A stretch of DNA of 61,056 nt from a virus, in the IMG/VR virus record IMGVR_UViG_3300027498_000004, positions 1-61,056 of that record; one strand, 5' to 3'. Below are positions 1-61,056 of the stretch, one piece after another. The notes beneath the pieces were generated by a model that ran no database searches, was not told the DNA's origin, and was given only the letters and a program-made list of their open reading frames with translations. How positions within the stretch are numbered: the stretch's first letter is position 1; each line of letters starts with the position of its first letter. The position numbers were made by a program, and so were the translations under genes.

Positions 1-310
1 CGATTGCAGCTATTGCAGCTATTGCAGCTATTGCCGCTCTTGCAGCTATTGCAGCTCTTGCAGCTATTGCAGCGATTGCAGCTATTGCAGCGATTGCAGC
101 GATTGCAGCGATTGCAGCGATTGCAGCTATTGCAGCTATTGCAGCTATTGCCGCTCTTGCAGCTATTGCAGCTCTTGCAGCTATTGCAGCGATTGCAGCT
201 ATTGCAGCGATTGCAGCGATTGCAGCGATTGCAGCTATTGCAGCTATTGCAGCTATTGCAGCTATTGCCGCTCTTGCAGCGATTGCAGCGATTGCAGCTA
301 TTGCAGCGAA
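1..310 (+). repeat. 9-bp tandem repeat array (TGC-AGC/CGC/CGG-KAT/TCT/AAT units), 3' part; continues from 60819-61056
   Basis: Read directly: 34 consecutive 9-nt units in frame 2. Higher-order repeat 5-121 vs 122-229 (108 bp identical). The 89-mer 1-89 recurs at 118-206 and 60968-61056. Confidence 0.95.
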
Positions 311-670
311 AAAAATGGTAAAGAAAAAAATTCTGATTCTAAAGTTCTACCATTCGGTATAATTCCTAAAATAGAAAACTTGCATCAAAAAGTTCTTGAA
401 GAAGTCTCTAAAGAAGGTCAAGAATTAAATATGAATAATTGGCATACCTGTTCCACAACTCATTGCAGAGCTGGTTGGATAGTTCACATTGCAGGTCAAG
501 AAGGTTATGACTTAGAAAGAAAAACAGATAGTTCTTTTGCTGCTCAATTAATTTTAAGAGAATCAACAGATATACCAATTGGTTTACATAAATTCTTTTG
601 GGATAAAAAAAGCTCAATGTCTGACATAATTAGATGTGCGGAATTAGAAAAGTCTAATAATAAATTGTAA
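2..670 (+). CDS. Cys-x-x triplet-repeat protein, 3' portion (same gene as 60687-61056 across the circular junction)
   Basis: Frame 2 is open from base 2 to TAA 668-670 with no start codon. It is in phase with the ORF starting at ATG 60687 once the 89-bp overlap is removed. The TTG start at 380 in the ORF track is an artefact. Confidence 0.8.
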   Translation, partial: DCSYCSYCSYCRSCSYCSSCSYCSDCSYCSDCSDCSDCSDCSYCSYCSYCRSCSYCSSCSYCSDCSYCSDCSDCSDCSYCSYCSYCSYCRSCSDCSDCSYCSEKNGKEKNSDSKVLPFGIIPKIENLHQKVLEEVSKEGQELNMNNWHTCSTTHCRAGWIVHIAGQEGYDLERKTDSSFAAQLILRESTDIPIGLHKFFWDKKSSMSDIIRCAELEKSNNKL

Positions 671-679
671 ATCAATAAT

Positions 680-880
680 ATGGGTTACCTAATACCACTT
701 ACAAAGCAGGACAAGCAAACAGCTGTCCACATCACTGACGGCATATATTTCAAAGGCTATGAGTCTGGAATATGCGAGCTGTTTGTTTCCAACGGAGAGA
801 CCAAGAGTCACCCGATCACCATCGATCATAGTTCAGTTGGCGCAGTAGTCAATAAGCTACAAAGCCACTTCAATCGATAG
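680..880 (+). CDS. hypothetical protein (66 aa)
   Basis: ATG ORF 9 nt after the previous stop. No motif recognised. Confidence 0.6.
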   Translation: MGYLIPLTKQDKQTAVHITDGIYFKGYESGICELFVSNGETKSHPITIDHSSVGAVVNKLQSHFNR

Positions 881-936
881 AATGATAAACTCTCCCACAG
901 AACTCGCACGTCCTCCTCCAGCAACCAGTGCTTGCG

Positions 937-1020
937 GTGCCCTGGTCAATACTTTATTATCCACATAATAGTAGTTTTGAGAATATGTTTGTTAAACCGA
1001 CCAGGGCACTGTTTTTATTT
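937..1020 (+). promoter_or_regulatory. Long-loop hairpin upstream of terL: 11-bp perfect inverted repeat with promoter-like boxes in the loop, then a T-tract
   Basis: GTGCCCTGGTC (937-947) pairs with GACCAGGGCAC (999-1009). The loop contains TAGTTTTG (972-979) and TATGTTTG (984-991), both matching TAnnTTTG. TGTTTTTATTT follows the stem. Confidence 0.4.
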
Positions 1021-1054
1021 ATTCATATATTTACGATACGATTACTCGTAGTAT

Positions 1055-2302
1055 ATGACAGCTCGCCTCGCATTCTCTGCCACAAACGTATTCCAACGGA
1101 ACTATCACAGTAAGAAGAAGATAGTAATCAACCGAGGAGGGACTCGGTCCTCCAAGACTCACTCTATATCACAAATACTTGCTAACTGGCTGGCGACAGG
1201 ATGGGTACGAGAGCACCAGCACATACCAGTAGGAAAAGCAACCGTTGTAAGAAAGTCTGGATCCTCGCTAAAGGGAACAGCAATGTACACCTTCAAGAAG
1301 GCCATCTCCACTATGATGGTAAACGGTCAACCTCTCACCAACTATATCAAAGAGCATAAGACGGATAGAACCTTCACCTATATGGGCAGGTCGATAGTAT
1401 TCATTGGTGCCGACCAGGAGCAGAAGCTTAGAGGAAACGAATGTGATATCCTATACTGCAATGAGGCAAATGAGCTTTCCTATCTAAAAGAGTTCTTCCA
1501 GCTAAACGTCCGTTGTAAGTATGTCAGCTTCATAGATTTCAATCCTTCAGACCCATATACCTGGATCAACGAGGACTTAGAGCAGAAGAGAATGGTTACC
1601 AAGGGCGATGTGGAAGTAATACACAGTACCTATATCGATAACCTGGAGCACCTCACCGAGGAGCAGATAAGCGAGATCGAATATCTGGAGGAGAGCGCAC
1701 CCGATCTATGGGCGGTGTACGGATTAGGCGAGTATGGGCTTGTTGAAGGGCTTATCTTCCCAACAATACACATCATAGACGAAATGCCAACAGAGCTGCG
1801 CAGGAGAGGCTATGGGCAGGATTTAGGGTACTCAATAGATCCGACCACTATACTCAACTGTGGTACCATTGGAAACAACCTGTATGTCGATGAGATATTC
1901 TACCAGCGTGGATTGCTTAAAGACGATATCCTGGATAAGTACAGGGATCACTATATTTCAAAGACCAGACGTATCAATTCGGATTATGGTAACAGGATGA
2001 TCGATGAGATAGGTAACGAGGGATACAACATACACCAGGCAATCAAGATGCCGATCATCGAGGGTATAAGCATCCTCAAGCAATACAAGATTCATGTGAC
2101 GGCAAGGTCGGCAGGCTTGATCAAGGAGCAGAAGCTTTACAAATACAAGGTCAACAAGTCTGGCGATATAGTAACCAATGCCAAGGGACATCCTGTGCCA
2201 ATAGACAAATGGAACCATGGATGGGATGCCCTGCGATACTATGGCGAGTATCACCTCAAGTCTATTGTTAAAAGGAGGGGAGCACGTGCTGGAAGCGTAT
2301 AA
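1055..2302 (+). CDS. terL: terminase large subunit (PBSX/Terminase_3-like)
   Basis: Walker A-like GGTRSSKTHS, Walker B-like ILYCNEANE, nuclease-domain motifs GQDLGYSIDPT and HGWDALRY. Confidence 0.85.
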   Translation: MTARLAFSATNVFQRNYHSKKKIVINRGGTRSSKTHSISQILANWLATGWVREHQHIPVGKATVVRKSGSSLKGTAMYTFKKAISTMMVNGQPLTNYIKEHKTDRTFTYMGRSIVFIGADQEQKLRGNECDILYCNEANELSYLKEFFQLNVRCKYVSFIDFNPSDPYTWINEDLEQKRMVTKGDVEVIHSTYIDNLEHLTEEQISEIEYLEESAPDLWAVYGLGEYGLVEGLIFPTIHIIDEMPTELRRRGYGQDLGYSIDPTTILNCGTIGNNLYVDEIFYQRGLLKDDILDKYRDHYISKTRRINSDYGNRMIDEIGNEGYNIHQAIKMPIIEGISILKQYKIHVTARSAGLIKEQKLYKYKVNKSGDIVTNAKGHPVPIDKWNHGWDALRYYGEYHLKSIVKRRGARAGSV

Positions 2303-2350
2303 TTATATTTTATATTATATTTACAGAAACTTAGAATTAAAAATCTCAAT

Positions 2351-2866
2351 ATGTCGATTATCAAGAACTTAGAAAAGGTCAATTTTAGAACTGAAGCTTG
2401 CAAAGATCTAATTGGTGCACTCATAAGGCACGAGAAGGAGTTTGAAGTACGAAACAAAGGTCACTATGCGCGATCAATCATCATTGGACTAACAGATGTA
2501 TTTCCAGAAGATGCCAAAGCGATCCAAGTAGTATTCGAAGCAGAGCGTAAAGCCAATATGCCAACCATCAACAAGGTAGAGATGGAGGTCGTCAATGTAG
2601 GAATAGATGAGAGCGAATACGGAAAGAACGATGATGACTGCGCTGGCTGTGAAGAGAAGAAGGTAATCGATAGCACTGGAAAGGAAAGAACGCTCAACCT
2701 ATCAGACTGCAAGAACCACGAAGACCTGAAGCTGTACTTTGATAATGACATCGAAAGAGCAAAGGTGGCCTGTAAGGAAATCGGCATCAACCTGGGTAAC
2801 ACTAAGGCAGAGGATAAAATCTATGACAAGATTCTTGCTTACCTAGAAGAAGATGCTGAGGACTAA
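2351..2866 (+). CDS. hypothetical protein (171 aa, acidic C-terminus)
   Basis: ORF track; tight spacing with neighbours. No family recognised. Confidence 0.7.
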   Translation: MSIIKNLEKVNFRTEACKDLIGALIRHEKEFEVRNKGHYARSIIIGLTDVFPEDAKAIQVVFEAERKANMPTINKVEMEVVNVGIDESEYGKNDDDCAGCEEKKVIDSTGKERTLNLSDCKNHEDLKLYFDNDIERAKVACKEIGINLGNTKAEDKIYDKILAYLEEDAED

Positions 2867-2869
2867 TCT

Positions 2870-3742
2870 ATGAGATTAAAATACAAATTAGATAACGGAA
2901 AGGAAGGATCAATTGATATCCCATTATTTGTAAAGGATATCAACTATGACCAGTTCGAGGACTTCAAAGCCAAGGAGCGTCTGTATCGCGATACTCTAAG
3001 CAAAGAAGAGACCGATGAGAACATGGAGCAGACGCAGTGGCACATGCGAGAAGCTATTGGACAGATAATAGATGGCGACCTCTCCCCCTTCCCTCACCTA
3101 CTGCTGGAGGACGATCCCAAGGCAATGCTGCATGAGTATTCCTACCAGTTCTCACCAATGCACGATGAGTTATCCGTCACACGAATATATATCCACCTGG
3201 CAAACCTAATGGACTCCTACAGGTCCGCAATCAATCCATACAACTATCAGATAGAATGGTACGACATAGATGCGGAGGGTAATCGATATCCCTGTACATA
3301 CTATTTAAACCCCGATAGAGGGGCACAGCTGCTACTTGGAGACACTGCCTCGCATAGTAATGCCATTACAGGCAAAAAGTACACCAGTGGCGAAGTATTG
3401 GAGATATTAGAGTTCCAGCGCACCTTTAGTAAGAAGATAGAACAGACTGGTGATCATAACGGTAATACTTCATTCAACTTGGGATTGAGTGAGATGGCTA
3501 TCCTACTGCGAAAGGAGGACTATAAGCTGCCGAGGACCAGGGCAGAGTTCAGAGCCCACGTGGAGCATTACAAGAAGATATTTGCCAAGCTTCCTCTGGA
3601 CATCGTGTTTGATGTTCGGTTTTTTTTTCTAGCTATCTTAAAGAAATACGGAGCATTCCTGAATACGAACTATTCTTTGAGGGCAAAGAACCTCTTATCA
3701 CAGGTACGCATGAGCAGCAAAAAAACAAAAGAAAATCGTTAA
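2870..3742 (+). CDS. hypothetical protein, reading frame probably disrupted at the T9 run 3620-3628
   Basis: 290-aa ORF. The residues after the T run (FFFLAILKKYGAFLNTNYSLRAKN...) look non-protein-like, whereas the -1 frame continues as a good coding sequence. Confidence 0.7.
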   Translation: MRLKYKLDNGKEGSIDIPLFVKDINYDQFEDFKAKERLYRDTLSKEETDENMEQTQWHMREAIGQIIDGDLSPFPHLLLEDDPKAMLHEYSYQFSPMHDELSVTRIYIHLANLMDSYRSAINPYNYQIEWYDIDAEGNRYPCTYYLNPDRGAQLLLGDTASHSNAITGKKYTSGEVLEILEFQRTFSKKIEQTGDHNGNTSFNLGLSEMAILLRKEDYKLPRTRAEFRAHVEHYKKIFAKLPLDIVFDVRFFFLAILKKYGAFLNTNYSLRAKNLLSQVRMSSKKTKENR

Positions 3743-3921
3743 AGGATGCCAAAGCACAGGCACAGTACACGTTTAATCTAATAGGATGGAGGATCTACTA
3801 CAATGTCGCAATGGCGCATGGGTGGTTTACGAAGCCAGGAGAGAGTCCAATTGACTCTGTTTACTATTCGGACTTTGAAGAGCTGGTGAGTCTTTGTTCT
3901 TTGCTCAATGGTGCAAAGTAA
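3613..3921 (+). other. Frame-1 coding continuation of the 2870 gene (reached by a -1 shift or one extra T at 3620-3628)
   Basis: 102 sense codons with no usable start: SSYLKEIRSIPEYELFFEGKEPLITG...DFEELVSLCSLLNGAK, stop TAA 3919-3921. Confidence 0.7.
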
Positions 3922-3924
3922 AAA

Positions 3925-3950
3925 AGCCCAGCTTTGCAGCTAGGCTTTTA
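3925..3950. terminator. bidirectional intrinsic terminator
   Basis: AGCCCAGCT-TTGC-AGCTAGGCT hairpin (8 of 9 pairs) flanked by A5 and T4. It lies between convergent + strand genes and the - strand tRNA. Confidence 0.6.
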
Positions 3951-3985
3951 TCAAAGAGACTCACGAAAAGTAAGAACTAAATTAG

Positions 3986-4058
<73 letters not shown>

Positions 4059-4065
4059 ATATGTA

Positions 4066-4097
4066 CAAATGTAAAAAAAGGCTCTGATATATTCAAA
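4066..4097 (-). promoter_or_regulatory. Bacteroidota-type promoter driving the tRNA-Met
   Basis: On the minus strand: TTTG, 20-nt spacer, TACATTTG (perfect TAnnTTTG), ending 7 nt before the tRNA 5' end. Confidence 0.6.
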
Positions 4098-4166
4098 GCC
4101 TTCTAACATTCAAATTAAAGTTCTCCCATGAACTATTTAAACAAATGTAATAAATAATAGATAATT

Positions 4167-4397
4167 ATGGCAGCTATCATCACCAAAAATCAGCGTCAAG
4201 AGAACCTTGACAAGATAACCGTCCTCGAAAGAAGGATGAGCGCACTGGATCCCTGTTGCTTGGGATACCGAAGGCTCCAACGTGAATATGACGACCTTAT
4301 GCAGATAGAGCTTTTCTATCAGAGCCATGATCCAACGGAGCCGATCAATACAGCAGCAACTACTTGTGACCCTTTTAGAACTTGCCTTGTAACATGA
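4167..4397 (+). CDS. hypothetical protein (76 aa)
   Basis: ATG ORF; overlaps the next gene by 4 nt (ATGA-type junction). Confidence 0.5.
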   Translation: MAAIITKNQRQENLDKITVLERRMSALDPCCLGYRRLQREYDDLMQIELFYQSHDPTEPINTAATTCDPFRTCLVT

Positions 4398-4777
4398 AAG
4401 AGAGAGAATTCAAACAGCTAGTCAACTCAATAACACCTGATATCAGCAAAGCAAAGCTGCAGGCATTGATCGCTTCCCTCCCCAATAGTGTGCGAATAGT
4501 AAAGCACGTCTACAGAGGTAACCAGATGTTAAAGATGGGATTCGAGACGGATGAGAAGGGCAGAGCCATACGCAAGGGCGGTGTATATCACTATGATGAG
4601 TTTACAGACGTCAATACCAGAAAGGAAGTGATGCGAGCCTGGAAGCGTAACAGAGACGTTGCAGTGAAGAAGTACCTGACCCTCTGGTTAAAGAACCATT
4701 TGGAAATGATGCCCAAGGCACATCTATTCGATGATCGATATAAATTCAAAAAGCTAAGTGTTACCAGGATAAAATAA
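4394..4777 (+). CDS. hypothetical protein (127 aa; ATG 4394 preferred over TTG 4382)
   Basis: ORF track frame; the first ATG is at 4394. Confidence 0.65.
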   Translation: MKEREFKQLVNSITPDISKAKLQALIASLPNSVRIVKHVYRGNQMLKMGFETDEKGRAIRKGGVYHYDEFTDVNTRKEVMRAWKRNRDVAVKKYLTLWLKNHLEMMPKAHLFDDRYKFKKLSVTRIK

Positions 4778-4783
4778 ACCAGT

Positions 4784-5266
4784 TTGATAACCGATGATGA
4801 TTTCAGAAAGCTGCTTACCAGCGAGATACTTAGTTTCATTGACAATTGTGTCAAGAAGGTAATTGGTAGGTACGATGAAGACATCAAGCAGGACGCACTG
4901 GTTAAGATTTGGAGCAATAGAAAGAACTTTGATGGTCGTTACTTCCGAGCCTGGGTATATAGGATCACTTACAACGTCACCATCGATGTAGTTCGTAAGA
5001 GGAAGGTACGCAGGACCGAGGACGTGGAAGCGTATTACACCATCGGGGAGGACTCCAAGGAGCAGGAAGCATACGAGGCAATAAACGAACTGGAGTACTA
5101 TCAGTCCAACCTCAAAAAGGAGGACTATAAAATAGTGGAGCTGAGTATTATAGGTTACTCACTAAAGGAGGTCAGCAAGATCATGAATATCAGCGAGAGC
5201 CTTTGTAAGTATAAGAAGTACAGTGCGATTGATAAAATCAAAAAATTAAAGCAAAGTAATGGCTAA
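4784..5266 (+). CDS. ECF-type sigma-70 family RNA polymerase sigma factor
   Basis: Region 2-like DALVKIWSNRKNFDGRYFRAWVYRITYNVTIDVVRKRK and region 4 HTH-like IIGYSLKEVSKIMNISESLCKYKKYSAIDKIKKL. Confidence 0.75.
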   Translation: MITDDDFRKLLTSEILSFIDNCVKKVIGRYDEDIKQDALVKIWSNRKNFDGRYFRAWVYRITYNVTIDVVRKRKVRRTEDVEAYYTIGEDSKEQEAYEAINELEYYQSNLKKEDYKIVELSIIGYSLKEVSKIMNISESLCKYKKYSAIDKIKKLKQSNG

Positions 5267-6017
5267 GAAATTTCCACCAATCACTAACAAGCAGATAGAG
5301 TACTGTATACTGCAGGCAGTTAAGAACTTTCCCAATAACAAGAACTTCTCTGTTAATACATTTGCCTTTGTCGACTCTGGCAAGGCTATGCAGTCCGAGA
5401 ACTTGGGCCATACCTGGAACAGTTACAAGAACGGGGAGTTCTGGTCACGTGCTTGGGTAATGGGAGGAGCCAAGCGAGACGAAATCAAGAAGCAGTATCC
5501 AATACTAGCAATCGAACAGAAAGGTTCATATAGACCTGAGCTATGTGGCCCCACCAAGTGCTTTGCCTATGACCTGGCACTCATGGATATAATAGAGTGC
5601 AGCAATTGCCAGAAGTGGAAAAAGGATCGCACCGTTCGACAGATAGACTGCGACCTGGACGATGTACTCGATGCGCTATTAGAGGAGATCCTTTCCTGCA
5701 AGCAATACAAAATATTTATCAAGGACGAGGAGAATCCAGGGGAGTACATAGAGGTGATCATGATGTTGAGCGAGGGAGAGTATCTGCAGTATGTACAGGA
5801 CAATCCAGGCAAGCCAATCCAGGAAGGGGACTCTCTGGAGATGATGGTGAAGAATACTAAGATAGAGATTTCCAGTTGGGGGAGAGGATATGAACACATA
5901 CGAGGGAAGTCTCTGCGTCTAGAGTTCTGTGGATGCGTGGTGAAAAAAGAGAAGTTCAACTATGGAAATCACGAGCCTAATAAGTACATTGGAACTGATA
6001 TTTGTTCAACCTGTTAA
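5259..6017 (+). CDS. hypothetical protein, translationally coupled to the sigma factor gene
   Basis: The ATG overlaps the sigma stop by 8 nt. 252 aa with scattered Cys (C-terminus ...DICSTC). No family recognised. Confidence 0.75.
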   Translation: MAKKFPPITNKQIEYCILQAVKNFPNNKNFSVNTFAFVDSGKAMQSENLGHTWNSYKNGEFWSRAWVMGGAKRDEIKKQYPILAIEQKGSYRPELCGPTKCFAYDLALMDIIECSNCQKWKKDRTVRQIDCDLDDVLDALLEEILSCKQYKIFIKDEENPGEYIEVIMMLSEGEYLQYVQDNPGKPIQEGDSLEMMVKNTKIEISSWGRGYEHIRGKSLRLEFCGCVVKKEKFNYGNHEPNKYIGTDICSTC

Positions 6018-6027
6018 ATACACGATT

Positions 6028-6288
6028 ATGATAATGAAGATTGCACATGGATTAATGTTACTCGGAACGCTTGGACTCGCCTTTTTTGGTGTCAAGTATT
6101 TATTCACTATTGGCCACATGCCAGTCGCTATCTGTATAATTCTGATAGTACTATCCTTGGTTCTTTCTGGTATCAACTCTGTAATGAGTAAGGAACCAAC
6201 GGAGCCATTGTATAACACTAGGAGTGGACCAATGCCTGCAGCACGTCCACAAGGTGGAAGGAAGCAAAAAAGAAGCAGAGCGAGATAA
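6028..6288 (+). CDS. small membrane protein (2-3 TM helices, basic tail)
   Basis: MIMKIAHGLMLLGTLGLAFFGVKYLF...ICIILIVLSLVLSGI then an RKQKRSRAR tail. The ATG at 6028 is in the ORF-track frame. Confidence 0.6.
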   Translation: MIMKIAHGLMLLGTLGLAFFGVKYLFTIGHMPVAICIILIVLSLVLSGINSVMSKEPTEPLYNTRSGPMPAARPQGGRKQKRSRAR

Positions 6289-6806
6289 TGGATTTTGTCG
6301 AAATACTAAAGAAAAACCTGCGTACAGCACTAGAAGCTAGAATCAAAGTGGGTAAGGGCATCCTTAGATCCCAGGGGCATTACAGTAGTGGTGCCCTTGA
6401 GGATAGCCTGGAGGCAGTGATACAAACAGTCGGCAATAAGATCATTGGAACTATACAGGGGCTTGACTATGGCCAGGCATTAGATACTGGAGTTCCTGCA
6501 AGAAATGTAAGATACAATCCAGAGGTGCTTCGTGATTGGGCAGAGCGTTTATTTCCAAGTAAGACCTTTCGAGAAATCACCAGTTTCATATACGCAACCA
6601 GGAGAAAGCATGGACAGGATGGTATCCCCACAAAGAGCTGGCTGGCAAGAGGGAAGCGTCTCGGATGGATCAAAGAGATGGTTACAACATCAGAAGCGAA
6701 GTTCCAGGAACTGTTAGATATAAGGACTGTATTGGAAAATGCAATCCTCCAATCCGTTAGAGAGTTTGAAAGAGGCGGTGTCCTCAACTCTTCGAGTGCT
6801 GCATAA
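6288..6806 (+). CDS. hypothetical structural protein immediately upstream of the tape measure gene
   Basis: 172-aa ORF with an ATGA-type overlap with the previous gene. Position only. Confidence 0.7.
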   Translation: MDFVEILKKNLRTALEARIKVGKGILRSQGHYSSGALEDSLEAVIQTVGNKIIGTIQGLDYGQALDTGVPARNVRYNPEVLRDWAERLFPSKTFREITSFIYATRRKHGQDGIPTKSWLARGKRLGWIKEMVTTSEAKFQELLDIRTVLENAILQSVREFERGGVLNSSSAA

Positions 6807-6815
6807 AACTGAATA

Positions 6816-9800
6816 ATGAAGGTATTTTTTGAGATTGAAATAGATGGTGCGGACCTTGCCGTTAATAATCTGCAGGAATTGCGGACGGTGATCAAGCGTC
6901 TAAACAAAGACTTCGAGAATGCAGAGAAGGGTACTCCAGAATTCACACGACTACAGAACAGCCTCGCTGAGGTAAAGCAAATCCAGTCAGGTGTCCGAGC
7001 AGAGACACGAAGGCTATCAAAGGAATTTGAGCGCACAAAGTTTCCAACAGGCTCCCTTCGAGAGCTGGAGCTGCGATATCAGAAGATCAGAAACGAAATA
7101 AAGAACTTATCCGCAGAGCAGAGGAACAGTAAGTTTGGGAGAGACCTAGTAAGGCAAGCCAAGACAGCAAGAAATGAGCTTAATACCATCAACCAATCGA
7201 TGGGAGATTTCCGTACAAATGTTGGTAACTACCAAAGCGCATGGAAGGGAGTTGGTAATCTACTTGCTGGAGGTCTGATCATTGGAGCATTGACTAAGGT
7301 AGGAGGAGCACTCAAGGATTTAGGAGTGGAGATGTTCAACCAGGCAGTACAGGCAGACACGCTATCTAGAAAGTCACTCATAGTATTAGGAGAATCATAC
7401 GATCAAGTTGCAGAAGCTGCTGCCGAGAATGCAACGGCACTTGGTATTACCAATCAGCAATATATCAACCAGGCTGCAAACATAGCAGATGTTCTTATAC
7501 CAATGGGCTTCCAAAGGCAGGCAGCAGCAGAGCTTTCTACTGACCTTGTGGATCTATCTGGCGCACTTGCGGAGTGGTCGGGTGGTACCAAGTCTGCCGA
7601 GGATGCACAGAATGCCTTAAAAGCTGCCCTCACAGGAGAAAGGGAGCAGTTGAAGCAGTATGGTATTGTCCTCAAAGAAGCCGATATAAGTGCACGTTTA
7701 TTAGAAAAGGGACTATCAGGCTTAACAGGACAGGCTCTTGAACAGGCGAAGGCACAGGCTACTCTGGAGCTAATAACAGAGAGGAGTGCAGATGCGCAGA
7801 CATCTTTCAATGAAAACTCTGATTCACTTATACGAACACAGGCAAGGCTTACAGCTTCATTCAATACCATCAAGGAGAGTATAGCAACAGCTTTGATTCC
7901 AGTATTCGGAGAGGCATTGAAGGTCGCAGAGCCATTTGCACAGTTTATATCTGATCAGTTACCAAGTGCGCTCAACTTCCTCAAGGATACCTTCGCTCCA
8001 GTAGGAGATGCAATATTCAATCTAATCGATGTTGTAAGGGGAGCAAATGAAGAGAGCAGCCTATACAGCGACACACTCGGAGCATTTGCCAGGGGAAGTC
8101 TCACGTTATTGGCTAATGTATTGTCCAGCGTGATCAATGGCGTGGCCCAATTTATAAGCTTCGTCAACGGAGCCACAGATGAGACTGGTAAATTCAGCGA
8201 TGAGGCTGGCTTCCTACAGAAGGCACTGGCGTCAGTATTTATAGGGATAAGCAACCTTCCTGCAGTATTCAATGGACTGGTTGAGGTGATAAAGAATAGT
8301 GGTACCATCGTCAGCAACTTTGCCAGGGGAGCATTACTCGAAACGCAGATACTTGTCAACAGTATAAAGGGATTAGTATCTCAAGAAGCCAAGGACCGAG
8401 CCGAAACCTTACGAGGACAGCTCCGAGATCTAAGGAGCAGTGGTCTATCTGCAGGGGCAGCATTTGCAAAGGGATTTGCTGAAGCTAAGGTCCAGGCAGA
8501 GAATACAGTTGCCGATGTACCTACTGCAACAGCAACCAGAACTAAGAAGACATACAACGATCTCGGTAAAGAGGCAGGCGAGTCATTCTCGGAGGGAGTA
8601 GAAACCACCACCAAGGAGAGCACCTCTGCATTCGATGTACTTAAAGAAGAAGCCAAAGGTCTCAAGGATGAGATCAAGGAGCTGGCAGCAACAGGCGGTG
8701 AGTATGGCGATGAACTGACCAGGCTAAACGAAATCACCGAGAAGCTCAACTCAATCAATGCTATATTCAAGAAGGATGCTAAGGATACCGAGGAGCAACT
8801 CAAACGAACGGTGGACCAGGTGCAGCGTCTTGACAGCTTGCCGATCACAGTAGATGCCAATGCACAGGCTTCGCCAGAGATACGAACCAACAGAAGGTCA
8901 CAGAATGCCTTAGATACCTTTAATCAGAATGTAGCTGCGGATCCAGACAACAGGGCACAGCTAGAGCAAGATCTACAAAGCGAGCTGACGAGAATAGCGA
9001 CAGAGGGACAGATTGAACGTCTGGAGCTGGACCTTCAAAGCTCTGGTCTTAGTATCGATGGGAGGATAGAGAAGGAATTGGAGCTCGCTAACCTAAGAAA
9101 GGATCTATCTGATCAGGAAGTTGCCAATGAACAGGTAAAGGCAGACAGGATTGCAGAGATAGACAAGAAGCGTATTACTCAGTTCCAGGAAGGATTAGAG
9201 CTGGCGAGTAGCTTTGCCGATAGCCTTGGACAGATACAGGAGGCAATATCGCAGAGAAGGATCAACCAGGTCAATGAGCAGTACGATGCAGAGCTCGCAG
9301 CAGCAGAAGGAAACGAGGAGGAGATTGCCAGGATTACTGAGGAGCGTGACGCCAGGATAGAGGAAATTGAAAGAGAAGCTTTCGAGAGAAACAAACGTCT
9401 GGCCATTGCGCAGGCATTGATCAACGGGGCACTTGCTGTGACTAACATTATCGCGACAGTTCCAAAGTTTGACTTCGGTATAGCCACTGCCATACAAGTA
9501 GCAGCAGCGGTCGCCTCCACAGCAGCACAGATAGCCACTATTGGTGCGACTAGCTTCAGTGAGCGTGGTAACCTTATTCCAGTAGATTCTATCACAGCAG
9601 AGAGGGGAGCCAGCGTCAAGGCAGGCACCTTCCTACAGGGTAAGAACCACAACCAGGGCAGGCGAGGGAATACAGGGATACGATTTATGTTTGGTGGTCG
9701 CTTAGTAGAGGCACAGAACGGAGAGTTTATGGACTTCGATGAATTCGGCAATCTTGGAATAGTAAACGCAACCAGCAGCCGAGTGCATAGAGCAAAGCTG

Positions 9801-10124
9801 CAGGGAGTAGCTGGCACATCGTTTCCTGGAAAGGGAAAGTTTATGAGCGATGTGAATAGTTGGGGTGGGCATGGTAAGGTCTTTGCTATGCAAGGGGCAC
9901 TGGTACCCAACTTGTCAGGAATAAGCCAACCAGGAGGGGGAGGTGGTACACAGAATATAACCATCAGACAGGAGTTTAGCGAGGAGCAATTCGTACAACT
10001 GGAGTCTACTATTGAGAGAGCAGTAGAGCGTGGTGCAATGGTAGGTACTGAGCGTGGCAATATAACTTCCAATAGAGAGATCGAACGGGATAATCAAGTT
10101 AACAATGTAATCAACGGGATATGA
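6816..10124 (+). CDS. tail tape measure protein
   Basis: 1102 aa, long Ala/Glu/Leu-rich coiled-coil-like sequence with a central hydrophobic/Gly-rich stretch. Followed by large tail genes. Confidence 0.8.
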   Translation: MKVFFEIEIDGADLAVNNLQELRTVIKRLNKDFENAEKGTPEFTRLQNSLAEVKQIQSGVRAETRRLSKEFERTKFPTGSLRELELRYQKIRNEIKNLSAEQRNSKFGRDLVRQAKTARNELNTINQSMGDFRTNVGNYQSAWKGVGNLLAGGLIIGALTKVGGALKDLGVEMFNQAVQADTLSRKSLIVLGESYDQVAEAAAENATALGITNQQYINQAANIADVLIPMGFQRQAAAELSTDLVDLSGALAEWSGGTKSAEDAQNALKAALTGEREQLKQYGIVLKEADISARLLEKGLSGLTGQALEQAKAQATLELITERSADAQTSFNENSDSLIRTQARLTASFNTIKESIATALIPVFGEALKVAEPFAQFISDQLPSALNFLKDTFAPVGDAIFNLIDVVRGANEESSLYSDTLGAFARGSLTLLANVLSSVINGVAQFISFVNGATDETGKFSDEAGFLQKALASVFIGISNLPAVFNGLVEVIKNSGTIVSNFARGALLETQILVNSIKGLVSQEAKDRAETLRGQLRDLRSSGLSAGAAFAKGFAEAKVQAENTVADVPTATATRTKKTYNDLGKEAGESFSEGVETTTKESTSAFDVLKEEAKGLKDEIKELAATGGEYGDELTRLNEITEKLNSINAIFKKDAKDTEEQLKRTVDQVQRLDSLPITVDANAQASPEIRTNRRSQNALDTFNQNVAADPDNRAQLEQDLQSELTRIATEGQIERLELDLQSSGLSIDGRIEKELELANLRKDLSDQEVANEQVKADRIAEIDKKRITQFQEGLELASSFADSLGQIQEAISQRRINQVNEQYDAELAAAEGNEEEIARITEERDARIEEIEREAFERNKRLAIAQALINGALAVTNIIATVPKFDFGIATAIQVAAAVASTAAQIATIGATSFSERGNLIPVDSITAERGASVKAGTFLQGKNHNQGRRGNTGIRFMFGGRLVEAQNGEFMDFDEFGNLGIVNATSSRVHRAKLQGVAGTSFPGKGKFMSDVNSWGGHGKVFAMQGALVPNLSGISQPGGGGGTQNITIRQEFSEEQFVQLESTIERAVERGAMVGTERGNITSNREIERDNQVNNVINGI

Positions 10125-10387
10125 CTTATACAGAAATAATGGATACAATTAAAAAAGCTATGGCAGACAAAGATGTTGATAAAATCGTGGGACTGATCAA
10201 CCATACCAACAGGAGTACCATTGATCGCCACAGGCTTGCGGAGTCCAATAGAAACAGGAGATACATTGACCTCCAGAAGAAGTTCAAGTTCCTGGACGGC
10301 AAAGACTTTGAAGAGATGGATAAGATATTCAACTCGGGTTTATCTAAGGATGAAATTGAGAGAGAACTTGGCAAGATTAAAAAGTAA
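10121..10387 (+). CDS. hypothetical protein (88 aa)
   Basis: ATGA overlap with the tape measure stop. Confidence 0.7.
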   Translation: MTYTEIMDTIKKAMADKDVDKIVGLINHTNRSTIDRHRLAESNRNRRYIDLQKKFKFLDGKDFEEMDKIFNSGLSKDEIERELGKIKK

Positions 10388-11988
10388 TGATAGCACAGAC
10401 AGAACAATTACAAACGATACCATATCCAGTCAACGGATGTATACAGATGAAGTTCCAAGCGGATGATTTTCTAATATATCCAGGGGATGCTGCTTCGGTA
10501 TGCTTTCTATTTGAAAACAACCAGCCGAATCCTCCAGGGCTTATATTCGAGATGCTAGAGATACAGTATTCGACCGATGTCGCTACGACAAACAATACTG
10601 TAGACTTATCCTCCAATAGTAGCTTAGTAAATGCGGTGGAGTTTCTTAATATGTTAGAGTCTAATTTCCTATGGAAGGATTACGATATCGAGCTGATGCC
10701 TGCAGGTAATGGCTGGATGGTATGCCTTACAAACTGTGAGGTGGGTATCATTAACAACTGGTTCTTTGATTTTACAGAGTTTGAAAACCCACCAACGCTT
10801 TCTGGTACCACAGGAAACGACCTCAATAGCATATCAGGATATAATGTCTGGTACCAGCTTTATTGTATCGATGAAGATGGAAAGAAAGTGCCTGTTTGTA
10901 ATACTCCAGATTGCATTGCTCCCTTCGTTAAGGATGGTGAAGTACTACCAATATGTGTCGACTTCTCGGAGGATATAAAGAGCTTGATGGGTATAGAGTG
11001 CCCGTTCTTGGGATGCGGACCAATACTACAGGATGCCTTCAAGAAGGAGTTTTGTGTGAAGTACGGAAACTTCCAGGATGATATAAATACCGAATGCGGA
11101 CGACAGGCTGGCCCTGTATTTGAAACCTCGAACTTTACCGTTCAGAATTCAGTAATACGCATCGATGACACAAAGGATCTATCAGCCTATGGATTTGAGC
11201 CAGGAGTACCATTGGAGTTCCTAACAATTGCACCAGATACAATTCTATACTGCAAGAACACATGCCAGTTCTTAACAATATGCTTAGATGTACAGGCATT
11301 CTATCAGTTCCCATTTGGAGCTGAGGTCACATACTTTGCTAATACAAACTACTATGGACCAGATGGAAATGTAATATCTTTTTGTACACACTCCTTCCAG
11401 GGGGACGGAGTGTATACCCTGCCAGTCAACCAGCAGATAGATTGTCCAGCCGATGCCTGTGAGATATGCTATCAGATAGTCGCAAGGGTGGACTTTGGGC
11501 CATTCCTCGGTGGAGCTTTTGAATTAGAAGTAACAGAGGAGTTCTGCATTAAGATAGCACCGAACTGCTGCTGTGATTCGGAGATATTATTCCTGGACGA
11601 CCTTGGTTCATTCCCATCGATACCTTTCTGCATAAAGACAGAGGACATCGATGTACAGCAGACGGAGATTTGTGTTGACATCCCTTGCGGATCTATTGGG
11701 GAGCGATTAACAAAGGGTGGGAAGTCCCTTACTAATACAAAAGCGATCGAGAGGATATCATTGGAATCGGATTGGTTTCCAAGAAGGAAAGAAGAGAAGA
11801 TATTTTTAAAGTCCTTCAAGAAGAGTGAGGTCAAGTTGATCAAGCACTGCGATGTGGACGGCAATGTAGTCCTTAAGAAGTTCTTAGTTGAGCCAGGAGG
11901 ATGCCGAGTATATCAAAAGTCTGGAAAGATCAAAGTGGAAGTGAACGGATACTTACATCATGAATTACCTGCGCAGTCAATTATATGA
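10387..11988 (+). CDS. Cys-rich tail structural protein (distal tail/baseplate position)
   Basis: 533 aa directly after the tape measure module; many Cys. Function inferred from position only. Confidence 0.7.
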   Translation: MIAQTEQLQTIPYPVNGCIQMKFQADDFLIYPGDAASVCFLFENNQPNPPGLIFEMLEIQYSTDVATTNNTVDLSSNSSLVNAVEFLNMLESNFLWKDYDIELMPAGNGWMVCLTNCEVGIINNWFFDFTEFENPPTLSGTTGNDLNSISGYNVWYQLYCIDEDGKKVPVCNTPDCIAPFVKDGEVLPICVDFSEDIKSLMGIECPFLGCGPILQDAFKKEFCVKYGNFQDDINTECGRQAGPVFETSNFTVQNSVIRIDDTKDLSAYGFEPGVPLEFLTIAPDTILYCKNTCQFLTICLDVQAFYQFPFGAEVTYFANTNYYGPDGNVISFCTHSFQGDGVYTLPVNQQIDCPADACEICYQIVARVDFGPFLGGAFELEVTEEFCIKIAPNCCCDSEILFLDDLGSFPSIPFCIKTEDIDVQQTEICVDIPCGSIGERLTKGGKSLTNTKAIERISLESDWFPRRKEEKIFLKSFKKSEVKLIKHCDVDGNVVLKKFLVEPGGCRVYQKSGKIKVEVNGYLHHELPAQSII

Positions 11989-14621
11989 GTTTTTGCATCA
12001 AAATATATGCGAGGCAATGTCCTCCTTGTTTACCATCTACTGCATACGATGCTGAAGGCAGAGTATGCCTGGACACCTTTCCAACAGAGCGATACAGTAA
12101 GTCTAAAACTGTAACCGAGCTGAGTGAATTCGGAAAGCTAAAGTCCTCAACGGTAAGGCAGTTCTCTTTGCCAGCGACAGCCAGAAACAAAGCGATACTA
12201 AAAAGCTATGGAAGCGTGACGGCACTAAACTTCGATAACTTCACCCTGGTACCAGTAACAGTATTTGAGGGATCAAGTGTGGCGCAGGAGATCTATCTAT
12301 CTATCAATAAAAAGCAGAACACCTTTGATCGATGGACTGTAAGCCTTACCAGTGGCGGTGAGGAGTGGATCGATGGGATTGGTAACTGCTATCTGTGTGA
12401 TATACCGAACCTTGGTTTATTCGAACTTACCAAGGAGAATATTAGAGATACTTGGCTGGCTGATAGTGATAACTCTAATCCTGTGAGTGGAGCCCTATAT
12501 CAAGATGGGGATGATGGGATAGTATGGCCATTGATACACTATGGAGGATGGACAGTCCCCGCAGTATATGATGAGGATACAGGCGAGATTATCAGTCCAA
12601 CTTATACAACGGCACCCGACTTTAGACCATGGATCTACTTACTCAAGATTTTACAGGAAGGATTCTGCAAGCTGGGATATAAGCTAAAGGCACCAATATT
12701 TGAGACTGAATGGGGGAGGAGATTGATAATCTATGCTCTTGATGATGTTACATCATTACAGAATGAAAAGGAAATATTAAATGTAGGGTTTACGCCGCCA
12801 ACCGCGGTAACCGTTACAGATCAAAATTTTATTGCCTTTAATAATAACTTTCAAACTGTATTTGCTTGGCTTATACCCTTTGCAAATGAAAGCGCACCAT
12901 TTTTTGATGCCGCCGCATCGATTGGGGAAGGCTATTATAATACAACCAATAATTGTGTTGAGAATATTGCTGGAATATATTGCTTTGAAGTTTGTATGGA
13001 TATAGTCAGTACTAATCCAGGAGGCGAGGACATTGTTATTTGGTTAACGGTTGACGATCCATCCGTAGGAGGCACGGAGGCAATACCAAGCACCTTTATT
13101 AAAATCAATGAGGGCTTAAATGAAAACGTTTGTTTTACATTTGAAAACGTTAAGATAAACATGGGCGATATCGTAAAATTATCGGTACAATTCCCGTCTC
13201 TTGAAACAACGTTTAACTTTCCTGTTGTAAATGGCGGTAGCCTAAGTGTTGTACAAAAATCAATTACTTATCAGGAGGGCATAATACTTGATATTGCAAG
13301 TTTATTAGATTGCACCTGTACCCTTGAGGATATACTAGCTGGAGCTTTGCACCTAATTGGAAAAGGGAAGATACAAACGGATCACCTTAGTAGAACAGTA
13401 TGCATCTATCCTCCAGAAACTATAAAGACTCCAAGGAGCCGAGGTGGAAGCGAGATTACAGAAGGCTACTTCCTACCAAAGACGCAGGCTATTGATATGC
13501 GCGATAAGATTATAAAGAATAGTGAATGCGTAACTATATCCAAGGAGGGAAGGAATAGATTCCTGCGCTTATGCTTTAATGATAATGACGACTACTTAGA
13601 GTCACAAGGTTTCGGTGATGGGAATAAACCATACAGCTCAACCAATGACCTGGGGGATGATAATGGATTCGTAAACGATACGGATGATGATTGCAATCCT
13701 ACCTTTGATGCAACGGGGACGATCATTGCTGATGATATAAACCTCACCAATGACGAATCAAACAGCATCGAGATACCAGCTCTATGGGATAACACTGACA
13801 ATGAGATATCCTGGGACTTAGGAAAGAGAATATTGGTATATCAGGGATACACCTCTCAGCGAGGGCTTCCAGATCCGCAAGATGATAATGTAGGATTTAA
13901 CTTCTGGTCCTGCGAGAGTACTCCTGGAGGACTTATATCAACACAGACAGAGGCTCCGATCGCATACCATGAAAGTGAGTATGAGTACTGGTTCGGCAAT
14001 ACAAATGATCTATCAGTTACATACGCAGATAACGATTCCTTTTCACAGCTAAACTTTTATGAACGGGAGCTCTTGAACTTACTAAGAGGATTGATGAGCG
14101 AGTATCTATTCCTTTTAAATAACTGTGATTACAGAGACATTGATTTCAGAAAGGCATTCTATTTTGAATATGCAGGAAAGCCGTTGTATTTCTGGCCATC
14201 CCAGATAAAGGACTTTAGATCTTGTGAAAATATACCCACTCCAGTTATTGGATATCCTGAGAATAAACAGCTGGTTATCTGTCCAAAGATCAATCTACCA
14301 CCTTACTGCAGTAGATCAGCATTTGCAGTTGAAGGAGATGCTTGCGAATACTTAACATTTAGTAATGGAGCATTTGTAAGCCAAATATTTACTTCAAATG
14401 GAGTTATACAGGGTAGCCAAGTTGATTTAATATTTCCAGACTTATGCGTAAGGTTGAATAATATGTTAGGAGGATTATGGACAAATCAATCGGAAGGATT
14501 CTTTAATTATCTGCATTATCAAGGTCCAGTAGTAGTTCAGCAAATAGTACTTGCAATACCACTTATAAACGGCGAAGTATTTGAAATTATAATACCAATG
14601 GAGCAAGCAGAGTGCCCGTAA
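11985..14621 (+). CDS. large tail tip/host-interaction structural protein
   Basis: 878 aa, 4-nt overlap with the previous tail gene. Function inferred from position only. Confidence 0.7.
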   Translation: MSFCIKIYARQCPPCLPSTAYDAEGRVCLDTFPTERYSKSKTVTELSEFGKLKSSTVRQFSLPATARNKAILKSYGSVTALNFDNFTLVPVTVFEGSSVAQEIYLSINKKQNTFDRWTVSLTSGGEEWIDGIGNCYLCDIPNLGLFELTKENIRDTWLADSDNSNPVSGALYQDGDDGIVWPLIHYGGWTVPAVYDEDTGEIISPTYTTAPDFRPWIYLLKILQEGFCKLGYKLKAPIFETEWGRRLIIYALDDVTSLQNEKEILNVGFTPPTAVTVTDQNFIAFNNNFQTVFAWLIPFANESAPFFDAAASIGEGYYNTTNNCVENIAGIYCFEVCMDIVSTNPGGEDIVIWLTVDDPSVGGTEAIPSTFIKINEGLNENVCFTFENVKINMGDIVKLSVQFPSLETTFNFPVVNGGSLSVVQKSITYQEGIILDIASLLDCTCTLEDILAGALHLIGKGKIQTDHLSRTVCIYPPETIKTPRSRGGSEITEGYFLPKTQAIDMRDKIIKNSECVTISKEGRNRFLRLCFNDNDDYLESQGFGDGNKPYSSTNDLGDDNGFVNDTDDDCNPTFDATGTIIADDINLTNDESNSIEIPALWDNTDNEISWDLGKRILVYQGYTSQRGLPDPQDDNVGFNFWSCESTPGGLISTQTEAPIAYHESEYEYWFGNTNDLSVTYADNDSFSQLNFYERELLNLLRGLMSEYLFLLNNCDYRDIDFRKAFYFEYAGKPLYFWPSQIKDFRSCENIPTPVIGYPENKQLVICPKINLPPYCSRSAFAVEGDACEYLTFSNGAFVSQIFTSNGVIQGSQVDLIFPDLCVRLNNMLGGLWTNQSEGFFNYLHYQGPVVVQQIVLAIPLINGEVFEIIIPMEQAECP

Positions 14622-14631
14622 ATAAAAAGAT

Positions 14632-14835
14632 ATGTATCTATTTGAAAGAATACCCAAGGCAAAATACAACGAGGTTCTATTTGCAGTCAAGAACAGGAAC
14701 TACACCTGGCTTAAGAATATCTGTGAGAAGCACGATGTTATTCCAGAGAGCTGCGGTGGCTGTGGCTCCAATAGAGTGGACTTCTGGAACTGGTTTGATT
14801 GGGCAGTAAGTGAAAAGATATTCAATGAGAGGTGA
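14632..14835 (+). CDS. hypothetical protein (67 aa, CGGCG motif)
   Basis: ATG ORF 10 nt after the previous stop. Confidence 0.6.
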   Translation: MYLFERIPKAKYNEVLFAVKNRNYTWLKNICEKHDVIPESCGGCGSNRVDFWNWFDWAVSEKIFNER

Positions 14836-15097
14836 AATTAACCTGATTACAAGAAAGCATAAATGGATCGTTCGAGTGTTCAATTTGAATACTGGACTGG
14901 AAGTAGACTGCGTCAGTAAGATTCCTGCCAAGGCTCTCGAGTACTGGATGAACATGCCTTTCGAGTCAATAGTCACACCGTTTGTAAAGCTTCGAATCGG
15001 GCAGGGGGATTCAATAGAACAGATATCAGACAACTATGATTTAGAGTTCCACAAGGTCCGCAGGATCCGCAAAAACCTCCTTTCTGGAAAAAAGTAA
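14825..15097 (+). CDS. hypothetical protein (possible small HTH protein; alternative GTG start at 14810)
   Basis: ORF-track frame. The C-terminal DSIEQISDNYDLEFHKVRRIRKNL segment is HTH-like. Confidence 0.55.
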   Translation: MRGEINLITRKHKWIVRVFNLNTGLEVDCVSKIPAKALEYWMNMPFESIVTPFVKLRIGQGDSIEQISDNYDLEFHKVRRIRKNLLSGKK

Positions 15098-15188
15098 TAT
15101 GTCAATTCTAACATATCATATCAATTCCAATTAGAATATTTTATTACGAGTCCGTTATTATTGTCGTAGATAAATGACAAAGTAGTTT

Positions 15189-16307
15189 ATGCTTAAGAAA
15201 GTTGGAACGTTCAAAATCACTGATGAATCACTAGATAGACACTCTGAAAGAGTACTTGTTAGTGGGATTGACTTAGAGAACTTCAAAGCAAATCCGATAC
15301 TACTCTACAATCATCACCGAGCAAGAAGCTGGGATGATGGGGAAAGTAAAAAGATACTTCCAATAGGACGATGGGACAATATAGTCAAGACAGGAGAGGC
15401 AGTTTACGCAGATGCTTATATCGATACTGAGGATGAACTCGGTGCAGAAGTAGCAAGAAAGGTGGAACTGGGAATACTCCAAGCAGCGTCAATAGGATTT
15501 AGAGCCTATGCCTGGTCAGATGAAGATGCAGACAAAGTTGTCGGTCAAAAAGGTTACACCATAACCAGTTCAGAGATTAGAGAGGTTTCGATTGTAGATA
15601 TACCAAGCAATCCAAACGCTTTAATTAGTGCAAAAATGGCAATCAAGTCCTTGGATGAGGACACGACTAAAGAAAAGAACAATTTTGATCTCTACAGGAG
15701 AGGTTCTCTAGTCACAAAACAAGCACCAAAGCCTAAAGAAGAAGAGGCTATCAATAAAAATTCAAAATCAAAAATCACTGATATGTTTAAGGATTCAGTT
15801 ATCAAATTTCTAAACGAAAACTTCGGAACAAGCTTCAAAACTACTGACTCAGACGAGGATTTAGCAAAAGGAGTAAATGACCTGCCAACAGTTGAGTCTA
15901 TTACCAACAAAGCAATTGAAGAGAAGGAAGCACAGATGAAGAAGGATATCACCGAGTCTATCAATGGCGACCAGGAGAAGAAGATCAACGACTTGCAGAA
16001 GTCATTCGAGGATAAGCTGACAGCAATGCAGAAGTCACTTGATACTTTGAAAGGTTCTCAAGAAACAGACGAAGAGAAAGCAGCAAGAATAGAAAAGGAG
16101 AAGACAGCAGAGGCAGCAAAAGAAACTGCTATTGAAAAGCAAATCAAGGACTTACAGAAGCAATTGGCAGAGCACAAGGGCGATTCTACTGAGCCAGACA
16201 CCAATGGTAAAACTGCAGGTGGAGATTCAATCAAAGGAGTGATCAATGGTATCGCTGACATGGAGGTTGAGTTTGCTTTTGAAACATACGAGGAGGACGG
16301 CAAGTAA
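15189..16307 (+). CDS. HK97-family prohead serine protease fused to a scaffold-like coiled-coil C-terminal half
   Basis: NPILLYNHH...LPIGRW...ASIGF...REVSIVDIPSNPNAL (S78-like), then a ~200-aa K/E-rich coiled-coil region. Confidence 0.8.
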   Translation: MLKKVGTFKITDESLDRHSERVLVSGIDLENFKANPILLYNHHRARSWDDGESKKILPIGRWDNIVKTGEAVYADAYIDTEDELGAEVARKVELGILQAASIGFRAYAWSDEDADKVVGQKGYTITSSEIREVSIVDIPSNPNALISAKMAIKSLDEDTTKEKNNFDLYRRGSLVTKQAPKPKEEEAINKNSKSKITDMFKDSVIKFLNENFGTSFKTTDSDEDLAKGVNDLPTVESITNKAIEEKEAQMKKDITESINGDQEKKINDLQKSFEDKLTAMQKSLDTLKGSQETDEEKAARIEKEKTAEAAKETAIEKQIKDLQKQLAEHKGDSTEPDTNGKTAGGDSIKGVINGIADMEVEFAFETYEEDGK

Positions 16308-16374
16308 GATCCTTTACACTAGACAAGAAACATTATTTTTTAAATACATCTAAGAACTTCTAATATACACCAAT

Positions 16375-17589
16375 ATGAGTTTATTGAAACTTAAGCCGAA
16401 TTTTAATCGAATCAATCGATCTTTGGCATTTCCAGCAAAACAGCTTAACTATATCTTAGAGGAAAGCGTAGTTGATAAATTTTCATTTTATCAAGCATTC
16501 TTCATGGTCTACTCTTTCATGAAGTTGACCGAAGATCTAAAGCATAAAATCTTTAGTGTAAGTTCAAATCCATTTGTATGGCAGGCGCACGATTCTTGCA
16601 ACTGGTCTCCAATGGGTAACGCTCAAATTGGTGAGCAAGAGATATCACCTTGTAAGGCTAAGGTCAACGATGAGTGGTGTTATGACGAACTATTCAAATC
16701 ATGCTTCTCACACTTCCTTAAGTGGGGAACTGGTAATACGGTTTCACTTGGACCAGAAGGTAGACGCTTAGTCAACATCATGGTTCGACAGATGATCCAG
16801 AACATGGTTGTCGGTGCAAGACTTACTTTGACAGTAGGTAAGCTGTATGACTATGATAAATTGAAGGGATACTTCAAGACTGGTGTAACTGGTGATATGA
16901 AAGCAGCATTTGCAAAGACAATGGGTACTTGTCGCGGATGGGTGGAACTTGCGAAGGAGCAAGCACTTAAGCCAGGATATGAGCACTTGAATTGCAAGGA
17001 GATTCTTACTAAGGATATGTTCAATGGTAAGAAGTTCATGGGCAAAGTTGTTGAAGATGTATTCGATAAATTGAGAGGCAAGTGTCTTCCAGAGCTTCAG
17101 TGCTTACTTGACGAAGGTGGTGTGCCAGACGTGCAAGGATTGACAATGTCGCCTTTGTTATTAGTATCACAAAGTATCTATTCTGCAGTTGCAGAGGAAT
17201 ATAGAAAGATGTGTGTTTCTGTTACTTGTATCAATCCTCGTATTGAGAGAAAGGCAGTGAGCTGGAACGGACGTCAATACAATGTATACTATATCGATGG
17301 TGTACCTGTAATTCCAATTTCAGACATTAACTGCTATGATTCATACTTGACTGGATCTACTCACTTAGCTGTTCTTACAGTAAGCGGTAACATCAACATG
17401 GGAGCATCGTTTGCGAATCTTCCAACGATTGATCGTCCAGGTATGGGTGTGAGAATCCAGCAGCACACAGACAATGATAAGTATGGTAAGTATTCATTCT
17501 TATCACACGCATTGTTTAGTACTGCAATCGCGAATCACAAGCTTTTCGCTGGTACGCAGATATTCTGTGCACCGAAGAAGGCAGCATAA
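16375..17589 (+). CDS. major capsid protein (by position and size)
   Basis: 404-aa ORF immediately downstream of the protease-scaffold gene. Confidence 0.6.
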   Translation: MSLLKLKPNFNRINRSLAFPAKQLNYILEESVVDKFSFYQAFFMVYSFMKLTEDLKHKIFSVSSNPFVWQAHDSCNWSPMGNAQIGEQEISPCKAKVNDEWCYDELFKSCFSHFLKWGTGNTVSLGPEGRRLVNIMVRQMIQNMVVGARLTLTVGKLYDYDKLKGYFKTGVTGDMKAAFAKTMGTCRGWVELAKEQALKPGYEHLNCKEILTKDMFNGKKFMGKVVEDVFDKLRGKCLPELQCLLDEGGVPDVQGLTMSPLLLVSQSIYSAVAEEYRKMCVSVTCINPRIERKAVSWNGRQYNVYYIDGVPVIPISDINCYDSYLTGSTHLAVLTVSGNINMGASFANLPTIDRPGMGVRIQQHTDNDKYGKYSFLSHALFSTAIANHKLFAGTQIFCAPKKAA

Positions 17590-17617
17590 ATATTAAGGAT
17601 TACTAAATAAAATCACA

Positions 17618-17809
17618 ATGAAAGTTACAAAGATCAACAAGGACTACAAGATGGTGAAATATACATCTCCTGCGAAGGGTGGCAAATGTATTGCTGTGGT
17701 CCCAACGGATAACAAAGGTATTGCTGGTGCGATCTTCAATGAGGTCATTGGTAATGGCAAATCCGAAAAAGAAATTGTAGACGCTGCGAAAGAAGCTGCG
17801 AAAGCATAA
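17618..17809 (+). CDS. hypothetical small head-module protein (63 aa)
   Basis: ORF track; follows the capsid gene. Confidence 0.6.
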   Translation: MKVTKINKDYKMVKYTSPAKGGKCIAVVPTDNKGIAGAIFNEVIGNGKSEKEIVDAAKEAAKA

Positions 17810-17839
17810 ATTAAATTACTCACTGCAAATCTGTAAAAT

Positions 17840-18424
17840 ATGCCTTGTGTTGAAGAGAATGTATTATTGGACTTAAAGACATCTAAGAATTGTAATCTTA
17901 GAGGTGGAGTTCAGTGTGCTTTTTATAATAAGTACGATAATATCGACTGGGATGCCATGAAGGACGATCCTGCTTTATTTGATCAAGCAAATCAATGCAT
18001 CTTAGGCTATGCGCTTAATGCTGATGCACAACCTTTCGCATGCTTAGAGTTCGAACGTAAGACTTCGACCTACTCAGCAACATATACAAAGGATGCTGGT
18101 GTTTATGAGTCTATCTTTACACTTAACTTCAAGGGTAAGGGTAAGGAGCTGAGAAATGCTCTGTGCGACGCTATCCAGTGCTGCAGATTGATCATTCATA
18201 TCTTTGACAACAACTGCGAGGAGAGAGTATTTGGTGTAGAGTGGACTAAGACGGACTTCGTAGAAGATATCGAACCATTCGAAATCATAAGACACTTGGA
18301 TCAGGGTGGACTCTTAGGGTCTACAGAGCCAGGGGATGAGATAGACTTCGGTGGAGAGAGCCTTTGCCCACCATTGTACGGACAAGTTGGTTCAAAGGAT
18401 ACATTCACAGCACTTTACACATAA
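17840..18424 (+). CDS. hypothetical structural protein (194 aa)
   Basis: ORF track; lies in the head/tail-joining module. Confidence 0.65.
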   Translation: MPCVEENVLLDLKTSKNCNLRGGVQCAFYNKYDNIDWDAMKDDPALFDQANQCILGYALNADAQPFACLEFERKTSTYSATYTKDAGVYESIFTLNFKGKGKELRNALCDAIQCCRLIIHIFDNNCEERVFGVEWTKTDFVEDIEPFEIIRHLDQGGLLGSTEPGDEIDFGGESLCPPLYGQVGSKDTFTALYT

Positions 18425-18433
18425 TAGACTATC

Positions 18434-18694
18434 ATGGCATTTGAATTTACGGATACAGCAAACAAGCAACCAGTCCTTATCGCAATAGGTAACAAAGCAG
18501 ATGGTTATAAGAAGTTTGTCTTTGGTGGTACCAAGGCAGTGACAAAAACTCCTCAAGGGAAACCTCCGAGAGAGTATAAGCTGGCTGGACAAACAGAGAT
18601 GAAGGATCTACATGAAAGAACTGAAGGTAAAACCAAGTTAGTTCAAAAGAAAGAGACTGCATCTGGTGGAAGCAATAAGCCTGCAAATACATAA
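18434..18694 (+). CDS. hypothetical protein (86 aa)
   Basis: ORF track. Confidence 0.6.
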   Translation: MAFEFTDTANKQPVLIAIGNKADGYKKFVFGGTKAVTKTPQGKPPREYKLAGQTEMKDLHERTEGKTKLVQKKETASGGSNKPANT

Positions 18695-18724
18695 AATATC
18701 ATACCTTAGATATAAATTTAATGA

Positions 18725-20050
18725 ATGTTTCAAGTAAAGACACCCGTTCTAAGACCAGTCGCGGATCCAGAGGATATCGGGGGTTTTTTCAATACGGATA
18801 AACGCATCCTAGTTCCTCACTATGGGAACGAAAAATATTCATCACAAAATTTTCTAACAGTATTATTCGACCTGACTAGCTTATCAAGTAGCTTCAATAC
18901 TGTGCGTGATAAGATCCAGGAGTTTGCCTTTTCATCAAGCGTATCTATCCAGAGACAAACAGAGCCTTGCTTGATTGTAGAGGGACAGGATACTTCAGTC
19001 AATGCGGAGCAATCATCTGCTTTCGTAAACTTCATGAAGGATAGAAACTTCAAGCTTCCAATGATCAAGGATCTATGCAAGCAGATGGACTTTAGTTATA
19101 AGTGGTCTGGTAACATCTTCTTGAAGATAAAGCGAGTGACCGTTGGATCCACTATTCTCTACTTCTACAAGGTGCTTTCGCCTTTAGAGTCATTCTATAT
19201 TTATACTAAGCCAGGTAAGCAGAGATTCCTCTTAAATACTCCAGAGCTTGATGAGGAAACTATTAAGAAGAAGGGCAGAGTTTATCCTGTATCGTATATG
19301 AACAAAGACCTTGTATTCAATAAAGGGAAGCAAGGAGTGGAAGAGACCGTCCTGCATATCGCCAACCATAAGAATGGATCAGTGTGGTATGGCCAACCGA
19401 ATATCTCCAGTATAATGGAGGAGCTCTTCATCGAGTATAAAGAGACCGAGAAGTGCTGCAAGAATGCCTGCACCGATATTATAGCGAAGGGTGCCTGGTT
19501 GTTTCCTGGTCTTCCTTATGATGAAGATAAAGGTGGCAATAATAACAAAGACGACAACTTCCGAGTCTATATGCGAGAGCTAAAGACTATGACTACCAAT
19601 GAAGGGGATATCTCCGAGGTGAGTAGTATGGTCGGGCTGGAATATCCACAGGGGACCGATAGACCTGAGTGGGTGCCTATGGACTACAAGATCAATGTAG
19701 AATCGACAAAGTTCTCTCTAGAATCAGCCAGAAACGAAATCTATGCCAACCAAGGCTGGTTTCCTGAGCTTACAGGCAAGGTACAGGCTAAGAGTGGCAT
19801 TGGTGACAGTAGAATGATCAATCTATACATAGTGGCCAATCAATCGACTGTTAAGCCATTACAGGAAGATTACCAGAACTATATGGGATATCTATTCTCA
19901 CAGATAGCAAAGCATGAGAATGTTACCGAGTACCAGGGCATGACGATCAAGTTTACCGATAAGGTGGAGGAGCTTGTCACAGCATTGCGTGGAACAGAAA
20001 ATGAAAGCACTCCTGCAGCAGAAACAAACCCTGATCCAGATGGCACATAA
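18725..20050 (+). CDS. portal-like protein
   Basis: 441 aa. Size and a central pattern (...VLHIANHKNGSVWYGQPNISSIMEELFIEYKETEK...) resemble portal proteins. It is not adjacent to terL. Confidence 0.5.
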   Translation: MFQVKTPVLRPVADPEDIGGFFNTDKRILVPHYGNEKYSSQNFLTVLFDLTSLSSSFNTVRDKIQEFAFSSSVSIQRQTEPCLIVEGQDTSVNAEQSSAFVNFMKDRNFKLPMIKDLCKQMDFSYKWSGNIFLKIKRVTVGSTILYFYKVLSPLESFYIYTKPGKQRFLLNTPELDEETIKKKGRVYPVSYMNKDLVFNKGKQGVEETVLHIANHKNGSVWYGQPNISSIMEELFIEYKETEKCCKNACTDIIAKGAWLFPGLPYDEDKGGNNNKDDNFRVYMRELKTMTTNEGDISEVSSMVGLEYPQGTDRPEWVPMDYKINVESTKFSLESARNEIYANQGWFPELTGKVQAKSGIGDSRMINLYIVANQSTVKPLQEDYQNYMGYLFSQIAKHENVTEYQGMTIKFTDKVEELVTALRGTENESTPAAETNPDPDGT

Positions 20051-20744
20051 TACACTACTCCAACCACAAGATATCAAAGAGCATATTGGTATAATGAGCT
20101 CTATGGCTGCGTGTGAGCTGAGGCACATCCGAAAGGTCGAGCTATTGCAATTTAGAGAGTGCCTGGGTAAGGCTTTCTATGACTACCTGAAGGATCACTT
20201 AACCGATGTGAGCAAATGTACGAACTGGTGCGAGTATGACGACCAGGGAGAGCCGAAGTACTACCAGGAGGGAGATATCGTAGTATATGACGGCATTCTA
20301 TATGTAGCATGTAAAACAACCAAGGCGATTCCAGTAGTAGAGGGTGAATGGAAGCTGGTCCAGAAGTTTACAAAGGACTGCCTCAATGAGCTCTGGTGCG
20401 ATTATCTATGCGAATACTTAGCATGGGAGGTATTTAAGAACAGAGCTCCATACTTGGGCATAAGAATCGGTCCAGATGGATATATCAAATCAACAGGTCG
20501 GGACTTTGTACCAGCCGACTATAAGGATAAAGAATTCCTCTCCAGGACCATTGATCGCGATGTTTGCATTGCCTGGGATAACCTGGAGGACTTCTTAAAA
20601 GAAAATGAGAGTGGCTGCTTTGATCTATTCAAAGGAAATGCGAAGGGATCCTGTGGATCGTGTGGATGCTTAGATAAAAAGTGTACGTGTCAAAAAGACT
20701 GCGGAGACGCTAAGAGAACAAAATATAAGAGACGGATTGGTTGA
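20040..20744 (+). CDS. hypothetical Cys-rich protein with a CBM5/12-like segment
   Basis: ATG 20040 is in the ORF-track frame (the track start at 19974 overlaps the portal-like gene). YYQEGDIVVYDGILYVACKTTKAIPVVEGEWKLV resembles carbohydrate-binding W/Y motifs. Confidence 0.6.
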   Translation: MAHNTLLQPQDIKEHIGIMSSMAACELRHIRKVELLQFRECLGKAFYDYLKDHLTDVSKCTNWCEYDDQGEPKYYQEGDIVVYDGILYVACKTTKAIPVVEGEWKLVQKFTKDCLNELWCDYLCEYLAWEVFKNRAPYLGIRIGPDGYIKSTGRDFVPADYKDKEFLSRTIDRDVCIAWDNLEDFLKENESGCFDLFKGNAKGSCGSCGCLDKKCTCQKDCGDAKRTKYKRRIG

Positions 20745-21096
20745 TCTAATAAAAAAGAGGCTCAGGGAGCACACTGTAAATTATATCGGTAATATAGTTA
20801 CTGCAGGTCAAGAGCTTGTTTCTCCAGAGCATGAGAAAGCGAGACGGGACATCTGTAAAGGGTGCGATTTGCTTGAAATGGTTACTCTTCCACCTGTCCC
20901 TTGGATCGGTCCAATACAGGTTCCAGGGTGCGGAGGATGCAAGTGCCCAATAAAAACTAAACCCAAAGCTGTCAAGTATCGGAATTTTAAAGATGGTAAA
21001 CCGTTAGAGATAAAGACGAACATCTGTCCTCATCCAGATGGAAACAAATGGGAGGACGTAGACAATAAATATTTTTCAAGTAAAAATCCAAAGTAA
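20737..21096 (+). CDS. hypothetical Cys-rich protein (119 aa)
   Basis: ORF track; TTG start overlapping the previous stop. CKGC...CGGCKC motifs. Confidence 0.55.
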   Translation: MVDLIKKRLREHTVNYIGNIVTAGQELVSPEHEKARRDICKGCDLLEMVTLPPVPWIGPIQVPGCGGCKCPIKTKPKAVKYRNFKDGKPLEIKTNICPHPDGNKWEDVDNKYFSSKNPK

Positions 21097-21097
21097 A

Positions 21098-21847
21098 ATG
21101 AGAGTTCCAATTTTAAATATGTTCCTTTTAGCAGCAAATATGCTCGGACGCCTTAGAGCGAATCCTGCAGCATGCCCAACAAACAGCATGAAGCTTCCAG
21201 CTTGCAATGACTGTACTGATGATCCAGTATGCGAAGACGTAATCACCCTTACAAAGGATGAAGGAAACGTTCTTGTATCTATTGACATACAAGGTGAGAC
21301 TTGTCCTGTCAACTTACCGTTGAATGATCCGAATATCGAAACTAAGCTTCATGAAATCGTAGCTAAGTATGAGATCGATACTCATGTTTCAGTTGCTGTT
21401 GAAGATGGCAAGTGTACAATCCGACACATCGGTGCTGGTACTCTTGACAACGCAGTAGTTGGAAACAAGACTTATAATACAGAGCGATGCTGCAACTTCG
21501 TTACTGTTACCACTTACAAGACTTATGCGACAGGTACTTTGCCAGACCTTAAGTATGTAAATGCTGATGGTGTTGAAACGAGTGAGGCATTTCCAAATAG
21601 TCCTTATGACTATGCAGGAACGGCAGCAGTGGATGCTGCAACAGCTGCTCAATTAGAGACAGACCTTATCGCTGGACTTGATGCGATTGCATATCCATAC
21701 ACTTCAGCCACTGTGACTGTAAGTGATGATGATGAAGGATTTTTCCTTTGTGTTGAATCAGATGGTTCTATTCCAGTTATGATTGGAAGCCTGCCATTTG
21801 CAAACTGCGGAAGTGAAGGAGCTTTCGTTTGTGGTGAGGATAAGTAA
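21098..21847 (+). CDS. hypothetical Cys-rich protein (249 aa)
   Basis: ORF track; tight spacing. Confidence 0.7.
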   Translation: MRVPILNMFLLAANMLGRLRANPAACPTNSMKLPACNDCTDDPVCEDVITLTKDEGNVLVSIDIQGETCPVNLPLNDPNIETKLHEIVAKYEIDTHVSVAVEDGKCTIRHIGAGTLDNAVVGNKTYNTERCCNFVTVTTYKTYATGTLPDLKYVNADGVETSEAFPNSPYDYAGTAAVDAATAAQLETDLIAGLDAIAYPYTSATVTVSDDDEGFFLCVESDGSIPVMIGSLPFANCGSEGAFVCGEDK

Positions 21848-21874
21848 TTAGTAATCGCATAATAAACCAATATA

Positions 21875-23053
21875 ATGCCTGGTAAAACTTGCAATATCAT
21901 ACTTGTGACGATAGCACACTGTTTCATACGCATCAAGAATACGTGCGATGGATCAGTATGCTATGCCACTGGTATAAGCAAATGTGTCGGTAATAACATT
22001 GTCTTTTCAATACAAGGTGGAGGTTCACTAAATGTCAATTATACAGATATAGCGAATCATGGTTTTGATAACATCGAAGATTTTAAAGAAGATCTACTTG
22101 CCGAATTAGAAGCTTGCTCAAACAATGTTACTCTGGAAGGCGATGTCATGTTGCCTGACGATATAGAGGTCCAGCTTGAGAAGTTTGGTACCACTTCATT
22201 TCCAATGTGCAGAAAGTCTGACGGTGAAAATTGCCAGATCATATATTGCGTTGAGGAAGGCGTGGAAACTTATCAGGAGGCTGGAACTACTATTAAGTTG
22301 ACGCCAGCTCAATTTTTAACTGCATACGAGAAGTGCAAGCCAGCAAAGACGTTCATTGATCGGGGTTGCTACTATTTGACATCAGAGGAAGATCTACCAG
22401 CTCAAAAAAGGAACTATGTTCTGTTTGATCAATATACTGATGGCACTCAAGTGTGCACAGTTCCTGCAGGGGAAGCACCTGCAGCGGATGGAAGTAATTT
22501 CGTAACCAATATAAATGAATATACTATGGCTTCAGATAAGCTTGGGTCACTGCCCGTATTGAACAGTGAGATTAAAACAAAGAAAGGGCGAGCACTTGAC
22601 GTATGTGGTGGTGCAGCTGGATTTGAATTGACAGTAGCGATACTTTTAGCAGCAGCATCTGTTGTTGATGACTTGGCATCGTTGGCTGCAAAGATCATTC
22701 CTGAGCCTGGATACAAGTGGGACTTGTTAGGATTCGAAGTGAACCAACACCCTGCTAAGAAATTAGTGCATTGTGATATTGCTGATGCAGAAGGTACTGT
22801 AAGTTCAAACGAACAGGCATTCTATGCTTTAGGAGGCGACACAAAGCAATTCATTACCGTTGGAGATTCCAAGGATACTATCATGAAGCTATTACCAGAT
22901 GCGGATGCATGTGGATGCCTTGGTGATCCTACATGTCTGCTTACAGATGCGGATCTAACAACACCGTTGACTTTGGCTGCTAATACAGCTGTTGAAGTAT
23001 GTCCAATCTTCGTCTGCGTTATCGATCCAGATGCGAAGAGAGAAGAAGCATAA
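21875..23053 (+). CDS. hypothetical Cys-rich protein (392 aa)
   Basis: ORF track. Confidence 0.7.
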   Translation: MPGKTCNIILVTIAHCFIRIKNTCDGSVCYATGISKCVGNNIVFSIQGGGSLNVNYTDIANHGFDNIEDFKEDLLAELEACSNNVTLEGDVMLPDDIEVQLEKFGTTSFPMCRKSDGENCQIIYCVEEGVETYQEAGTTIKLTPAQFLTAYEKCKPAKTFIDRGCYYLTSEEDLPAQKRNYVLFDQYTDGTQVCTVPAGEAPAADGSNFVTNINEYTMASDKLGSLPVLNSEIKTKKGRALDVCGGAAGFELTVAILLAAASVVDDLASLAAKIIPEPGYKWDLLGFEVNQHPAKKLVHCDIADAEGTVSSNEQAFYALGGDTKQFITVGDSKDTIMKLLPDADACGCLGDPTCLLTDADLTTPLTLAANTAVEVCPIFVCVIDPDAKREEA

Positions 23054-23070
23054 TAATTATTGAATAAATA

Positions 23071-26000
23071 ATGATACAACTGATGAAACATAAAGCCTTA
23101 CTCATAACAGCCATACTATTGTGGGTAAGGCTTTTGTCTTTTGCACAACTCGGAGGAGTTGAGAACTGGTTTCCTGCATGTGATACCTTAACAGGAGAAG
23201 TGATCTATATCCAGCAATCGGAGCTGATCGATGACTGCTGCTGGGAGTGGAATGGAGATAACTGGGAGAAAAGAGAAAACTGCGATAATGTAGATTCAAA
23301 CTGCATTGAAACTTCTATCTATACCGAGGAGCTTTGCTATCATGGCATCTTTCACTGGTATGACAACACAACTCCCTCAAACGGAGCCTGTGGCCTTGTA
23401 TCGGCAAACTATGGTCTCAATCCAAATGAAACGACCTGGATAGGGTTTGAAAACAAATGCGATATATATGATCCATTTATCGGGCACACCAATACTGCTC
23501 CGAATCTAAATGGATACTTCGATGATATGAATGATTACTTGACGGCTAATACCGACTCCGAGTGGGTATGGGGTTTAAATACTCCCGATAAGTGCTGGAG
23601 ATACTTCTCCACTATATCAAAGGATGAATGTTACGGAACGTGGACTTTGGACTATAAAGGAAATGAAGTGACAGTAGTTCCAAGAAGGGAATATAAAAAA
23701 TGCGAAATAACAAAGAAGGTCTGCGAATATAAGATGGACGGTCAAATCATCACTGATGAGTTCTTTTACGGAACAGATGTCGATGGTAATGATTCTCTAT
23801 TGCTAGACCTTCCCCAATATATAATTGATTGCACTGGATGGGATCCAGTAGTAGTCAATAAGATTTATCAGGATAATGGCGATGTGATTAATTGTTTAAC
23901 TACAGATTGCACCGAGAGAACTCTTACTGAAATAGAGAATCCATGTCCAATACAATCTTATGGTCCTTTTTGCGATTATGATTACAATGTAGAGACTGAT
24001 GAGTGTGTAATAAATGCAACGGAAATATACCTTGATATCGATTGTAATGGTGTGAACTGGTTTTATACTATCTCCGAAGATGGTGTTACGCCATACGAGG
24101 AGCCTGTTGGCGAGATAGGGAACTGCGATTGTACACAGATCGTAACAGAGCCTCAAGGATGCCCTGAAGGACTGAACTGGCAGTGTGTAACTACAGGCGA
24201 GAGCAGCTATGGTATACTTGACAACTCATTGTATACTAATCTTCCAACTAATCACCTGCAGAACGGTAACAACTATGAATTCACTCTTTTGCACGAGGAT
24301 GGTACCACTACTGTGATCCAGCAATCAGCAAATACATATTTTGGGAACTTTAGAACGATATTAGAGGCAGCATTGCCAGAATGTAAGGTCGTCTATGTGT
24401 GTGCAAATCATACAAGCCCGAACGGATGCAATGCTGGCTTTGTGAGTAACTTGGCACAATATCCTGCATACGATGCGCCAACGGCTCCTGGAGATGTACA
24501 GAACAATCTCAACAATCCAGCACAGTCCGAGTTATGGGCCACAGGTTGGTTGATAGACTGCCAGTCGTGCGTGAGTCCTATTACCAGGGTGACAATTACA
24601 AATGCAAATGACGCTTCTCATATAGGAGCCTTTAAGGATATCATCAATTATAAAACACCAGGAGAGCAAATCTTCCAAGCAGTTGATTGTGGGAAGATCT
24701 ACTATCAAAGCTGCGATAATCCTCCAGTTGCCCTTGAAGCACCAGACTGTAAGCCAACTCTTTGTCCAGCAGGAATATCAGATGATGAAATAGAAGACCA
24801 ATGCACAACATCTTCTATTATAGGATGTGTCGATGATAAGACTTTGCTTTTAGTTATTGAGACCTGTAAGGTGGATACAACTGGATTAGATTGTAATCCT
24901 GATGAGTTGACAGTATTGTATGCTTCAGATGAATTTGAGGGTACTCCTGGAATAACACAAACTGCAAATGGATGGGATCAACTCACATTTGGAGATAATA
25001 AAACTGGAGCAACATCTCAAACACAAGCAACATCGGATGTTGCTAATGCAACGGGGCCAAGTGCAGCTGGAATATTGGGTGTTTCAAATTGTGGAGATAC
25101 TCACATGCAATCCTTAATTGGAGGTACTGGAGCGACTGTATTTGGTGAAGGTTTAAAAAAGACATTTACAGGATTGACTATTGGAGCTCAATTGTGCATT
25201 GACTTTTCTCAAGCAGTATCTAATCAAACAAATGGATGTTTTGATAGAGGAGGCTGGACAGTATGCCTTGATGATAACTTAGCTTCCGCACAAAATTCGG
25301 CTGAGACAATTGATCCAGCACAGGAGACCAATCCAACAAATCCAAATTTGAATTGGGAGAATAGAAATGCATGCTTCAACATAACAGCAACTACGCATAC
25401 TTTATCCTTGACTCCTTATTCAACTGATCAAGACTATACTTGTGGGAATTGGCTTGGAAGGATGGCTATTGATTGTGTTGAGGTAACTGAATCAAGCGCA
25501 GGAGGTTCAAATGATCCGCTTTGTTCTTGTGCTGAAATAACATGCGTAACTGATCCAGTAACAGGAGACAATTATGATATTGAAGATATCTCTTTGGTAC
25601 CATGTGGAACTAATGATGTGTGTTTCGATATAGAGCAAAGTTCAGAACTTGTTTGTATTAATGATGGATTAGAAAATATACTTGCTTTTGCGGTTAATGA
25701 AATATTAGCGGACTGTATAACTGGTGAACAAGTAGGACAAAATAACTATTTCACAGATTTAGAAGGGAATACATATAATTCTACAGATGTTACATTTAGT
25801 GAAGATTGTGAAGGAGTAGTCATTGAAGGTCAAGTTTGTACAAATGGTGAAACATTAAACACCCTTACAATAGATGGAGTTACAACATATTATGACTTAG
25901 GAGGAAATCAAGTGATCAAGATTGGTACAATTGATTATGTTGGGGCATGTATTGAGCCGACAAGTATATTTAAATGTTGTGCTGTTAATTTTGGTAATCA

Positions 26001-26787
26001 AATCGAAGGATTTATAAATGTTGGAGAAGGAGGATATTACATCACTGATTTTCAAGGCAACATTCTCCCTGAAGCTGAGCCTTTCGATTGTGAAAGTTGT
26101 ATTCAAGTATTTGGATGCAGAGATGGAAGACTTGCATGGCCAGCAGGAAGCGTAGTAACGATGTCTAATGGTGATCAATTAGATATATCGGGACTTAGAT
26201 ATACACAAGTTGCTCAATTAATAGTTGATACTTATGGAGGGAGCTATGAAGCTCCAAGTCTAGGTGGACCAATGGGTGCAAACTTTTCACAATGTCAAGG
26301 TAGCTCTCAACATGAACTTCAGTTCTACAATTTGCCAGTTGCAATCGTATCCATTGATGAGATGGATAACTATGGAAAATTTGGACAATGTGGAGCTAAT
26401 GAAATAGCAGATGTTAATTGGGATTATTGTGTGAATGGTAAAAAGGTCAAACTGATTACTTATTTAGATGGATCTACAAGCATAATTGATCCTTCGAATA
26501 ACTCAAGTATTAATGGAGTTCTTGGATGCTGTGATTGTGAAGCTGTTGATTGTGGTCAAGGCTGTGAAGTGACTGAAGGAGGAGGTATACCAGGAGAATC
26601 GTTTATTGTTAGTTGCGAGCTCTCTTGTCAAGTTGGCGATAATATAATCATATACAATGAAGACTGCTCTGTGAAGTGCACAGGGACTATTTCTGGATTT
26701 GGTCTAGATGGCCAAGGTGGAACTAAAATACAACTATCGAGTAGAGATTGCTTTCCAATTATAGGACAAACTGTAAGCTGTGAATAG
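23071..26787 (+). CDS. very large Cys-rich protein with an N-terminal signal peptide
   Basis: 1238 aa. N-terminus MKHKALLITAILLWVRLLSFAQ (alternative ATG at 23086). Dozens of Cys throughout. Confidence 0.8.
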   Translation: MIQLMKHKALLITAILLWVRLLSFAQLGGVENWFPACDTLTGEVIYIQQSELIDDCCWEWNGDNWEKRENCDNVDSNCIETSIYTEELCYHGIFHWYDNTTPSNGACGLVSANYGLNPNETTWIGFENKCDIYDPFIGHTNTAPNLNGYFDDMNDYLTANTDSEWVWGLNTPDKCWRYFSTISKDECYGTWTLDYKGNEVTVVPRREYKKCEITKKVCEYKMDGQIITDEFFYGTDVDGNDSLLLDLPQYIIDCTGWDPVVVNKIYQDNGDVINCLTTDCTERTLTEIENPCPIQSYGPFCDYDYNVETDECVINATEIYLDIDCNGVNWFYTISEDGVTPYEEPVGEIGNCDCTQIVTEPQGCPEGLNWQCVTTGESSYGILDNSLYTNLPTNHLQNGNNYEFTLLHEDGTTTVIQQSANTYFGNFRTILEAALPECKVVYVCANHTSPNGCNAGFVSNLAQYPAYDAPTAPGDVQNNLNNPAQSELWATGWLIDCQSCVSPITRVTITNANDASHIGAFKDIINYKTPGEQIFQAVDCGKIYYQSCDNPPVALEAPDCKPTLCPAGISDDEIEDQCTTSSIIGCVDDKTLLLVIETCKVDTTGLDCNPDELTVLYASDEFEGTPGITQTANGWDQLTFGDNKTGATSQTQATSDVANATGPSAAGILGVSNCGDTHMQSLIGGTGATVFGEGLKKTFTGLTIGAQLCIDFSQAVSNQTNGCFDRGGWTVCLDDNLASAQNSAETIDPAQETNPTNPNLNWENRNACFNITATTHTLSLTPYSTDQDYTCGNWLGRMAIDCVEVTESSAGGSNDPLCSCAEITCVTDPVTGDNYDIEDISLVPCGTNDVCFDIEQSSELVCINDGLENILAFAVNEILADCITGEQVGQNNYFTDLEGNTYNSTDVTFSEDCEGVVIEGQVCTNGETLNTLTIDGVTTYYDLGGNQVIKIGTIDYVGACIEPTSIFKCCAVNFGNQIEGFINVGEGGYYITDFQGNILPEAEPFDCESCIQVFGCRDGRLAWPAGSVVTMSNGDQLDISGLRYTQVAQLIVDTYGGSYEAPSLGGPMGANFSQCQGSSQHELQFYNLPVAIVSIDEMDNYGKFGQCGANEIADVNWDYCVNGKKVKLITYLDGSTSIIDPSNNSSINGVLGCCDCEAVDCGQGCEVTEGGGIPGESFIVSCELSCQVGDNIIIYNEDCSVKCTGTISGFGLDGQGGTKIQLSSRDCFPIIGQTVSCE

Positions 26788-27607
26788 AATTATTATAGGC
26801 ATATTATTATTGTTTCCTCTTTTTGCTTTTAGCCAAGAGTTTGACTTGTCAGATTGTTGTGATAGATCATCTGAATCACAAGTGCTTGATCTTGAGTTTA
26901 AAACTATATACCAAGAAGAGTTTGCTGGTGGAGCCAATGGCAAACTAGGTTCTAATATATGGACTAGAAATAGTACTGTAGTTCAAACAGCAGAAGGACA
27001 ATTCACAGTCACCTTCGATACGCCACATCCTGATGGAGTTTTTTATCATATTAGCTATGAAGGCATTGAGGATAATTTAAGAGACAATCCAAAAGTGACT
27101 ACAATAGAAGGAACTAAGTCAGCAAATGGATTTCAAGTTATGATAACTGTAGATGATAATGGTGCTGGTGCAGATATCTATGAAGATAACGGATGGTCAT
27201 TTTCTGTTGCTGCTCCTTGTGAGGTTTTAAGCAACGCAAGTTTATCGCAAGGAGGGGATGCTGGATCAGATAATGAAGGCTCTCCTTCCTTACCAGCAGC
27301 TAATGGAAAAGTTGTCTCTGATAATTTTCAAGATCAGCAGTTTGTTCCTTTCAATCTTCAAGTAAGAAATACAACAAATGCTCCAGTGCAATGGGAGGCA
27401 TACTTACAGAGTGTTCCATATTGCACAATACCAAATATTACTTATCCACAAGGTTTTACAGCTGTGCTTGTTACCACAAATAATATAGATGGAACTTGCA
27501 ATCACTTATTTAGTGGATCTTTGCCAGCATTTGAAAATATTGAAATTAAGGCAGATGTAGTTTTGCCATTTGGTAATCAATCAGGATTAACTCTATACTG
27601 TCAATGA
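26780..27607 (+). CDS. exported protein (signal peptide MNRIIIGILLLFPLFAFSQ)
   Basis: GTG start overlapping the previous stop. Typical n-h-c signal region. Confidence 0.7.
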   Translation: MNRIIIGILLLFPLFAFSQEFDLSDCCDRSSESQVLDLEFKTIYQEEFAGGANGKLGSNIWTRNSTVVQTAEGQFTVTFDTPHPDGVFYHISYEGIEDNLRDNPKVTTIEGTKSANGFQVMITVDDNGAGADIYEDNGWSFSVAAPCEVLSNASLSQGGDAGSDNEGSPSLPAANGKVVSDNFQDQQFVPFNLQVRNTTNAPVQWEAYLQSVPYCTIPNITYPQGFTAVLVTTNNIDGTCNHLFSGSLPAFENIEIKADVVLPFGNQSGLTLYCQ

Positions 27608-28071
27608 GAAAGATAATAATAATCACAGCAATTATATTTGCATCAATTACTGCCCAAGGGCAAAACTACTTTGAGTGGGTGATGCCAACTGAAAAAGGAG
27701 ATGTTTCATATTTACTTTTAACAGATCAGGGATATGAAACCTTATTAAAGCCTTTGCAAATACAAGATAGTGGAGATTTAGCTGAGGAGCTACTGACTAT
27801 GAGGGCTGAGATCACCAATAATAGAGAGTTGATCGATAAGCTATATTCTATAATTAAAGATTTACAAAATCAAGAATCTAGTTTAAGTGAGACTTCACAA
27901 AAAATTCTTGATTGTCTTAGAGATGATACTGAGAATCAAATTAAGGCTAGGGGATTCACAATTGCACAATATAAGCAATTTGCTTTTGAATTAGAGTTTG
28001 ATATTAAGGAACGGAAAGAAGATGCAATAATCAATGAGTTGAAAGACTGGTACAAATCAAATAATCAATGA
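27604..28071 (+). CDS. exported protein (signal peptide MRKIIIITAIIFASITAQGQ)
   Basis: ATGA overlap. The N-terminus is paralogous to the next ORF. Confidence 0.75.
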   Translation: MRKIIIITAIIFASITAQGQNYFEWVMPTEKGDVSYLLLTDQGYETLLKPLQIQDSGDLAEELLTMRAEITNNRELIDKLYSIIKDLQNQESSLSETSQKILDCLRDDTENQIKARGFTIAQYKQFAFELEFDIKERKEDAIINELKDWYKSNNQ

Positions 28072-28478
28072 GAGTAATTATAATAATAGCAATACTAGCA
28101 TTCTCTTTCAATGCGCAGGCACAGCGGTACTTTGTATCTGAAAAAGAAAATTCGACTCAATATTGGGTTCTTGATAGCCTTAGTGCTTCAAACTTTAATC
28201 TTGGGAAGGAAATTGCAGAGTCTACTTATAAAAGTATGCAAGTATCAGAAGAGACTAAGATTAATGAGCAGATATCTGTAATTGATACTCCAATAGCTAA
28301 GGAGATAAATCTTCTTAAATCAATTGCTCCTAATGCGACATTTATATTTAAAAGGTACAATTTGTCAAACTCAAATAAAAATGGATTCTCGCTGAGGGAA
28401 ATAGCGACAGAATTAAAGATTGATCATTTAAATAAAAGAAAAAAGGACTTGTCCTATGAGATATATAATACTTTTTAG
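28068..28478 (+). CDS. exported protein (signal peptide MRVIIIIAILAFSFNAQAQ)
   Basis: ATGA overlap; signal peptide. Confidence 0.75.
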   Translation: MRVIIIIAILAFSFNAQAQRYFVSEKENSTQYWVLDSLSASNFNLGKEIAESTYKSMQVSEETKINEQISVIDTPIAKEINLLKSIAPNATFIFKRYNLSNSNKNGFSLREIATELKIDHLNKRKKDLSYEIYNTF

Positions 28479-29184
28479 TTTTTTACTTTCATTCATATCA
28501 GTAAGCGCACAACAAGTAAGTGATGAGTGTGCAAACTGCTTCACATGTACACAGCTAATGCAGTGCTTCGGTGATGTAGTATGTGCCGACTGTGATGTAG
28601 AAAATGAAATACAAACTTTTTCTAGTCCTGGAGGCACAATTGTATTTAGCCAATCAGATCCATTAAATATAAAGATGGATGTTAATCTAGAATGCTGCGA
28701 AGTATTGTGTGCATCTACACCTGCGCTTGGAACGCAAGCAAGTATAAGTGGTGTAAATGTAGGTTCTCCATTTATAAGCGATCCCTTCAGCATAATTACA
28801 TTAGCAAATGCCAATTCTTGTGAAGCTGTTGCAGATATAGATATCGCCTTTCCAGATGTAGACATTATTTTAATTGATGCGTATGTAGAAGTTAGAGGTC
28901 AATATCAAATTTTAGTGAACGGAGCAGCAGTTGAGGGATGGGTAGATTCAAGAAGAATAAGATTCGATAGAAGAAGTGTTACAGGTGGGCCACACCCTAG
29001 ACAAACGCTTGGCAGTAATTTCAATATAGGAAAAATATATGTTGCTCCAGGAGATGTTATTCAAGTTCAACAAAGAGTTGTTGTGGTCAAATTAAATGAT
29101 AATAATGCCTTTGATGATATTATAAATATAGTCAATGGTCAATCAAAAATAAGTTTATATCCAAGGTTCATTTACGCAAAATAA
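28456..29184 (+). CDS. exported Cys-rich protein (signal peptide MRYIILFSFLLSFISVSAQQ)
   Basis: ORF track; signal peptide. Confidence 0.75.
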   Translation: MRYIILFSFLLSFISVSAQQVSDECANCFTCTQLMQCFGDVVCADCDVENEIQTFSSPGGTIVFSQSDPLNIKMDVNLECCEVLCASTPALGTQASISGVNVGSPFISDPFSIITLANANSCEAVADIDIAFPDVDIILIDAYVEVRGQYQILVNGAAVEGWVDSRRIRFDRRSVTGGPHPRQTLGSNFNIGKIYVAPGDVIQVQQRVVVVKLNDNNAFDDIINIVNGQSKISLYPRFIYAK

Positions 29185-29196
29185 AAATTACTTAAG

Positions 29197-31488
29197 ATGA
29201 AAAATAGAATATTTACAATAGTGCTTTTACTCTTTGCCTGCAGCTTAAGTGCTCAGAAGTTTGGAGTATCAGGTTTTGAATGCCATGTAAAAAAGAAAGT
29301 TACAAACTTTCAATGCTCAAGCTGTCCTACTGGTACTACAACTATGTGGTTAAACGGATTAGAGATTAAGAGACCTGGTCAAGGAAATGACTTCTTGCAA
29401 GCTCCAATATTTCTTTCTAAAGCAAAGGGAGGTAATGTTGTCTTAACTGGAAACGATGGTACATATACTGAGTTTAAGAAGCCTCAAGGCATGAGCTTCA
29501 ATGATATCAATGATGAAATTTGTGATTGCAATAAGGCTGTATTAGCTGGATTTGATCCAGATGAAGATCCAATGAATGAAATTCAAGCAGTCACATCTGA
29601 TGATGGGAGCATAACTGTCATACCTAACGGTATAGATTTTGATTTAAGTGTGAACTTTCCCGAATGTTTAGACTGTGATCCTACAAATGAAAATGTTATT
29701 GAAGTATCAATCACAGATGAAGATGGCGATGGTGTTTATGATGTTGTTATAACAAATGCAGATGGCACTACCGTAGATACTACTTTTGAAATTCCACCTA
29801 GTGTATTTGTTCCAGCATTTACTGAAGGAGTTTCAATAGGTGTGCATACTAATGGGCTTGGTGATGATGTAGAAGTATTTATTCCTGAGTGTTTAGATTG
29901 TGATCTTACTAACGAAATACAAAATATTTCATCTCCTGATGCAAGTATAATAGTAACTCCAAATGGGAATGATTTTGAAATAACAGTTCCAAGTGGAGGA
30001 GGTAACACTTCAAGTGTAAGTACACAAGTTGATGGAGATGGAAATACAATATACACACATGATGATGGTGATCCCGCTACACCTTCTGTCGATTGGTGTT
30101 TAGGAGGAAAACTTGTAGATCACTCTGGAGCAACTTTAGATTTAAATTGTAATGATATATTATTTAATGAAGATATTTCTTTAACAGATGATACAAATCT
30201 AAACACTCCAAATGGAATTGGTGTATCGGGTGCGGAATTTTCAGATAGTCCTATTAATGGGCATACAACCGAAACACGAATTGCAAACATAGTTTCAAGT
30301 AACGGTGATAATTCTGCTTTATGGTCCATCCTATCTGGTATAGCCAATGTTAATGCAGTAGGTGGAACAGGATCATTTGTAACTGGTACTGCCAACACAG
30401 TAGACGGTGCTTTTTCAATTACAGGCGGTCTATTAAATAATATGGCTGTTGGTAATGGTACTGCTCGAAGAGGCATATTATTAATGGGTAGAGCTAATAC
30501 AGTAAGTGGAACAGCTGGATATTCTCTAATTGGTGGAATTGCAAATATAGCAGCAGGCAATAGTAGAGGATCTATGATGGTGGGTAACACTAATATAAAC
30601 GAAGGTACATTTTCATCTATTCATGGTACTACGAATCAAAACAGGCCTGGTGGTGGTAACTCCTTAGTTGGCGGTTCTAGTAATATTAATGATGGTTTGC
30701 AGAATATAGTACATGGTACATTAAACGAGAACTATCAAAGGCAGTCTTTTGTAACAGGTGGATTTAATATTGTCAGTAGTAATAACGTGGCTGCTTTCCC
30801 AAATGGAGGTAATACATCAATTACTGCAGGACAGAGGAATATGCAATACTCGCAAGCTACTCTGATGGTTGGCGAAGATAACATTGCATGGGATGAATCA
30901 CCAAGATCAATAATTAGTGGTGCTTTAAATACTATCAAGTGTCAGGATTGTATTGTAACTGGTCAGAATAACGACTTGCCTTTTGATATGAGAAGAAGTG
31001 CAATCATAGGAGGTAATGATATTGAACCTCAAATTATTGAGGTTGATCAAGTTTACGTTCCACACTTACATATATGGGGAGGAAATGCTGCTCCTGGTAA
31101 TTCTACAGGCACAGCAGGTATGACAGGACCAAATGCTTATCCTGGAAATCCAACAGATTTATTAGCAGCTGATCCCAATGATGAATATGAAGTTAAAAAG
31201 GTAGCAACAGCAACATTGGGTATTGGATCAATGCGCAATACAAAAGAAAATATAAACCCCACTGGTGATGAACTTTTAGAATGGTTAAAATCAAGTGAAG
31301 TTGCATATTGGAATTATCTCGATGATGATATTAATCATGTTGGAGTGATGGCTGATGACTTCGGTAAGCTTGGATTGGGTACATCTGAAGAGACTATTTC
31401 TTTTGCAGATCAAATGGGAGTATTAATGGGTATAGTTAAGGCTCAACAAAAAGAAATCGAATTACTAAAACTTAAAATTAACGAATAA
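29197..31488 (+). CDS. tail-fibre-like protein with N-terminal signal/lipoprotein peptide and C-terminal S74 intramolecular chaperone domain
   Basis: N-terminus MKNRIFTIVLLLFACSLSAQ. Duplicated ECLDCD(P/L)TNE / NEIQ modules. C-terminus SMRNTKENINP...INHVGVMADDF...GIVKAQQKEIELLKLKI matches the endosialidase-chaperone pattern. Confidence 0.7.
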   Translation: MKNRIFTIVLLLFACSLSAQKFGVSGFECHVKKKVTNFQCSSCPTGTTTMWLNGLEIKRPGQGNDFLQAPIFLSKAKGGNVVLTGNDGTYTEFKKPQGMSFNDINDEICDCNKAVLAGFDPDEDPMNEIQAVTSDDGSITVIPNGIDFDLSVNFPECLDCDPTNENVIEVSITDEDGDGVYDVVITNADGTTVDTTFEIPPSVFVPAFTEGVSIGVHTNGLGDDVEVFIPECLDCDLTNEIQNISSPDASIIVTPNGNDFEITVPSGGGNTSSVSTQVDGDGNTIYTHDDGDPATPSVDWCLGGKLVDHSGATLDLNCNDILFNEDISLTDDTNLNTPNGIGVSGAEFSDSPINGHTTETRIANIVSSNGDNSALWSILSGIANVNAVGGTGSFVTGTANTVDGAFSITGGLLNNMAVGNGTARRGILLMGRANTVSGTAGYSLIGGIANIAAGNSRGSMMVGNTNINEGTFSSIHGTTNQNRPGGGNSLVGGSSNINDGLQNIVHGTLNENYQRQSFVTGGFNIVSSNNVAAFPNGGNTSITAGQRNMQYSQATLMVGEDNIAWDESPRSIISGALNTIKCQDCIVTGQNNDLPFDMRRSAIIGGNDIEPQIIEVDQVYVPHLHIWGGNAAPGNSTGTAGMTGPNAYPGNPTDLLAADPNDEYEVKKVATATLGIGSMRNTKENINPTGDELLEWLKSSEVAYWNYLDDDINHVGVMADDFGKLGLGTSEETISFADQMGVLMGIVKAQQKEIELLKLKINE

Positions 31489-31769
31489 TGAAATATTTAG
31501 CTGTTATAATTTTACTCGCAATTTCAACTATTGCATATTCTCAAACTGTGCAAGAGGTATGGGTACATAGTATTGACAATGAAGGATTTGAAGAAAAACA
31601 ATATCATGTATTTGATGAATCTAGAAAGTTGGTAGGTAAATTTTTTCCTTCTCAGGATAATGATGAGCAAACAAGAAAAAGAGCTGAAGACTTTGCGAAA
31701 AAATTTAAGCCTGTAATCATTAATGAAACAAAGCCTATTTTAAGAAAAAAGGAAACAAAAAATAAATAG
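31488..31769 (+). CDS. small exported protein (signal peptide MKYLAVIILLAISTIAYSQ)
   Basis: TAATG junction; signal peptide. Confidence 0.7.
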   Translation: MKYLAVIILLAISTIAYSQTVQEVWVHSIDNEGFEEKQYHVFDESRKLVGKFFPSQDNDEQTRKRAEDFAKKFKPVIINETKPILRKKETKNK

Positions 31770-31771
31770 TG

Positions 31772-32683
31772 ATGAGGTATCTAACTATAATATTTGTACT
31801 GCTGTCATTTAATCTTCACTCACAAGAGTTTTGGTATGAAGATTCAAACATAGGAGTAGCAGCAGGATTCCCCAACGACTTTGCAGAAATGTGGAGGCAA
31901 CCTTGTATGTGGCAAGATATTAGATCTAAGACTGATGTATACATGATAAGAGGTATTTCACTATCTAACTTTGTAAATCAATATGGTGAAAAGTTCTTAA
32001 CTGATACACTTGCAAAAGTATTGGTTGATAACGGGTTAAGTTTAGCAATTGATAATCCCCCATCCAACTTTGAGCACTTATATAACTTGCTGACTGGAGC
32101 TGGAGTTAATATCACACACATAGCAATACAGAGTGCCTTATCGAGACCGAGAGAGTTTTCTCCTAGATATAATCCTGAATTAGAACTTAGGATAGGAGAA
32201 GTTAAAAGTCAAATATTGCAGTTTGAGAAGTTTGCTCCTAATGCTCAATATGGAATTATAGATGCTCGTCCAACTAAAGGTTGGGATTATGAATATGCAT
32301 ACAGGAGACTCAAAAAAGTATTAAGAAATGGTGGAAGCAATCTAGATTTTATAATTTTAGATTGCCCTTACGGATTCCCTAAATATGGAAATAATTTGAC
32401 ATTTCAAACGCTCAAGAATATTGAGAGTTATGTTAAAGATAATTTGAATCTAAACTATGGATTCATTATTACTGACAACTTTGGTGGTAAACATTCAGAG
32501 CAAAGTTTTCATGATGGTGTACTAGATTATGGAAGAGATTGTATAGCTAACGGATTAAATCCCGACTATTACATTTTAATGTCTTGGTATGCTTATCCAA
32601 AAAATGCTCTACCAGAGAAACCTCTTAGAGGAGGATATTCAATGACAAAAACTGGCTTAGCCTTATTTGATATCCTTGATTAG
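31772..32683 (+). CDS. exported protein (signal peptide MRYLTIIFVLLSFNLHSQ)
   Basis: ATG at 31772 (the track uses GTG 31769). 303 aa; no catalytic motif recognised. Confidence 0.75.
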   Translation: MRYLTIIFVLLSFNLHSQEFWYEDSNIGVAAGFPNDFAEMWRQPCMWQDIRSKTDVYMIRGISLSNFVNQYGEKFLTDTLAKVLVDNGLSLAIDNPPSNFEHLYNLLTGAGVNITHIAIQSALSRPREFSPRYNPELELRIGEVKSQILQFEKFAPNAQYGIIDARPTKGWDYEYAYRRLKKVLRNGGSNLDFIILDCPYGFPKYGNNLTFQTLKNIESYVKDNLNLNYGFIITDNFGGKHSEQSFHDGVLDYGRDCIANGLNPDYYILMSWYAYPKNALPEKPLRGGYSMTKTGLALFDILD

Positions 32684-32885
32684 ATTAATCTACATACTGC
32701 CCTTTTTACTATATCCGAGTGATAACACAGTTTACTCACTTGATATAGTAAAAAAAGAGGGAGAACTTGTTTTGAGGTATGATAGTTATGGAATGTCGGA
32801 TGAGCAAGCAATGAAAATATATAGAGCTATGATTTGTGAAGAAATTGAATTAAAAAGAGTTCAACTAGAAAAATACGATAAGTGA
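32667..32885 (+). CDS. hypothetical protein with a hydrophobic N-terminus (TTG start, uncertain)
   Basis: ORF track only. Confidence 0.4.
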   Translation: MISLIRLIYILPFLLYPSDNTVYSLDIVKKEGELVLRYDSYGMSDEQAMKIYRAMICEEIELKRVQLEKYDK

Positions 32886-32899
32886 AAACGTTAAATACT

Positions 32900-32998
32900 A
32901 TGAACAGTTGTAAATCTCATGCTTGTAAGAGCAACAGGCTATTTTTTGTCAGCTGTGCATTGATAGTTTTTTCACTTATTATATTAGTATGTTTCTAA
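32900..32998 (+). CDS. candidate 32-aa single-TM peptide at the head of the lysis cassette
   Basis: ATG ORF MNSCKSHACKSNRLFFVSCALIVFSLIILVCF, too short for the ORF track. Confidence 0.3.
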   Translation: MNSCKSHACKSNRLFFVSCALIVFSLIILVCF

Positions 32999-33363
32999 CA
33001 ATTCATTTCACTTCAAATATGGTTGCAGTAATATTTGCTGGGATCGCTGGACTACTTGCTGCCTGGGCAAAGATAGAGAGTGCTAAAGCCGTAAAGGATA
33101 CCAGACAACTCACTGCATTAAAAGAAAGCAATGAAACGCTCATCAAGGTTAACGAGGATCTACGAAATACCTGTCATGATCTCATGGAGGACAATGCATC
33201 GCTGAGGGTGGCAATCAATAAGATGAAAGAATCCTTCGAGACGACAGAAAAGACACTGTTAGCAGAAATTGACCGTAAGGAAAACGTTATACAAGAGACG
33301 ATGAAAAAATATGAGACTTTAAAGCTTCGTTTCGATGCTCTCGAGAAGAAGTTGAACCAGTAA
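32989..33363 (+). CDS. membrane-anchored coiled-coil protein (lysis-associated, spanin/holin-accessory-like)
   Basis: N-terminal TM VAVIFAGIAGLLAAWA followed by a coiled coil. Alternative ATG at 33019. Confidence 0.6.
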   Translation: MFLTIHFTSNMVAVIFAGIAGLLAAWAKIESAKAVKDTRQLTALKESNETLIKVNEDLRNTCHDLMEDNASLRVAINKMKESFETTEKTLLAEIDRKENVIQETMKKYETLKLRFDALEKKLNQ

Positions 33364-33373
33364 ATTTTGAATC

Positions 33374-33637
33374 ATGAATGATTTTTTAGCTCCAATTATT
33401 GACAACCTAAAGGCAAGAAGCCCAAGGCTATTTTTATTCATACAGTTGATCCTGATGGGATTGTTGTATATCATTAATCAAGGTGCGGACCTCGGAGTAA
33501 TCGAGCTCACGCCAGTGATTAAACAAATAGGCACCTGGGTAAACTATGTGATCATCCTATTGATAGGTGGAACAGGATCGAGGACTACTCGATATGTCCA
33601 GATATCTCCTCCAGGAGAATCCAAACAAGCTGCATGA
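33374..33637 (+). CDS. holin-like membrane protein (2 TM)
   Basis: LFLFIQLILMGLLYII and WVNYVIILLIGGTG hydrophobic helices. Located just upstream of the endolysin gene. Confidence 0.55.
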   Translation: MNDFLAPIIDNLKARSPRLFLFIQLILMGLLYIINQGADLGVIELTPVIKQIGTWVNYVIILLIGGTGSRTTRYVQISPPGESKQAA

Positions 33638-33669
33638 TAATCTTTGTAACATAATTGTGAAATCTAAAA

Positions 33670-33701
33670 GGGGAATGACTGAGAGGCCATTTCCCTTTTT
33701 T
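33670..33701 (+). terminator. intrinsic terminator between the holin-like gene and the endolysin gene
   Basis: GGGGAATG (33670-33677) pairs with CATTTCCC (33688-33695; 8 bp including one G-U), followed by T6. An A4 tract lies upstream. Confidence 0.55.
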
Positions 33702-33714
33702 CAATAGAAGACCG

Positions 33715-34311
33715 ATGGGAAAGACTGTAATACTAGACAATGGCCACGCTGGAATGATTAATGGGAAGTATTCCACTCCTGGCAAGAGATCACCGAACTG
33801 GAGCAAAGGAGTGCTGTATGAGGGCGCATTCAATAGATGGATCGTCAACGGCATAATGCGGATCCTGGACAGGAATAAAGTGCCATACTACCATGTTAGT
33901 CCAGAGCTGCGAGATATTCAGCTACAGACCAGGGTAAGACGTGCAAATAAGATTTATAGCAATAACAGAGATACTTACCTATTGAGCATCCATGCCAATG
34001 CTGGAGGAGACACAGGAATAGAAGGATTCACTTCTCCTGGAGAAACCAGAGCCGACCATATAGCAGATACCTTCTTAAAGAACTTTGAAGCCAAGTTCCC
34101 ATCGATAAAGACCCGATTTGACTATTCGGATGGAGATCGCGATAAAGAGGCTGCATTCTACGTATTGCGAGAGACTTCTTGTCCAGCCTTCCTCTTCGAG
34201 TGTGGCTTTATGGATAACCAGGAGGATTACATGCTACTCACCGATCCAGAGTTCCAAGATATGACATCTGCAAACCTCGCAGGATCAATCATGGAGTTAT
34301 ATAATGGATAA
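33715..34311 (+). CDS. N-acetylmuramoyl-L-alanine amidase (Amidase_3) endolysin
   Basis: VILDNGHAG...LLSIHANAGG...AAFYVLRETSCPAFLFECGFMDN, the typical Amidase_3 pattern. Confidence 0.85.
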   Translation: MGKTVILDNGHAGMINGKYSTPGKRSPNWSKGVLYEGAFNRWIVNGIMRILDRNKVPYYHVSPELRDIQLQTRVRRANKIYSNNRDTYLLSIHANAGGDTGIEGFTSPGETRADHIADTFLKNFEAKFPSIKTRFDYSDGDRDKEAAFYVLRETSCPAFLFECGFMDNQEDYMLLTDPEFQDMTSANLAGSIMELYNG

Positions 34312-34395
34312 CCAGTTACATAAGGAAGGCGCAGTACTAAAGGATTCTATGCAAATATTGAAGGCTGAGTTACATAACCGTCACATAGCAATTAA

Positions 34396-34429
34396 CTATT
34401 GCATATATAAAATAGTTTTTGTACTTTAG
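34396..34429 (+). promoter_or_regulatory. early promoter, site A (TTG-N20-TACTTTAG) with a palindromic spacer
   Basis: CTATTGCATATATAAAATAG (34396-34415); -7-like box at 34422-34429. Upstream of recT. Confidence 0.55.
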
Positions 34430-34455
34430 ACCCATAATCAAAAAGGTAGAATATT

Positions 34456-35484
34456 ATGGCTAAAAGCAAAAGGAGAAGGAAAACTCCACCGAAACCGAGA
34501 CCCAATCCAAAGAATGGGCAAAAATCAACACAAGCGGTGGCAAAGGTCGCTCAAACGGTACAAACGGCTCCAGTCGCGTATAATTGGAACCTGACGCCAG
34601 AGAAGATCGAAACGTTGGTCACTGCGAATATCATCCCGAACGGCACACCAGAGGCGCAAATACACGTTTTCAGGCAAATTTGTGCAGCACGAGAGCTGGA
34701 TCCTTTCTCAAGAGAGATATATCTAGTGAAATATGGCAATAAGTACGAACCTATTGTTGGAATCATGGGATATCGTAACCTTGCCTTCAAGACTGGCGAG
34801 CACATGGGTACCAGCGATGCGGTCTACAATAAAAAGGGAGATGGTACTGGAATGACGGCATTTGAGATATCGGAGTCTGGAAAGCCTCCAAAATCAGCCA
34901 CTGTTACTGTAAATAAGCTCATTCATGGCAATATTGTTGAATTCACGCATACTTGCCTCCTCCAGGAGTTTGCGAAGTTCTACAATGGTCAATTGGCTGA
35001 TAAGTGGAAAACTATGACTTGCCAGATGCTCGCCAAGTGTGCGGAGGCTTTCGCCTTACGTAAAGCATGGCCTTCGATCTATGCTGGCACGATGATACCA
35101 GAGGAGCAGGGAGCCTATGAGAATGACAAAATCACCAAGCGTGTGAAGCTCAATGATAAGATCAATAAACCTGCAGAAGGGATAGAGGATGCAGTAGTGA
35201 TCGACTATGAGCCAGTTTTCAAAGCGATCAAGGATATAGATCCGCATGACGGGAGTGCAATGGAGCTGCTGGCGAAAACCTACAAAAAGGAATATCTGGA
35301 CAATGCCGACCTGGTGCGGTCCTTTGCAGCTAAGAAAAGGGAGATTATAACGCATATTGGAGAAACCCTGGAGGGGATAACTCGTAAATCAGACGTGGAG
35401 GAGTACTGGAAGGCGAATGAATACTGGCACACCGTAAAGGAAATCAAATCAGCATTCGAAGCGAAGCTGAATTCTTATAATTAA
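34456..35484 (+). CDS. recT: RecT/Bet-family single-strand annealing recombinase
   Basis: TPEAQIHVFRQICAARELDPFSREIYLVKYG...IVGIMGYRNLA and MLAKCAEAFALRKAWPSIYAGTMIPEE match RecT family hallmarks. Confidence 0.8.
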   Translation: MAKSKRRRKTPPKPRPNPKNGQKSTQAVAKVAQTVQTAPVAYNWNLTPEKIETLVTANIIPNGTPEAQIHVFRQICAARELDPFSREIYLVKYGNKYEPIVGIMGYRNLAFKTGEHMGTSDAVYNKKGDGTGMTAFEISESGKPPKSATVTVNKLIHGNIVEFTHTCLLQEFAKFYNGQLADKWKTMTCQMLAKCAEAFALRKAWPSIYAGTMIPEEQGAYENDKITKRVKLNDKINKPAEGIEDAVVIDYEPVFKAIKDIDPHDGSAMELLAKTYKKEYLDNADLVRSFAAKKREIITHIGETLEGITRKSDVEEYWKANEYWHTVKEIKSAFEAKLNSYN

Positions 35485-35507
35485 ATCAACAATTTAAAAC
35501 GTAAACG

Positions 35508-36476
35508 ATGGAAGTGGTACACACTAAAAAAGGTTATCAAGATACTAGTCTTGATTTGAAGCACAGAAAGGAGCTATTGATCAAAGATATCGAAGCTGGA
35601 AATATAACTCTTTCCTACAGTGCTATTGCAAGCTTCATGAATAGTCCTAAGTCATTTATTGACTACAAACTGAAGGAGCGAAAGGTGACCGATGCGATGA
35701 TATTCGGTAACCTGGTTCACTGTCTCATTCTAGAGCCCGACAACTTTGAAAAGTACTTTGCAGTAAAGAACTTCAGAGTACCGTCCAGTGAAAATCAAAA
35801 GATGTTTTCAGAGATGATGAGTCATGGTATGAGCCGAGAGGAAGCGTACATGAACAACTACAAGATCAGCAAGAAGCAAATGGAGGTCGGAGTAGCAAAG
35901 GAAGCTGCCGATCTGGAACAGAAGCTCGCCAATTATATCGAATACCTTTCCAAGCAAAACAATCCAGACTTTAGTATTGACTTTGTTACTCCAGAGAATA
36001 TCGAGGATGCGAAGAAGTACCAGGAGCTCGCCTTTACAAACAGGGCTTCGAAGTATGTATTGGACCAGGTAGATGATACAGAGATCAAGATCAAGTGGGT
36101 GTTCGATGGATATACCTGGAGAGGAGTTATCGATGGACATGGCGATTGCTATGCCGATTTGAAAATGATGGCCAACAATGCAAAGCCAAAGAAGGCACGA
36201 TACAAGATCCACGATATGGGATACCATCTGCAGGCTCCGCTGTATATCGATGGCTCTGGCTTCGGAGATAAGCCATACTATGTGATTGGTATGGATACAA
36301 CTTTCAATATTTCAGTGATAGAGCTTCATCAAAGCGTCCTGGATAAAGGAAGAGAAACGATCGACCACATAATGACAAACTTCAAGATGTGCACACTGGA
36401 CAATAGATGGGATGAGTCGTATGATTTCTGGGAAATGGACGACCGAGGTATTCACTTAATGCAGTACAACGACTAA
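35508..36476 (+). CDS. PD-(D/E)XK exonuclease (recombination partner of RecT)
   Basis: GNLVHCLILEP and DGHGDCYADLKMM (D...DxK). Adjacent to recT. Confidence 0.6.
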   Translation: MEVVHTKKGYQDTSLDLKHRKELLIKDIEAGNITLSYSAIASFMNSPKSFIDYKLKERKVTDAMIFGNLVHCLILEPDNFEKYFAVKNFRVPSSENQKMFSEMMSHGMSREEAYMNNYKISKKQMEVGVAKEAADLEQKLANYIEYLSKQNNPDFSIDFVTPENIEDAKKYQELAFTNRASKYVLDQVDDTEIKIKWVFDGYTWRGVIDGHGDCYADLKMMANNAKPKKARYKIHDMGYHLQAPLYIDGSGFGDKPYYVIGMDTTFNISVIELHQSVLDKGRETIDHIMTNFKMCTLDNRWDESYDFWEMDDRGIHLMQYND

Positions 36477-36478
36477 GG

Positions 36479-37168
36479 ATGGAACTATATAATATCATCA
36501 AGGATAAAAATTTGCTGTTAGATTTTATTGACTGGCTTCCAGACTTAAAGGAAAATGAAAAATACTATCTGTCTCTCTTTGCTAGAAGGAAGTACAATAA
36601 AGATCTAATCAAATCCAATGATAAAACCCAACTCAAGAGGTTTGTTAGTGATAAGCAGAGAATGTATGACAAGATTAGACAGCTTGAAATACCAAAAGGT
36701 CGTTGGCTTCTAAAGCTCACACCAGCTCCGCAGGATAGTTTAGTTTTATACATCTTACCAAATCCAAGATGTATGAAAAAAGCAACTTCCATGCTGGGTA
36801 AGAAATGTTGGGACTTATCTAGATCACACAATTACAATATTATAGCAGAGGCAACTTCATGTGTTCAGAAAAGCAAATCAAGAGCAGAATTTGTCGACTT
36901 TGATATTGATACAAAAGAAGTGCCAATTGATATTGACTGGCTTAATACAAGAGTGGGAGTTAATAGTTTTGAGGTGCTTGAGACTAAGGGAGGATATCAT
37001 ATTTTAGTGAAGCCTGCACTGGCTAAAGAACATTGTATTAGATATGAGCTGCCTCATAATTGGCATGGTGATATCTATGGAAAGTTTAAAGTTGATCAGT
37101 CTGGCGATCAAATGATTCCTGTTCCTGGATGCACTCAAGGTAATTTTACACCTAAATTTTTAAAATAA
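36479..37168 (+). CDS. putative AEP-type primase-polymerase catalytic domain protein
   Basis: FVDFDID (DxD), ETKGGYHILV (sGxGxH-like), KVDQSGDQMIPVPG (motif III-like). Weak, motif-only call. Confidence 0.4.
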   Translation: MELYNIIKDKNLLLDFIDWLPDLKENEKYYLSLFARRKYNKDLIKSNDKTQLKRFVSDKQRMYDKIRQLEIPKGRWLLKLTPAPQDSLVLYILPNPRCMKKATSMLGKKCWDLSRSHNYNIIAEATSCVQKSKSRAEFVDFDIDTKEVPIDIDWLNTRVGVNSFEVLETKGGYHILVKPALAKEHCIRYELPHNWHGDIYGKFKVDQSGDQMIPVPGCTQGNFTPKFLK

Positions 37169-37175
37169 AATCAAC

Positions 37176-37811
37176 ATGTTACAACGAATAATAATTCATC
37201 AAATTAAAGGCCTCGGCAATATTGTCAATCCTGAGAAAATACGAAAAGCGATCGCACACTTCATTGGTGCCTGCCTCTTCCTTCTCATGTTTTTCATGAT
37301 GGGTAATACGCCAGAGCCGAAACCGATCGAAGCTGAAGTGATACTGCCAGTTCAAAAGAAGAAGGAAACAAAAAAGGATCCTCGCATTCTGGCATACATA
37401 AAACGCTTTGATAAAGTAGCTGAAGCTGAGGAGGAGAAGTTCGGCATTCCGAAGAGTATCAAACTGGCTCAGGGTATACTAGAATCCAACTATGGTACCA
37501 GCTTCTTAGCAGACGCACACAATAACCATTTTGGGTTGAAGTGCTTCTCTAGAAAGTGTCAAAAGACGCACTGTGTCAATTTAACGGATGATAGCCATAA
37601 GGACTTCTTTAGGGCTTACAAATCTGCATGGGAGAGCTGGAGGGATCACTCACAATTCCTCAACGGTCCAAGGTATAAGCATCTTCATAAGATTCCAGCA
37701 TCAGACTACAAAGCCTGGGCAAAGGGATTGAAGAAGGCAGGCTATGCCACAGACAAGAAGTATGCGGATAAACTTATCAAAATAATCGAGCACTATGGTT
37801 TAAATCGGTAA
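37176..37811 (+). CDS. membrane-anchored glucosaminidase-domain peptidoglycan hydrolase
   Basis: N-terminal TM AHFIGACLFLLMFFMMG. IPKSIKLAQGILESNYGTSFLADAHNNHFGLKCF matches the FlgJ/glucosaminidase motif. Confidence 0.8.
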   Translation: MLQRIIIHQIKGLGNIVNPEKIRKAIAHFIGACLFLLMFFMMGNTPEPKPIEAEVILPVQKKKETKKDPRILAYIKRFDKVAEAEEEKFGIPKSIKLAQGILESNYGTSFLADAHNNHFGLKCFSRKCQKTHCVNLTDDSHKDFFRAYKSAWESWRDHSQFLNGPRYKHLHKIPASDYKAWAKGLKKAGYATDKKYADKLIKIIEHYGLNR

Positions 37812-37827
37812 AACCATACTATTCTCA

Positions 37828-37862
37828 CTGGGTGTGCAAGTAGGGTTGTGCATCCAGTTTTT
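37828..37862 (+). terminator. intrinsic terminator after the glucosaminidase gene
   Basis: CTGGGTGTGCA pairs with TGTGCATCCAG (11 bp including 3 G-U), 8-nt loop, then T5. Confidence 0.5.
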
Positions 37863-37873
37863 AAATTCTATAC

Positions 37874-39313
37874 ATGTTATTCAACAGAGAAATTACAGAG
37901 AGTCCCTGGGATCTATATCCTCATCAGGATTCTGATATTGCTAAAATAATCAAGGCACTTAATAACCATCAGTCAATGATGTACCAATTGCCGACTGGAG
38001 GTGGTAAGACAGTTATCTTCAATGAAATTGCTAAGGAGTATGTGATCAACGGATCCAGAGTATTGATACTCGCACACCGAAAGGAATTAGTGCTCCAGGC
38101 ATACAATAAGATTCTGAAATGGTACAACATAAACAGTGGCATCATAATGCCTGGCTTCATTCCTGATTACAGATATCCTGTACAGATAGCCAGCGTCCAG
38201 ACTTTGAATCGAAGGAATAAGCCAAAGGATATCGATTTGATCATTGTCGATGAGGCGCACCACGTTACTGCGAAGACATACTTGAATATCCTTGGACACT
38301 ATCCAGATGCGCAAATACTATGCGTCTCTGCGACTCCTTGGCGTCTCAGTGGAAAAGGATTCACTAATGTGGTAAATAACCTTGTATGTGGCCCATCGAT
38401 CAAGTGGATGGAAGATAACGGCTTCCTGGTACCAGCTAAGGTCTATGTCAATCCCCTCGATCATAGCCAACTGAGCAAGATTAAGATGACAGGAGGAGAT
38501 TACAATGAGCGACAGCTTGCACAGATGCTCGCCAATAGGGAAATTACTGCAGGGCTGGTAAGTTCATGGCTTAGTAAGGCAAAAGGGCACAAAACTATTC
38601 TATTTGCTGTAAATATAGAACACAGCCTCGCTATCAAGCAACAATTCCTTGCAAATGGTATTCCTGCAGCACATGTGGACGGATCTACTGCAAAGGGGGA
38701 GAGGGAATCTATATTTAAGGCTTTCGAAGAAGGAAAGTATATGGTACTGGTCAACGTTGGAATAGCAACTGAAGGATACGATTGCCCTTCCATTACTTGT
38801 GTACAGCTCGCCAGACCTACAAAATCATTATCGCTATACTTGCAGATGATAGGACGTGGATCCAGAAAGTATGAAGGAAAGAAGGAGTATATCCTCCTGG
38901 ACAATGCAAACTGCGTCCTGGAGCATGGTATGCCTAATCGAGATCGCAAGTGGACTATAAAGGATCGTGTCCGAAAGAAGAAGTCTACAGGACAGGTACG
39001 CCAGTTTAAAATGAAGATGCGTGATGGTACAGAGAAGTTGGTCAGTAGTAGAACGATCCCCGAAGGAATGGAAGGAATTGAATTAGTAGAGTTGACGGAG
39101 GATATCCGTATCGATATATTTCAAAAACTGGTTAAGGTTGCCGAGCGTAAGAAGTACAACAAAGCCTGGGCATATTATCAGTTTTTAAAGAAGGTAGACA
39201 ACTCTCCTTCATTAATGGAATTAGAATATATTGGCAATTTTCTTAGATACAAACCTGGTTGGGCACGTTACAAGTATAAGGAAATAAAATCTAAGCATGT
39301 CTACGCACAATAA
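37874..39313 (+). CDS. SF2 DEAD/DEAH-box helicase
   Basis: QLPTGGGKT (Walker A), IVDEAHH (DEAH), SATPWR, QMIGRGSR. Confidence 0.9.
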   Translation: MLFNREITESPWDLYPHQDSDIAKIIKALNNHQSMMYQLPTGGGKTVIFNEIAKEYVINGSRVLILAHRKELVLQAYNKILKWYNINSGIIMPGFIPDYRYPVQIASVQTLNRRNKPKDIDLIIVDEAHHVTAKTYLNILGHYPDAQILCVSATPWRLSGKGFTNVVNNLVCGPSIKWMEDNGFLVPAKVYVNPLDHSQLSKIKMTGGDYNERQLAQMLANREITAGLVSSWLSKAKGHKTILFAVNIEHSLAIKQQFLANGIPAAHVDGSTAKGERESIFKAFEEGKYMVLVNVGIATEGYDCPSITCVQLARPTKSLSLYLQMIGRGSRKYEGKKEYILLDNANCVLEHGMPNRDRKWTIKDRVRKKKSTGQVRQFKMKMRDGTEKLVSSRTIPEGMEGIELVELTEDIRIDIFQKLVKVAERKKYNKAWAYYQFLKKVDNSPSLMELEYIGNFLRYKPGWARYKYKEIKSKHVYAQ

Positions 39314-39785
39314 CACGCTGGAGGCTAAATTCAATACACTATCACACCTCCCAGTTAAAATTAAATATTTACTATCCCAGGGGCACTTCAAGGAGTGCAA
39401 GGCAAAGTTGATTGAGGAGATAGTGATCATGCTGAGGCGTGGCCACTATCATGCTCTTGATGGATTCTCTAAAGACCCGAAGAATGACTTGTATCATATC
39501 CTTTCCCTCTTTGCTTCTACTCAGGTCCAGGAATTAGCAGTAGATGTTCTGAACGGCAAGTATTACGAGGATACACCAATTCTTAATTGGCAATACAACG
39601 TTTATACCTACAGAAAGCTTCCCCAAGTGGAGAAGGTGAAGTGCAGCTATTGTTTGGAGTACATAGATCCAGACCTCGAGGTGATAGATGGGAAAGGATC
39701 CAAGGGATTCACTATCATGCACTCCCATTGCTCCCACGAAGTTAGATTGTTAGATATGTTATACTCCAAGGTTCTTTTGAATTAG
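39297..39785 (+). CDS. hypothetical protein with a C-terminal CxxC...HxHC zinc-ribbon-like motif
   Basis: ORF track; overlaps the helicase gene end by 17 nt. Confidence 0.65.
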   Translation: MSTHNNTLEAKFNTLSHLPVKIKYLLSQGHFKECKAKLIEEIVIMLRRGHYHALDGFSKDPKNDLYHILSLFASTQVQELAVDVLNGKYYEDTPILNWQYNVYTYRKLPQVEKVKCSYCLEYIDPDLEVIDGKGSKGFTIMHSHCSHEVRLLDMLYSKVLLN

Positions 39786-39886
39786 AGAAATTAATTATAT
39801 ATTGCATTGAAACTAAAATCAACGGAATGTTTCAGTCTTCTGAAAAGGTGTCAAACTCGAATTTGTTTATAGATATATAAGGGACG

Positions 39887-39952
39887 TTTTAGCCAGTGCC
39901 CTTTCACACTCCACCTTTTGGTGTGATTATGGCGCGTTGATACTGGCTAAAA
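39887..39952 (+). ncRNA. candidate structured RNA element (nested hairpins)
   Basis: TTTTAGCCAGT (39887-39897) pairs perfectly with ACTGGCTAAAA (39942-39952). Inner stem TCACAC/GTGTGA (39904-39909/39921-39926). No ORF. Confidence 0.3.
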
Positions 39953-39962
39953 TTTAATATAT

Positions 39963-39994
39963 CTTGTATATATGTAATAATTGATATATGTTTG
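39963..39994 (+). promoter_or_regulatory. early promoter, site F (TTG-N20-TATGTTTG)
   Basis: CTTGTATATATGTAATA (39963-39979) resembles sites A-D. Perfect -7 box at 39987-39994. Confidence 0.55.
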
Positions 39995-40143
39995 TTGCAC
40001 AGCGGTTTAACACACGCTGGATCAAATCTTAAATACGTCGGAAAAATGAAAAGATATTATAAAATTATGGGTGTGCCGTCTCCTGCTGCCGACGTTGCAG
40101 GGGCTTTACGGGTGTTAACACACCCTATTTTAAATCTTTTTCT

Positions 40144-40473
40144 GTGAATTATAGAAAATTCTATCAAGAGAATACTGATTATGACCTTTCTGGTTGTGAG
40201 GTTCATCACATTGATCATAATAGAGACAATAATCAGTTATCTAACTTAATACATCTCCCGAAGACTCTGCACACTAGGTATCATGTTGCACACAGTCAGT
40301 ATATAATCGCTAAATCATCGAACCAGCAGATACAAGTTCCAGGGATAAAGCATACTCAACCATTGATGTATGAGTTGATGTATTTAAGAATTTATACTGA
40401 TGTCCTATTAGAAATCAATAAGCACATTGATAAATATCAAATTAATCACCACAGACAACCATTTGGAATATGA
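40144..40473 (+). CDS. HNH endonuclease
   Basis: CEVHHIDHNRDNNQLSNLIHLPKTLHTRYH, an H-N-H motif. GTG start. Confidence 0.7.
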   Translation: MNYRKFYQENTDYDLSGCEVHHIDHNRDNNQLSNLIHLPKTLHTRYHVAHSQYIIAKSSNQQIQVPGIKHTQPLMYELMYLRIYTDVLLEINKHIDKYQINHHRQPFGI

Positions 40474-41402
40474 AATTCAATGTAAATATAAATCAGAAAC
40501 AGCTAAGTAAAGTTGATGGAATAGACCTTAAGGATGCTGCAATATTGGTATACGTTGAGGGTTTTATGAATAGCCGAAAGACTAAGAAGATACTTGTTGG
40601 AAATATTACATACATCTGGATTTCGTACGCTCATTTAATAGATGAAATGCCACTGCTTAAGCTTAAATCAAAGGATGCTATTTATCGCAGATTTCGTAAG
40701 TTAACTAATGCTGGACTGCTTGAGCCACATAAAGATAATAGGAGTATGGGTAAGTCTTATTATGCTTTTGGACCAATATATGAATCTATAATTAGCGACT
40801 CATATAAAGGTAAACCTACGGATGAAAAAACGGAGGGGGTACGGATGAAAAACCAAAGCACCTGCGGTCAAAAAGTCGGAGGGGGTACGGATGAAATTAC
40901 CGAGGAACATAGTATTAGTAAACATTCAACTAATGAATCTAATACTAACAACAAAGAGGCTCCCCTCAAAAATTTAAATGAGCAGGCAATTGAAATTGTA
41001 AACCACCTTGCAGAAGGTATTGGTAAAAATCTAATGACCAAAATTTCTGGACGTGGCTCATCAAACGTAACCAACGCAAAAAAATTACTGCGCAAAAAAT
41101 ATTCTGTAGATGAGATCAAAAATATGATCGCAATGAAAATATTTGAGTGGACGGGCACTGATAATGAAATTAATTTAACTCCAGAGACTTTATTCGGAAG
41201 AGCAAGTAAATCATCGGGGTATGTGGACCGAGCTATTGAGCTGGCAAGTGATCCAGTAGCAAAGCAAAAATTTATAAATCAGGTTAATTTAAGAAAGGAA
41301 CGATACAAAAATCAAATCAATGGAAATTCAAAAGGTAAATCAAAAGGAGGTTTCAGTCAAAAGTTTGCTGCCGAAGTTGCAGAAGGAATTAAGGGAATGT
41401 AG
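40470..41402 (+). CDS. replisome organiser/DnaD-like replication protein with a conserved phage C-terminal domain
   Basis: N-terminal winged-helix-like AIYRRFRKLTNAGLLEP. C-terminal IVNHLAEGIGKNL...AKKLLRKKYSVDEIKNMIAMKIFEWTG...LTPETLFG resembles Phg_2220_C. Confidence 0.55.
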   Translation: MKFNVNINQKQLSKVDGIDLKDAAILVYVEGFMNSRKTKKILVGNITYIWISYAHLIDEMPLLKLKSKDAIYRRFRKLTNAGLLEPHKDNRSMGKSYYAFGPIYESIISDSYKGKPTDEKTEGVRMKNQSTCGQKVGGGTDEITEEHSISKHSTNESNTNNKEAPLKNLNEQAIEIVNHLAEGIGKNLMTKISGRGSSNVTNAKKLLRKKYSVDEIKNMIAMKIFEWTGTDNEINLTPETLFGRASKSSGYVDRAIELASDPVAKQKFINQVNLRKERYKNQINGNSKGKSKGGFSQKFAAEVAEGIKGM

Positions 41403-41415
41403 AGAGCAAGGAGGG

Positions 41416-42249
41416 ATGATGTCCGAAGCCAACTCTGGATATGGTATGCTGGCTTTTAGAAAGCTCGACAAGATGATCATGGATATCTGCTCCTCCAAGG
41501 ACGGTGATCCAATGGATATAGAAAGAGTGAACAAGGCTTTAGAGAAGCGAATATTTAGAATCGATAAATGCTGGTACTCCTTCGATAACGTGATCACGAA
41601 ATACAGACGGGCACCGACTAAGTTCCCAACATCACTTGAAGCTGGAAATTATCCTTCTCCAAGCTTGGTCAACTTGAAGATATACCGAGGTACAGAGAAA
41701 GCGATCGGAGTGATCAAATTTATACTTGCGGAATATGTGAGTCGCTTCCAGGTAGCATATAAAATACCAGAAACACAAATCGACTTTCTGGCGTATGAGA
41801 TATTGACCGACTACTACATGCTGACGCTGGTGGAGATAAAGTGGTTTCTAAAAAAGTCGCTTACTGTAGAGAATATGCACAGGATTGATTTGAATAGTAT
41901 CCTGGTTCTATTTGAAAACTACAGAGAGATCAAAATGCAGCAGGGACAGAATAATTCGCAGCGTATGAGCTACGAACAGAAGAAGCTGGCAGAGAAACCA
42001 ATGAAAGCATCGAGTGAGCAGATAGCGCAGCTGCAGGAAGCATTGGAAGGAAAAGAACTGGATGATGCAATAATGGCTGAGGAGGATGCGCTCACCGAAA
42101 CGCTGCATAAGACTGAATGGTTTATGCGAGAGGATCCAGCAAAGGTGGCAGCAGCATTCAAAGAGGCTGATAAGTTGATGAGTAGAGAGCCAGCTTACAA
42201 AGAGCATAATAGAAAGATCGATGATCAGGAAAAGGAATCAGAACAATAA
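41416..42249 (+). CDS. hypothetical protein (277 aa)
   Basis: ATG 41416 is preceded by AAGGAGG. The track start at 41320 would overlap the upstream gene by 83 nt. Confidence 0.65.
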   Translation: MMSEANSGYGMLAFRKLDKMIMDICSSKDGDPMDIERVNKALEKRIFRIDKCWYSFDNVITKYRRAPTKFPTSLEAGNYPSPSLVNLKIYRGTEKAIGVIKFILAEYVSRFQVAYKIPETQIDFLAYEILTDYYMLTLVEIKWFLKKSLTVENMHRIDLNSILVLFENYREIKMQQGQNNSQRMSYEQKKLAEKPMKASSEQIAQLQEALEGKELDDAIMAEEDALTETLHKTEWFMREDPAKVAAAFKEADKLMSREPAYKEHNRKIDDQEKESEQ

Positions 42250-42275
42250 TTTAATCACGAAAATTTATAAAAATC

Positions 42276-42953
42276 ATGTTAGACTTTAGATCACCCTTCA
42301 TTCTCACTGGCTTGAATATGTCCAGTGAAACAATAGTCATCGATTACTTGATCGATGGAACATCAGGTTACCTGGTGAATTCAAACTCCTTCAATATCTA
42401 CTCCGATAACATCGGTGAGCAATTGCTTAAAGATTTGAACATGGCTCTGCTCTCCCTGGTACCACATGGAATGGTTCTTGGAAATTTAGTCAATGAGCTG
42501 GCTTATGCACGATACTTAGAATCTGCAGAATACGATATCACCGAGGCTGGACCTCGAATCCTTGAGCTGGAGGACAAGAAGACAAAGATTGACAAACTGG
42601 TTGATTTCAACGACTACGAGGGAATGCAGTTTAAGATTGCTTTCCAGAGCCTGTCATTAGATAGCTCGCAATCAGAGGCGAAGCTGAACTTCAAAGTGCC
42701 CTGCAAGAATAAGTTTTACAACCTCTCTCTACCAAAAATAAATATTGTTGATTTATCGCCAACCAACAAAGCTGTTGGTTTTGCATACTACCAGGCTCTG
42801 AGACGTGACCTGGCGATCATAGAAGAGCTGTGCTATAAGTTTGTTCGATCCAATAGTAAAATACAGGAGAAGCAACTTAAGCTTTTTGATAACGGAAATT
42901 ACAGTCCGACTTTCGAGGTTATTTCTGGTGACCAAGAGCAAGAAGCTGCATAG
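42276..42953 (+). CDS. hypothetical protein (225 aa)
   Basis: ORF track. Confidence 0.7.
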   Translation: MLDFRSPFILTGLNMSSETIVIDYLIDGTSGYLVNSNSFNIYSDNIGEQLLKDLNMALLSLVPHGMVLGNLVNELAYARYLESAEYDITEAGPRILELEDKKTKIDKLVDFNDYEGMQFKIAFQSLSLDSSQSEAKLNFKVPCKNKFYNLSLPKINIVDLSPTNKAVGFAYYQALRRDLAIIEELCYKFVRSNSKIQEKQLKLFDNGNYSPTFEVISGDQEQEAA

Positions 42954-42977
42954 TTTCATTTTAAAATCAACAGTAAA

Positions 42978-44051
42978 ATGAAAAAAGAAGGAGAAGTAGT
43001 ATTATCGTTTTTTGATGGATTGAGTTGTGGACAAATTGCTTTAATAGAGCTTGGGATTAAAATCAAAAAGTATTACTCTGCAGAAATCGATAAATTTGCA
43101 ATTACTCAAACTGAGCATAATTTTCCAGATACTATCCATCTCGGAAGTGTTACAGAAGTAAAAGCTAAAGACCTGGACAAGATAGATCTATTTATTGGAG
43201 GTTCACCTTGTCAAGGTTTCAGCTTTGCTGGAAAACAGCTTAATTTCGAAGATCCAAGGTCTAAACTATTCGTTGAGTTTGTTCGAGTATGGAAAGAGAT
43301 ATTAAAAATTAATCCTAATGCTAAGTTTCTTCTGGAAAATGTAAATATGAAGAAGATACACATTAAAGTAATATCCGATTATATGGGAGTGATGCCAGTC
43401 CGCATAAATAGTAATTTAGTTAGCGCACAGAATAGGGATAGATTGTATTGGACTAATATCCAGACTAAGAGTTATGGAATGTTTGAAGAGATAAGAGTAA
43501 GTGACATTCCTCAACCAAAAGATAGAAAAATATTTTTAAGAGATATTTTAGAAAATGAAAGTGAGGTTGACAAGAAATACATATTATCCAACAATATGAT
43601 AAAGGGGTTCCTAAATAAAAAAAATGGTTTTTACAATAGATTTAATCCAGAGGGAATCAATATAAATGGAAAATGTCATACTCTAACAGCAAGATATTTT
43701 AAACAAGCAGTAACCGATCCATATGTAAGAATTTGTGTTGCAATGCGTGGAAGGAATCCAAACAATCCAAATGATAGAAGTTTAGGCGCACCAACTGAAC
43801 AGCGACTAGAACCTAAGACAGACGGCAAAACAAATTGTTTAACGAGTGTTTCAAAAGATAATTTAATATTACAATTTCAAAAAGATTATAAGTTAAGAAG
43901 ATTAACACCTACTGAGTGTGCTAGACTTCAAACTATTCCAGATTGGTATATATGGGAATGCTCAGATACTCAACAATATAAAATGTTAGGGAACGGGTGG
44001 ACAATTGAAGTAATCAAACATATTTTAAGCTTCTATAAATCAAAAAAATGA
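42978..44051 (+). CDS. DNA (cytosine-5)-methyltransferase
   Basis: LSFFDGLSCG (motif I), GGSPCQGFS (motif IV), FLLENV (VI), QNRDRLYW (VIII), LGNGWT (X). Confidence 0.9.
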   Translation: MKKEGEVVLSFFDGLSCGQIALIELGIKIKKYYSAEIDKFAITQTEHNFPDTIHLGSVTEVKAKDLDKIDLFIGGSPCQGFSFAGKQLNFEDPRSKLFVEFVRVWKEILKINPNAKFLLENVNMKKIHIKVISDYMGVMPVRINSNLVSAQNRDRLYWTNIQTKSYGMFEEIRVSDIPQPKDRKIFLRDILENESEVDKKYILSNNMIKGFLNKKNGFYNRFNPEGININGKCHTLTARYFKQAVTDPYVRICVAMRGRNPNNPNDRSLGAPTEQRLEPKTDGKTNCLTSVSKDNLILQFQKDYKLRRLTPTECARLQTIPDWYIWECSDTQQYKMLGNGWTIEVIKHILSFYKSKK

Positions 44052-44617
44052 AATTACTTGGAATAGATCCTGGAACTGCAGATCATAATGGCTGGTCTAT
44101 ATACGAAACGCAGACGCAGATTTTTGATACAGTATCCGCAACCGATGCTTTTGTACTTTTGAAAGACATCCATACCTGGTACGACGATGATGCGATTGAA
44201 GGTGTCGTACTGGAGGATCCTAATCTGGACAGCTCTGTATTCAATGGACAGAAGTACTACAAGGTTATGCTTGCAAAGACGAACCATCACGCTGCTCTTG
44301 CTGCAGTATTAAAGATGGGACAGGGAGTTGGCATGAATAAAGGACTCGCCAGGCTATTCCATAACAAAATTATTGATTGGAAGATTCCCTTCATTAGAAT
44401 TGCACCTTCTAAGCGAAGGCGAATCACCAACAAGAGTATAAACGGCAAAGCACTGAGAACGGTATTGATGCCGACTAAGATTACATCTAAGCAATTTAAA
44501 GAGATGACTGGATATACAGGAATGACAAATGAGCATGGGCGCGACTCTGCTTGTATGCTGTACCAGATGACAGAGAACAAGTTTAATATTTTATCACAAT
44601 TAGAAGTAAAGGAGTAA
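44048..44617 (+). CDS. RuvC-like Holliday junction resolvase (tentative)
   Basis: N-terminal KLLGIDPGT and the later VVLEDPN acidic motif. ATGA overlap with the MTase gene. Confidence 0.45.
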   Translation: MKLLGIDPGTADHNGWSIYETQTQIFDTVSATDAFVLLKDIHTWYDDDAIEGVVLEDPNLDSSVFNGQKYYKVMLAKTNHHAALAAVLKMGQGVGMNKGLARLFHNKIIDWKIPFIRIAPSKRRRITNKSINGKALRTVLMPTKITSKQFKEMTGYTGMTNEHGRDSACMLYQMTENKFNILSQLEVKE

Positions 44618-44635
44618 TGCAGGCAGAGGAAACTA

Positions 44636-44800
44636 TTGTTTTTATTGGTAATCAACGACATCAAGAGTAAAGAATTGAATATAAAAAAACTGCCAAAGGA
44701 TTATCCATTATCTTCAGGGACTATTTACAGGTTACGAGGTGGATATGCTTCACGAAAAACCCTCAAAAAGATTGATCAACTAATAGAATATAAATTATGA
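44636..44800 (+). CDS. candidate small HTH protein (TTG start), or an in-frame extension of the preceding gene past TAA 44615-44617
   Basis: 61 sense codons in the same frame as 44048-44617, with no ATG. ...LSSGTIYRLRGGYASRKTLKKIDQLIEYKL. The stop overlaps the next ATG (ATGA). Confidence 0.35.
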   Translation: MFLLVINDIKSKELNIKKLPKDYPLSSGTIYRLRGGYASRKTLKKIDQLIEYKL

Positions 44801-45138
44801 GAACGTCAGACCTTAGAGTAGCAAAACATGAGATATTTAACTTCCAGAGTTTCCTCAATGAGACAAATAGCATCAGCAGTTCATTGGTCACTAATAGTAA
44901 GTTTGGATTGTATCTGTACCCTTTCGCCAATCAAGTCTTCCATGAGAAAGGACCTAACAAGCTCAAGGAGGTTTTAGATGTAATATTCGAAGCATTGGAC
45001 TTCCTGGAGAAGAAGGTATTTCCTGGATCAACAGCTTTGCTTTTGAAGTTGCCTGTGCTGAAATGGATAATTATTGGTAAATTCACATATAAATTTATTA
45101 TTGACATCCATAAATTGCTATCAAATGAAGAAGCTTAA
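44797..45138 (+). CDS. hypothetical protein (113 aa)
   Basis: ORF track; ATGA junction upstream. Confidence 0.5.
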   Translation: MRTSDLRVAKHEIFNFQSFLNETNSISSSLVTNSKFGLYLYPFANQVFHEKGPNKLKEVLDVIFEALDFLEKKVFPGSTALLLKLPVLKWIIIGKFTYKFIIDIHKLLSNEEA

Positions 45139-46249
45139 CATTCTATTTTCGTTTTTATTCCTCATTACATTATCCTTTGCTCAGGAGAGGATAATCGTAT
45201 ACGATACACCACCTCCAGAGTCTGAGATAGACTGCTCACTACCAACTCCAATCATCCAAAATAAGGCAAGAGCCCTTTCCCAAATAGACCCTTACCCAAG
45301 GGAGATGCATGGGATACAGTTTGCACACTCTAAAGGTTGGACTGGAAAAGGTATTAAAATTGCTATCCTGGACACAGGAGTAAAGGCACACGATGACCTT
45401 CCTAGCGTTAAAGAAATAAGAGACTATACTGGCGACTCTAATTGCTGCGACAACCATGCGACACATGTATTTGGTACCAATGCAGCACTAGATAATACTT
45501 TTGGAGTAGTAGGATCTTGTGAACCAGATTTATATGACTTCCGAGTATTAGATAATAATGGATCAGGTAGCTCGATCCGAATCGGTGAAGCCATTGTAGA
45601 CGCTGCGGACGCTGGTATGGATATTATTTCCATGAGCCTTGGAGGAGACCCAAACCAAGCATTAAAGGATGCCTGCGACTATGCAATACTACAGGGATGC
45701 CTTGTCGTTGCTGCTGCAGGAAACTCTGGATCAGACGGTATGATATATCCCGCCAAGTGGTCAAATATCATAAGTGTATTTGCAGTTGATCAACAGAAGC
45801 AATCGCCAGACTTTAGCTCACATGGAATTGGTATTGTATCGAGTGGAGGAGTAAATATTTTGTCAACGATCAACAATGACGAGTATGCTCCTTTTTCTGG
45901 TACTTCTATGGCGACACCAACTATTTCTGGAGTGCTGGCCATAATGCAAGAGTACGCAATAGCACAGGGCAAAAGAATGACCCAGGTCGATGCTATTAAT
46001 GAGCTTATCCGAATTAGTGAGGATATTGGAGATCCAGGAAGAGATGTCAGGACTGGCTATGGAATCCCCGACTTAACTAAATACATTCTAAAGGAAAGAG
46101 GCGAGGTTGAAATAGAGCCCGATGATGATCCTATTGTTGATGAACCGATAAATGATGATCCACAAAACAATCCCCTTGCACTTGTGATAGTTCTTGGAAT
46201 ACTGATTGGAGTTGTTGGATTGATTGTATTAACTCAAAATAAAAAGTAG
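45125..46249 (+). CDS. subtilisin-like S8 serine protease with a signal peptide and a C-terminal TM anchor
   Basis: MKKLNILFSFLFLITLSFAQ. Catalytic triad: D in AILDTGV, H in NHATHVFGT, S in GTSMATP. Oxyanion region AAAGNSG. C-terminus LALVIVLGILIGVVGLIVL. Confidence 0.85.
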   Translation: MKKLNILFSFLFLITLSFAQERIIVYDTPPPESEIDCSLPTPIIQNKARALSQIDPYPREMHGIQFAHSKGWTGKGIKIAILDTGVKAHDDLPSVKEIRDYTGDSNCCDNHATHVFGTNAALDNTFGVVGSCEPDLYDFRVLDNNGSGSSIRIGEAIVDAADAGMDIISMSLGGDPNQALKDACDYAILQGCLVVAAAGNSGSDGMIYPAKWSNIISVFAVDQQKQSPDFSSHGIGIVSSGGVNILSTINNDEYAPFSGTSMATPTISGVLAIMQEYAIAQGKRMTQVDAINELIRISEDIGDPGRDVRTGYGIPDLTKYILKERGEVEIEPDDDPIVDEPINDDPQNNPLALVIVLGILIGVVGLIVLTQNKK

Positions 46250-46250
46250 C

Positions 46251-47084
46251 ATGAGAAACACTACCAAAGGGTGGAGACCAAATAAACCTGTATTTCCGAT
46301 TACACAAGAACAGATCGACAAGATCGAGAACTGCGATATCGTAAACCCTATGGTTGGCGATAACCATGGTTTAAAGATTCCAGAGGACTTTGACTTAGAG
46401 GAGGCAGCAGCCGAAGTATTGACAACCAGGTTGCGAGTTCAGAAGGGAATCTTTCCTTGGGATGTAGCAGAGAAGTATTGGCCATATAAATTCGATATGC
46501 CGAGATATCTTCCTAAATGCTTAGAGATAGAAGGACTCAGCTTCGATGATCCAGAGGGCATGGCTGATATAGTACACATGGATGATCCTTTAGACTTCGC
46601 CTTAGCATTAAAGAAGGCTCTCACTAATCCAAAGTATGGTGGTACTGCCAACATCAAAGGGCATCACAATAAGTGGAAGCAATTTATAGAAACGGTGATC
46701 GATGTAAATGAAACGATTACTGATTACCAGAAGCGATATATCAGGAAAGTATTTGAGACTAAGTATTACTTCGGCTTGATCCGTCCAGAAGAAGCTGCGC
46801 CAATAGGACCAATATTAACTGCATACGAAGAAGGCTGTCCAACGCACCCTGCAATCGGACAGGGACATATTGCACTATCACAAGCATCAGTTAGAGCCTT
46901 AGATAAGGAGCTGGAGCTAAAAGAGGAACAGGTGCACGATGCTTTGTATGCATCTTACTTGTGGGGATTCTTTAGAGTGATGGCTGGCGTTCACTATGGT
47001 ATCGATGCAATTATATCTATCCTAGCAGTTGGAGGATATGAGAAGCACATCAAAAAAGAAGTCCTTAACGCATATAAAATATAG
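46251..47084 (+). CDS. PAP2-superfamily protein, vanadium-dependent haloperoxidase-like
   Basis: All three PAP2 motifs: K-x6-RP (KYYFGLIRPEE), PxHPxxGxGH (PTHPAIGQGH) and R-x5-H-x3-D (RVMAGVHYGID). Confidence 0.6.
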   Translation: MRNTTKGWRPNKPVFPITQEQIDKIENCDIVNPMVGDNHGLKIPEDFDLEEAAAEVLTTRLRVQKGIFPWDVAEKYWPYKFDMPRYLPKCLEIEGLSFDDPEGMADIVHMDDPLDFALALKKALTNPKYGGTANIKGHHNKWKQFIETVIDVNETITDYQKRYIRKVFETKYYFGLIRPEEAAPIGPILTAYEEGCPTHPAIGQGHIALSQASVRALDKELELKEEQVHDALYASYLWGFFRVMAGVHYGIDAIISILAVGGYEKHIKKEVLNAYKI

Positions 47085-47090
47085 TACATA

Positions 47091-47660
47091 ATGGCAAAGA
47101 TTAAATTATCACAACTTAAGCCCAACAAAAAGAATCCTCGTAAGATCAGTGAAGCAAAACTGGCGAAGCTGCAGGAATCGATAGAGGGCTTTAAAAAGAT
47201 GATGACTATTCGAAAGATTGTCATTGATGAGAAAGGTATCATCCTTGCTGGTAATCAACGTTACCAGGCATTGAAGGCACTCGGATACAAAGAGATCCCA
47301 AGCACATGGGTGCATAAGGTTTCAAACCTATCTGAGGAGGAGAAGAAGGAATTCATGTTGAAGGACAATGATCATGGTGGAGATTGGGATGCACAGATGT
47401 TCGATAATAAATTCTGGAAGGATGAAGAGGTGAATGATTGGATGGGTGAAGAATTCCTGCAGGGACTGCCAATTGTGCCACAGGAAAAGAAAGGAGGCAA
47501 GACACAGAAGAAGGTGGCCTTCAGTGCATCGACTACTACTGTCAAGCTAAAGTACAGCGAGGCGAAATATAAGAAGGTAGTCGCTGCGCTTGCAACTATA
47601 TCCGAGGACCAGGGAGATGCCCTCTGGCAATTACTAAAAGATAAAAAACTGGTCAGATAA
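47091..47660 (+). CDS. ParB-like nuclease domain protein (stand-alone paralogue)
   Basis: KKNPRKISEAKLAKLQESI...ILAGNQRYQALKALGYKEIP. The N-terminal ~120 aa are collinear with the next ORF. Confidence 0.8.
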   Translation: MAKIKLSQLKPNKKNPRKISEAKLAKLQESIEGFKKMMTIRKIVIDEKGIILAGNQRYQALKALGYKEIPSTWVHKVSNLSEEEKKEFMLKDNDHGGDWDAQMFDNKFWKDEEVNDWMGEEFLQGLPIVPQEKKGGKTQKKVAFSASTTTVKLKYSEAKYKKVVAALATISEDQGDALWQLLKDKKLVR

Positions 47661-47661
47661 G

Positions 47662-48666
47662 ATGATAAAGCTTTCGACACTAAAAACGCACAAAAAGAAT
47701 CCTCGCATAATCAGCAATTCGGAATTGGAAAGGCTAAAGAAGTCTATCACCGATTTTGAAAAGATGATGTCCATCCGACCGATCATTGTTGATGAGAAGA
47801 ATGTAATACTAAGTGGAAATATGCGTTTTCTGGCACTCAAGAAATTAGGCTTCAAAGAAGTTGATGATACTTGGGTTAAGAAAGTAAAGAATCTGTCTGC
47901 AGATGAAAAGCGTGAATTTATCCTCAAGGATAATGATCATGCAGGCAACTGGAATTTCAATGTGTTGAGCGAGGATACATTTTGGAAATCTAGTGATGTC
48001 CAGGGCTGGATGGGTGATAGCTTCTTTGATGCCCACGATGCAAAGAATACTAAAACAACAAATGAAGATTCAAATTTCACTATAAAGCCAAAGAAAAAAC
48101 CGAACGCAAAGACTGGTGATATATTTGAATTCAAAAGTGAAAAGTTAACTCATAGGTTAATTTGTGGTGATAGCACCAAACCCGAAGATGTATCCAAATT
48201 GATGAATGGAAATAAGATCCAGCTCATTGTAACCGATCCTCCCTATGGAGTAGCTTATGTTGGAAAGACCAAGGATGCTCTTACTATCCAGAACGATGCA
48301 ATGAGCGAGGAGCAGACAATAGCTCTCTGGAGGGCTGCTATTGACGCCTTCTTTCCTTTATGGGGAAAGGGAGCATCGATATATGTAACTGTCCCTGCTG
48401 GTCCATTAAATATTGGTTTTGTTCAAGCATTAACTGATATCGGAGCTCTTCGGCAGCAGATGGTATGGAATAAGCACAAACTGGTAATGGGAAGATCAGA
48501 CTATCATTACAAACATGAGCCAATATTGTATGGCTGGAATCCAAACGGCAAGCATTACTTTATAGACGATCGAACCAAGACAATAGTGTTCGACTATAAT
48601 AAGCCAGAGCGAAATGCTGATCATCCTACAATGAAGCCAATTCCATTATGGTCGGAGTTTATATAG
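47662..48666 (+). CDS. ParB-like domain fused to an N6/N4 DNA methyltransferase, truncated by an in-frame TAG
   Basis: KKNPRIISNSELERLKKSI...; IVTDPPYG (motif IV); HPTMKPIPLWSEFI, then TAG 48664-48666. Confidence 0.85.
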   Translation: MIKLSTLKTHKKNPRIISNSELERLKKSITDFEKMMSIRPIIVDEKNVILSGNMRFLALKKLGFKEVDDTWVKKVKNLSADEKREFILKDNDHAGNWNFNVLSEDTFWKSSDVQGWMGDSFFDAHDAKNTKTTNEDSNFTIKPKKKPNAKTGDIFEFKSEKLTHRLICGDSTKPEDVSKLMNGNKIQLIVTDPPYGVAYVGKTKDALTIQNDAMSEEQTIALWRAAIDAFFPLWGKGASIYVTVPAGPLNIGFVQALTDIGALRQQMVWNKHKLVMGRSDYHYKHEPILYGWNPNGKHYFIDDRTKTIVFDYNKPERNADHPTMKPIPLWSEFI

Positions 48667-48891
48667 AACTCTTCCAGAAAGGGTTGGAATGTATATGATC
48701 CGTTCAATGGCTCAGGGACGACCTTGGTATCGTGCCACTTAACTGAAAGGAATGGACATGCAATAGAAATAGATCCAATCTACTGCCAGGTGGCAATTGA
48801 TCGCATGCTTTCCCTGGATCCAGACATCCTCCTCCTCAAAAATGGAAAAGACGCCACAAAGCAGTATAGAAAGGCATTAACTAAGAAATAG
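48667..48891 (+). pseudogene. In-frame continuation of the methyltransferase carrying the AdoMet-binding motif I
   Basis: Same frame directly after the TAG: NSSRKGWNVYDPFNGSGTTLVSCHLTERNGHAIEIDPIYCQVAIDRM...; stop TAG 48889-48891. No start codon near its 5' end. Confidence 0.8.
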
Positions 48892-48893
48892 TC

Positions 48894-48938
48894 TTGCATA
48901 TATACAATAGTTTATCTATTATTGTATATAAATACAAT
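48894..48938 (+). promoter_or_regulatory. early promoter, site B (TTG-N20-TATTATTG) with two palindromic operator-like sites
   Basis: TTGCATATATACAA (48894-48907) and ATTGTATATAAATACAAT (48921-48938). -7-like box at 48917-48924. Confidence 0.55.
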
Positions 48939-48942
48939 ATCT

Positions 48943-49134
48943 ATGCTTTTAACTGCAAATCAAGTTGCTGCTATTTCAAAGGATAAGCTCACAGCGGAGC
49001 GAATAAAGCAATTTTGCCGTTCTGGACGCTTGCCAGCTACAAAGGTAGGCAGGCTCTGGCTTATAAAGGAATCAGACTTCAAAAAATTTGAATCAACACC
49101 GAGGGCGAATGGACGTCCTAAACTTGATGAGTAA
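48943..49134 (+). CDS. excisionase-family (HTH_17-like) DNA-binding protein
   Basis: MLLTANQVAAISKDKLTAERIKQFCRSGRLPATKVGRLWLIKESDFKKF. ATG 48943 is preferred over the track TTG at 48922. Confidence 0.7.
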   Translation: MLLTANQVAAISKDKLTAERIKQFCRSGRLPATKVGRLWLIKESDFKKFESTPRANGRPKLDE

Positions 49135-49158
49135 TCAACAAATCAACAATATATTTTT

Positions 49159-50301
49159 ATGTCACAAAAAGGAAATTACACAAACGAAATTGCCCAGGCA
49201 CCTGTTACAATGATTATAGACCCTCAACCTTACGGCTTAGAGCATAACAAGGCTCTGGCTGTAAGGGAATTTTTCACACCTATGATCGATGTGATGGTAA
49301 AGCTTGAGAATGAAGTAAACGAAGTGCTGGCTCTCAAGGAGCAGCATGGCTATGCAGAGGAGGTTATTACTAAGGCAACCGAAGCATACAAGAAGCTAGT
49401 GAAGGCTCGAACTGCTACTGCAAAAATCCACAAGGAGGTGAAAGCTACAAACCTCAAGGAGGGACGCTTTATCGATTCCCATAAGAACACTCAGGTTATG
49501 ATTGGGGATCCACTGGAAAAGGCAATGAAGGCGATCAAGGATCATGCAGAGAACCTGGAACGGGAGAGAATCAAAAAGGTAAAGGAGGATCGTACTAATA
49601 AACTCCTCGCTTTGGATGTGGTCGAATCTGATATCCCCGATATGATAGGGATAATGACGGACGGCATGTTTGAAAACCTCCTCCTTGGCGCACAGGCTGC
49701 ATTTGATAAGCGACTGGAAGAGGCAAAGGAAGAAGCTCGCCTGGAGCAGCTAAGGATAGACCAGGAGGCAAGAGAAAAGGCAGAGAAGGAAGCCAAACGC
49801 CAGGAAGAGCTCCGAATAGCACAGGAAGCAGCTGCCGAAGCAAAGAAGGCCCAGGAAGCAGCCGAAGCAGCTGCGAAGAAGGTCAAAGATGAGGCTGAGG
49901 CTAAATTACAGGCTGAACGTGATGCGAAAGCCAAAGTTGAAGCCCAGGCCAAGGAGGAGAAGCGTAAGGCAGACCTAGCAGCACAGAAAGCCCGACAAGC
50001 GATGCAGAAGGCAGAGCAATCGCAAAAGAACGCTGAGAAGGCTAAAAAACAGGTTTCGGAGCTAAAAAAGAGAAACGAAACGCTGAGTTTCAATGCTCCT
50101 GCGCCAACTGGCAATAAACCGAAGGAAGAGAAGCTCACCAAGATAGCTCAGGACCGAAACGCCAGCAACTTGATCAAGCTCAAAGCTGACCTAATCAAAA
50201 TAAAGGACGGATACTCATTTCATGGACCCAAGCACGAATCATTCAAGAGGAGATTGGACGCGACTCTAGATAGAATTCTGGTTGGTATAAACCAATTGTA
50301 A
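49159..50301 (+). CDS. hypothetical protein with a long K/E/A-rich coiled-coil segment
   Basis: 380-aa ORF; low-complexity central region. Confidence 0.75.
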   Translation: MSQKGNYTNEIAQAPVTMIIDPQPYGLEHNKALAVREFFTPMIDVMVKLENEVNEVLALKEQHGYAEEVITKATEAYKKLVKARTATAKIHKEVKATNLKEGRFIDSHKNTQVMIGDPLEKAMKAIKDHAENLERERIKKVKEDRTNKLLALDVVESDIPDMIGIMTDGMFENLLLGAQAAFDKRLEEAKEEARLEQLRIDQEAREKAEKEAKRQEELRIAQEAAAEAKKAQEAAEAAAKKVKDEAEAKLQAERDAKAKVEAQAKEEKRKADLAAQKARQAMQKAEQSQKNAEKAKKQVSELKKRNETLSFNAPAPTGNKPKEEKLTKIAQDRNASNLIKLKADLIKIKDGYSFHGPKHESFKRRLDATLDRILVGINQL

Positions 50302-50303
50302 AT

Positions 50304-50717
50304 ATGAGCTCTTTACTTACCAGCAAGGAGTTTGCTCCTATCACCAGGCACGAGGAACATTACTGCAGATATATCTGTGCTATTGTCAGGAAGTTTGCCA
50401 CTGATCGCAGTAAGCGCATGAGCTACATTCAAATCTCCGAATTTGTGGAGAAAGAGGGCAAGGTAAAGGTAGAGCCGATCAGGATAAAAGCTATCCTGGA
50501 CAGAGAGCGAGCTGCAGGAAGATTAGAGAATGTAATCGAAGTAAGCAACGCTATCTGGACAGAGAAGGACGTTAAAGTTCTGGAGCTATTCAAGGAGGCT
50601 CTAATAGTGCGATCTAAGAAGCTGGCTAAGATTGCAAAAGCTTTAAAAACTGATGTGGTGTACGACTCCACAAAAGTGAATAACAGTTATACAAACAGGA
50701 AGGATCTATGGTCTTAA
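50304..50717 (+). CDS. hypothetical protein (137 aa)
   Basis: ORF track. Confidence 0.7.
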   Translation: MSSLLTSKEFAPITRHEEHYCRYICAIVRKFATDRSKRMSYIQISEFVEKEGKVKVEPIRIKAILDRERAAGRLENVIEVSNAIWTEKDVKVLELFKEALIVRSKKLAKIAKALKTDVVYDSTKVNNSYTNRKDLWS

Positions 50718-50986
50718 TTGCTGAAATACCAAAAATGCAAAAGCGCACCCTGGAGAAGCACCAACGCAATCTGCAGATTAGGAAAGCCAATATTGAAAAA
50801 GCTCTCAAGAAGCTAACTGCAAAATATACCAGATACGATTATGTTGGTATAAAAATTGATTGTGTTGGTGTGAAAATGGGTGTGGATCTACATGCGAAAA
50901 ATATCGTCAAGATATTAGAATCACAGAATACCGAATACACCCTCATACTTATTGAAATCTCAAAAGAATTAAACCTTAGAAAATGA
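50708..50986 (+). CDS. hypothetical protein (92 aa)
   Basis: ORF track; overlaps both neighbours. Confidence 0.6.
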   Translation: MVLIAEIPKMQKRTLEKHQRNLQIRKANIEKALKKLTAKYTRYDYVGIKIDCVGVKMGVDLHAKNIVKILESQNTEYTLILIEISKELNLRK

Positions 50987-52140
50987 AAAATGTAAAAAGT
51001 AAATTGTGTATTGGCTGGATCCTGTTTCTCTGGATCGCTTCTGCTTATGTAATAGTTGCTCAGGTAGATACTATCACCATACAGCCTGGACAAAGTGTTG
51101 TAATTGTATCTTCGGAGCAGGCAGTGCAAGAACCAGAGCCCGAACCAGTCGGGACGCAGTTCTATGTGAATACAACCAACAACATCGATCACTATCCAAA
51201 TTTAAGAGGGAAAGGTGCTCGATACTTCTGGAATGTAGAACATGATCTCCCCTTTAATGGTATCCTCCAGAATGGTGGGAAGATGGCAAAGAACCACACC
51301 TTTATTCCTACAAATGAAATGAACGATTGCATTGGAGTAGATTACAATGGATCGATGTGCGACAATGCAATGCGAGTTAAAAAGTTGAGCAATCAATTTG
51401 ATATCGTAATGGTGGTCCCCCAGGCTGTGAAGAATCCGTTTGACTTCTGGCTCAATTGGCCCAACAAATTTATTGCCATGTGGATATGGGGTGATACTGG
51501 TGGATTGCAATACGCAAAAATAAAAGAACACTTCCTGGCATTGCTCTGGTCGACTCATGGAAATATAGACTTTGTTCAGATAGCCAATGAGCCCTGGGGG
51601 ATGAGTCCTGCCCAATATAACATTGTTGAATCTGCAAGAGTAGATGCATGGCTGGAGTACAATACAAGCCAAGGTCTCTCTTTAGATGATTATGAGCAGT
51701 TCACTCCGAAGTTAGTCACAGCAGCAATGCCAATCGGTCAAGGACTGCAGACAGAGCTCTCCTTCCAGAACCTAGCAAACTCAAAGTTTGCAAAGTACTA
51801 TTACAGCGTTGCAGTACATGGATACAATAGAACGCCAATGAGCGAGTGGAGTAGTGATGCAAGTATCACGAATGAAATAATAGATATGGCTTTAGAGTTC
51901 TGCAGGGTTTATATGCCACATTGCAGTTTACAGATCACTGAGACTGGAGCTCCCAATGATATCATCGATCAACATATCCAGTCATTAAAAGCTAAGACCA
52001 GCGAGGAAGAGGGCATCGATATAGTTTGGTTGTATAATTTATTCAGTGATGGATCAGATATATTTAAAAATAGCTTCTTCTTGAGTGATGATGGCGTACC
52101 TACTGAAGCAGCAATTAAATATAATATCATCACGAACTGA
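50983..52140 (+). CDS. secreted clan GH-A-like glycoside hydrolase (tentative)
   Basis: Signal peptide ...WILFLWIASAYVIVAQ. Candidate acid/base IANEPWG and nucleophile LQITETGAP. Confidence 0.45.
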   Translation: MKNVKSKLCIGWILFLWIASAYVIVAQVDTITIQPGQSVVIVSSEQAVQEPEPEPVGTQFYVNTTNNIDHYPNLRGKGARYFWNVEHDLPFNGILQNGGKMAKNHTFIPTNEMNDCIGVDYNGSMCDNAMRVKKLSNQFDIVMVVPQAVKNPFDFWLNWPNKFIAMWIWGDTGGLQYAKIKEHFLALLWSTHGNIDFVQIANEPWGMSPAQYNIVESARVDAWLEYNTSQGLSLDDYEQFTPKLVTAAMPIGQGLQTELSFQNLANSKFAKYYYSVAVHGYNRTPMSEWSSDASITNEIIDMALEFCRVYMPHCSLQITETGAPNDIIDQHIQSLKAKTSEEEGIDIVWLYNLFSDGSDIFKNSFFLSDDGVPTEAAIKYNIITN

Positions 52141-52241
52141 TGAGTCCATACAAAGCTAAGAACCGATTACAAACTTTTCTAATATACATGCTAATGTTTA
52201 TTGTAATAATTGCCATTGGTGTATTGATAGAAAACTCTTAA
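52140..52241 (+). CDS. candidate 33-aa single-TM peptide
   Basis: MSPYKAKNRLQTFLIYMLMFIVIIAIGVLIENS. The ATG overlaps the previous TGA. Confidence 0.35.
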   Translation: MSPYKAKNRLQTFLIYMLMFIVIIAIGVLIENS

Positions 52242-52253
52242 CAGGAATATAGG

Positions 52254-52829
52254 ATGAGCACAAAAAAGAAAACCACTCCAGCCAAAAAAGCAACTACTCG
52301 CAAGCGTAAGACTACTAAGCCGAAGAAGCAGCAGGAGGAGAAGTTGACTGTAGAGCACAAAGGAAGATATGATTGGGAGGCAAACAACTTCTTGATCACT
52401 CAGGAGTGGCTTGAGTTTCTAAAAGCTAATAAGCGTCCTCCTACATTCAAACATCTTGCAGAAGCAACTGGTCTAAGCTATATCACTGTATTTCGGCACA
52501 TGAATGATGAACGGACTCTCAAGATACGAGAGCAGATGAAGGAGTACAGTGTTCTGGTACCAGATATGATGGCTGCAATATTCAGAGCAGGAATGTCTGG
52601 AAAGCCACAGAGCCAAAAGCTATTCATGGAGGTGACTGGAGCATACATCCCAAAGATGGCGCAGACGGATCCAGAAGGAGAAGCATTACAGCCAATAGTC
52701 GGCAGCGATATTACTATCATCAATAAGCATACTGGTCCAAGGATTAGTTCAAAGACGAAGACAACGGTCAAGGCTAAATCCAGGAAGACCAATCGCGATA
52801 AATTAAAGGACTTAGAAAAAGGAAAATAG
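52254..52829 (+). CDS. basic HTH protein, terminase-small-subunit-like or a regulator
   Basis: Lys/Thr-rich N-terminus. PPTFKHLAEATGLSYITVFRHMND HTH, then AGMSGKPQSQKLFMEVTGAY, resembling gp3-type small terminases. It is not adjacent to terL except across about 9.8 kb of the circle. Confidence 0.4.
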   Translation: MSTKKKTTPAKKATTRKRKTTKPKKQQEEKLTVEHKGRYDWEANNFLITQEWLEFLKANKRPPTFKHLAEATGLSYITVFRHMNDERTLKIREQMKEYSVLVPDMMAAIFRAGMSGKPQSQKLFMEVTGAYIPKMAQTDPEGEALQPIVGSDITIINKHTGPRISSKTKTTVKAKSRKTNRDKLKDLEKGK

Positions 52830-53103
52830 TCCAAAGGTAAAACAACCAACCGAAGAAGAGTGGCGTTCCTGACGAGGAGCTGCAACGTTGTATTATGTAT
52901 TACAGATGAGATTGATATCATGAGTCAGTCTTATGGGGTTTGAGGGGTAACCTTTGAGTCTTTTAAACCAGCTAATTTGTAACACAGAGGTATAATACAT
53001 CGCCAAGAAGCCACTCAATTTTTGCCTCCTACCATAACATCACAATCCAGTACCACTCTCTAATCTCCGCTTTACTCAAGCGTAATAACCATGCATATTT
53101 GTA

Positions 53104-53135
53104 TTGTACTTATTATCTAACAATATAAATATTTG
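53104..53135 (+). promoter_or_regulatory. candidate promoter for the T9SS-cargo gene (TTG-N21-AATATTTG)
   Basis: TTG at 53104-53106 and a -7-like box at 53128-53135 (one mismatch to TAnnTTTG). Confidence 0.35.
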
Positions 53136-53139
53136 AGTT

Positions 53140-54141
53140 ATGAATTTTTACCCTCCAGAGGATGACGTGCAAGGGCACGAGAGAATTGGCGACACACTAT
53201 ACTTGATCGTCACAGTAATAATGGCTTTGTTTTTTATTCCTACCTTTTGCCAAGCCCAATGCACTCCCTGCAACGACTATTCAATATTCACTGTATACGT
53301 AAGAGGTGACATGGAGATAACCTATGAATCCAACACAAGCCCAAACCATCCAGGGTGGGAAGAGGGAATTGAATGCGATACTACTATAATTGTATTTTCA
53401 ATAGATGGAATCAGAGACACCATTGACCAGGAGCAATGTCACCAGGAAATAATATATCTAGGATGCGGACAGGAGTTTACGCTGATAGAGGATAAGGACA
53501 GCGACAGCGAGGTTCTATTTGTATACTACGACTCTTTAGTAATATCGGATCCAGTAGAGGACACCTTCATTACTTTGCATGAATGCGGAGAGTCTTATTC
53601 TTATACAGAAACTCACTCCAGCTACTTAGGCTGCGACTCTATTGTACACACACAAGTAATTGGATATCCTATTAGCGAATCCACCGACACCCTCCTCCAT
53701 CTAACAGACCACATTACAATCGACACATTGACTAATGAATACGGATGCGATAGTATAGTAACGATCGTCTGGATAGCAACCGACTTTGAAGAGGATCAAG
53801 AATATGAAATAGTGGAGATTGAAACCGAAACCGAAGAGACTCCACCTGCAGAAGAAGTAGAGCTGCAGGTGGATATACCAATAGAGGAGGAGCCAGAGCC
53901 AGTCGCGGATCTATACTTACCAAATGCATTCACACCGAATGGGGACGGCATCAACGATACCTGGCACCCTTTCCCAATAGATAAGAAAATACAATTCACC
54001 ATATATGATCGATGGGGAACAGAACTCTTCCAGGGCACCTCCTGGGACGGCTCCTTCCGCAACTTCAAAGTACAGGGCATAGTAGCATACAGGCTGGAGT
54101 ACGAAGGAGAGGTTCTATCTGGTACCATATCAATTCTATAA
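53140..54141 (+). CDS. secreted protein with a T9SS type-B C-terminal sorting domain (gliding-motility-associated CTD / CHU_C)
   Basis: Signal peptide ...LIVTVIMALFFIPTFCQAQ. Repeated GCDSIV modules and an acidic linker. C-terminus LPNAFTPNGDGINDTWHPF...FTIYDRWGTELFQGTSWDG...GIVAYRLEYEGEVLSGTISIL. Confidence 0.85.
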   Translation: MNFYPPEDDVQGHERIGDTLYLIVTVIMALFFIPTFCQAQCTPCNDYSIFTVYVRGDMEITYESNTSPNHPGWEEGIECDTTIIVFSIDGIRDTIDQEQCHQEIIYLGCGQEFTLIEDKDSDSEVLFVYYDSLVISDPVEDTFITLHECGESYSYTETHSSYLGCDSIVHTQVIGYPISESTDTLLHLTDHITIDTLTNEYGCDSIVTIVWIATDFEEDQEYEIVEIETETEETPPAEEVELQVDIPIEEEPEPVADLYLPNAFTPNGDGINDTWHPFPIDKKIQFTIYDRWGTELFQGTSWDGSFRNFKVQGIVAYRLEYEGEVLSGTISIL

Positions 54142-54170
54142 TTTATTTTTTCACCATAAATATATTACAC

Positions 54171-54878
54171 ATGAAGTATCTAATTTTTACAATCATCACA
54201 TTACTTGGCACAGTCGCATCAGCACAGAACGAAATCGAGACACAAGTAAACCTTGGATTAAAGAAGTCTCAATCAATACTGAGATATGGACTTGGAGACG
54301 TACTCCTGGTCGGGCCATTACTTGGAGGCATATCCGAGGTGGCATACGATGCACAGAATACGGTAAACGATATCCCCCTGGTCAACGTAAACTTTGCCGA
54401 CAAAGTGGTCGGAGTAATAGAGAAGGAGAGAGTTGCAGAGATTCAAAACATATACCTATCTGGAGAGCTGGCCATAAAGACATCTGGAATACGATTGGCA
54501 GCATCGATATCTCTAGGATCCTCCTCAATGTCGCTGGCTTCTTTCGAATCAATCCAGTCTGTACATGTAAGCCCAGGCATTGTCAAACTGATAGGAATTG
54601 ACTTTACTCCCTTAGAAATCAACCGAGACCTCGAGTTTGTATGGTATGACGCCATTGAAATAGGATATATGAACAGGATCAACTGGGAATCGATAATGCT
54701 TGGACAGAATATGAACCAGACCTTCAGTATAAGATTGAACGCTCCTTTCAAGAAGTATTCTACTAAGCACAGGAAGTATAAAGAATACAGACTATTTGTA
54801 GAGCAGTTCCTGGTACCAAGCAAAGGAGTAAAGTCGATCGGAACATACCAGGCTGGACTATCAATACAAATCAAATAA
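54171..54878 (+). CDS. exported protein, possible outer-membrane beta-barrel, directly downstream of the T9SS cargo gene
   Basis: MKYLIFTIITLLGTVASAQ. Alternating hydrophobic strands such as IRLAASISLGSS, TFSIRLNAPF, YQAGLSIQIK. The track start at 54012 overlaps the upstream gene. Confidence 0.7.
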   Translation: MKYLIFTIITLLGTVASAQNEIETQVNLGLKKSQSILRYGLGDVLLVGPLLGGISEVAYDAQNTVNDIPLVNVNFADKVVGVIEKERVAEIQNIYLSGELAIKTSGIRLAASISLGSSSMSLASFESIQSVHVSPGIVKLIGIDFTPLEINRDLEFVWYDAIEIGYMNRINWESIMLGQNMNQTFSIRLNAPFKKYSTKHRKYKEYRLFVEQFLVPSKGVKSIGTYQAGLSIQIK

Positions 54879-54946
54879 TTGTATCAATACAATTACCGAA
54901 ACTCAATGATAGCAAGCATAGTTAAAGAAAAATTGTATCAATACAA
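54877..54946 (+). promoter_or_regulatory. two copies of the palindrome AATTGTATCAATACAA (site E)
   Basis: 54877-54894 (AATTGTATCAATACAATT) and 54931-54946, with starts 54 bp apart. Upstream of the 54981 gene. Confidence 0.5.
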
Positions 54947-54980
54947 GTAAAATAATTTCACAACATAAAATCTAAAAGAG

Positions 54981-55733
54981 ATGAGACATTTAATTCTAAT
55001 TTTTGCAATACTAATCGGCACCCTATTGAACGCTCAAGATGATAATATCTACGATATATCACACATCGCAGTAAAGGACCGAGCGCAGCACTTCAAAGTC
55101 GATGCCGATATCCTCCAGGCAGTGATCGTGGCTTATATGGAGCCCGACTCAGTAGGATACCAGCTCATCACCGAGAAAGGTATGACGCAGAGGGGCAGCG
55201 TTTGGGAAATAGTACATAGGACGGCAAAGTATATGGCTATCCAAATGAAAACCAAGAGGAACTGCACCAATAACATCGCATGCTGGAAGCACACCTTCTT
55301 CAGCTTCATAGATATCATCCCTGAGCATCCAGGAATAGATGTGACAACGGAGCTGCACGATACTGGTAAAGGATACTTCAAAGAGGTGAAGGTCCAGCCA
55401 GAGCCCGAAATAATAATTAATATCGAGGATCCTATCAGCCTGACATGTGATAAGGATGACACGAGCTCTCTATGCCAATGGATGAAGGAACAGAGTGCTA
55501 AAGCCAGCGTTGATCAAATGAGGACTGAGAATTTAGAATGGCAGCAAAGCTTGAATGACCTGGAGTACGACTGGAAGAGGCTTGTAATAGAGATAGGTGA
55601 TATCATATCCAGTCCCCTCCAGGATATTGACCAATATGACCCCAATACGATGGTTGAGGCCTTATATCGGCAGATGGGGCAGCTAGAGAGCCAGACGATC
55701 AAGGTAATGGAGAAAAGAAATCAGTTTAATTAA
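54981..55733 (+). CDS. exported protein (signal peptide MRHLILIFAILIGTLLNAQ)
   Basis: ORF track; signal peptide. Confidence 0.75.
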   Translation: MRHLILIFAILIGTLLNAQDDNIYDISHIAVKDRAQHFKVDADILQAVIVAYMEPDSVGYQLITEKGMTQRGSVWEIVHRTAKYMAIQMKTKRNCTNNIACWKHTFFSFIDIIPEHPGIDVTTELHDTGKGYFKEVKVQPEPEIIINIEDPISLTCDKDDTSSLCQWMKEQSAKASVDQMRTENLEWQQSLNDLEYDWKRLVIEIGDIISSPLQDIDQYDPNTMVEALYRQMGQLESQTIKVMEKRNQFN

Positions 55734-55738
55734 ATAAA

Positions 55739-55772
55739 CTATTGTATATATGGAATAGTTAATGTATATTTG
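55739..55772 (+). promoter_or_regulatory. early promoter, site C (TTG-N20-TATATTTG)
   Basis: CTATTGTATATATGGAATAG (55739-55758). Perfect -7 box at 55765-55772. Confidence 0.6.
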
Positions 55773-55785
55773 AAAAAAGGTAATT

Positions 55786-56019
55786 ATGGCTTCAAAAGCA
55801 GAAATATTCACAGACGGCTTCCATATCACATCAACAAATAGTGGTCTGGTTTGGCTGAAAAAGAAATTCCACGCATCAAACTTTTTTCAAACATCTGAAG
55901 ATCAACTGGCATTTACTGTACCAGGCAAAAAGCTCTTGGATAGTTTTCCAGAGGTGTTCACTAGGATGAATGAACGACTATACTATTTCGAATTACAAAG
56001 GCTGAGAGGCAATTTATAA
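55786..56019 (+). CDS. hypothetical protein (77 aa)
   Basis: ORF track; first gene after promoter C. Confidence 0.65.
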   Translation: MASKAEIFTDGFHITSTNSGLVWLKKKFHASNFFQTSEDQLAFTVPGKKLLDSFPEVFTRMNERLYYFELQRLRGNL

Positions 56020-56031
56020 TTTAAGATCATA

Positions 56032-56102
56032 GGTACCATGTCCGAGTGGCTAGGAGTTGGTTTGCAAAACCAATCACATCGGTTCGAATCCGATTGGTAT
56101 CT
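56032..56102 (+). tRNA. tRNA-Cys (anticodon GCA)
   Basis: Folded by hand: acceptor GGUACCA/UGGUAUC, D arm UCC-GAGUGGCUA-GGA, anticodon arm UUGGU-UUGCAAA-ACCAA, variable loop UCAC, T arm AUCGG-UUCGAAU-CCGAU, discriminator U73. Confidence 0.85.
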
Positions 56103-56127
56103 CGGTTAGACTCTAGTTTTTTGTTGG

Positions 56128-56173
56128 CAGGATCGCCATACCTTCTCAAGGTCATTGGTGGTCCTGTTTTTTT
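56128..56173 (+). terminator. strong intrinsic terminator after tRNA-Cys
   Basis: CAGGATCGCCA pairs with TGGTGGTCCTG (11 bp including 2 G-U). Inner ACCTT/AAGGT stem, then T7. Confidence 0.75.
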
Positions 56174-56187
56174 AAAAGTAAACAATT

Positions 56188-56364
56188 ATGAAACGATACA
56201 TTTACAGGCGAAGAGATAAGTGGCTGTCAGAGGAAGGCATAGTAAAGTACTCGAACAAGATGGGACGTAAAGGCTGGAGAGTAGTTGGTATCCTCGCCAG
56301 TGGTGGTTATGTAAAGGGCAAGAGGCTCACTACACTGTACTTTGAAAAAAGAATCAAATCATGA
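56188..56364 (+). CDS. hypothetical basic protein (58 aa)
   Basis: ATG ORF below the track size cut-off. ATGA overlap with the next ORF. Confidence 0.5.
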   Translation: MKRYIYRRRDKWLSEEGIVKYSNKMGRKGWRVVGILASGGYVKGKRLTTLYFEKRIKS

Positions 56365-56525
56365 GTGATGCTAGAAAAATAATAACTATCCATGAAAAAC
56401 CATCAATACCAACAAAGGAGTATGATTGGTCGGCTTCAAGAGAAGATTATGAATTGGGTGATCATACTGGATTTGGTAGAACAGAGCAAGATGCAATTGA
56501 CCATTTAAAAGAATTAGAATCATGA
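56361..56525 (+). CDS. hypothetical protein (54 aa)
   Basis: ATGA overlaps on both sides. Confidence 0.5.
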   Translation: MSDARKIITIHEKPSIPTKEYDWSASREDYELGDHTGFGRTEQDAIDHLKELES

Positions 56526-57088
56526 GCAAGACTAAACCAATACTATTCAAGACGGACATGGTGGAAGCTATCCTCAACGGGACCAAGACTCAAACTAGAA
56601 GGCTTGTAAAAGATAAGAGTACAAAAGCAAAGTTTGCTCCAGGCGACTTTATGTGGGTAAGAGAGACCTGGCAATAAGTAGATTCATATAAGACTGGAAA
56701 GAAGGAGTATATTTTTAAAACTGATTATCCAGACCCCACAGGATACATTGAGGACTGGCAGGGCTGGAAGCCATCTATCTTCATGCCCAAGGATGCCTGC
56801 AGGTTATTTTTAAAGGTCACCAACGTATACAAGCAGGAGCTTGGCGAAATGACTCAAGAGCAGGCAATAGCTGAAGGCATAGAGGTGTTTTCTGATGGAA
56901 GATATAAGGATTACTTAATGGATAAGAACTATCCAACTCATGGGCACAACTTCCCACTACATTCTTTCAAGAGCCTATGGATGATGATCAACTATGACTG
57001 GAGCGACCTGGACGAGGTTTGGGTATATGAATTTGAAATAGCAGAGCGTCCAGATAACTTCTTAAATACAACCAATGGCAAAGGATAG
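56522..57088 (+). pseudogene. ASCH-like conserved phage protein (KTQTRR / VRETW / PSIFMP family) interrupted by an in-frame TAA at 56675-56677
   Basis: MSKTKPILFKTDMVEAILNGTKTQTRRL...PGDFMWVRETWQ, then a stop, then the same frame continues: VDSYKTGKKEY...GWKPSIFMPKDACRLFLKVTNVYKQELGEMTQEQAIAEGI... Confidence 0.75.
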
Positions 57089-57845
57089 CAAAATACAATG
57101 GACTGATCACACTGTAAACCTATGGTGGGGATGCAGCAAAGTACATACTGGTTGCAAGAACTGCTATGCAGAAAGTCTATCTAATAGATTCGGCAACGAT
57201 ATTTGGGGTGAGAAAAAAGGTCGCAAGCGTATCAAATCGGCATTCAACGACCTCGCGAAGTATCAGGCTCAAGCCCAAGACGAAGGAAAGAAGTACAAAA
57301 TATTTGTTGGCAGTATGATGGATATAGTGGAAGAGAACAAACCTCTCAACAATCCAATAATTGATTACGCTACAATCAGCGACTTAAGAATTAGACTATT
57401 TACTGAAATAGAGCTTGGATACTATCCAGACTTAATATTTCTATTCCTTACCAAGAGACCAGAACGCATTGAAGTATCAGTTCCAAAGATACTGCATTAC
57501 TTCCCCAACGTATGGTTTGGCACTTCTATCAGCAATGCCGAGACTGTATCGTATGGACGTATCCTCCAGCAAGCAAAAGTTCGAAACAAGTTCCTATCAA
57601 TAGAGCCCCATGTAGGAAGGATCAAGCACGATGACATTGGTGGCCTTCTGCATGGCATAGACTGGGTAATACAAGGAGGAGAGAGTGGACCAGGAAAGCG
57701 TCCCTTCGATATTGCCTGGGCACATGAGATGAGGGAGATATGCAGGCTATATAAAACGCCATACTTCTTCAAGCAGATAGACAAGGTCCAAGACAAGGAT
57801 CCTAAACACGAAGCATTATTTAAAAGAGAATTCCCAATATTTTAA
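57075..57845 (+). CDS. phage Gp37/Gp68 family protein (DUF5131)
   Basis: IQWTDHTVNLWWGCSKVHTGCKNCYAE N-terminal three-Cys motif. ...DWVIQGGESGPG... Confidence 0.8.
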   Translation: MAKDSKIQWTDHTVNLWWGCSKVHTGCKNCYAESLSNRFGNDIWGEKKGRKRIKSAFNDLAKYQAQAQDEGKKYKIFVGSMMDIVEENKPLNNPIIDYATISDLRIRLFTEIELGYYPDLIFLFLTKRPERIEVSVPKILHYFPNVWFGTSISNAETVSYGRILQQAKVRNKFLSIEPHVGRIKHDDIGGLLHGIDWVIQGGESGPGKRPFDIAWAHEMREICRLYKTPYFFKQIDKVQDKDPKHEALFKREFPIF

Positions 57846-57847
57846 CT

Positions 57848-58183
57848 ATGGACAAACCAAACCCAAAGCGACAATTCGAAAAAGGGCAGAGAGTAGTTGC
57901 CCTCCAGGATATGCCAGAAATAAAAAAAGGCGAGATCTATCCAGTCATCGATACTTTCATGTGCTGTGAGCAATCTATTGATGTCGGACTAATACTACCT
58001 GAAGGAGTAGTCAAGATATACTGCACCGAATGCAGGGACACGCTCCCACTATCCTCTTACTGGAGAAAGTCGCAGTACTTCGCTCCAGTCACCGAAGTAG
58101 ACGAATTTATACTGGAAGCAATGGATATCGTTCCTGAGCATATTTATATCAAGCCTAAAGAGCGCAAACCAGAGCTAGTATGA
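57848..58183 (+). CDS. hypothetical protein (111 aa)
   Basis: ORF track. Confidence 0.7.
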   Translation: MDKPNPKRQFEKGQRVVALQDMPEIKKGEIYPVIDTFMCCEQSIDVGLILPEGVVKIYCTECRDTLPLSSYWRKSQYFAPVTEVDEFILEAMDIVPEHIYIKPKERKPELV

Positions 58184-58338
58184 TCAAGACAGCATACATG
58201 ATCCCCATAAGAGATATTGCAACCTGGGAAGAGAAGGATGGCGAAATTATATCAATAGTTTACTGGGACGATATCCTTCCTGACTGGCTTCTTGATGAAC
58301 CAGACAATAGAATGACCATTGAAAAGATTAAATTATAA
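58180..58338 (+). CDS. hypothetical protein (52 aa)
   Basis: ATGA overlap with the previous stop; below the track cut-off. Confidence 0.45.
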   Translation: MIKTAYMIPIRDIATWEEKDGEIISIVYWDDILPDWLLDEPDNRMTIEKIKL

Positions 58339-58350
58339 AAATTAAGTTTT

Positions 58351-58632
58351 ATGGCAGTATACGTTGATAATATGGAAGCAAAATTCGGAAGAATGATTAT
58401 GTGTCACATGGCAGCCGATACATCTGATGAGTTATTTGAAATGGCAGATAAGATCGGAGTTGCAAGGAAATGGGTGCAAGATATAGGTTCTGCAAAGGAG
58501 CATTTTGATATCTCGAAAAGTAAGAAAAAGCTGGCAATCCAACATGGAGCAATTCAAGTAAGCATGAAGGAGCTAGTTGCAAGATCAATCAAGAAAGCCG
58601 ATTCTTATGAGGCATGGCTAAAAGAAAAATAA
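58351..58632 (+). CDS. DUF4031-family protein
   Basis: VYVDNMEAKFGRMIMCHMAADTSDELFEMADKIGVARKWVQ...HFDIS...AIQHGA. Confidence 0.7.
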   Translation: MAVYVDNMEAKFGRMIMCHMAADTSDELFEMADKIGVARKWVQDIGSAKEHFDISKSKKKLAIQHGAIQVSMKELVARSIKKADSYEAWLKEK

Positions 58633-59052
58633 ATGAATCCCAACTTACCACAGCCGATGACACCTCCGCCACCACCACCGAGGAGATTAAAAGATAGCCT
58701 CGAAGATTTACGATCTGCCAGGAGCCACATGATAAGTCTTATGTTTAATGAAATAATCAACTCAGAGAAGCATAATTTGATTGTTCAGCAATTGGTTGTA
58801 ATAGAAAGAGAGATGAAGGCCTTGGAGGATTATATAGCCAGCAAGAAGATCCCAAAGGTAAAGCACGTCAATATCCCTGTAATAGACTCACCAGCATACA
58901 AACGATGGCTCTGGTTCTACAATACCAAGTATGCAATCATCGATACACCTAAAGTAGTCAAGTTTATGGTAGAACTCTCGCTGTATAGCCTGGTTGAGGC
59001 TCTCCAGGAGATAGCCAATCCAGAAGGCACAAGTGATACTGGAGCTAAATAA
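58633..59052 (+). CDS. hypothetical protein with an N-terminal polyproline tract
   Basis: ORF track; the ATG abuts the previous TAA. Confidence 0.7.
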   Translation: MNPNLPQPMTPPPPPPRRLKDSLEDLRSARSHMISLMFNEIINSEKHNLIVQQLVVIEREMKALEDYIASKKIPKVKHVNIPVIDSPAYKRWLWFYNTKYAIIDTPKVVKFMVELSLYSLVEALQEIANPEGTSDTGAK

Positions 59053-59058
59053 TTCAAT

Positions 59059-59235
59059 ATGAGAATCAAATTTTTAATATCAGGTCAAGAAGAAGTCTTC
59101 CAGGAAAGAGAGAATTGTTTATTTGTACCAAGAATGGAAGATCTTGTATATATCGAACACGATACGTACAAAATAATCAGAATCGTGCACTTTATGGAAG
59201 AGCAGTATTGTACAATAACTATTGAAAAAGTATGA
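59059..59235 (+). CDS. hypothetical protein (58 aa)
   Basis: ATG ORF below the track cut-off; ATGA overlap with the next gene. Confidence 0.5.
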   Translation: MRIKFLISGQEEVFQERENCLFVPRMEDLVYIEHDTYKIIRIVHFMEEQYCTITIEKV

Positions 59236-59477
59236 ATAACTGGATATACGTAAGTTCTGGCAACCTCCCCTTAGATGAAGATATAGTCCAGATACTATAC
59301 AGTGACAATACTGTATCTGGAGGGGAATGGGGACCATGTGGAGAATTGGGAATTGTAATGTGGTATGATTGCTTTGAGGAATGTGATGCCAGGAATGATG
59401 ATGAGAAGAGAGTTGTTGCTTGGCAACCTATGGCAAAACCCCCGAAAGTCCTCCTCGGAAACTCTGAAAATAAATGA
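59232..59477 (+). CDS. hypothetical protein (81 aa)
   Basis: ORF track. Confidence 0.65.
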   Translation: MNNWIYVSSGNLPLDEDIVQILYSDNTVSGGEWGPCGELGIVMWYDCFEECDARNDDEKRVVAWQPMAKPPKVLLGNSENK

Positions 59478-59493
59478 TAAAATATAGAAAAAT

Positions 59494-59679
59494 ATGGCAA
59501 GCAGGCGATCAGGCAATTTAGTGATTACAAAGGTAGGCAAGAAGGGGCTGGTATATAACGATGAGTCCCCTATTAATGGGAAACACAGAGTATATGTGGT
59601 AAATTCAGAGATGGTCCAGAGTGGAGAGAAGTTGTTGGTTTCGGCAGATAACTTAAAAGTTATTGGATTTATTGATTAA
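59494..59679 (+). CDS. hypothetical protein (61 aa)
   Basis: ORF track. Confidence 0.6.
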   Translation: MASRRSGNLVITKVGKKGLVYNDESPINGKHRVYVVNSEMVQSGEKLLVSADNLKVIGFID

Positions 59680-59713
59680 CTATTGCATATATACAATACT
59701 TAATGTATTATTG
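59680..59713 (+). promoter_or_regulatory. early promoter, site D (TTG-N20-TATTATTG)
   Basis: CTATTGCATATATACAATAC (59680-59699). -7-like box at 59706-59713. Confidence 0.55.
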
Positions 59714-59735
59714 TATTGAAAGAACAATTTGATAT

Positions 59736-59771
59736 GAGGGCGGTTTCAGGTGTGGGATCGCCTTCTTTTTT
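59736..59771 (+). terminator. terminator/attenuator hairpin in the leader about 20-25 nt downstream of promoter D
   Basis: GAGGGCG (59736-59742) pairs with CGCCTTC (59759-59765), then T6. Located 20 nt before ATG 59792. Confidence 0.5.
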
Positions 59772-59791
59772 CGAACAATTAAAAAGGTAAC

Positions 59792-60055
59792 ATGATATAC
59801 TTCTCAGTCGGTGAGGTGATCACCATCGTAGTAATAGTTACTTGTGTAGTACTTCTCCTGATACTCTATATCGCTGGAAGTATAAAGCACTGGTTCAACA
59901 AACGAATCCTCAAGAAGAAGCTATTTTATTATAACTGGATCCCTGGTCATGGCAATGGTCGCGAAGAGTGGCACTGGTTTGAAACCTTAGAGGAAGCAGA
60001 GGAGTATAATGAAGAGCTCCGAGCCGACATTGTAAGGGAGGAGTTCAATTACTAA
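59792..60055 (+). CDS. small membrane protein (N-terminal TM)
   Basis: MIYFSVGEVITIVVIVTCVVLLLILYIAG... Confidence 0.65.
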   Translation: MIYFSVGEVITIVVIVTCVVLLLILYIAGSIKHWFNKRILKKKLFYYNWIPGHGNGREEWHWFETLEEAEEYNEELRADIVREEFNY

Positions 60056-60057
60056 AT

Positions 60058-60237
60058 ATGGTAAAAATAGGAATAAGAGCGAAAATCAAATCAACAGGTG
60101 AATTCGTAGACGAAACAATTATCTGTGACGACAAAATATACAAGTTAGATAATGATTCTTTATACGGATTTGTGAGCGACTATTTAGATACCCAACATGG
60201 AGATATTTTTAAATGGTTTCGCTTTTGGACATTGTAA
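60058..60237 (+). CDS. hypothetical protein (59 aa)
   Basis: ATG ORF just below the track cut-off, 2 nt after the previous stop. Confidence 0.5.
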   Translation: MVKIGIRAKIKSTGEFVDETIICDDKIYKLDNDSLYGFVSDYLDTQHGDIFKWFRFWTL

Positions 60238-60254
60238 ATCAACAAATAAGTAAT

Positions 60255-60656
60255 ATGCAAAAGGAAGTTTTTATAGTACAGGCTCCAGATGATAGCGTCT
60301 GGTCTGTTCACTACAAAGAAGATGTCGCTAAAAAGGAAAGCGACCGAATGAACAAAGAGTTCTCTGGATACCAGGTCAAGCCATACGATATCGAAGGCAT
60401 AGAACCTCCCAAGCCAATCAATGCCGAGAACCTAAAGGCTGCAGGCATCAATAACAGCCCTGGATATAGACATGGCAGATACGACACAGATGTATACAAG
60501 GTCGGCAACGTAAAGGTAGAACTGGATTACTTGCACGTGGATCCAAAGAATAAGCTTCAGAGCTTTAGTCCCCAGGTCGGGGAGATGAGCTTCGAAGGAG
60601 TAACTACTATGCGAGGACTCATGAATCTAATCGCTTATACTGGCGACATCAAATAA
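60255..60656 (+). CDS. hypothetical protein (133 aa; ATG 60255 preferred over 60213)
   Basis: ORF-track frame. The 60213 start would overlap the 60058 ORF. Confidence 0.65.
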   Translation: MQKEVFIVQAPDDSVWSVHYKEDVAKKESDRMNKEFSGYQVKPYDIEGIEPPKPINAENLKAAGINNSPGYRHGRYDTDVYKVGNVKVELDYLHVDPKNKLQSFSPQVGEMSFEGVTTMRGLMNLIAYTGDIK

Positions 60657-60686
60657 TTATAAATCAACAATTAAAATAATAGAACA

Positions 60687-61056
60687 ATGCAAAAAACATT
60701 GATTTTTAAATCGTATGCTGAATTTCTAAAAAGAGAAGATAAATCTATCAATGGTGTATCAAAATCATTTAGCGAAAAACGTTCAGACTATAAGCAAGAT
60801 AATTCAACAAATAATGGTTGTTGGAATTGCCGGTCTTGCAGCTATTGCAGCGATTGCAGCTATTGCAGCGATTGCAGCGATTGCCGCAATTGCCGGTCTT
60901 GCAGCTATTGCAGCGATTGCAGCTATTGCAGCGATTGCAGCGATTGCAGCGATTGCCGCGATTGCAGCGATTGCAGCTATTGCAGCTATTGCAGCTATTG
61001 CCGCTCTTGCAGCTATTGCAGCTCTTGCAGCTATTGCAGCGATTGCAGCTATTGCA
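60687..61056 (+). CDS. Cys-x-x triplet-repeat protein, 5' portion (runs off the window end; continues at 90-670)
   Basis: ATG 60687, 44 unique codons (MQKTLIFKSYAEFLKREDKS...NSTNNG), then CWN-CRS-CSY-CSD... units to the last base. No stop codon. Confidence 0.8.
   Translation, partial: MQKTLIFKSYAEFLKREDKSINGVSKSFSEKRSDYKQDNSTNNGCWNCRSCSYCSDCSYCSDCSDCRNCRSCSYCSDCSYCSDCSDCSDCRDCSDCSYCSYCSYCRSCSYCSSCSYCSDCSYC
60819..61056 (+). repeat. 9-bp tandem repeat array, 5' part (26 full units plus the start of the next)
   Basis: Read directly: TGT TGG AAT, TGC CGG TCT, then TGC AGC TAT/GAT units. The last 89 bp equal 1-89. Confidence 0.95.

What the first reader, a model, noticed from the sequence alone, without database searches (positions are those of the whole stretch)
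53140..54141. Phage gene encoding a cargo protein for the host type IX secretion system (type-B C-terminal sorting domain)
The last ~75 residues are LPNAFTPNGDGINDTWHPFPIDKKIQFTIYDRWGTELFQGTSWDGSFRNFKVQGIVAYRLEYEGEVLSGTISIL. This reproduces the consensus of the gliding-motility-associated C-terminal domain (T9SS type-B CTD, CHU_C family): P-N-x-F-T-P-N-G-D-G-x-N-D, I-[YF]-[ND]-R-W-G, W-D-G, and a terminal hydrophobic strand.

The protein also has a Sec signal peptide, repeated GCDSIV modules as found in Flavobacteriia surface adhesins, and an acidic E/P-rich linker. T9SS exists only in Bacteroidota. The phage therefore appears to hijack the host T9SS to place its own protein on the surface of the infected cell. 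Candidate roles include a gliding-track adhesin mimic, receptor masking or superinfection exclusion, aggregation, and altered motility of the infected cell. I do not know of a characterised phage T9SS substrate.
Basis: partly seen in the sequence, partly recalled or inferred. Interest (0 to 1): 0.85.

Follow-up and report, generated by a model that had tools for sequence, protein, structure and literature searches.

The report
Phage T9SS cargo gene with partner barrel
A complete 61-kb phage of a Bacteroidota host encodes a secreted, very acidic protein ending in a genuine type-B "type IX secretion" sorting domain, always next to a phage-specific outer-membrane barrel and a third secreted protein, so the phage probably uses the host's secretion machine to put its own protein on the cell surface.

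Summary
ORF 53140-54141 (+, 333 aa) ends in a type-B T9SS sorting domain that passes both curated cut-offs: TIGR04131 39.8 bits against 35, and CHU_C 38.1 against 27. The domain models confidently as a β-sandwich, and its best PDB match is a T9SS substrate CTD bound to the translocon.

The window is a complete tailed phage with an 89-bp terminal repeat. Its terminase relatives infect Bacteroidota, and about 12 of its proteins have Bacteroidota "Q-rule" signal peptides.

The new result is that the gene belongs to a conserved three-gene cassette: CTD protein, a ~235-aa outer-membrane β-barrel (54171-54878) and a ~250-aa secreted protein (54981-55733). All ten barrel-carrying phage-like contigs examined fit this cassette, and the complete ones show several gene orders. 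In bacteria, the slot next to a type-B cargo gene is often held by its PorP/SprF shuttle. The phage barrel is not homologous to PorP/SprF (hhalign probability 2.4%) but may do the same job.

Phage T9SS sorting domains were noted in silico in 2019 and 2020, and 37 IMG/VR contigs carry type-B CTDs. None has been characterised experimentally, and no cultured phage in INPHARED has one. Secretion and function remain inferred.

The parts
52830..53139 (+). 310-bp non-coding region upstream of the gene. It has blocks conserved in four related phage contigs (e.g. ATATTTGTA..., TATTATnTAA, TTTACTTAA) and is a candidate promoter or regulatory region.
   Evidence: DNA alignment A5. Sigma-70 and Bacteroidota consensus promoter scans were uninformative.
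53140..53256 (+). N-terminal export signal, aa 1-39. It consists of a conserved acidic extension (MNFYPPEDDVQGHERIGDT), a hydrophobic segment L20-F36, and a predicted signal peptidase I site CQA|Q (Bacteroidota Q-rule).
   Evidence: (helix 14-38). The extension is conserved at the protein level, with synonymous changes, in the window, L001, L003 and L047. The L008, L049 and L131 homologs have ordinary K-rich signal peptides at the same place. Q-rule: PMC5837995.
53257..53781 (+). Passenger region, aa 40-214. It has 8 Cys and is very acidic. It carries two GCDSIV β-hairpin-like modules (aa 164-169 and 202-207). The N-terminal half has relatives only in the few related phage contigs.
   Evidence: The AF2 model is poor here (pLDDT ~30 for aa 36-138, 64-76 for aa 140-180). 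No Pfam, NCBIfam, PHROG or PDB match.
53782..53904 (+). Acidic Glu/Pro-rich linker, approximately aa 215-255, predicted disordered.
53905..54141 (+). Type-B T9SS C-terminal sorting domain (aa 256-333) plus the stop codon.
   Evidence: HMMs; pLDDT 82-96; top PDB match 8glk_D, a T9SS substrate CTD, TMt 0.65; also RgpB CTD 7pq4 and 5ag8.
54171..54878 (+). Phage-specific outer-membrane β-barrel protein, 235 aa, signal peptide ...VASA|Q. It is the candidate dedicated shuttle or anchor for the CTD protein.
   Evidence: AF2 pLDDT 83.2, pTM 0.70. Foldseek hits are all OM β-barrels in PDB and phage 'outer membrane proteins' in BFVD. The family has only 10 clusters among 1.84 billion representatives. 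It lies within two genes of a CHU_C gene in every locus long enough to show one. It is not PorP/SprF.
54981..55733 (+). Third member of the cassette: a 250-aa secreted protein (signal ...LLNA|Q) with two invariant Cys and a helical C-terminal part. Presumably periplasmic; function unknown.
   Evidence: Alignment A4. It co-occurs with the barrel in the window, L001, L008, L047, L048, L049, L130, L131 and L132. No Pfam, NCBIfam, PHROG or PDB match.

Best explanation
The gene encodes a phage-made cargo of the host's type IX secretion system, and it works as part of a three-gene phage cassette.

Proposed mechanism:
1. The precursor is exported by Sec and cut after Ala39, leaving an N-terminal Gln. 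This is inferred from the sequence and its homologs.
2. The 8-Cys acidic passenger matures in the periplasm (inferred).
3. The C-terminal type-B CTD is recognised by the host T9SS translocon and carried across the outer membrane. The domain identity is shown; the transport is inferred from what is known of the family.
4. Bacterial type-B cargos are handed to, and stay bound to, a cognate PorP/SprF-type outer-membrane barrel. In the same way, the phage protein is received and held on the cell surface by the phage's own small outer-membrane β-barrel, encoded immediately downstream. The barrel fold and the strict gene linkage are shown; the partnership is inferred.
5. The third secreted protein acts as a periplasmic accessory, a purely positional analogy to PorE in the PorP-PorE-PG1035 complex. 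This step is speculative.

The net effect is that the infected Bacteroidota cell displays a highly acidic, adhesin-like phage protein. The most plausible uses are superinfection exclusion or receptor masking, protection of progeny from re-adsorption to debris, and interference with gliding or adhesion.
For: - CTD identity: passes both curated cut-offs, lies at the extreme C-terminus, and has the CTD fold, with a solved T9SS substrate CTD as best PDB match.
- Export signal: an A|Q site conserved across homologs. About 12 proteins of this phage share Q-rule signal peptides, a Bacteroidota hallmark (PMC5837995) already noted in P. gingivalis phages (PMC10367356).
- Host phylum: TerL relatives are phages of Bacteroides, Flavobacterium, Phocaeicola, Parabacteroides and Nonlabens. 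The closest cellular CTDs are nearly all in genomes labelled Bacteroidota.
- Cassette: CTD gene, barrel and third gene are all present in 7 of 7 loci with enough flank (window, L001, L047, L008, L049, L130, L131), in several gene orders. The cassette is partly present in 3 truncated contigs. All contexts are phage-like (terminase, endolysins, HNH, helicase, DNA polymerase A).
- Barrel: a confident OM β-barrel model.
- Bacterial parallel: in about 10 of 80 bacterial loci a verified PorP_SprF gene (PF11751, 8 of 8) lies immediately downstream of the type-B CTD gene, the same slot the barrel occupies in the window.
- Literature: type-B cargos need cognate PorP/SprF shuttles (PMC12618676) and are anchored through them (PMC9143113).
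- The phage-cassette CTDs are divergent (19-46 bits against 41-92 for bacterial ones). This fits co-evolution with a private partner.
Against: - No experiment exists, and the host is unidentified, so the presence of a T9SS in the host is inferred from phylum only.
- The barrel has no detectable homology to PorP/SprF: no Pfam or NCBIfam hit at E<=10, hhalign probability 2.4%, and no hit with a local PorP HMM. It is also about 100 aa shorter.
- The fold match is generic OM barrel, with TM-scores of only 0.3-0.5.
- Phage-encoded OM barrels are common and need not be T9SS-related.
- Many bacterial type-B cargos are 'orphans' that use a shared shuttle (PMC12618676), so a private shuttle is not required.
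- The n-region of the signal peptide is acidic (net about -4), which is atypical for Sec substrates.
- CTD motifs D and E are weak. In two cassette homologs (L008, L049) motif A is degraded, and L008 falls below the Pfam cut-off. Paillat 2025 found all five motifs necessary for SprB CTD secretion.
- No complex prediction could be run.
Confidence: 0.55

Rival explanations
1. Orphan cargo. The protein is a genuine T9SS type-B substrate, but it uses a host PorP/SprF-type shuttle, as orphan type-B cargos in F. johnsoniae do. The neighbouring barrel and third protein are independent surface-modifying 'moron' genes, or act with the cargo only after secretion.
For: The barrel is not homologous to PorP/SprF. 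Orphan type-B cargos sharing one shuttle are documented (PMC12618676). Bacterial loci without an adjacent PorP gene are common (about 70 of 80). The other 37 viral contigs with type-B CTDs carry neither PorP/SprF nor, L008 apart, this barrel. Phage OM barrels are widespread.
Against: CTD gene and barrel are linked within two genes in all 8 loci that show both, through several gene-order rearrangements. The barrel family was found nowhere else among 1.84 billion representatives. That degree of linkage is hard to explain for unrelated functions.
Confidence: 0.2
2. Decoy or jammer. The CTD engages the host T9SS or its type-B shuttles chiefly to block them. This would shut down export of host adhesins or receptors such as SprB-like proteins, or stop gliding, rather than display a functional passenger.
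For: Several IMG/VR viral contigs encode 'CTD-only' mini-proteins in which a signal peptide is followed directly by a type-B CTD (L013, L018, L032, L024/L027/L030). Two of these contigs resemble cultured Flavobacterium phages. This suggests the CTD alone can be useful to a phage. The passenger here is poorly structured and very acidic.
Against: The passenger's Cys pattern and GCDS modules are conserved across the cassette homologs, which argues for a functional passenger. A jammer would not obviously need its own OM barrel and third protein. The phage-cassette CTDs are divergent rather than optimised to the consensus.
Confidence: 0.12
3. T9SS-independent envelope module. The CTD-like β-sandwich is only a binding domain for the phage barrel. 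The triad forms an envelope-spanning or outer-membrane-perturbing complex, for example a spanin substitute acting in lysis, with the N-terminal segment serving as an uncleaved membrane anchor.
For: No spanin-like genes were recognised next to the endolysin (only ORFs of at least ~90 aa were looked at). The N-terminal cytoplasmic extension is conserved in 4 homologs, which is odd for a disposable signal peptide. In L130 the cassette follows a Phage_lysozyme gene. Motif A of the CTD is degraded in some homologs.
Against: In the window the cassette is 19 kb from the holin/endolysin genes, and it is not adjacent to them in L003 either; no endolysin is annotated within the fetched parts of L001, L047, L049 or L131. 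A|Q or G|Q cleavage sites are conserved, and three homologs have ordinary cleavable signal peptides. Neither partner has a lipobox. The window protein passes both curated type-B CTD models.
Confidence: 0.08
4. Virion component. The protein is a structural or decoration protein in which the CTD acts only as an Ig-like fold.
For: Ig-like domains are common on phage virions (general knowledge). The CTD is an Ig-like β-sandwich.
Against: The protein has an export signal. The gene lies in the accessory right end of the genome, more than 20 kb from the head and tail genes. It is linked to an OM barrel. No PHROG structural family matches.
Confidence: 0.02

Closest known systems
Type-B CTD cargo with cognate PorP/SprF shuttle pairs of Flavobacterium johnsoniae (SprB/SprF, Fjoh_3952/Fjoh_3951; Paillat 2025 PMC12618676; Gorasia 2022 PMC9143113)
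   Same: A Sec signal plus a C-terminal type-B CTD. The cargo gene lies directly next to a gene for an outer-membrane β-barrel. In bacteria the PorP/SprF gene occupies the same downstream slot.
   Different: The phage barrel is not a PorP/SprF homolog and is about 100 aa shorter. The cassette has a third conserved secreted protein. It is encoded by a phage. The CTD is divergent, with weak motifs D and E.
PorP-PorE-PG1035 complex of Porphyromonas gingivalis (Gorasia 2022, PMC9143113)
   Same: A three-part arrangement: OM β-barrel, periplasmic/OM-associated protein and type-B CTD surface protein.
   Different: This is an analogy of composition only. The phage barrel shows no homology to PorP/SprF, and the third protein matches no known family. 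No interaction data exist.
'Cryophage' T9SS cargo genes (Bellas et al. 2020, PMC7468147)
   Same: Phage-encoded proteins with T9SS sorting domains, proposed to hijack the host T9SS. In silico only.
   Different: Those are type-A CTDs on recognisable enzymes (endoglucanase, GH39, PA14). The paper's passages on these genes mention no partner barrel. The present protein has a type-B CTD and a passenger of unknown function.
T9SS sorting-domain proteins near crAss-BACON ORFs in gut phage cluster 2 (de Jonge et al. 2019, PMC6949934)
   Same: T9SS sorting domains annotated in uncultured Bacteroidota phage genomes.
   Different: The CTD type is not specified and was not analysed further. The genomic neighbourhood differs (near head genes, with BACON repeats).
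Phage-encoded outer-membrane β-barrel 'moron' proteins (e.g. lambda Lom of the Ail/OmpX family, from general knowledge; BFVD 'outer membrane protein' entries including Cellulophaga phages phiST and phi17:2 and Tenacibaculum phage Gundel_1)
   Same: A small OM β-barrel encoded by a phage. The structural matches are to Ail, OmpX, NspA and OprF-N and to phage OMPs.
   Different: No sequence-family membership. Here the barrel is strictly linked to a T9SS type-B cargo gene.

Membership tests
T9SS type-B C-terminal sorting domain (TIGR04131 / Pfam CHU_C PF13585) | Profile HMM score above the curated cut-off | tested here: met
   TIGR04131 39.8 bits against 35. PF13585 38.1 bits against 27. Custom CTD HMM 75.5 bits.
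T9SS type-B C-terminal sorting domain (TIGR04131 / Pfam CHU_C PF13585) | Domain located at the extreme C-terminus of the protein | tested here: met
   The HMM envelope is 253-333 of 333 residues, and the stop codon follows directly.
T9SS type-B C-terminal sorting domain (TIGR04131 / Pfam CHU_C PF13585) | [quoted passage not shown] | tested here: met
   Hydrophobic segment L20-F36 and site CQA|Q. The homologs have A|QC, A|Q or G|Q sites at the same place, three of them with canonical K-rich signal peptides. Caveats: the assessment was heuristic, no SignalP was available, and the 19-residue n-region is acidic.
T9SS type-B C-terminal sorting domain (TIGR04131 / Pfam CHU_C PF13585) | Five conserved motifs A-E within the last ~100 residues, each necessary for SprB CTD secretion (Paillat 2025) | tested here: inconclusive
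   PNAFTPNGDGIND, IYDRWG and WDG match the consensus of 119 CTDs. 'GVYxY' is GIVAY, and 'GxVTLIR' is GTISIL without the terminal basic residue. The exact motif definitions are in a figure that is not held.
T9SS type-B C-terminal sorting domain (TIGR04131 / Pfam CHU_C PF13585) | Compact Ig-like β-sandwich fold like solved T9SS CTDs | tested here: met
   AF2 pLDDT 82-96 for aa ~255-333. Best PDB match is 8glk_D, the NucA CTD in the T9SS translocon complex (probability 1.0, TMt 0.65). RgpB CTDs 7pq4 and 5ag8 also match. The solved CTDs are type A.
T9SS type-B C-terminal sorting domain (TIGR04131 / Pfam CHU_C PF13585) | Producer cell possesses a T9SS | not testable with these tools
   The host is unknown. 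A Bacteroidota host is inferred from Q-rule signal peptides, TerL relatives and the closest cellular CTDs.
T9SS type-B C-terminal sorting domain (TIGR04131 / Pfam CHU_C PF13585) | Secretion depends on T9SS components | not testable with these tools
   This requires genetics in a host.
PorP/SprF family (PF11751), considered for the downstream barrel 54171-54878 | Match to the PorP_SprF profile | tested here: not met
   No Pfam or NCBIfam hit at E<=10. No hit with a local HMM built from verified PorP/SprF proteins. hhalign of A2 against A6 gives probability 2.4%.
PorP/SprF family (PF11751), considered for the downstream barrel 54171-54878 | Outer-membrane β-barrel with a signal peptide | tested here: met
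   AF2 pLDDT 83.2. All top PDB and BFVD matches are OM β-barrels. The signal is VASA|Q. Some family members end in an aromatic residue.
PorP/SprF family (PF11751), considered for the downstream barrel 54171-54878 | Gene adjacent to a type-B CTD cargo gene | tested here: met
   The barrel lies within two genes of a CHU_C gene in the window, L001, L003, L008, L047, L049, L130 and L131.
PorP/SprF family (PF11751), considered for the downstream barrel 54171-54878 | Typical length of about 300-350 aa | tested here: not met
   The phage family is 234-245 aa. Most of the verified bacterial PorP/SprF proteins are 305-355 aa (one ORF is 431 aa).
Phage spanins (lysis) | An inner-membrane-anchored protein plus an outer-membrane lipoprotein, encoded in the lysis cassette | tested here: not met
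   There is no lipobox in the barrel or the third protein. The cassette is 19 kb from the endolysin at 33715-34311 in the window. It is adjacent to a lysozyme gene only in L130.
Ail/Lom/OmpX-type phage moron OMP | Sequence-family membership (Pfam Ail_Lom or OMP barrel families) | tested here: not met
   No Pfam hit at E<=10. The structural resemblance is only generic, with TM-scores of 0.3-0.5.

The most novel reading that the evidence does not exclude
The three genes form a self-contained, phage-borne surface-display cassette. It comprises a type-B CTD cargo, its own outer-membrane shuttle/anchor from a previously unknown barrel family unrelated to PorP/SprF, and a periplasmic helper. Under this reading a phage plugs a private docking station into the host T9SS, and T9SS type-B shuttles are not restricted to the PorP/SprF family. 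A more extreme version, also not excluded, is that the small barrel exports or anchors the CTD protein without the T9SS at all.
Probability: 0.4. Interest if true: 0.8.

Novelty: new variant of a known kind. Interest (0 to 1): 0.6.

Why it matters
T9SS type-B secretion is the poorly understood branch of the system. [quoted passage not shown] A compact phage cassette, with a divergent CTD paired to a minimal, non-PorP/SprF barrel, would be a natural orthogonal pair for dissecting recognition and anchoring. It could also be useful for surface-display engineering in Bacteroidota.

For phage biology, it would be a concrete, testable case of a phage remodelling the surface of a Bacteroidota host through the host's own secretion machine. 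This is relevant to superinfection exclusion, to gliding and adhesion, and to phage-host dynamics of Bacteroidota in natural environments. No phage T9SS cargo has been tested experimentally, so even a simple secretion assay would be new.

Tried and rejected
- DNA-level search of 50001-58000 against INPHARED found only a tRNA-sized hit.
- Pfam, NCBIfam and PHROG scans found no family for the passenger, the barrel, the third protein or the upstream neighbours, even at E<=10.
- Sequence searches of the target and the third family against PDB gave nothing significant.
- A profile search with the barrel alignment in the 5.8-billion-protein set returned only family members and no bridge to PorP/SprF.
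- Three look-ups of bacterial type-B cargo loci showed no adjacent PorP/SprF. PorP/SprF sequences were finally obtained from the genome-contig scan, and hhalign showed no homology to the phage barrel.
- Sigma-70 and Bacteroidota (TTTG / TAnnTTTG) promoter and terminator scans were not enriched and were uninformative. One motif search was mis-specified and found nothing.
- Pattern-based retrieval of the barrel family from IMG/VR failed because the family is too divergent.
- The AF2 model of the passenger is unreliable (pLDDT ~30-70), so no fold-based function could be assigned.
- tblastn of the helicase was not informative about the host.
- A virion-component reading and a spanin reading were considered and judged unlikely (see the rival explanations).
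Full report
**1. Observation**

The ORF exists exactly as described: 53140..54141, + strand, 333 aa, ending with the quoted sequence.

- The C-terminal ~78 residues match the curated type-B T9SS sorting-domain models above their cut-offs. NCBIfam TIGR04131 scores 39.8 bits against 35, E 3.6e-10. Pfam CHU_C PF13585 scores 38.1 bits against 27.
- An HMM I built from the C-termini of 119 homologs scores 75.5 bits over aa 256-325, with the envelope reaching the last residue.
- The motifs PNAFTPNGDGIND, IYDRWG and WDG align to the consensus. The last two consensus elements (GVYxY, GxVTLIR) are present only weakly, as GIVAY and GTISIL.
- The AF2 model is poor for the whole protein (mean pLDDT 57) but confident for the CTD (pLDDT 82-96), which forms a β-sandwich.
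- The best PDB match is chain D of 8glk, the CTD of the substrate NucA bound in the T9SS translocon (TMt 0.65). RgpB CTDs follow.
- The two GCDSIV modules, the Glu/Pro-rich linker and the 8 Cys of the mature protein are all present. The mature protein is extremely acidic, with 62 Asp+Glu against 9 Lys+Arg.

**2. The genome is a phage of a Bacteroidota host**

- The window encodes a large terminase, a tape-measure protein, a major head protein, endolysins, RecT, an exonuclease, a helicase, a replication initiator and methyltransferases. All protein-coding genes recognised are on the + strand.
- Its first and last 89 bases are identical, so it is a complete genome of about 61 kb. No integrase was seen among the ORFs scanned.
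- Three lines of evidence point to a Bacteroidota host. First, about 12 proteins have signal peptides ending ...A|Q or S|Q, the Bacteroidota 'Q-rule' (PMC5837995), which has already been noted in P. gingivalis phages (PMC10367356). Second, 213 of the 234 INPHARED records with a TerL match are phages named for Bacteroides, Flavobacterium, Phocaeicola, Parabacteroides or Nonlabens. Third, nearly all of the best 80 cellular relatives of the CTD are in genomes labelled Bacteroidota, such as Flavobacteriales, Saprospiraceae and Chitinophagaceae; a handful carry other labels.
- Within the window only this ORF carries a type-B CTD. The other secreted proteins scanned (eight of the ~12, plus the cassette neighbours) show no T9SS CTD by Pfam or NCBIfam.

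**3. The gene belongs to a conserved three-gene cassette**

- Full-length relatives of the protein are very few (P0002, P0003, P0004; about 30-33% identity). All other hits match the CTD, in some cases together with the preceding GCDS modules.
- The relatives lie on phage-like contigs with terminase, GH108 endolysin, HNH, helicase, DNA polymerase A or Phage_lysozyme genes.
- Immediately downstream in the window are two more secreted proteins: 54171-54878 (235 aa) and 54981-55733 (250 aa).
- The first of these models confidently (pLDDT 83.2, pTM 0.70). All its top structural matches are outer-membrane β-barrels: OprF-N, NspA, FadL, Ail, OmpX and PagL in PDB, and phage 'outer membrane proteins' in BFVD.
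- Its family is tiny, with 10 clusters among 1.84 billion representatives, all 234-245 aa.
- Using local HMMs for the CTD, the barrel and the third protein, I found all three genes in every locus with sufficient flank:

| Locus | Gene order |
|---|---|
| window, L001, L047 | CTD - barrel - third |
| L130 | CTD - barrel - 68 aa - third |
| L131 | CTD - two small ORFs - barrel - third |
| L008 | barrel - third - CTD |
| L049 | barrel - 98 aa - CTD - 60 aa - third |
| L003 (truncated contig) | CTD - barrel |
| L048, L132 (truncated contigs) | barrel - third (a 98-aa ORF lies between them in L048) |

Linkage that survives gene-order rearrangement argues for a shared function.

**4. Relation to the known type-B pathway**

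- Type-B cargos require cognate PorP/SprF-like outer-membrane shuttles, often encoded next to them (PMC12618676). They remain attached to the cell through these barrels. In P. gingivalis the complex is PorP (barrel), PorE (periplasmic) and PG1035 (type-B cargo) (PMC9143113).
- In the 80 bacterial loci I fetched, about 10 have a gene immediately downstream of the CTD gene that I verified as PorP_SprF (PF11751, 8 of 8). This is the same slot as the barrel in the window.
- The phage barrel is nevertheless not a PorP/SprF homolog. It has no Pfam or NCBIfam hit at E<=10, no hit with a local PorP HMM, and hhalign probability 2.4%. It is also about 100 aa shorter.
- I therefore do not file it as PorP/SprF. 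I propose that it works like one.
- The CTDs of the cassette proteins score lower than bacterial ones: CHU_C 19-46 bits against 41-92. This is compatible with co-evolution with a private partner, but it also leaves room for T9SS-independent readings.

**5. Unusual N-terminus**

- Four cassette homologs share the cytoplasmic extension MNFYPxxDDxQGxxRxGD before the hydrophobic segment. Synonymous differences in the DNA show that the conservation is at the protein level.
- Three other homologs have ordinary K-rich signal peptides.
- Most homologs keep the A|QC site; L131 has A|QQ and L130 G|QC.
- The role of the extension is unexplained.

**6. Mechanism and rivals**

Best-supported mechanism: Sec export and cleavage at A39|Q40; T9SS translocation through the type-B CTD; capture and anchoring by the phage barrel; the third protein acting as a periplasmic helper; display of an acidic, Cys-rich, adhesin-like protein on the infected cell. 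The purpose (exclusion or receptor masking, debris protection, interference with gliding) is speculative.

Rivals:
- (a) Orphan cargo that uses host shuttles.
- (b) Decoy that jams the T9SS. This is made more interesting by the 'CTD-only' mini-proteins on other viral contigs.
- (c) A T9SS-independent envelope or lysis module. This is weakened because the cassette is 19 kb from the lysis genes here, although it follows a lysozyme gene in L130.
- (d) A virion protein, which is very unlikely.

**7. Novelty**

- The idea of phage T9SS cargo is published in silico. T9SS sorting-domain proteins were noted in gut phage lineages (PMC6949934). [quoted passage not shown]
- I also found type-B CTD ORFs on 37 IMG/VR contigs. 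In 35 of the 38 ORFs there is a signal peptide, and the CTD lies at or within ~17 residues of the C-terminus in 37 of 38.
- On the other hand, no cultured phage among 50,697 INPHARED records has a detectable type-B CTD. Only two uncultured megaphages do, as tested with two different queries.
- No PHROG family matches any cassette protein.
- A 2024 T9SS review that mentions phages discusses them only in connection with gliding-mediated phage transport and does not mention phage-encoded cargo.
- I found no report of a type-B cargo in a phage, or of a cargo-barrel-third-protein cassette.
- I therefore rate it a new variant of a known kind. It is of moderate-to-high interest because it is directly testable and touches the open question of type-B CTD-shuttle recognition.

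Noticed in passing
window 23071-32683: A run of consecutive genes between the head/tail region and the lysis genes, seven of which encode proteins with Bacteroidota-type signal peptides: 1234, 155, 136, 242, 763, 93 and 303 aa (26780-27607, 275 aa, lies among them and has none). None has a Pfam, NCBIfam or PHROG match apart from a weak GFO_1090/Nhe-like hit for 27604-28071. This is an unusually large secreted-protein complement for a phage.
   Followed up: partly
window 45125-46249: A secreted subtilisin-like protease (Peptidase_S8, E 8e-38; signal ...SFA|Q) encoded among the replication and modification genes.
   Followed up: partly
window 50983-52140: A 385-aa secreted protein two genes upstream of the target. 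It contains 'IANEPWG' and 'LQITETG', which by eye resemble the acid/base and nucleophile motifs of clan GH-A glycoside hydrolases. It has no Pfam, NCBIfam or PHROG hit and no CTD. It is syntenic in L047.
   Followed up: partly
window 1-89 and 60968-61056: An exact 89-bp direct terminal repeat, indicating a complete (circularly assembled or terminally redundant) genome of about 60,967 bp.
   Followed up: yes
window 53140-53196 (aa 1-19): The conserved acidic N-terminal extension MNFYPxxDDxQGxxRxGD precedes the signal-peptide core. It is conserved at the protein level in four phage homologs and absent from three others. Its function is unexplained.
   Followed up: partly
L013 9944-10267; L018 9944-10267; L032 9944-10225; L024 8919-9290; L027 9986-10354; L030 4063-4431: IMG/VR viral contigs encode 'CTD-only' mini-proteins of 93-123 aa, in which a signal peptide is followed almost directly by a type-B CTD. 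These could be T9SS or shuttle decoys. L013 and L018 share a neighbouring phosphoesterase gene with cultured Flavobacterium, Polaribacter and Cellulophaga phages.
   Followed up: partly
L130 2931-6692: In this related contig the cassette (CTD, barrel, 68-aa ORF, third protein) lies directly after a Phage_lysozyme gene and an 88-aa ORF. This is the only case of lysis-gene adjacency.
   Followed up: no
INPHARED LR756502.1 (~519118-519324, 597568-597843) and LR745206.1 (~15172-15402, 578922-579119): Two uncultured megaphages of about 640 kb each contain several type-B CTD-like segments. They are the only GenBank phage records that do. Both records are unannotated.
   Followed up: no
window 3985-4058 (-) and 56032-56103 (+): tRNA-Met lies on the minus strand, although every gene recognised is on the plus strand. 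tRNA-Cys lies just downstream of the cassette. The cassette proteins are Cys-containing, but no link was tested.
   Followed up: no
window 33715-34311 and 37176-37811: Two endolysin-like genes. The first follows two small transmembrane ORFs (32989-33363, 33374-33637) that are likely holins. No spanin-like genes were recognised.
   Followed up: partly

What the first reader, a model, noticed from the sequence alone, without database searches (positions are those of the whole stretch)
56032..56173. Phage tRNA-Cys(GCA) in a genome with extreme cysteine demand
A well-formed tRNA-Cys is present, with anticodon GCA and discriminator U73, the main CysRS identity element. It sits in a compact unit: promoter C (55739-55772), a 77-aa ORF, the tRNA, then a strong terminator (56128-56173).

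The genome encodes the 51-unit Cys-x-x protein, in which 50 of the 51 Cys codons are TGC, the exact cognate of GCA. It also encodes a series of very Cys-rich late proteins at 10387-11988 and 20040-29184. Cys is normally among the rarest amino acids. A dedicated phage tRNA-Cys plausibly relieves a decoding bottleneck created by these genes.
Basis: partly seen in the sequence, partly recalled or inferred. Interest (0 to 1): 0.6.

Follow-up and report, generated by a model that had tools for sequence, protein, structure and literature searches.

The report
Cysteine tRNA in cysteine-rich phage

Summary
The tRNA-Cys(GCA) is real (56032-56102, U73, no encoded CCA). It lies in a unit with a Bacteroidota housekeeping-type promoter, a 77-aa orphan gene and a strong terminator.

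The demand is real. Cys is 2.15% of codons without the repeat, against 0.6-1.4% in five Bacteroidota genomes and 0.56-0.95% in twelve cultured flavobacterial phages, and it is the most enriched amino acid. Eleven low-Cys relatives lack tRNA-Cys; two unrelated Cys-rich phages carry one.

Parts of the argument fail. GCA is also the host's anticodon and reads both Cys codons, so the TGC match means nothing. The repeat holds 13% of Cys codons, and phage FL-1 has a 36-unit orthologue with no tRNA. Phage phi13:2 has a lone tRNA-Cys at host-level Cys. Close relatives fill this promoter slot with RadC/JAB.

The anticodon loop has U32, while 155 of 155 matching Bacteroidota genomes have C32, so nuclease evasion stays open.

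Verdict: an ordinary phage tRNA, probably topping up a single-copy host tRNA. The scan had not noted this stretch on other DNA.

The parts
55742..55772 (+). Bacteroidota sigma-A-type promoter (TTG, 20 nt, TAnnTTTG box at 55765-55772)
   Evidence: consensus in PMC9723704. Activity inferred.
55786..56019 (+). 77-aa orphan ORF, no Cys codon, no homologue found
56032..56102 (+). tRNA-Cys(GCA): anticodon 56064-56066, U32 at 56062, U73 at 56102, G15-C48, CCA not encoded
56126..56173 (+). intrinsic terminator hairpin and T-run
   Evidence: z = -6.4
3986..4058 (-). second tRNA, initiator-type Met(CAT), 89% identical to host copies and with a host-type anticodon loop; own promoter of the same family at 4096-4066 and a terminator hairpin within 3915-3960
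   Evidence: absent at the syntenic site of relative L018
10387..23053 (+). Cys-rich virion genes (3.1-3.8% Cys; putative major capsid protein 16375-17589 has 12 Cys in 404 aa)
   Evidence: capsid identity inferred from its position after the prohead protease
23071..32885 (+). Cys-rich block of signal-peptide proteins (3.4% Cys, TGT-biased)
60687..61056 (+). 5' part of the Cys-x-x repeat gene (continues at 90-670 after the 89-bp overlap)
90..670 (+). 3' part of the Cys-x-x repeat gene

Best explanation
A functional phage tRNA-Cys tops up the host's usually single-copy tRNA-Cys for a phage whose virion and exported proteins are cysteine-rich. Host sigma-A polymerase transcribes promoter, ORF and tRNA early (inferred). 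Host RNases and the CCA-adding enzyme mature it (inferred; no CCA is encoded). Host CysRS charges it through GCA and U73 (identity elements shown in sequence; charging inferred). The stable tRNA then serves both TGC and TGT during late translation (inferred). The compensation is for an amino acid, not for a codon. The gene is a recent, dispensable addition in a variable early slot, and the Cys-x-x repeat is a minor part of the demand.
For: Cys is the most over-used amino acid against hosts (odds ratio 3.2), and Cys is the only elongator tRNA in the genome. Twelve cultured flavobacterial phages have 0.56-0.95% Cys. Eleven family relatives at 0.72-1.37% Cys, five rated at least 90% complete, have no tRNA-Cys. 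Two phages without detectable virion homology to this one pair high Cys with a small tRNA set that includes Cys: G302, 2.31%, complete, Met + degenerate + Cys; G311, 1.77%, Cys the only tRNA in a 49-kb record. Four of 11 small-set tRNA-Cys phages exceed 1.7% Cys against 0 of 14 without it, Fisher p = 0.026. All but two of 155 host genomes show one match.
Against: On ranks the same comparison is not significant (Mann-Whitney p = 0.14); the sets were hand-picked, differ in host, and the 1.7% threshold was chosen after seeing the data. Cellulophaga phage phi13:2 has a lone tRNA-Cys at 0.69% Cys; G307, G313 and G304 carry it at 0.52-0.77%. Relatives L224 and L225-227 have RadC/JAB in this promoter slot, and sister phage L018 keeps 28/28 and 25/25 late-gene cysteines. 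These are fragments, so a tRNA elsewhere is not excluded. More tRNA does not supply more cysteine, and no cysteine-synthesis gene turned up. No expression data.
Confidence: 0.5

Rival explanations
1. Counter-defence: the tRNA replaces a host tRNA-Cys destroyed by an anticodon nuclease or toxin during infection. The C32-to-U32 change and the diverged stems would make it a poorer substrate. A Cys-rich phage would be especially exposed, so this and the supply model can both be true.
For: U32 is found in 0 of 301 Bacteroidota genomes while C32 is found in 155 with the same pattern; all 30 closest host genes have C32. Among distinct viral tRNA-Cys genes U32 occurs in 5 of 98 (Fisher p = 0.008). A tRNA-Cys-specific nuclease exists: M. 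tuberculosis VapC4 cuts the anticodon loop (PMC5175351). Loop-mutated phage tRNAs as counter-defence: PMC10264068; tRNA supply as counter-defence shown in PMC11555353. The slot is an early, variable position. phi13:2 has a lone tRNA-Cys with no Cys excess.
Against: My paper searches found no tRNA-Cys-cutting defence in Bacteroidota. VapC4 cuts at positions 34-38 in that paper's numbering, and no role for position 32 appeared in the passages read. U32 is normal in E. coli tRNA-Cys (own knowledge), so relaxed selection explains it too. The fMet tRNA keeps the host loop.
Confidence: 0.25
2. Passenger or general booster: one of many tRNAs that phages pick up and lose in variable slots, with small benefit unrelated to cysteine content. 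The match with a Cys-rich genome is a coincidence noticed after the fact.
For: At least 128 viral stretches match the tRNA-Cys patterns, most within larger tRNA arrays. Both tRNAs of this phage are missing at syntenic sites in close relatives. Seven of 11 small-set tRNA-Cys phages have 1.2% Cys or less.
Against: All seven acceptor pairs and the other stems are intact, though no sampled host gene matches at more than 83% over the full length, which implies selection on function. The only elongator tRNA matches the most enriched of 20 amino acids.
Confidence: 0.2
3. Integration relic: the gene is an attP or a captured host attB.
For: tRNA-Cys is an integration target in Bacteroidota: L012 has an integrase-like ORF beside it, and several viral loci with a lone tRNA-Cys carry related integrases.
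Against: No integrase among Pfam hits for 71 genes or by tblastn. No second copy longer than 11 nt. The gene is complete, has its own promoter and terminator, and differs from sampled host genes. No family prophage in 301 genomes (that search had no positive control).
Confidence: 0.03

Closest known systems
Lone tRNA-Cys(GCA) of Cellulophaga phage phi13:2 (KC821633, Pachyviridae)
   Same: A marine flavobacterial phage with a single tRNA-Cys, no encoded CCA, U73.
   Different: phi13:2 has host-level Cys (0.69%) and the host-type C32; this phage has 2.15-2.46% Cys and U32.
Codon-compensating phage tRNAs (Bailly-Bechet 2007 model, as summarised in PMC10264068)
   Same: The tRNA matches codons the phage uses much more than the host.
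   Different: The excess is in amino-acid use, not in a synonymous codon, and the anticodon is the one the host already has.
Counter-defence phage tRNAs (mycobacteriophage C1 loop variants, PMC10264068; T5 tRNA-Tyr against retron-Eco7 and tRNA-Lys against PrrC, PMC11555353)
   Same: Own promoter; the anticodon loop differs from the host consensus (U32 against C32).
   Different: No matching nuclease is known for Bacteroidota tRNA-Cys, and resistance is untested.
Bacteroidota chromosomal tRNA-Cys (closest sampled: G276, 83% over 72 nt)
   Same: Same D-arm type, GCA, U73, G15-C48, usually no encoded CCA.
   Different: U32, an A+T-richer T-stem like other phage copies, and a G2-U71 wobble pair.

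Membership tests
Bacterial-type tRNA-Cys | Full cloverleaf above the Rfam tRNA cut-off | tested here: met
   56.7 bits against 29, model 1-71; ARAGORN
Bacterial-type tRNA-Cys | Anticodon GCA and discriminator U73 (major CysRS determinants) | tested here: met
   PMC9976931
Bacterial-type tRNA-Cys | E. coli-type G15-G48 pair (found only in a few species) | tested here: not met
   G15-C48 as in Bacteroidota hosts; not required outside those species, so it does not affect membership
Bacterial-type tRNA-Cys | Expressed, CCA-added and charged with cysteine | not testable with these tools
   CCA is not encoded; no reads that could show it
Compensating phage tRNA | Cognate codons used more by phage than by host | tested here: met
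   TGC and TGT both about 2.5x pooled host level; true host unknown
Compensating phage tRNA | Supplies an isoacceptor the host lacks or a disfavoured synonymous codon | tested here: not met
   Same GCA anticodon as hosts; TGC:TGT is 169:152 outside the repeat
Compensating phage tRNA | Presence tracks demand across genomes | tested here: inconclusive
   Fisher p = 0.026, Mann-Whitney p = 0.14; counter-examples; Cys-rich relatives are fragments
Anticodon-nuclease-evading phage tRNA | Anticodon loop differs from host | tested here: met
   U32 against C32 in 155 of 155 matching genomes
Anticodon-nuclease-evading phage tRNA | Host encodes a nuclease for that tRNA and the phage copy resists it | not testable with these tools
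   Host not identified; nothing found in papers for Bacteroidota
tRNA attP of a temperate phage | Integrase and a host-identical tRNA segment | tested here: not met
Leader-peptide-attenuated phage tRNA unit (earlier scan notes) | Short leader with cognate codons and a switchable terminator before the tRNA | tested here: not met
   The upstream ORF has no Cys codon and ends 12 nt before the tRNA; the plus-strand terminator lies after the tRNA

The most novel reading that the evidence does not exclude
Several unrelated Bacteroidota phage lineages have evolved cysteine-rich virions and exported proteins and have each recruited tRNA-Cys as almost their only tRNA. That would be compensation for amino-acid composition rather than codon bias; here the U32 loop might also escape an undescribed host tRNA-Cys nuclease.
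Probability: 0.25. Interest if true: 0.55.

Novelty: new member of a known kind. Interest (0 to 1): 0.3.

Why it matters
Why phages carry tRNAs is still argued between supply and counter-defence. Cys has one tRNA for both codons, so synonymous bias drops out, and this family spans 0.4-4.3% Cys in the same virion module. That makes it a clean natural test once complete genomes of the Cys-rich members exist. The gene itself is ordinary.

Tried and rejected
No RNA holder was listed, so expression was not examined. The scanner for E. coli-type promoters and terminators showed no excess over shuffles and missed this terminator because of its long loop; folding was used instead.

The 77-aa ORF found nothing in Pfam, PHROGs or the 5.8-billion protein set, and its Atlas hits were under 0.9 (homing-endonuclease-like leads only). 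Single-sequence searches for relatives with the capsid and barrel genes failed; the alignment query worked. No longer contig of L224 was found, and L228 ends just before the slot.

The host could not be named; genome handles carry no taxonomy. Endolysin hits point to Flavobacteriaceae phages, and the promoters point to Bacteroidota. Profile searches found no virion homology to G302 or G311, so I treat them as separate lineages.

Rejected: the TGC-cognate argument, the repeat protein as driver, attP, and leader-peptide attenuation. Two scripts had slips: one search used a wrong frame (redone), and the last numbering line was off by one (coordinates were taken). Cys percentages come from simple longest-ORF calls (150 aa or more), and host values rest on 68-80 kb per genome.

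Full report
THE GENOME. The window is a whole 61-kb virus record whose ends overlap by 89 bp. The best-matching run is a marine metagenome. A terminase, prohead protease, amidase and a type IX secretion signal domain are present. Endolysin hits in Maribacter, Flavobacterium and Cellulophaga phages and TAnnTTTG promoters (consensus in PMC9723704) indicate a Bacteroidota host, which I could not name.

THE OBSERVATION. The tRNA is genuine. ARAGORN and Rfam agree. All seven acceptor pairs form, and GCA and U73, the major CysRS determinants (PMC9976931), are present. CCA is not encoded, as in most host copies. The promoter at 55742-55772 belongs to a family of five plus-strand sites. The terminator is far more stable than shuffles (z = -6.4). 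A contig from a second study covers 55752-56045 without a difference.

IS THE DEMAND REAL? Yes. Cys is 2.15% of codons without the repeat gene and 2.46% with it. Five Bacteroidota genome samples give 0.62-1.37%, and twelve cultured flavobacterial phages 0.56-0.95%. Cys is the most enriched amino acid (2.5x pooled; next is Trp at 1.3x). The excess sits in the late genes (3.1-3.8%), while the rest of the genome is at 0.9-1.2%. These cysteines are conserved: 28 of 28 and 25 of 25 in the sister phage L018 at 81% and 69% identity.

Hosts use the same GCA anticodon, and a single tRNA-Cys serves both codons (stated for M. tuberculosis in PMC13096801; general in bacteria from my own knowledge). The match to TGC therefore carries no information. 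Outside the repeat, TGC:TGT is 169:152, and the Cys-rich phage G302 pairs a GCA tRNA with mostly TGT. The repeat's 50 TGC codons are copies of mainly two 9-mers, make up 12.6% of all Cys codons, and come with 43 AGC codons for which the phage has no tRNA. Flavobacterium phage FL-1 has an orthologue with 36 units (35 TGC), and Vibrio phage 1.238.A one with 22 units; neither encodes any tRNA.

DOES tRNA-Cys TRACK CYSTEINE CONTENT? Partly. Eleven relatives found with the capsid alignment have 0.72-1.37% Cys and no tRNA-Cys; five are rated at least 90% complete; two near-identical ones carry tRNA-Met(CAT). This phage is the outlier on both counts. Two phages without detectable virion homology show the same pairing: G302 (complete, 2.31%) and G311 (1.77%). 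Among small-set tRNA-Cys phages, 4 of 11 exceed 1.7% against 0 of 14 without the tRNA (Fisher p = 0.026), but ranks do not differ (p = 0.14), and the sample and threshold are ad hoc. Counter-examples exist: phi13:2 has a lone tRNA-Cys at 0.69%, and G307, G313 and G304 carry one at 0.52-0.77%. The most informative genomes are fragments. L018 (1.97%), L303 (2.81%) and L304 (4.32%) are Cys-rich members on separate branches of the capsid tree, and their early regions are not held. In the closest relatives that cover this place (L224, L225-227; 62% and 56% identical in the upstream gene), a RadC/JAB gene follows instead of the 77-aa ORF and tRNA. L018 lacks the fMet tRNA at its syntenic site. Both tRNAs are therefore variable additions.

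AN UNNOTICED FEATURE. The anticodon loop begins with U32. With one pattern over 301 Bacteroidota genomes, C32 matched 155 and U32 none. Among distinct viral copies U32 is 5 of 98. A host-invariant loop position changed in the phage copy is the pattern described for nuclease-evading phage tRNAs (PMC10264068), and VapC4 shows that tRNA-Cys-specific nucleases exist (PMC5175351). But no such enzyme turned up for Bacteroidota, and relaxed selection explains U32 as well.

MECHANISM. Shown in sequence: an intact tRNA with CysRS determinants, a host-type promoter and terminator, a Cys excess in late genes, and mostly single-copy host tRNA-Cys. Inferred: early transcription, host maturation and charging, and a benefit during late translation. 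I put supply for cysteine-rich late proteins at 0.5, counter-defence at 0.25, passenger at 0.2 and attP at 0.03 (no integrase and no duplicated segment). Supply and counter-defence are not exclusive. Extra tRNA helps only if tRNA, not free cysteine or CysRS, is limiting, and that is untested. The leader-peptide attenuators that the scan noted before tRNA-Cys genes in other phages are absent here.

VERDICT. Observation confirmed; interpretation partly supported; a new member of a known kind. Phage tRNA-Cys genes are common (at least 128 viral stretches match the two patterns). The value lies in the family as a test case for supply against defence. Interest 0.3.

Noticed in passing
window 3986-4058 (-), promoter 4096-4066: Initiator-type tRNA-Met(CAT) in its own minus-strand unit, in a genome otherwise coded on the plus strand; absent in sister phage L018.
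   Followed up: partly
G302, G304, G313, L064, L135: The pair tRNA-Met(CAT) + tRNA-Cys recurs as nearly the whole tRNA set in several unrelated viral records. Both are sulfur amino acids; chance is not excluded because CAT tRNAs are common.
   Followed up: partly
L304 1-17184, L303 1-18813, L015, window 10387-23053: The virion module of this family ranges from 0.4% to 4.3% Cys, with Cys-rich members on separate capsid-tree branches. Why cytoplasm-assembled virion proteins need so many conserved cysteines is unexplained.
   Followed up: partly
window 59683-59775: A promoter of the same family is followed within about 25 nt by a terminator hairpin and T-run: a possible small RNA of about 55 nt, or an attenuator of the last operon.
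   Followed up: no
G302 whole record (L197-L199): Complete 48.5-kb phage with similar architecture (Cys-rich capsid-region genes and a signal-peptide block) but no detectable virion homology; its Met tRNA has G37, and a degenerate tRNA lies beside it.
   Followed up: partly
L351 1310-1654 (KY421186.2): In phage FL-1 the Cys-x-x reading frame (36 units from 1327) is not the annotated one; the record lists other hypothetical ORFs over it.
   Followed up: partly
L224 1133-2082; L225 2733-3182: RadC/JAB (plus an HNH gene in L224) occupies the promoter slot that holds the tRNA-Cys unit here.
   Followed up: partly
G331 50971-51046 and 66010-66081 (-): Low-scoring tRNA-like sequences with ATA and TTA anticodons, seen only at a relaxed ARAGORN threshold and not by Rfam.
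   Followed up: no
L021, L022, L023: Some Bacteroidota tRNA-Cys genes have C38 in the anticodon loop (5 of 30), so position 38 varies among hosts while position 32 does not.
   Followed up: no
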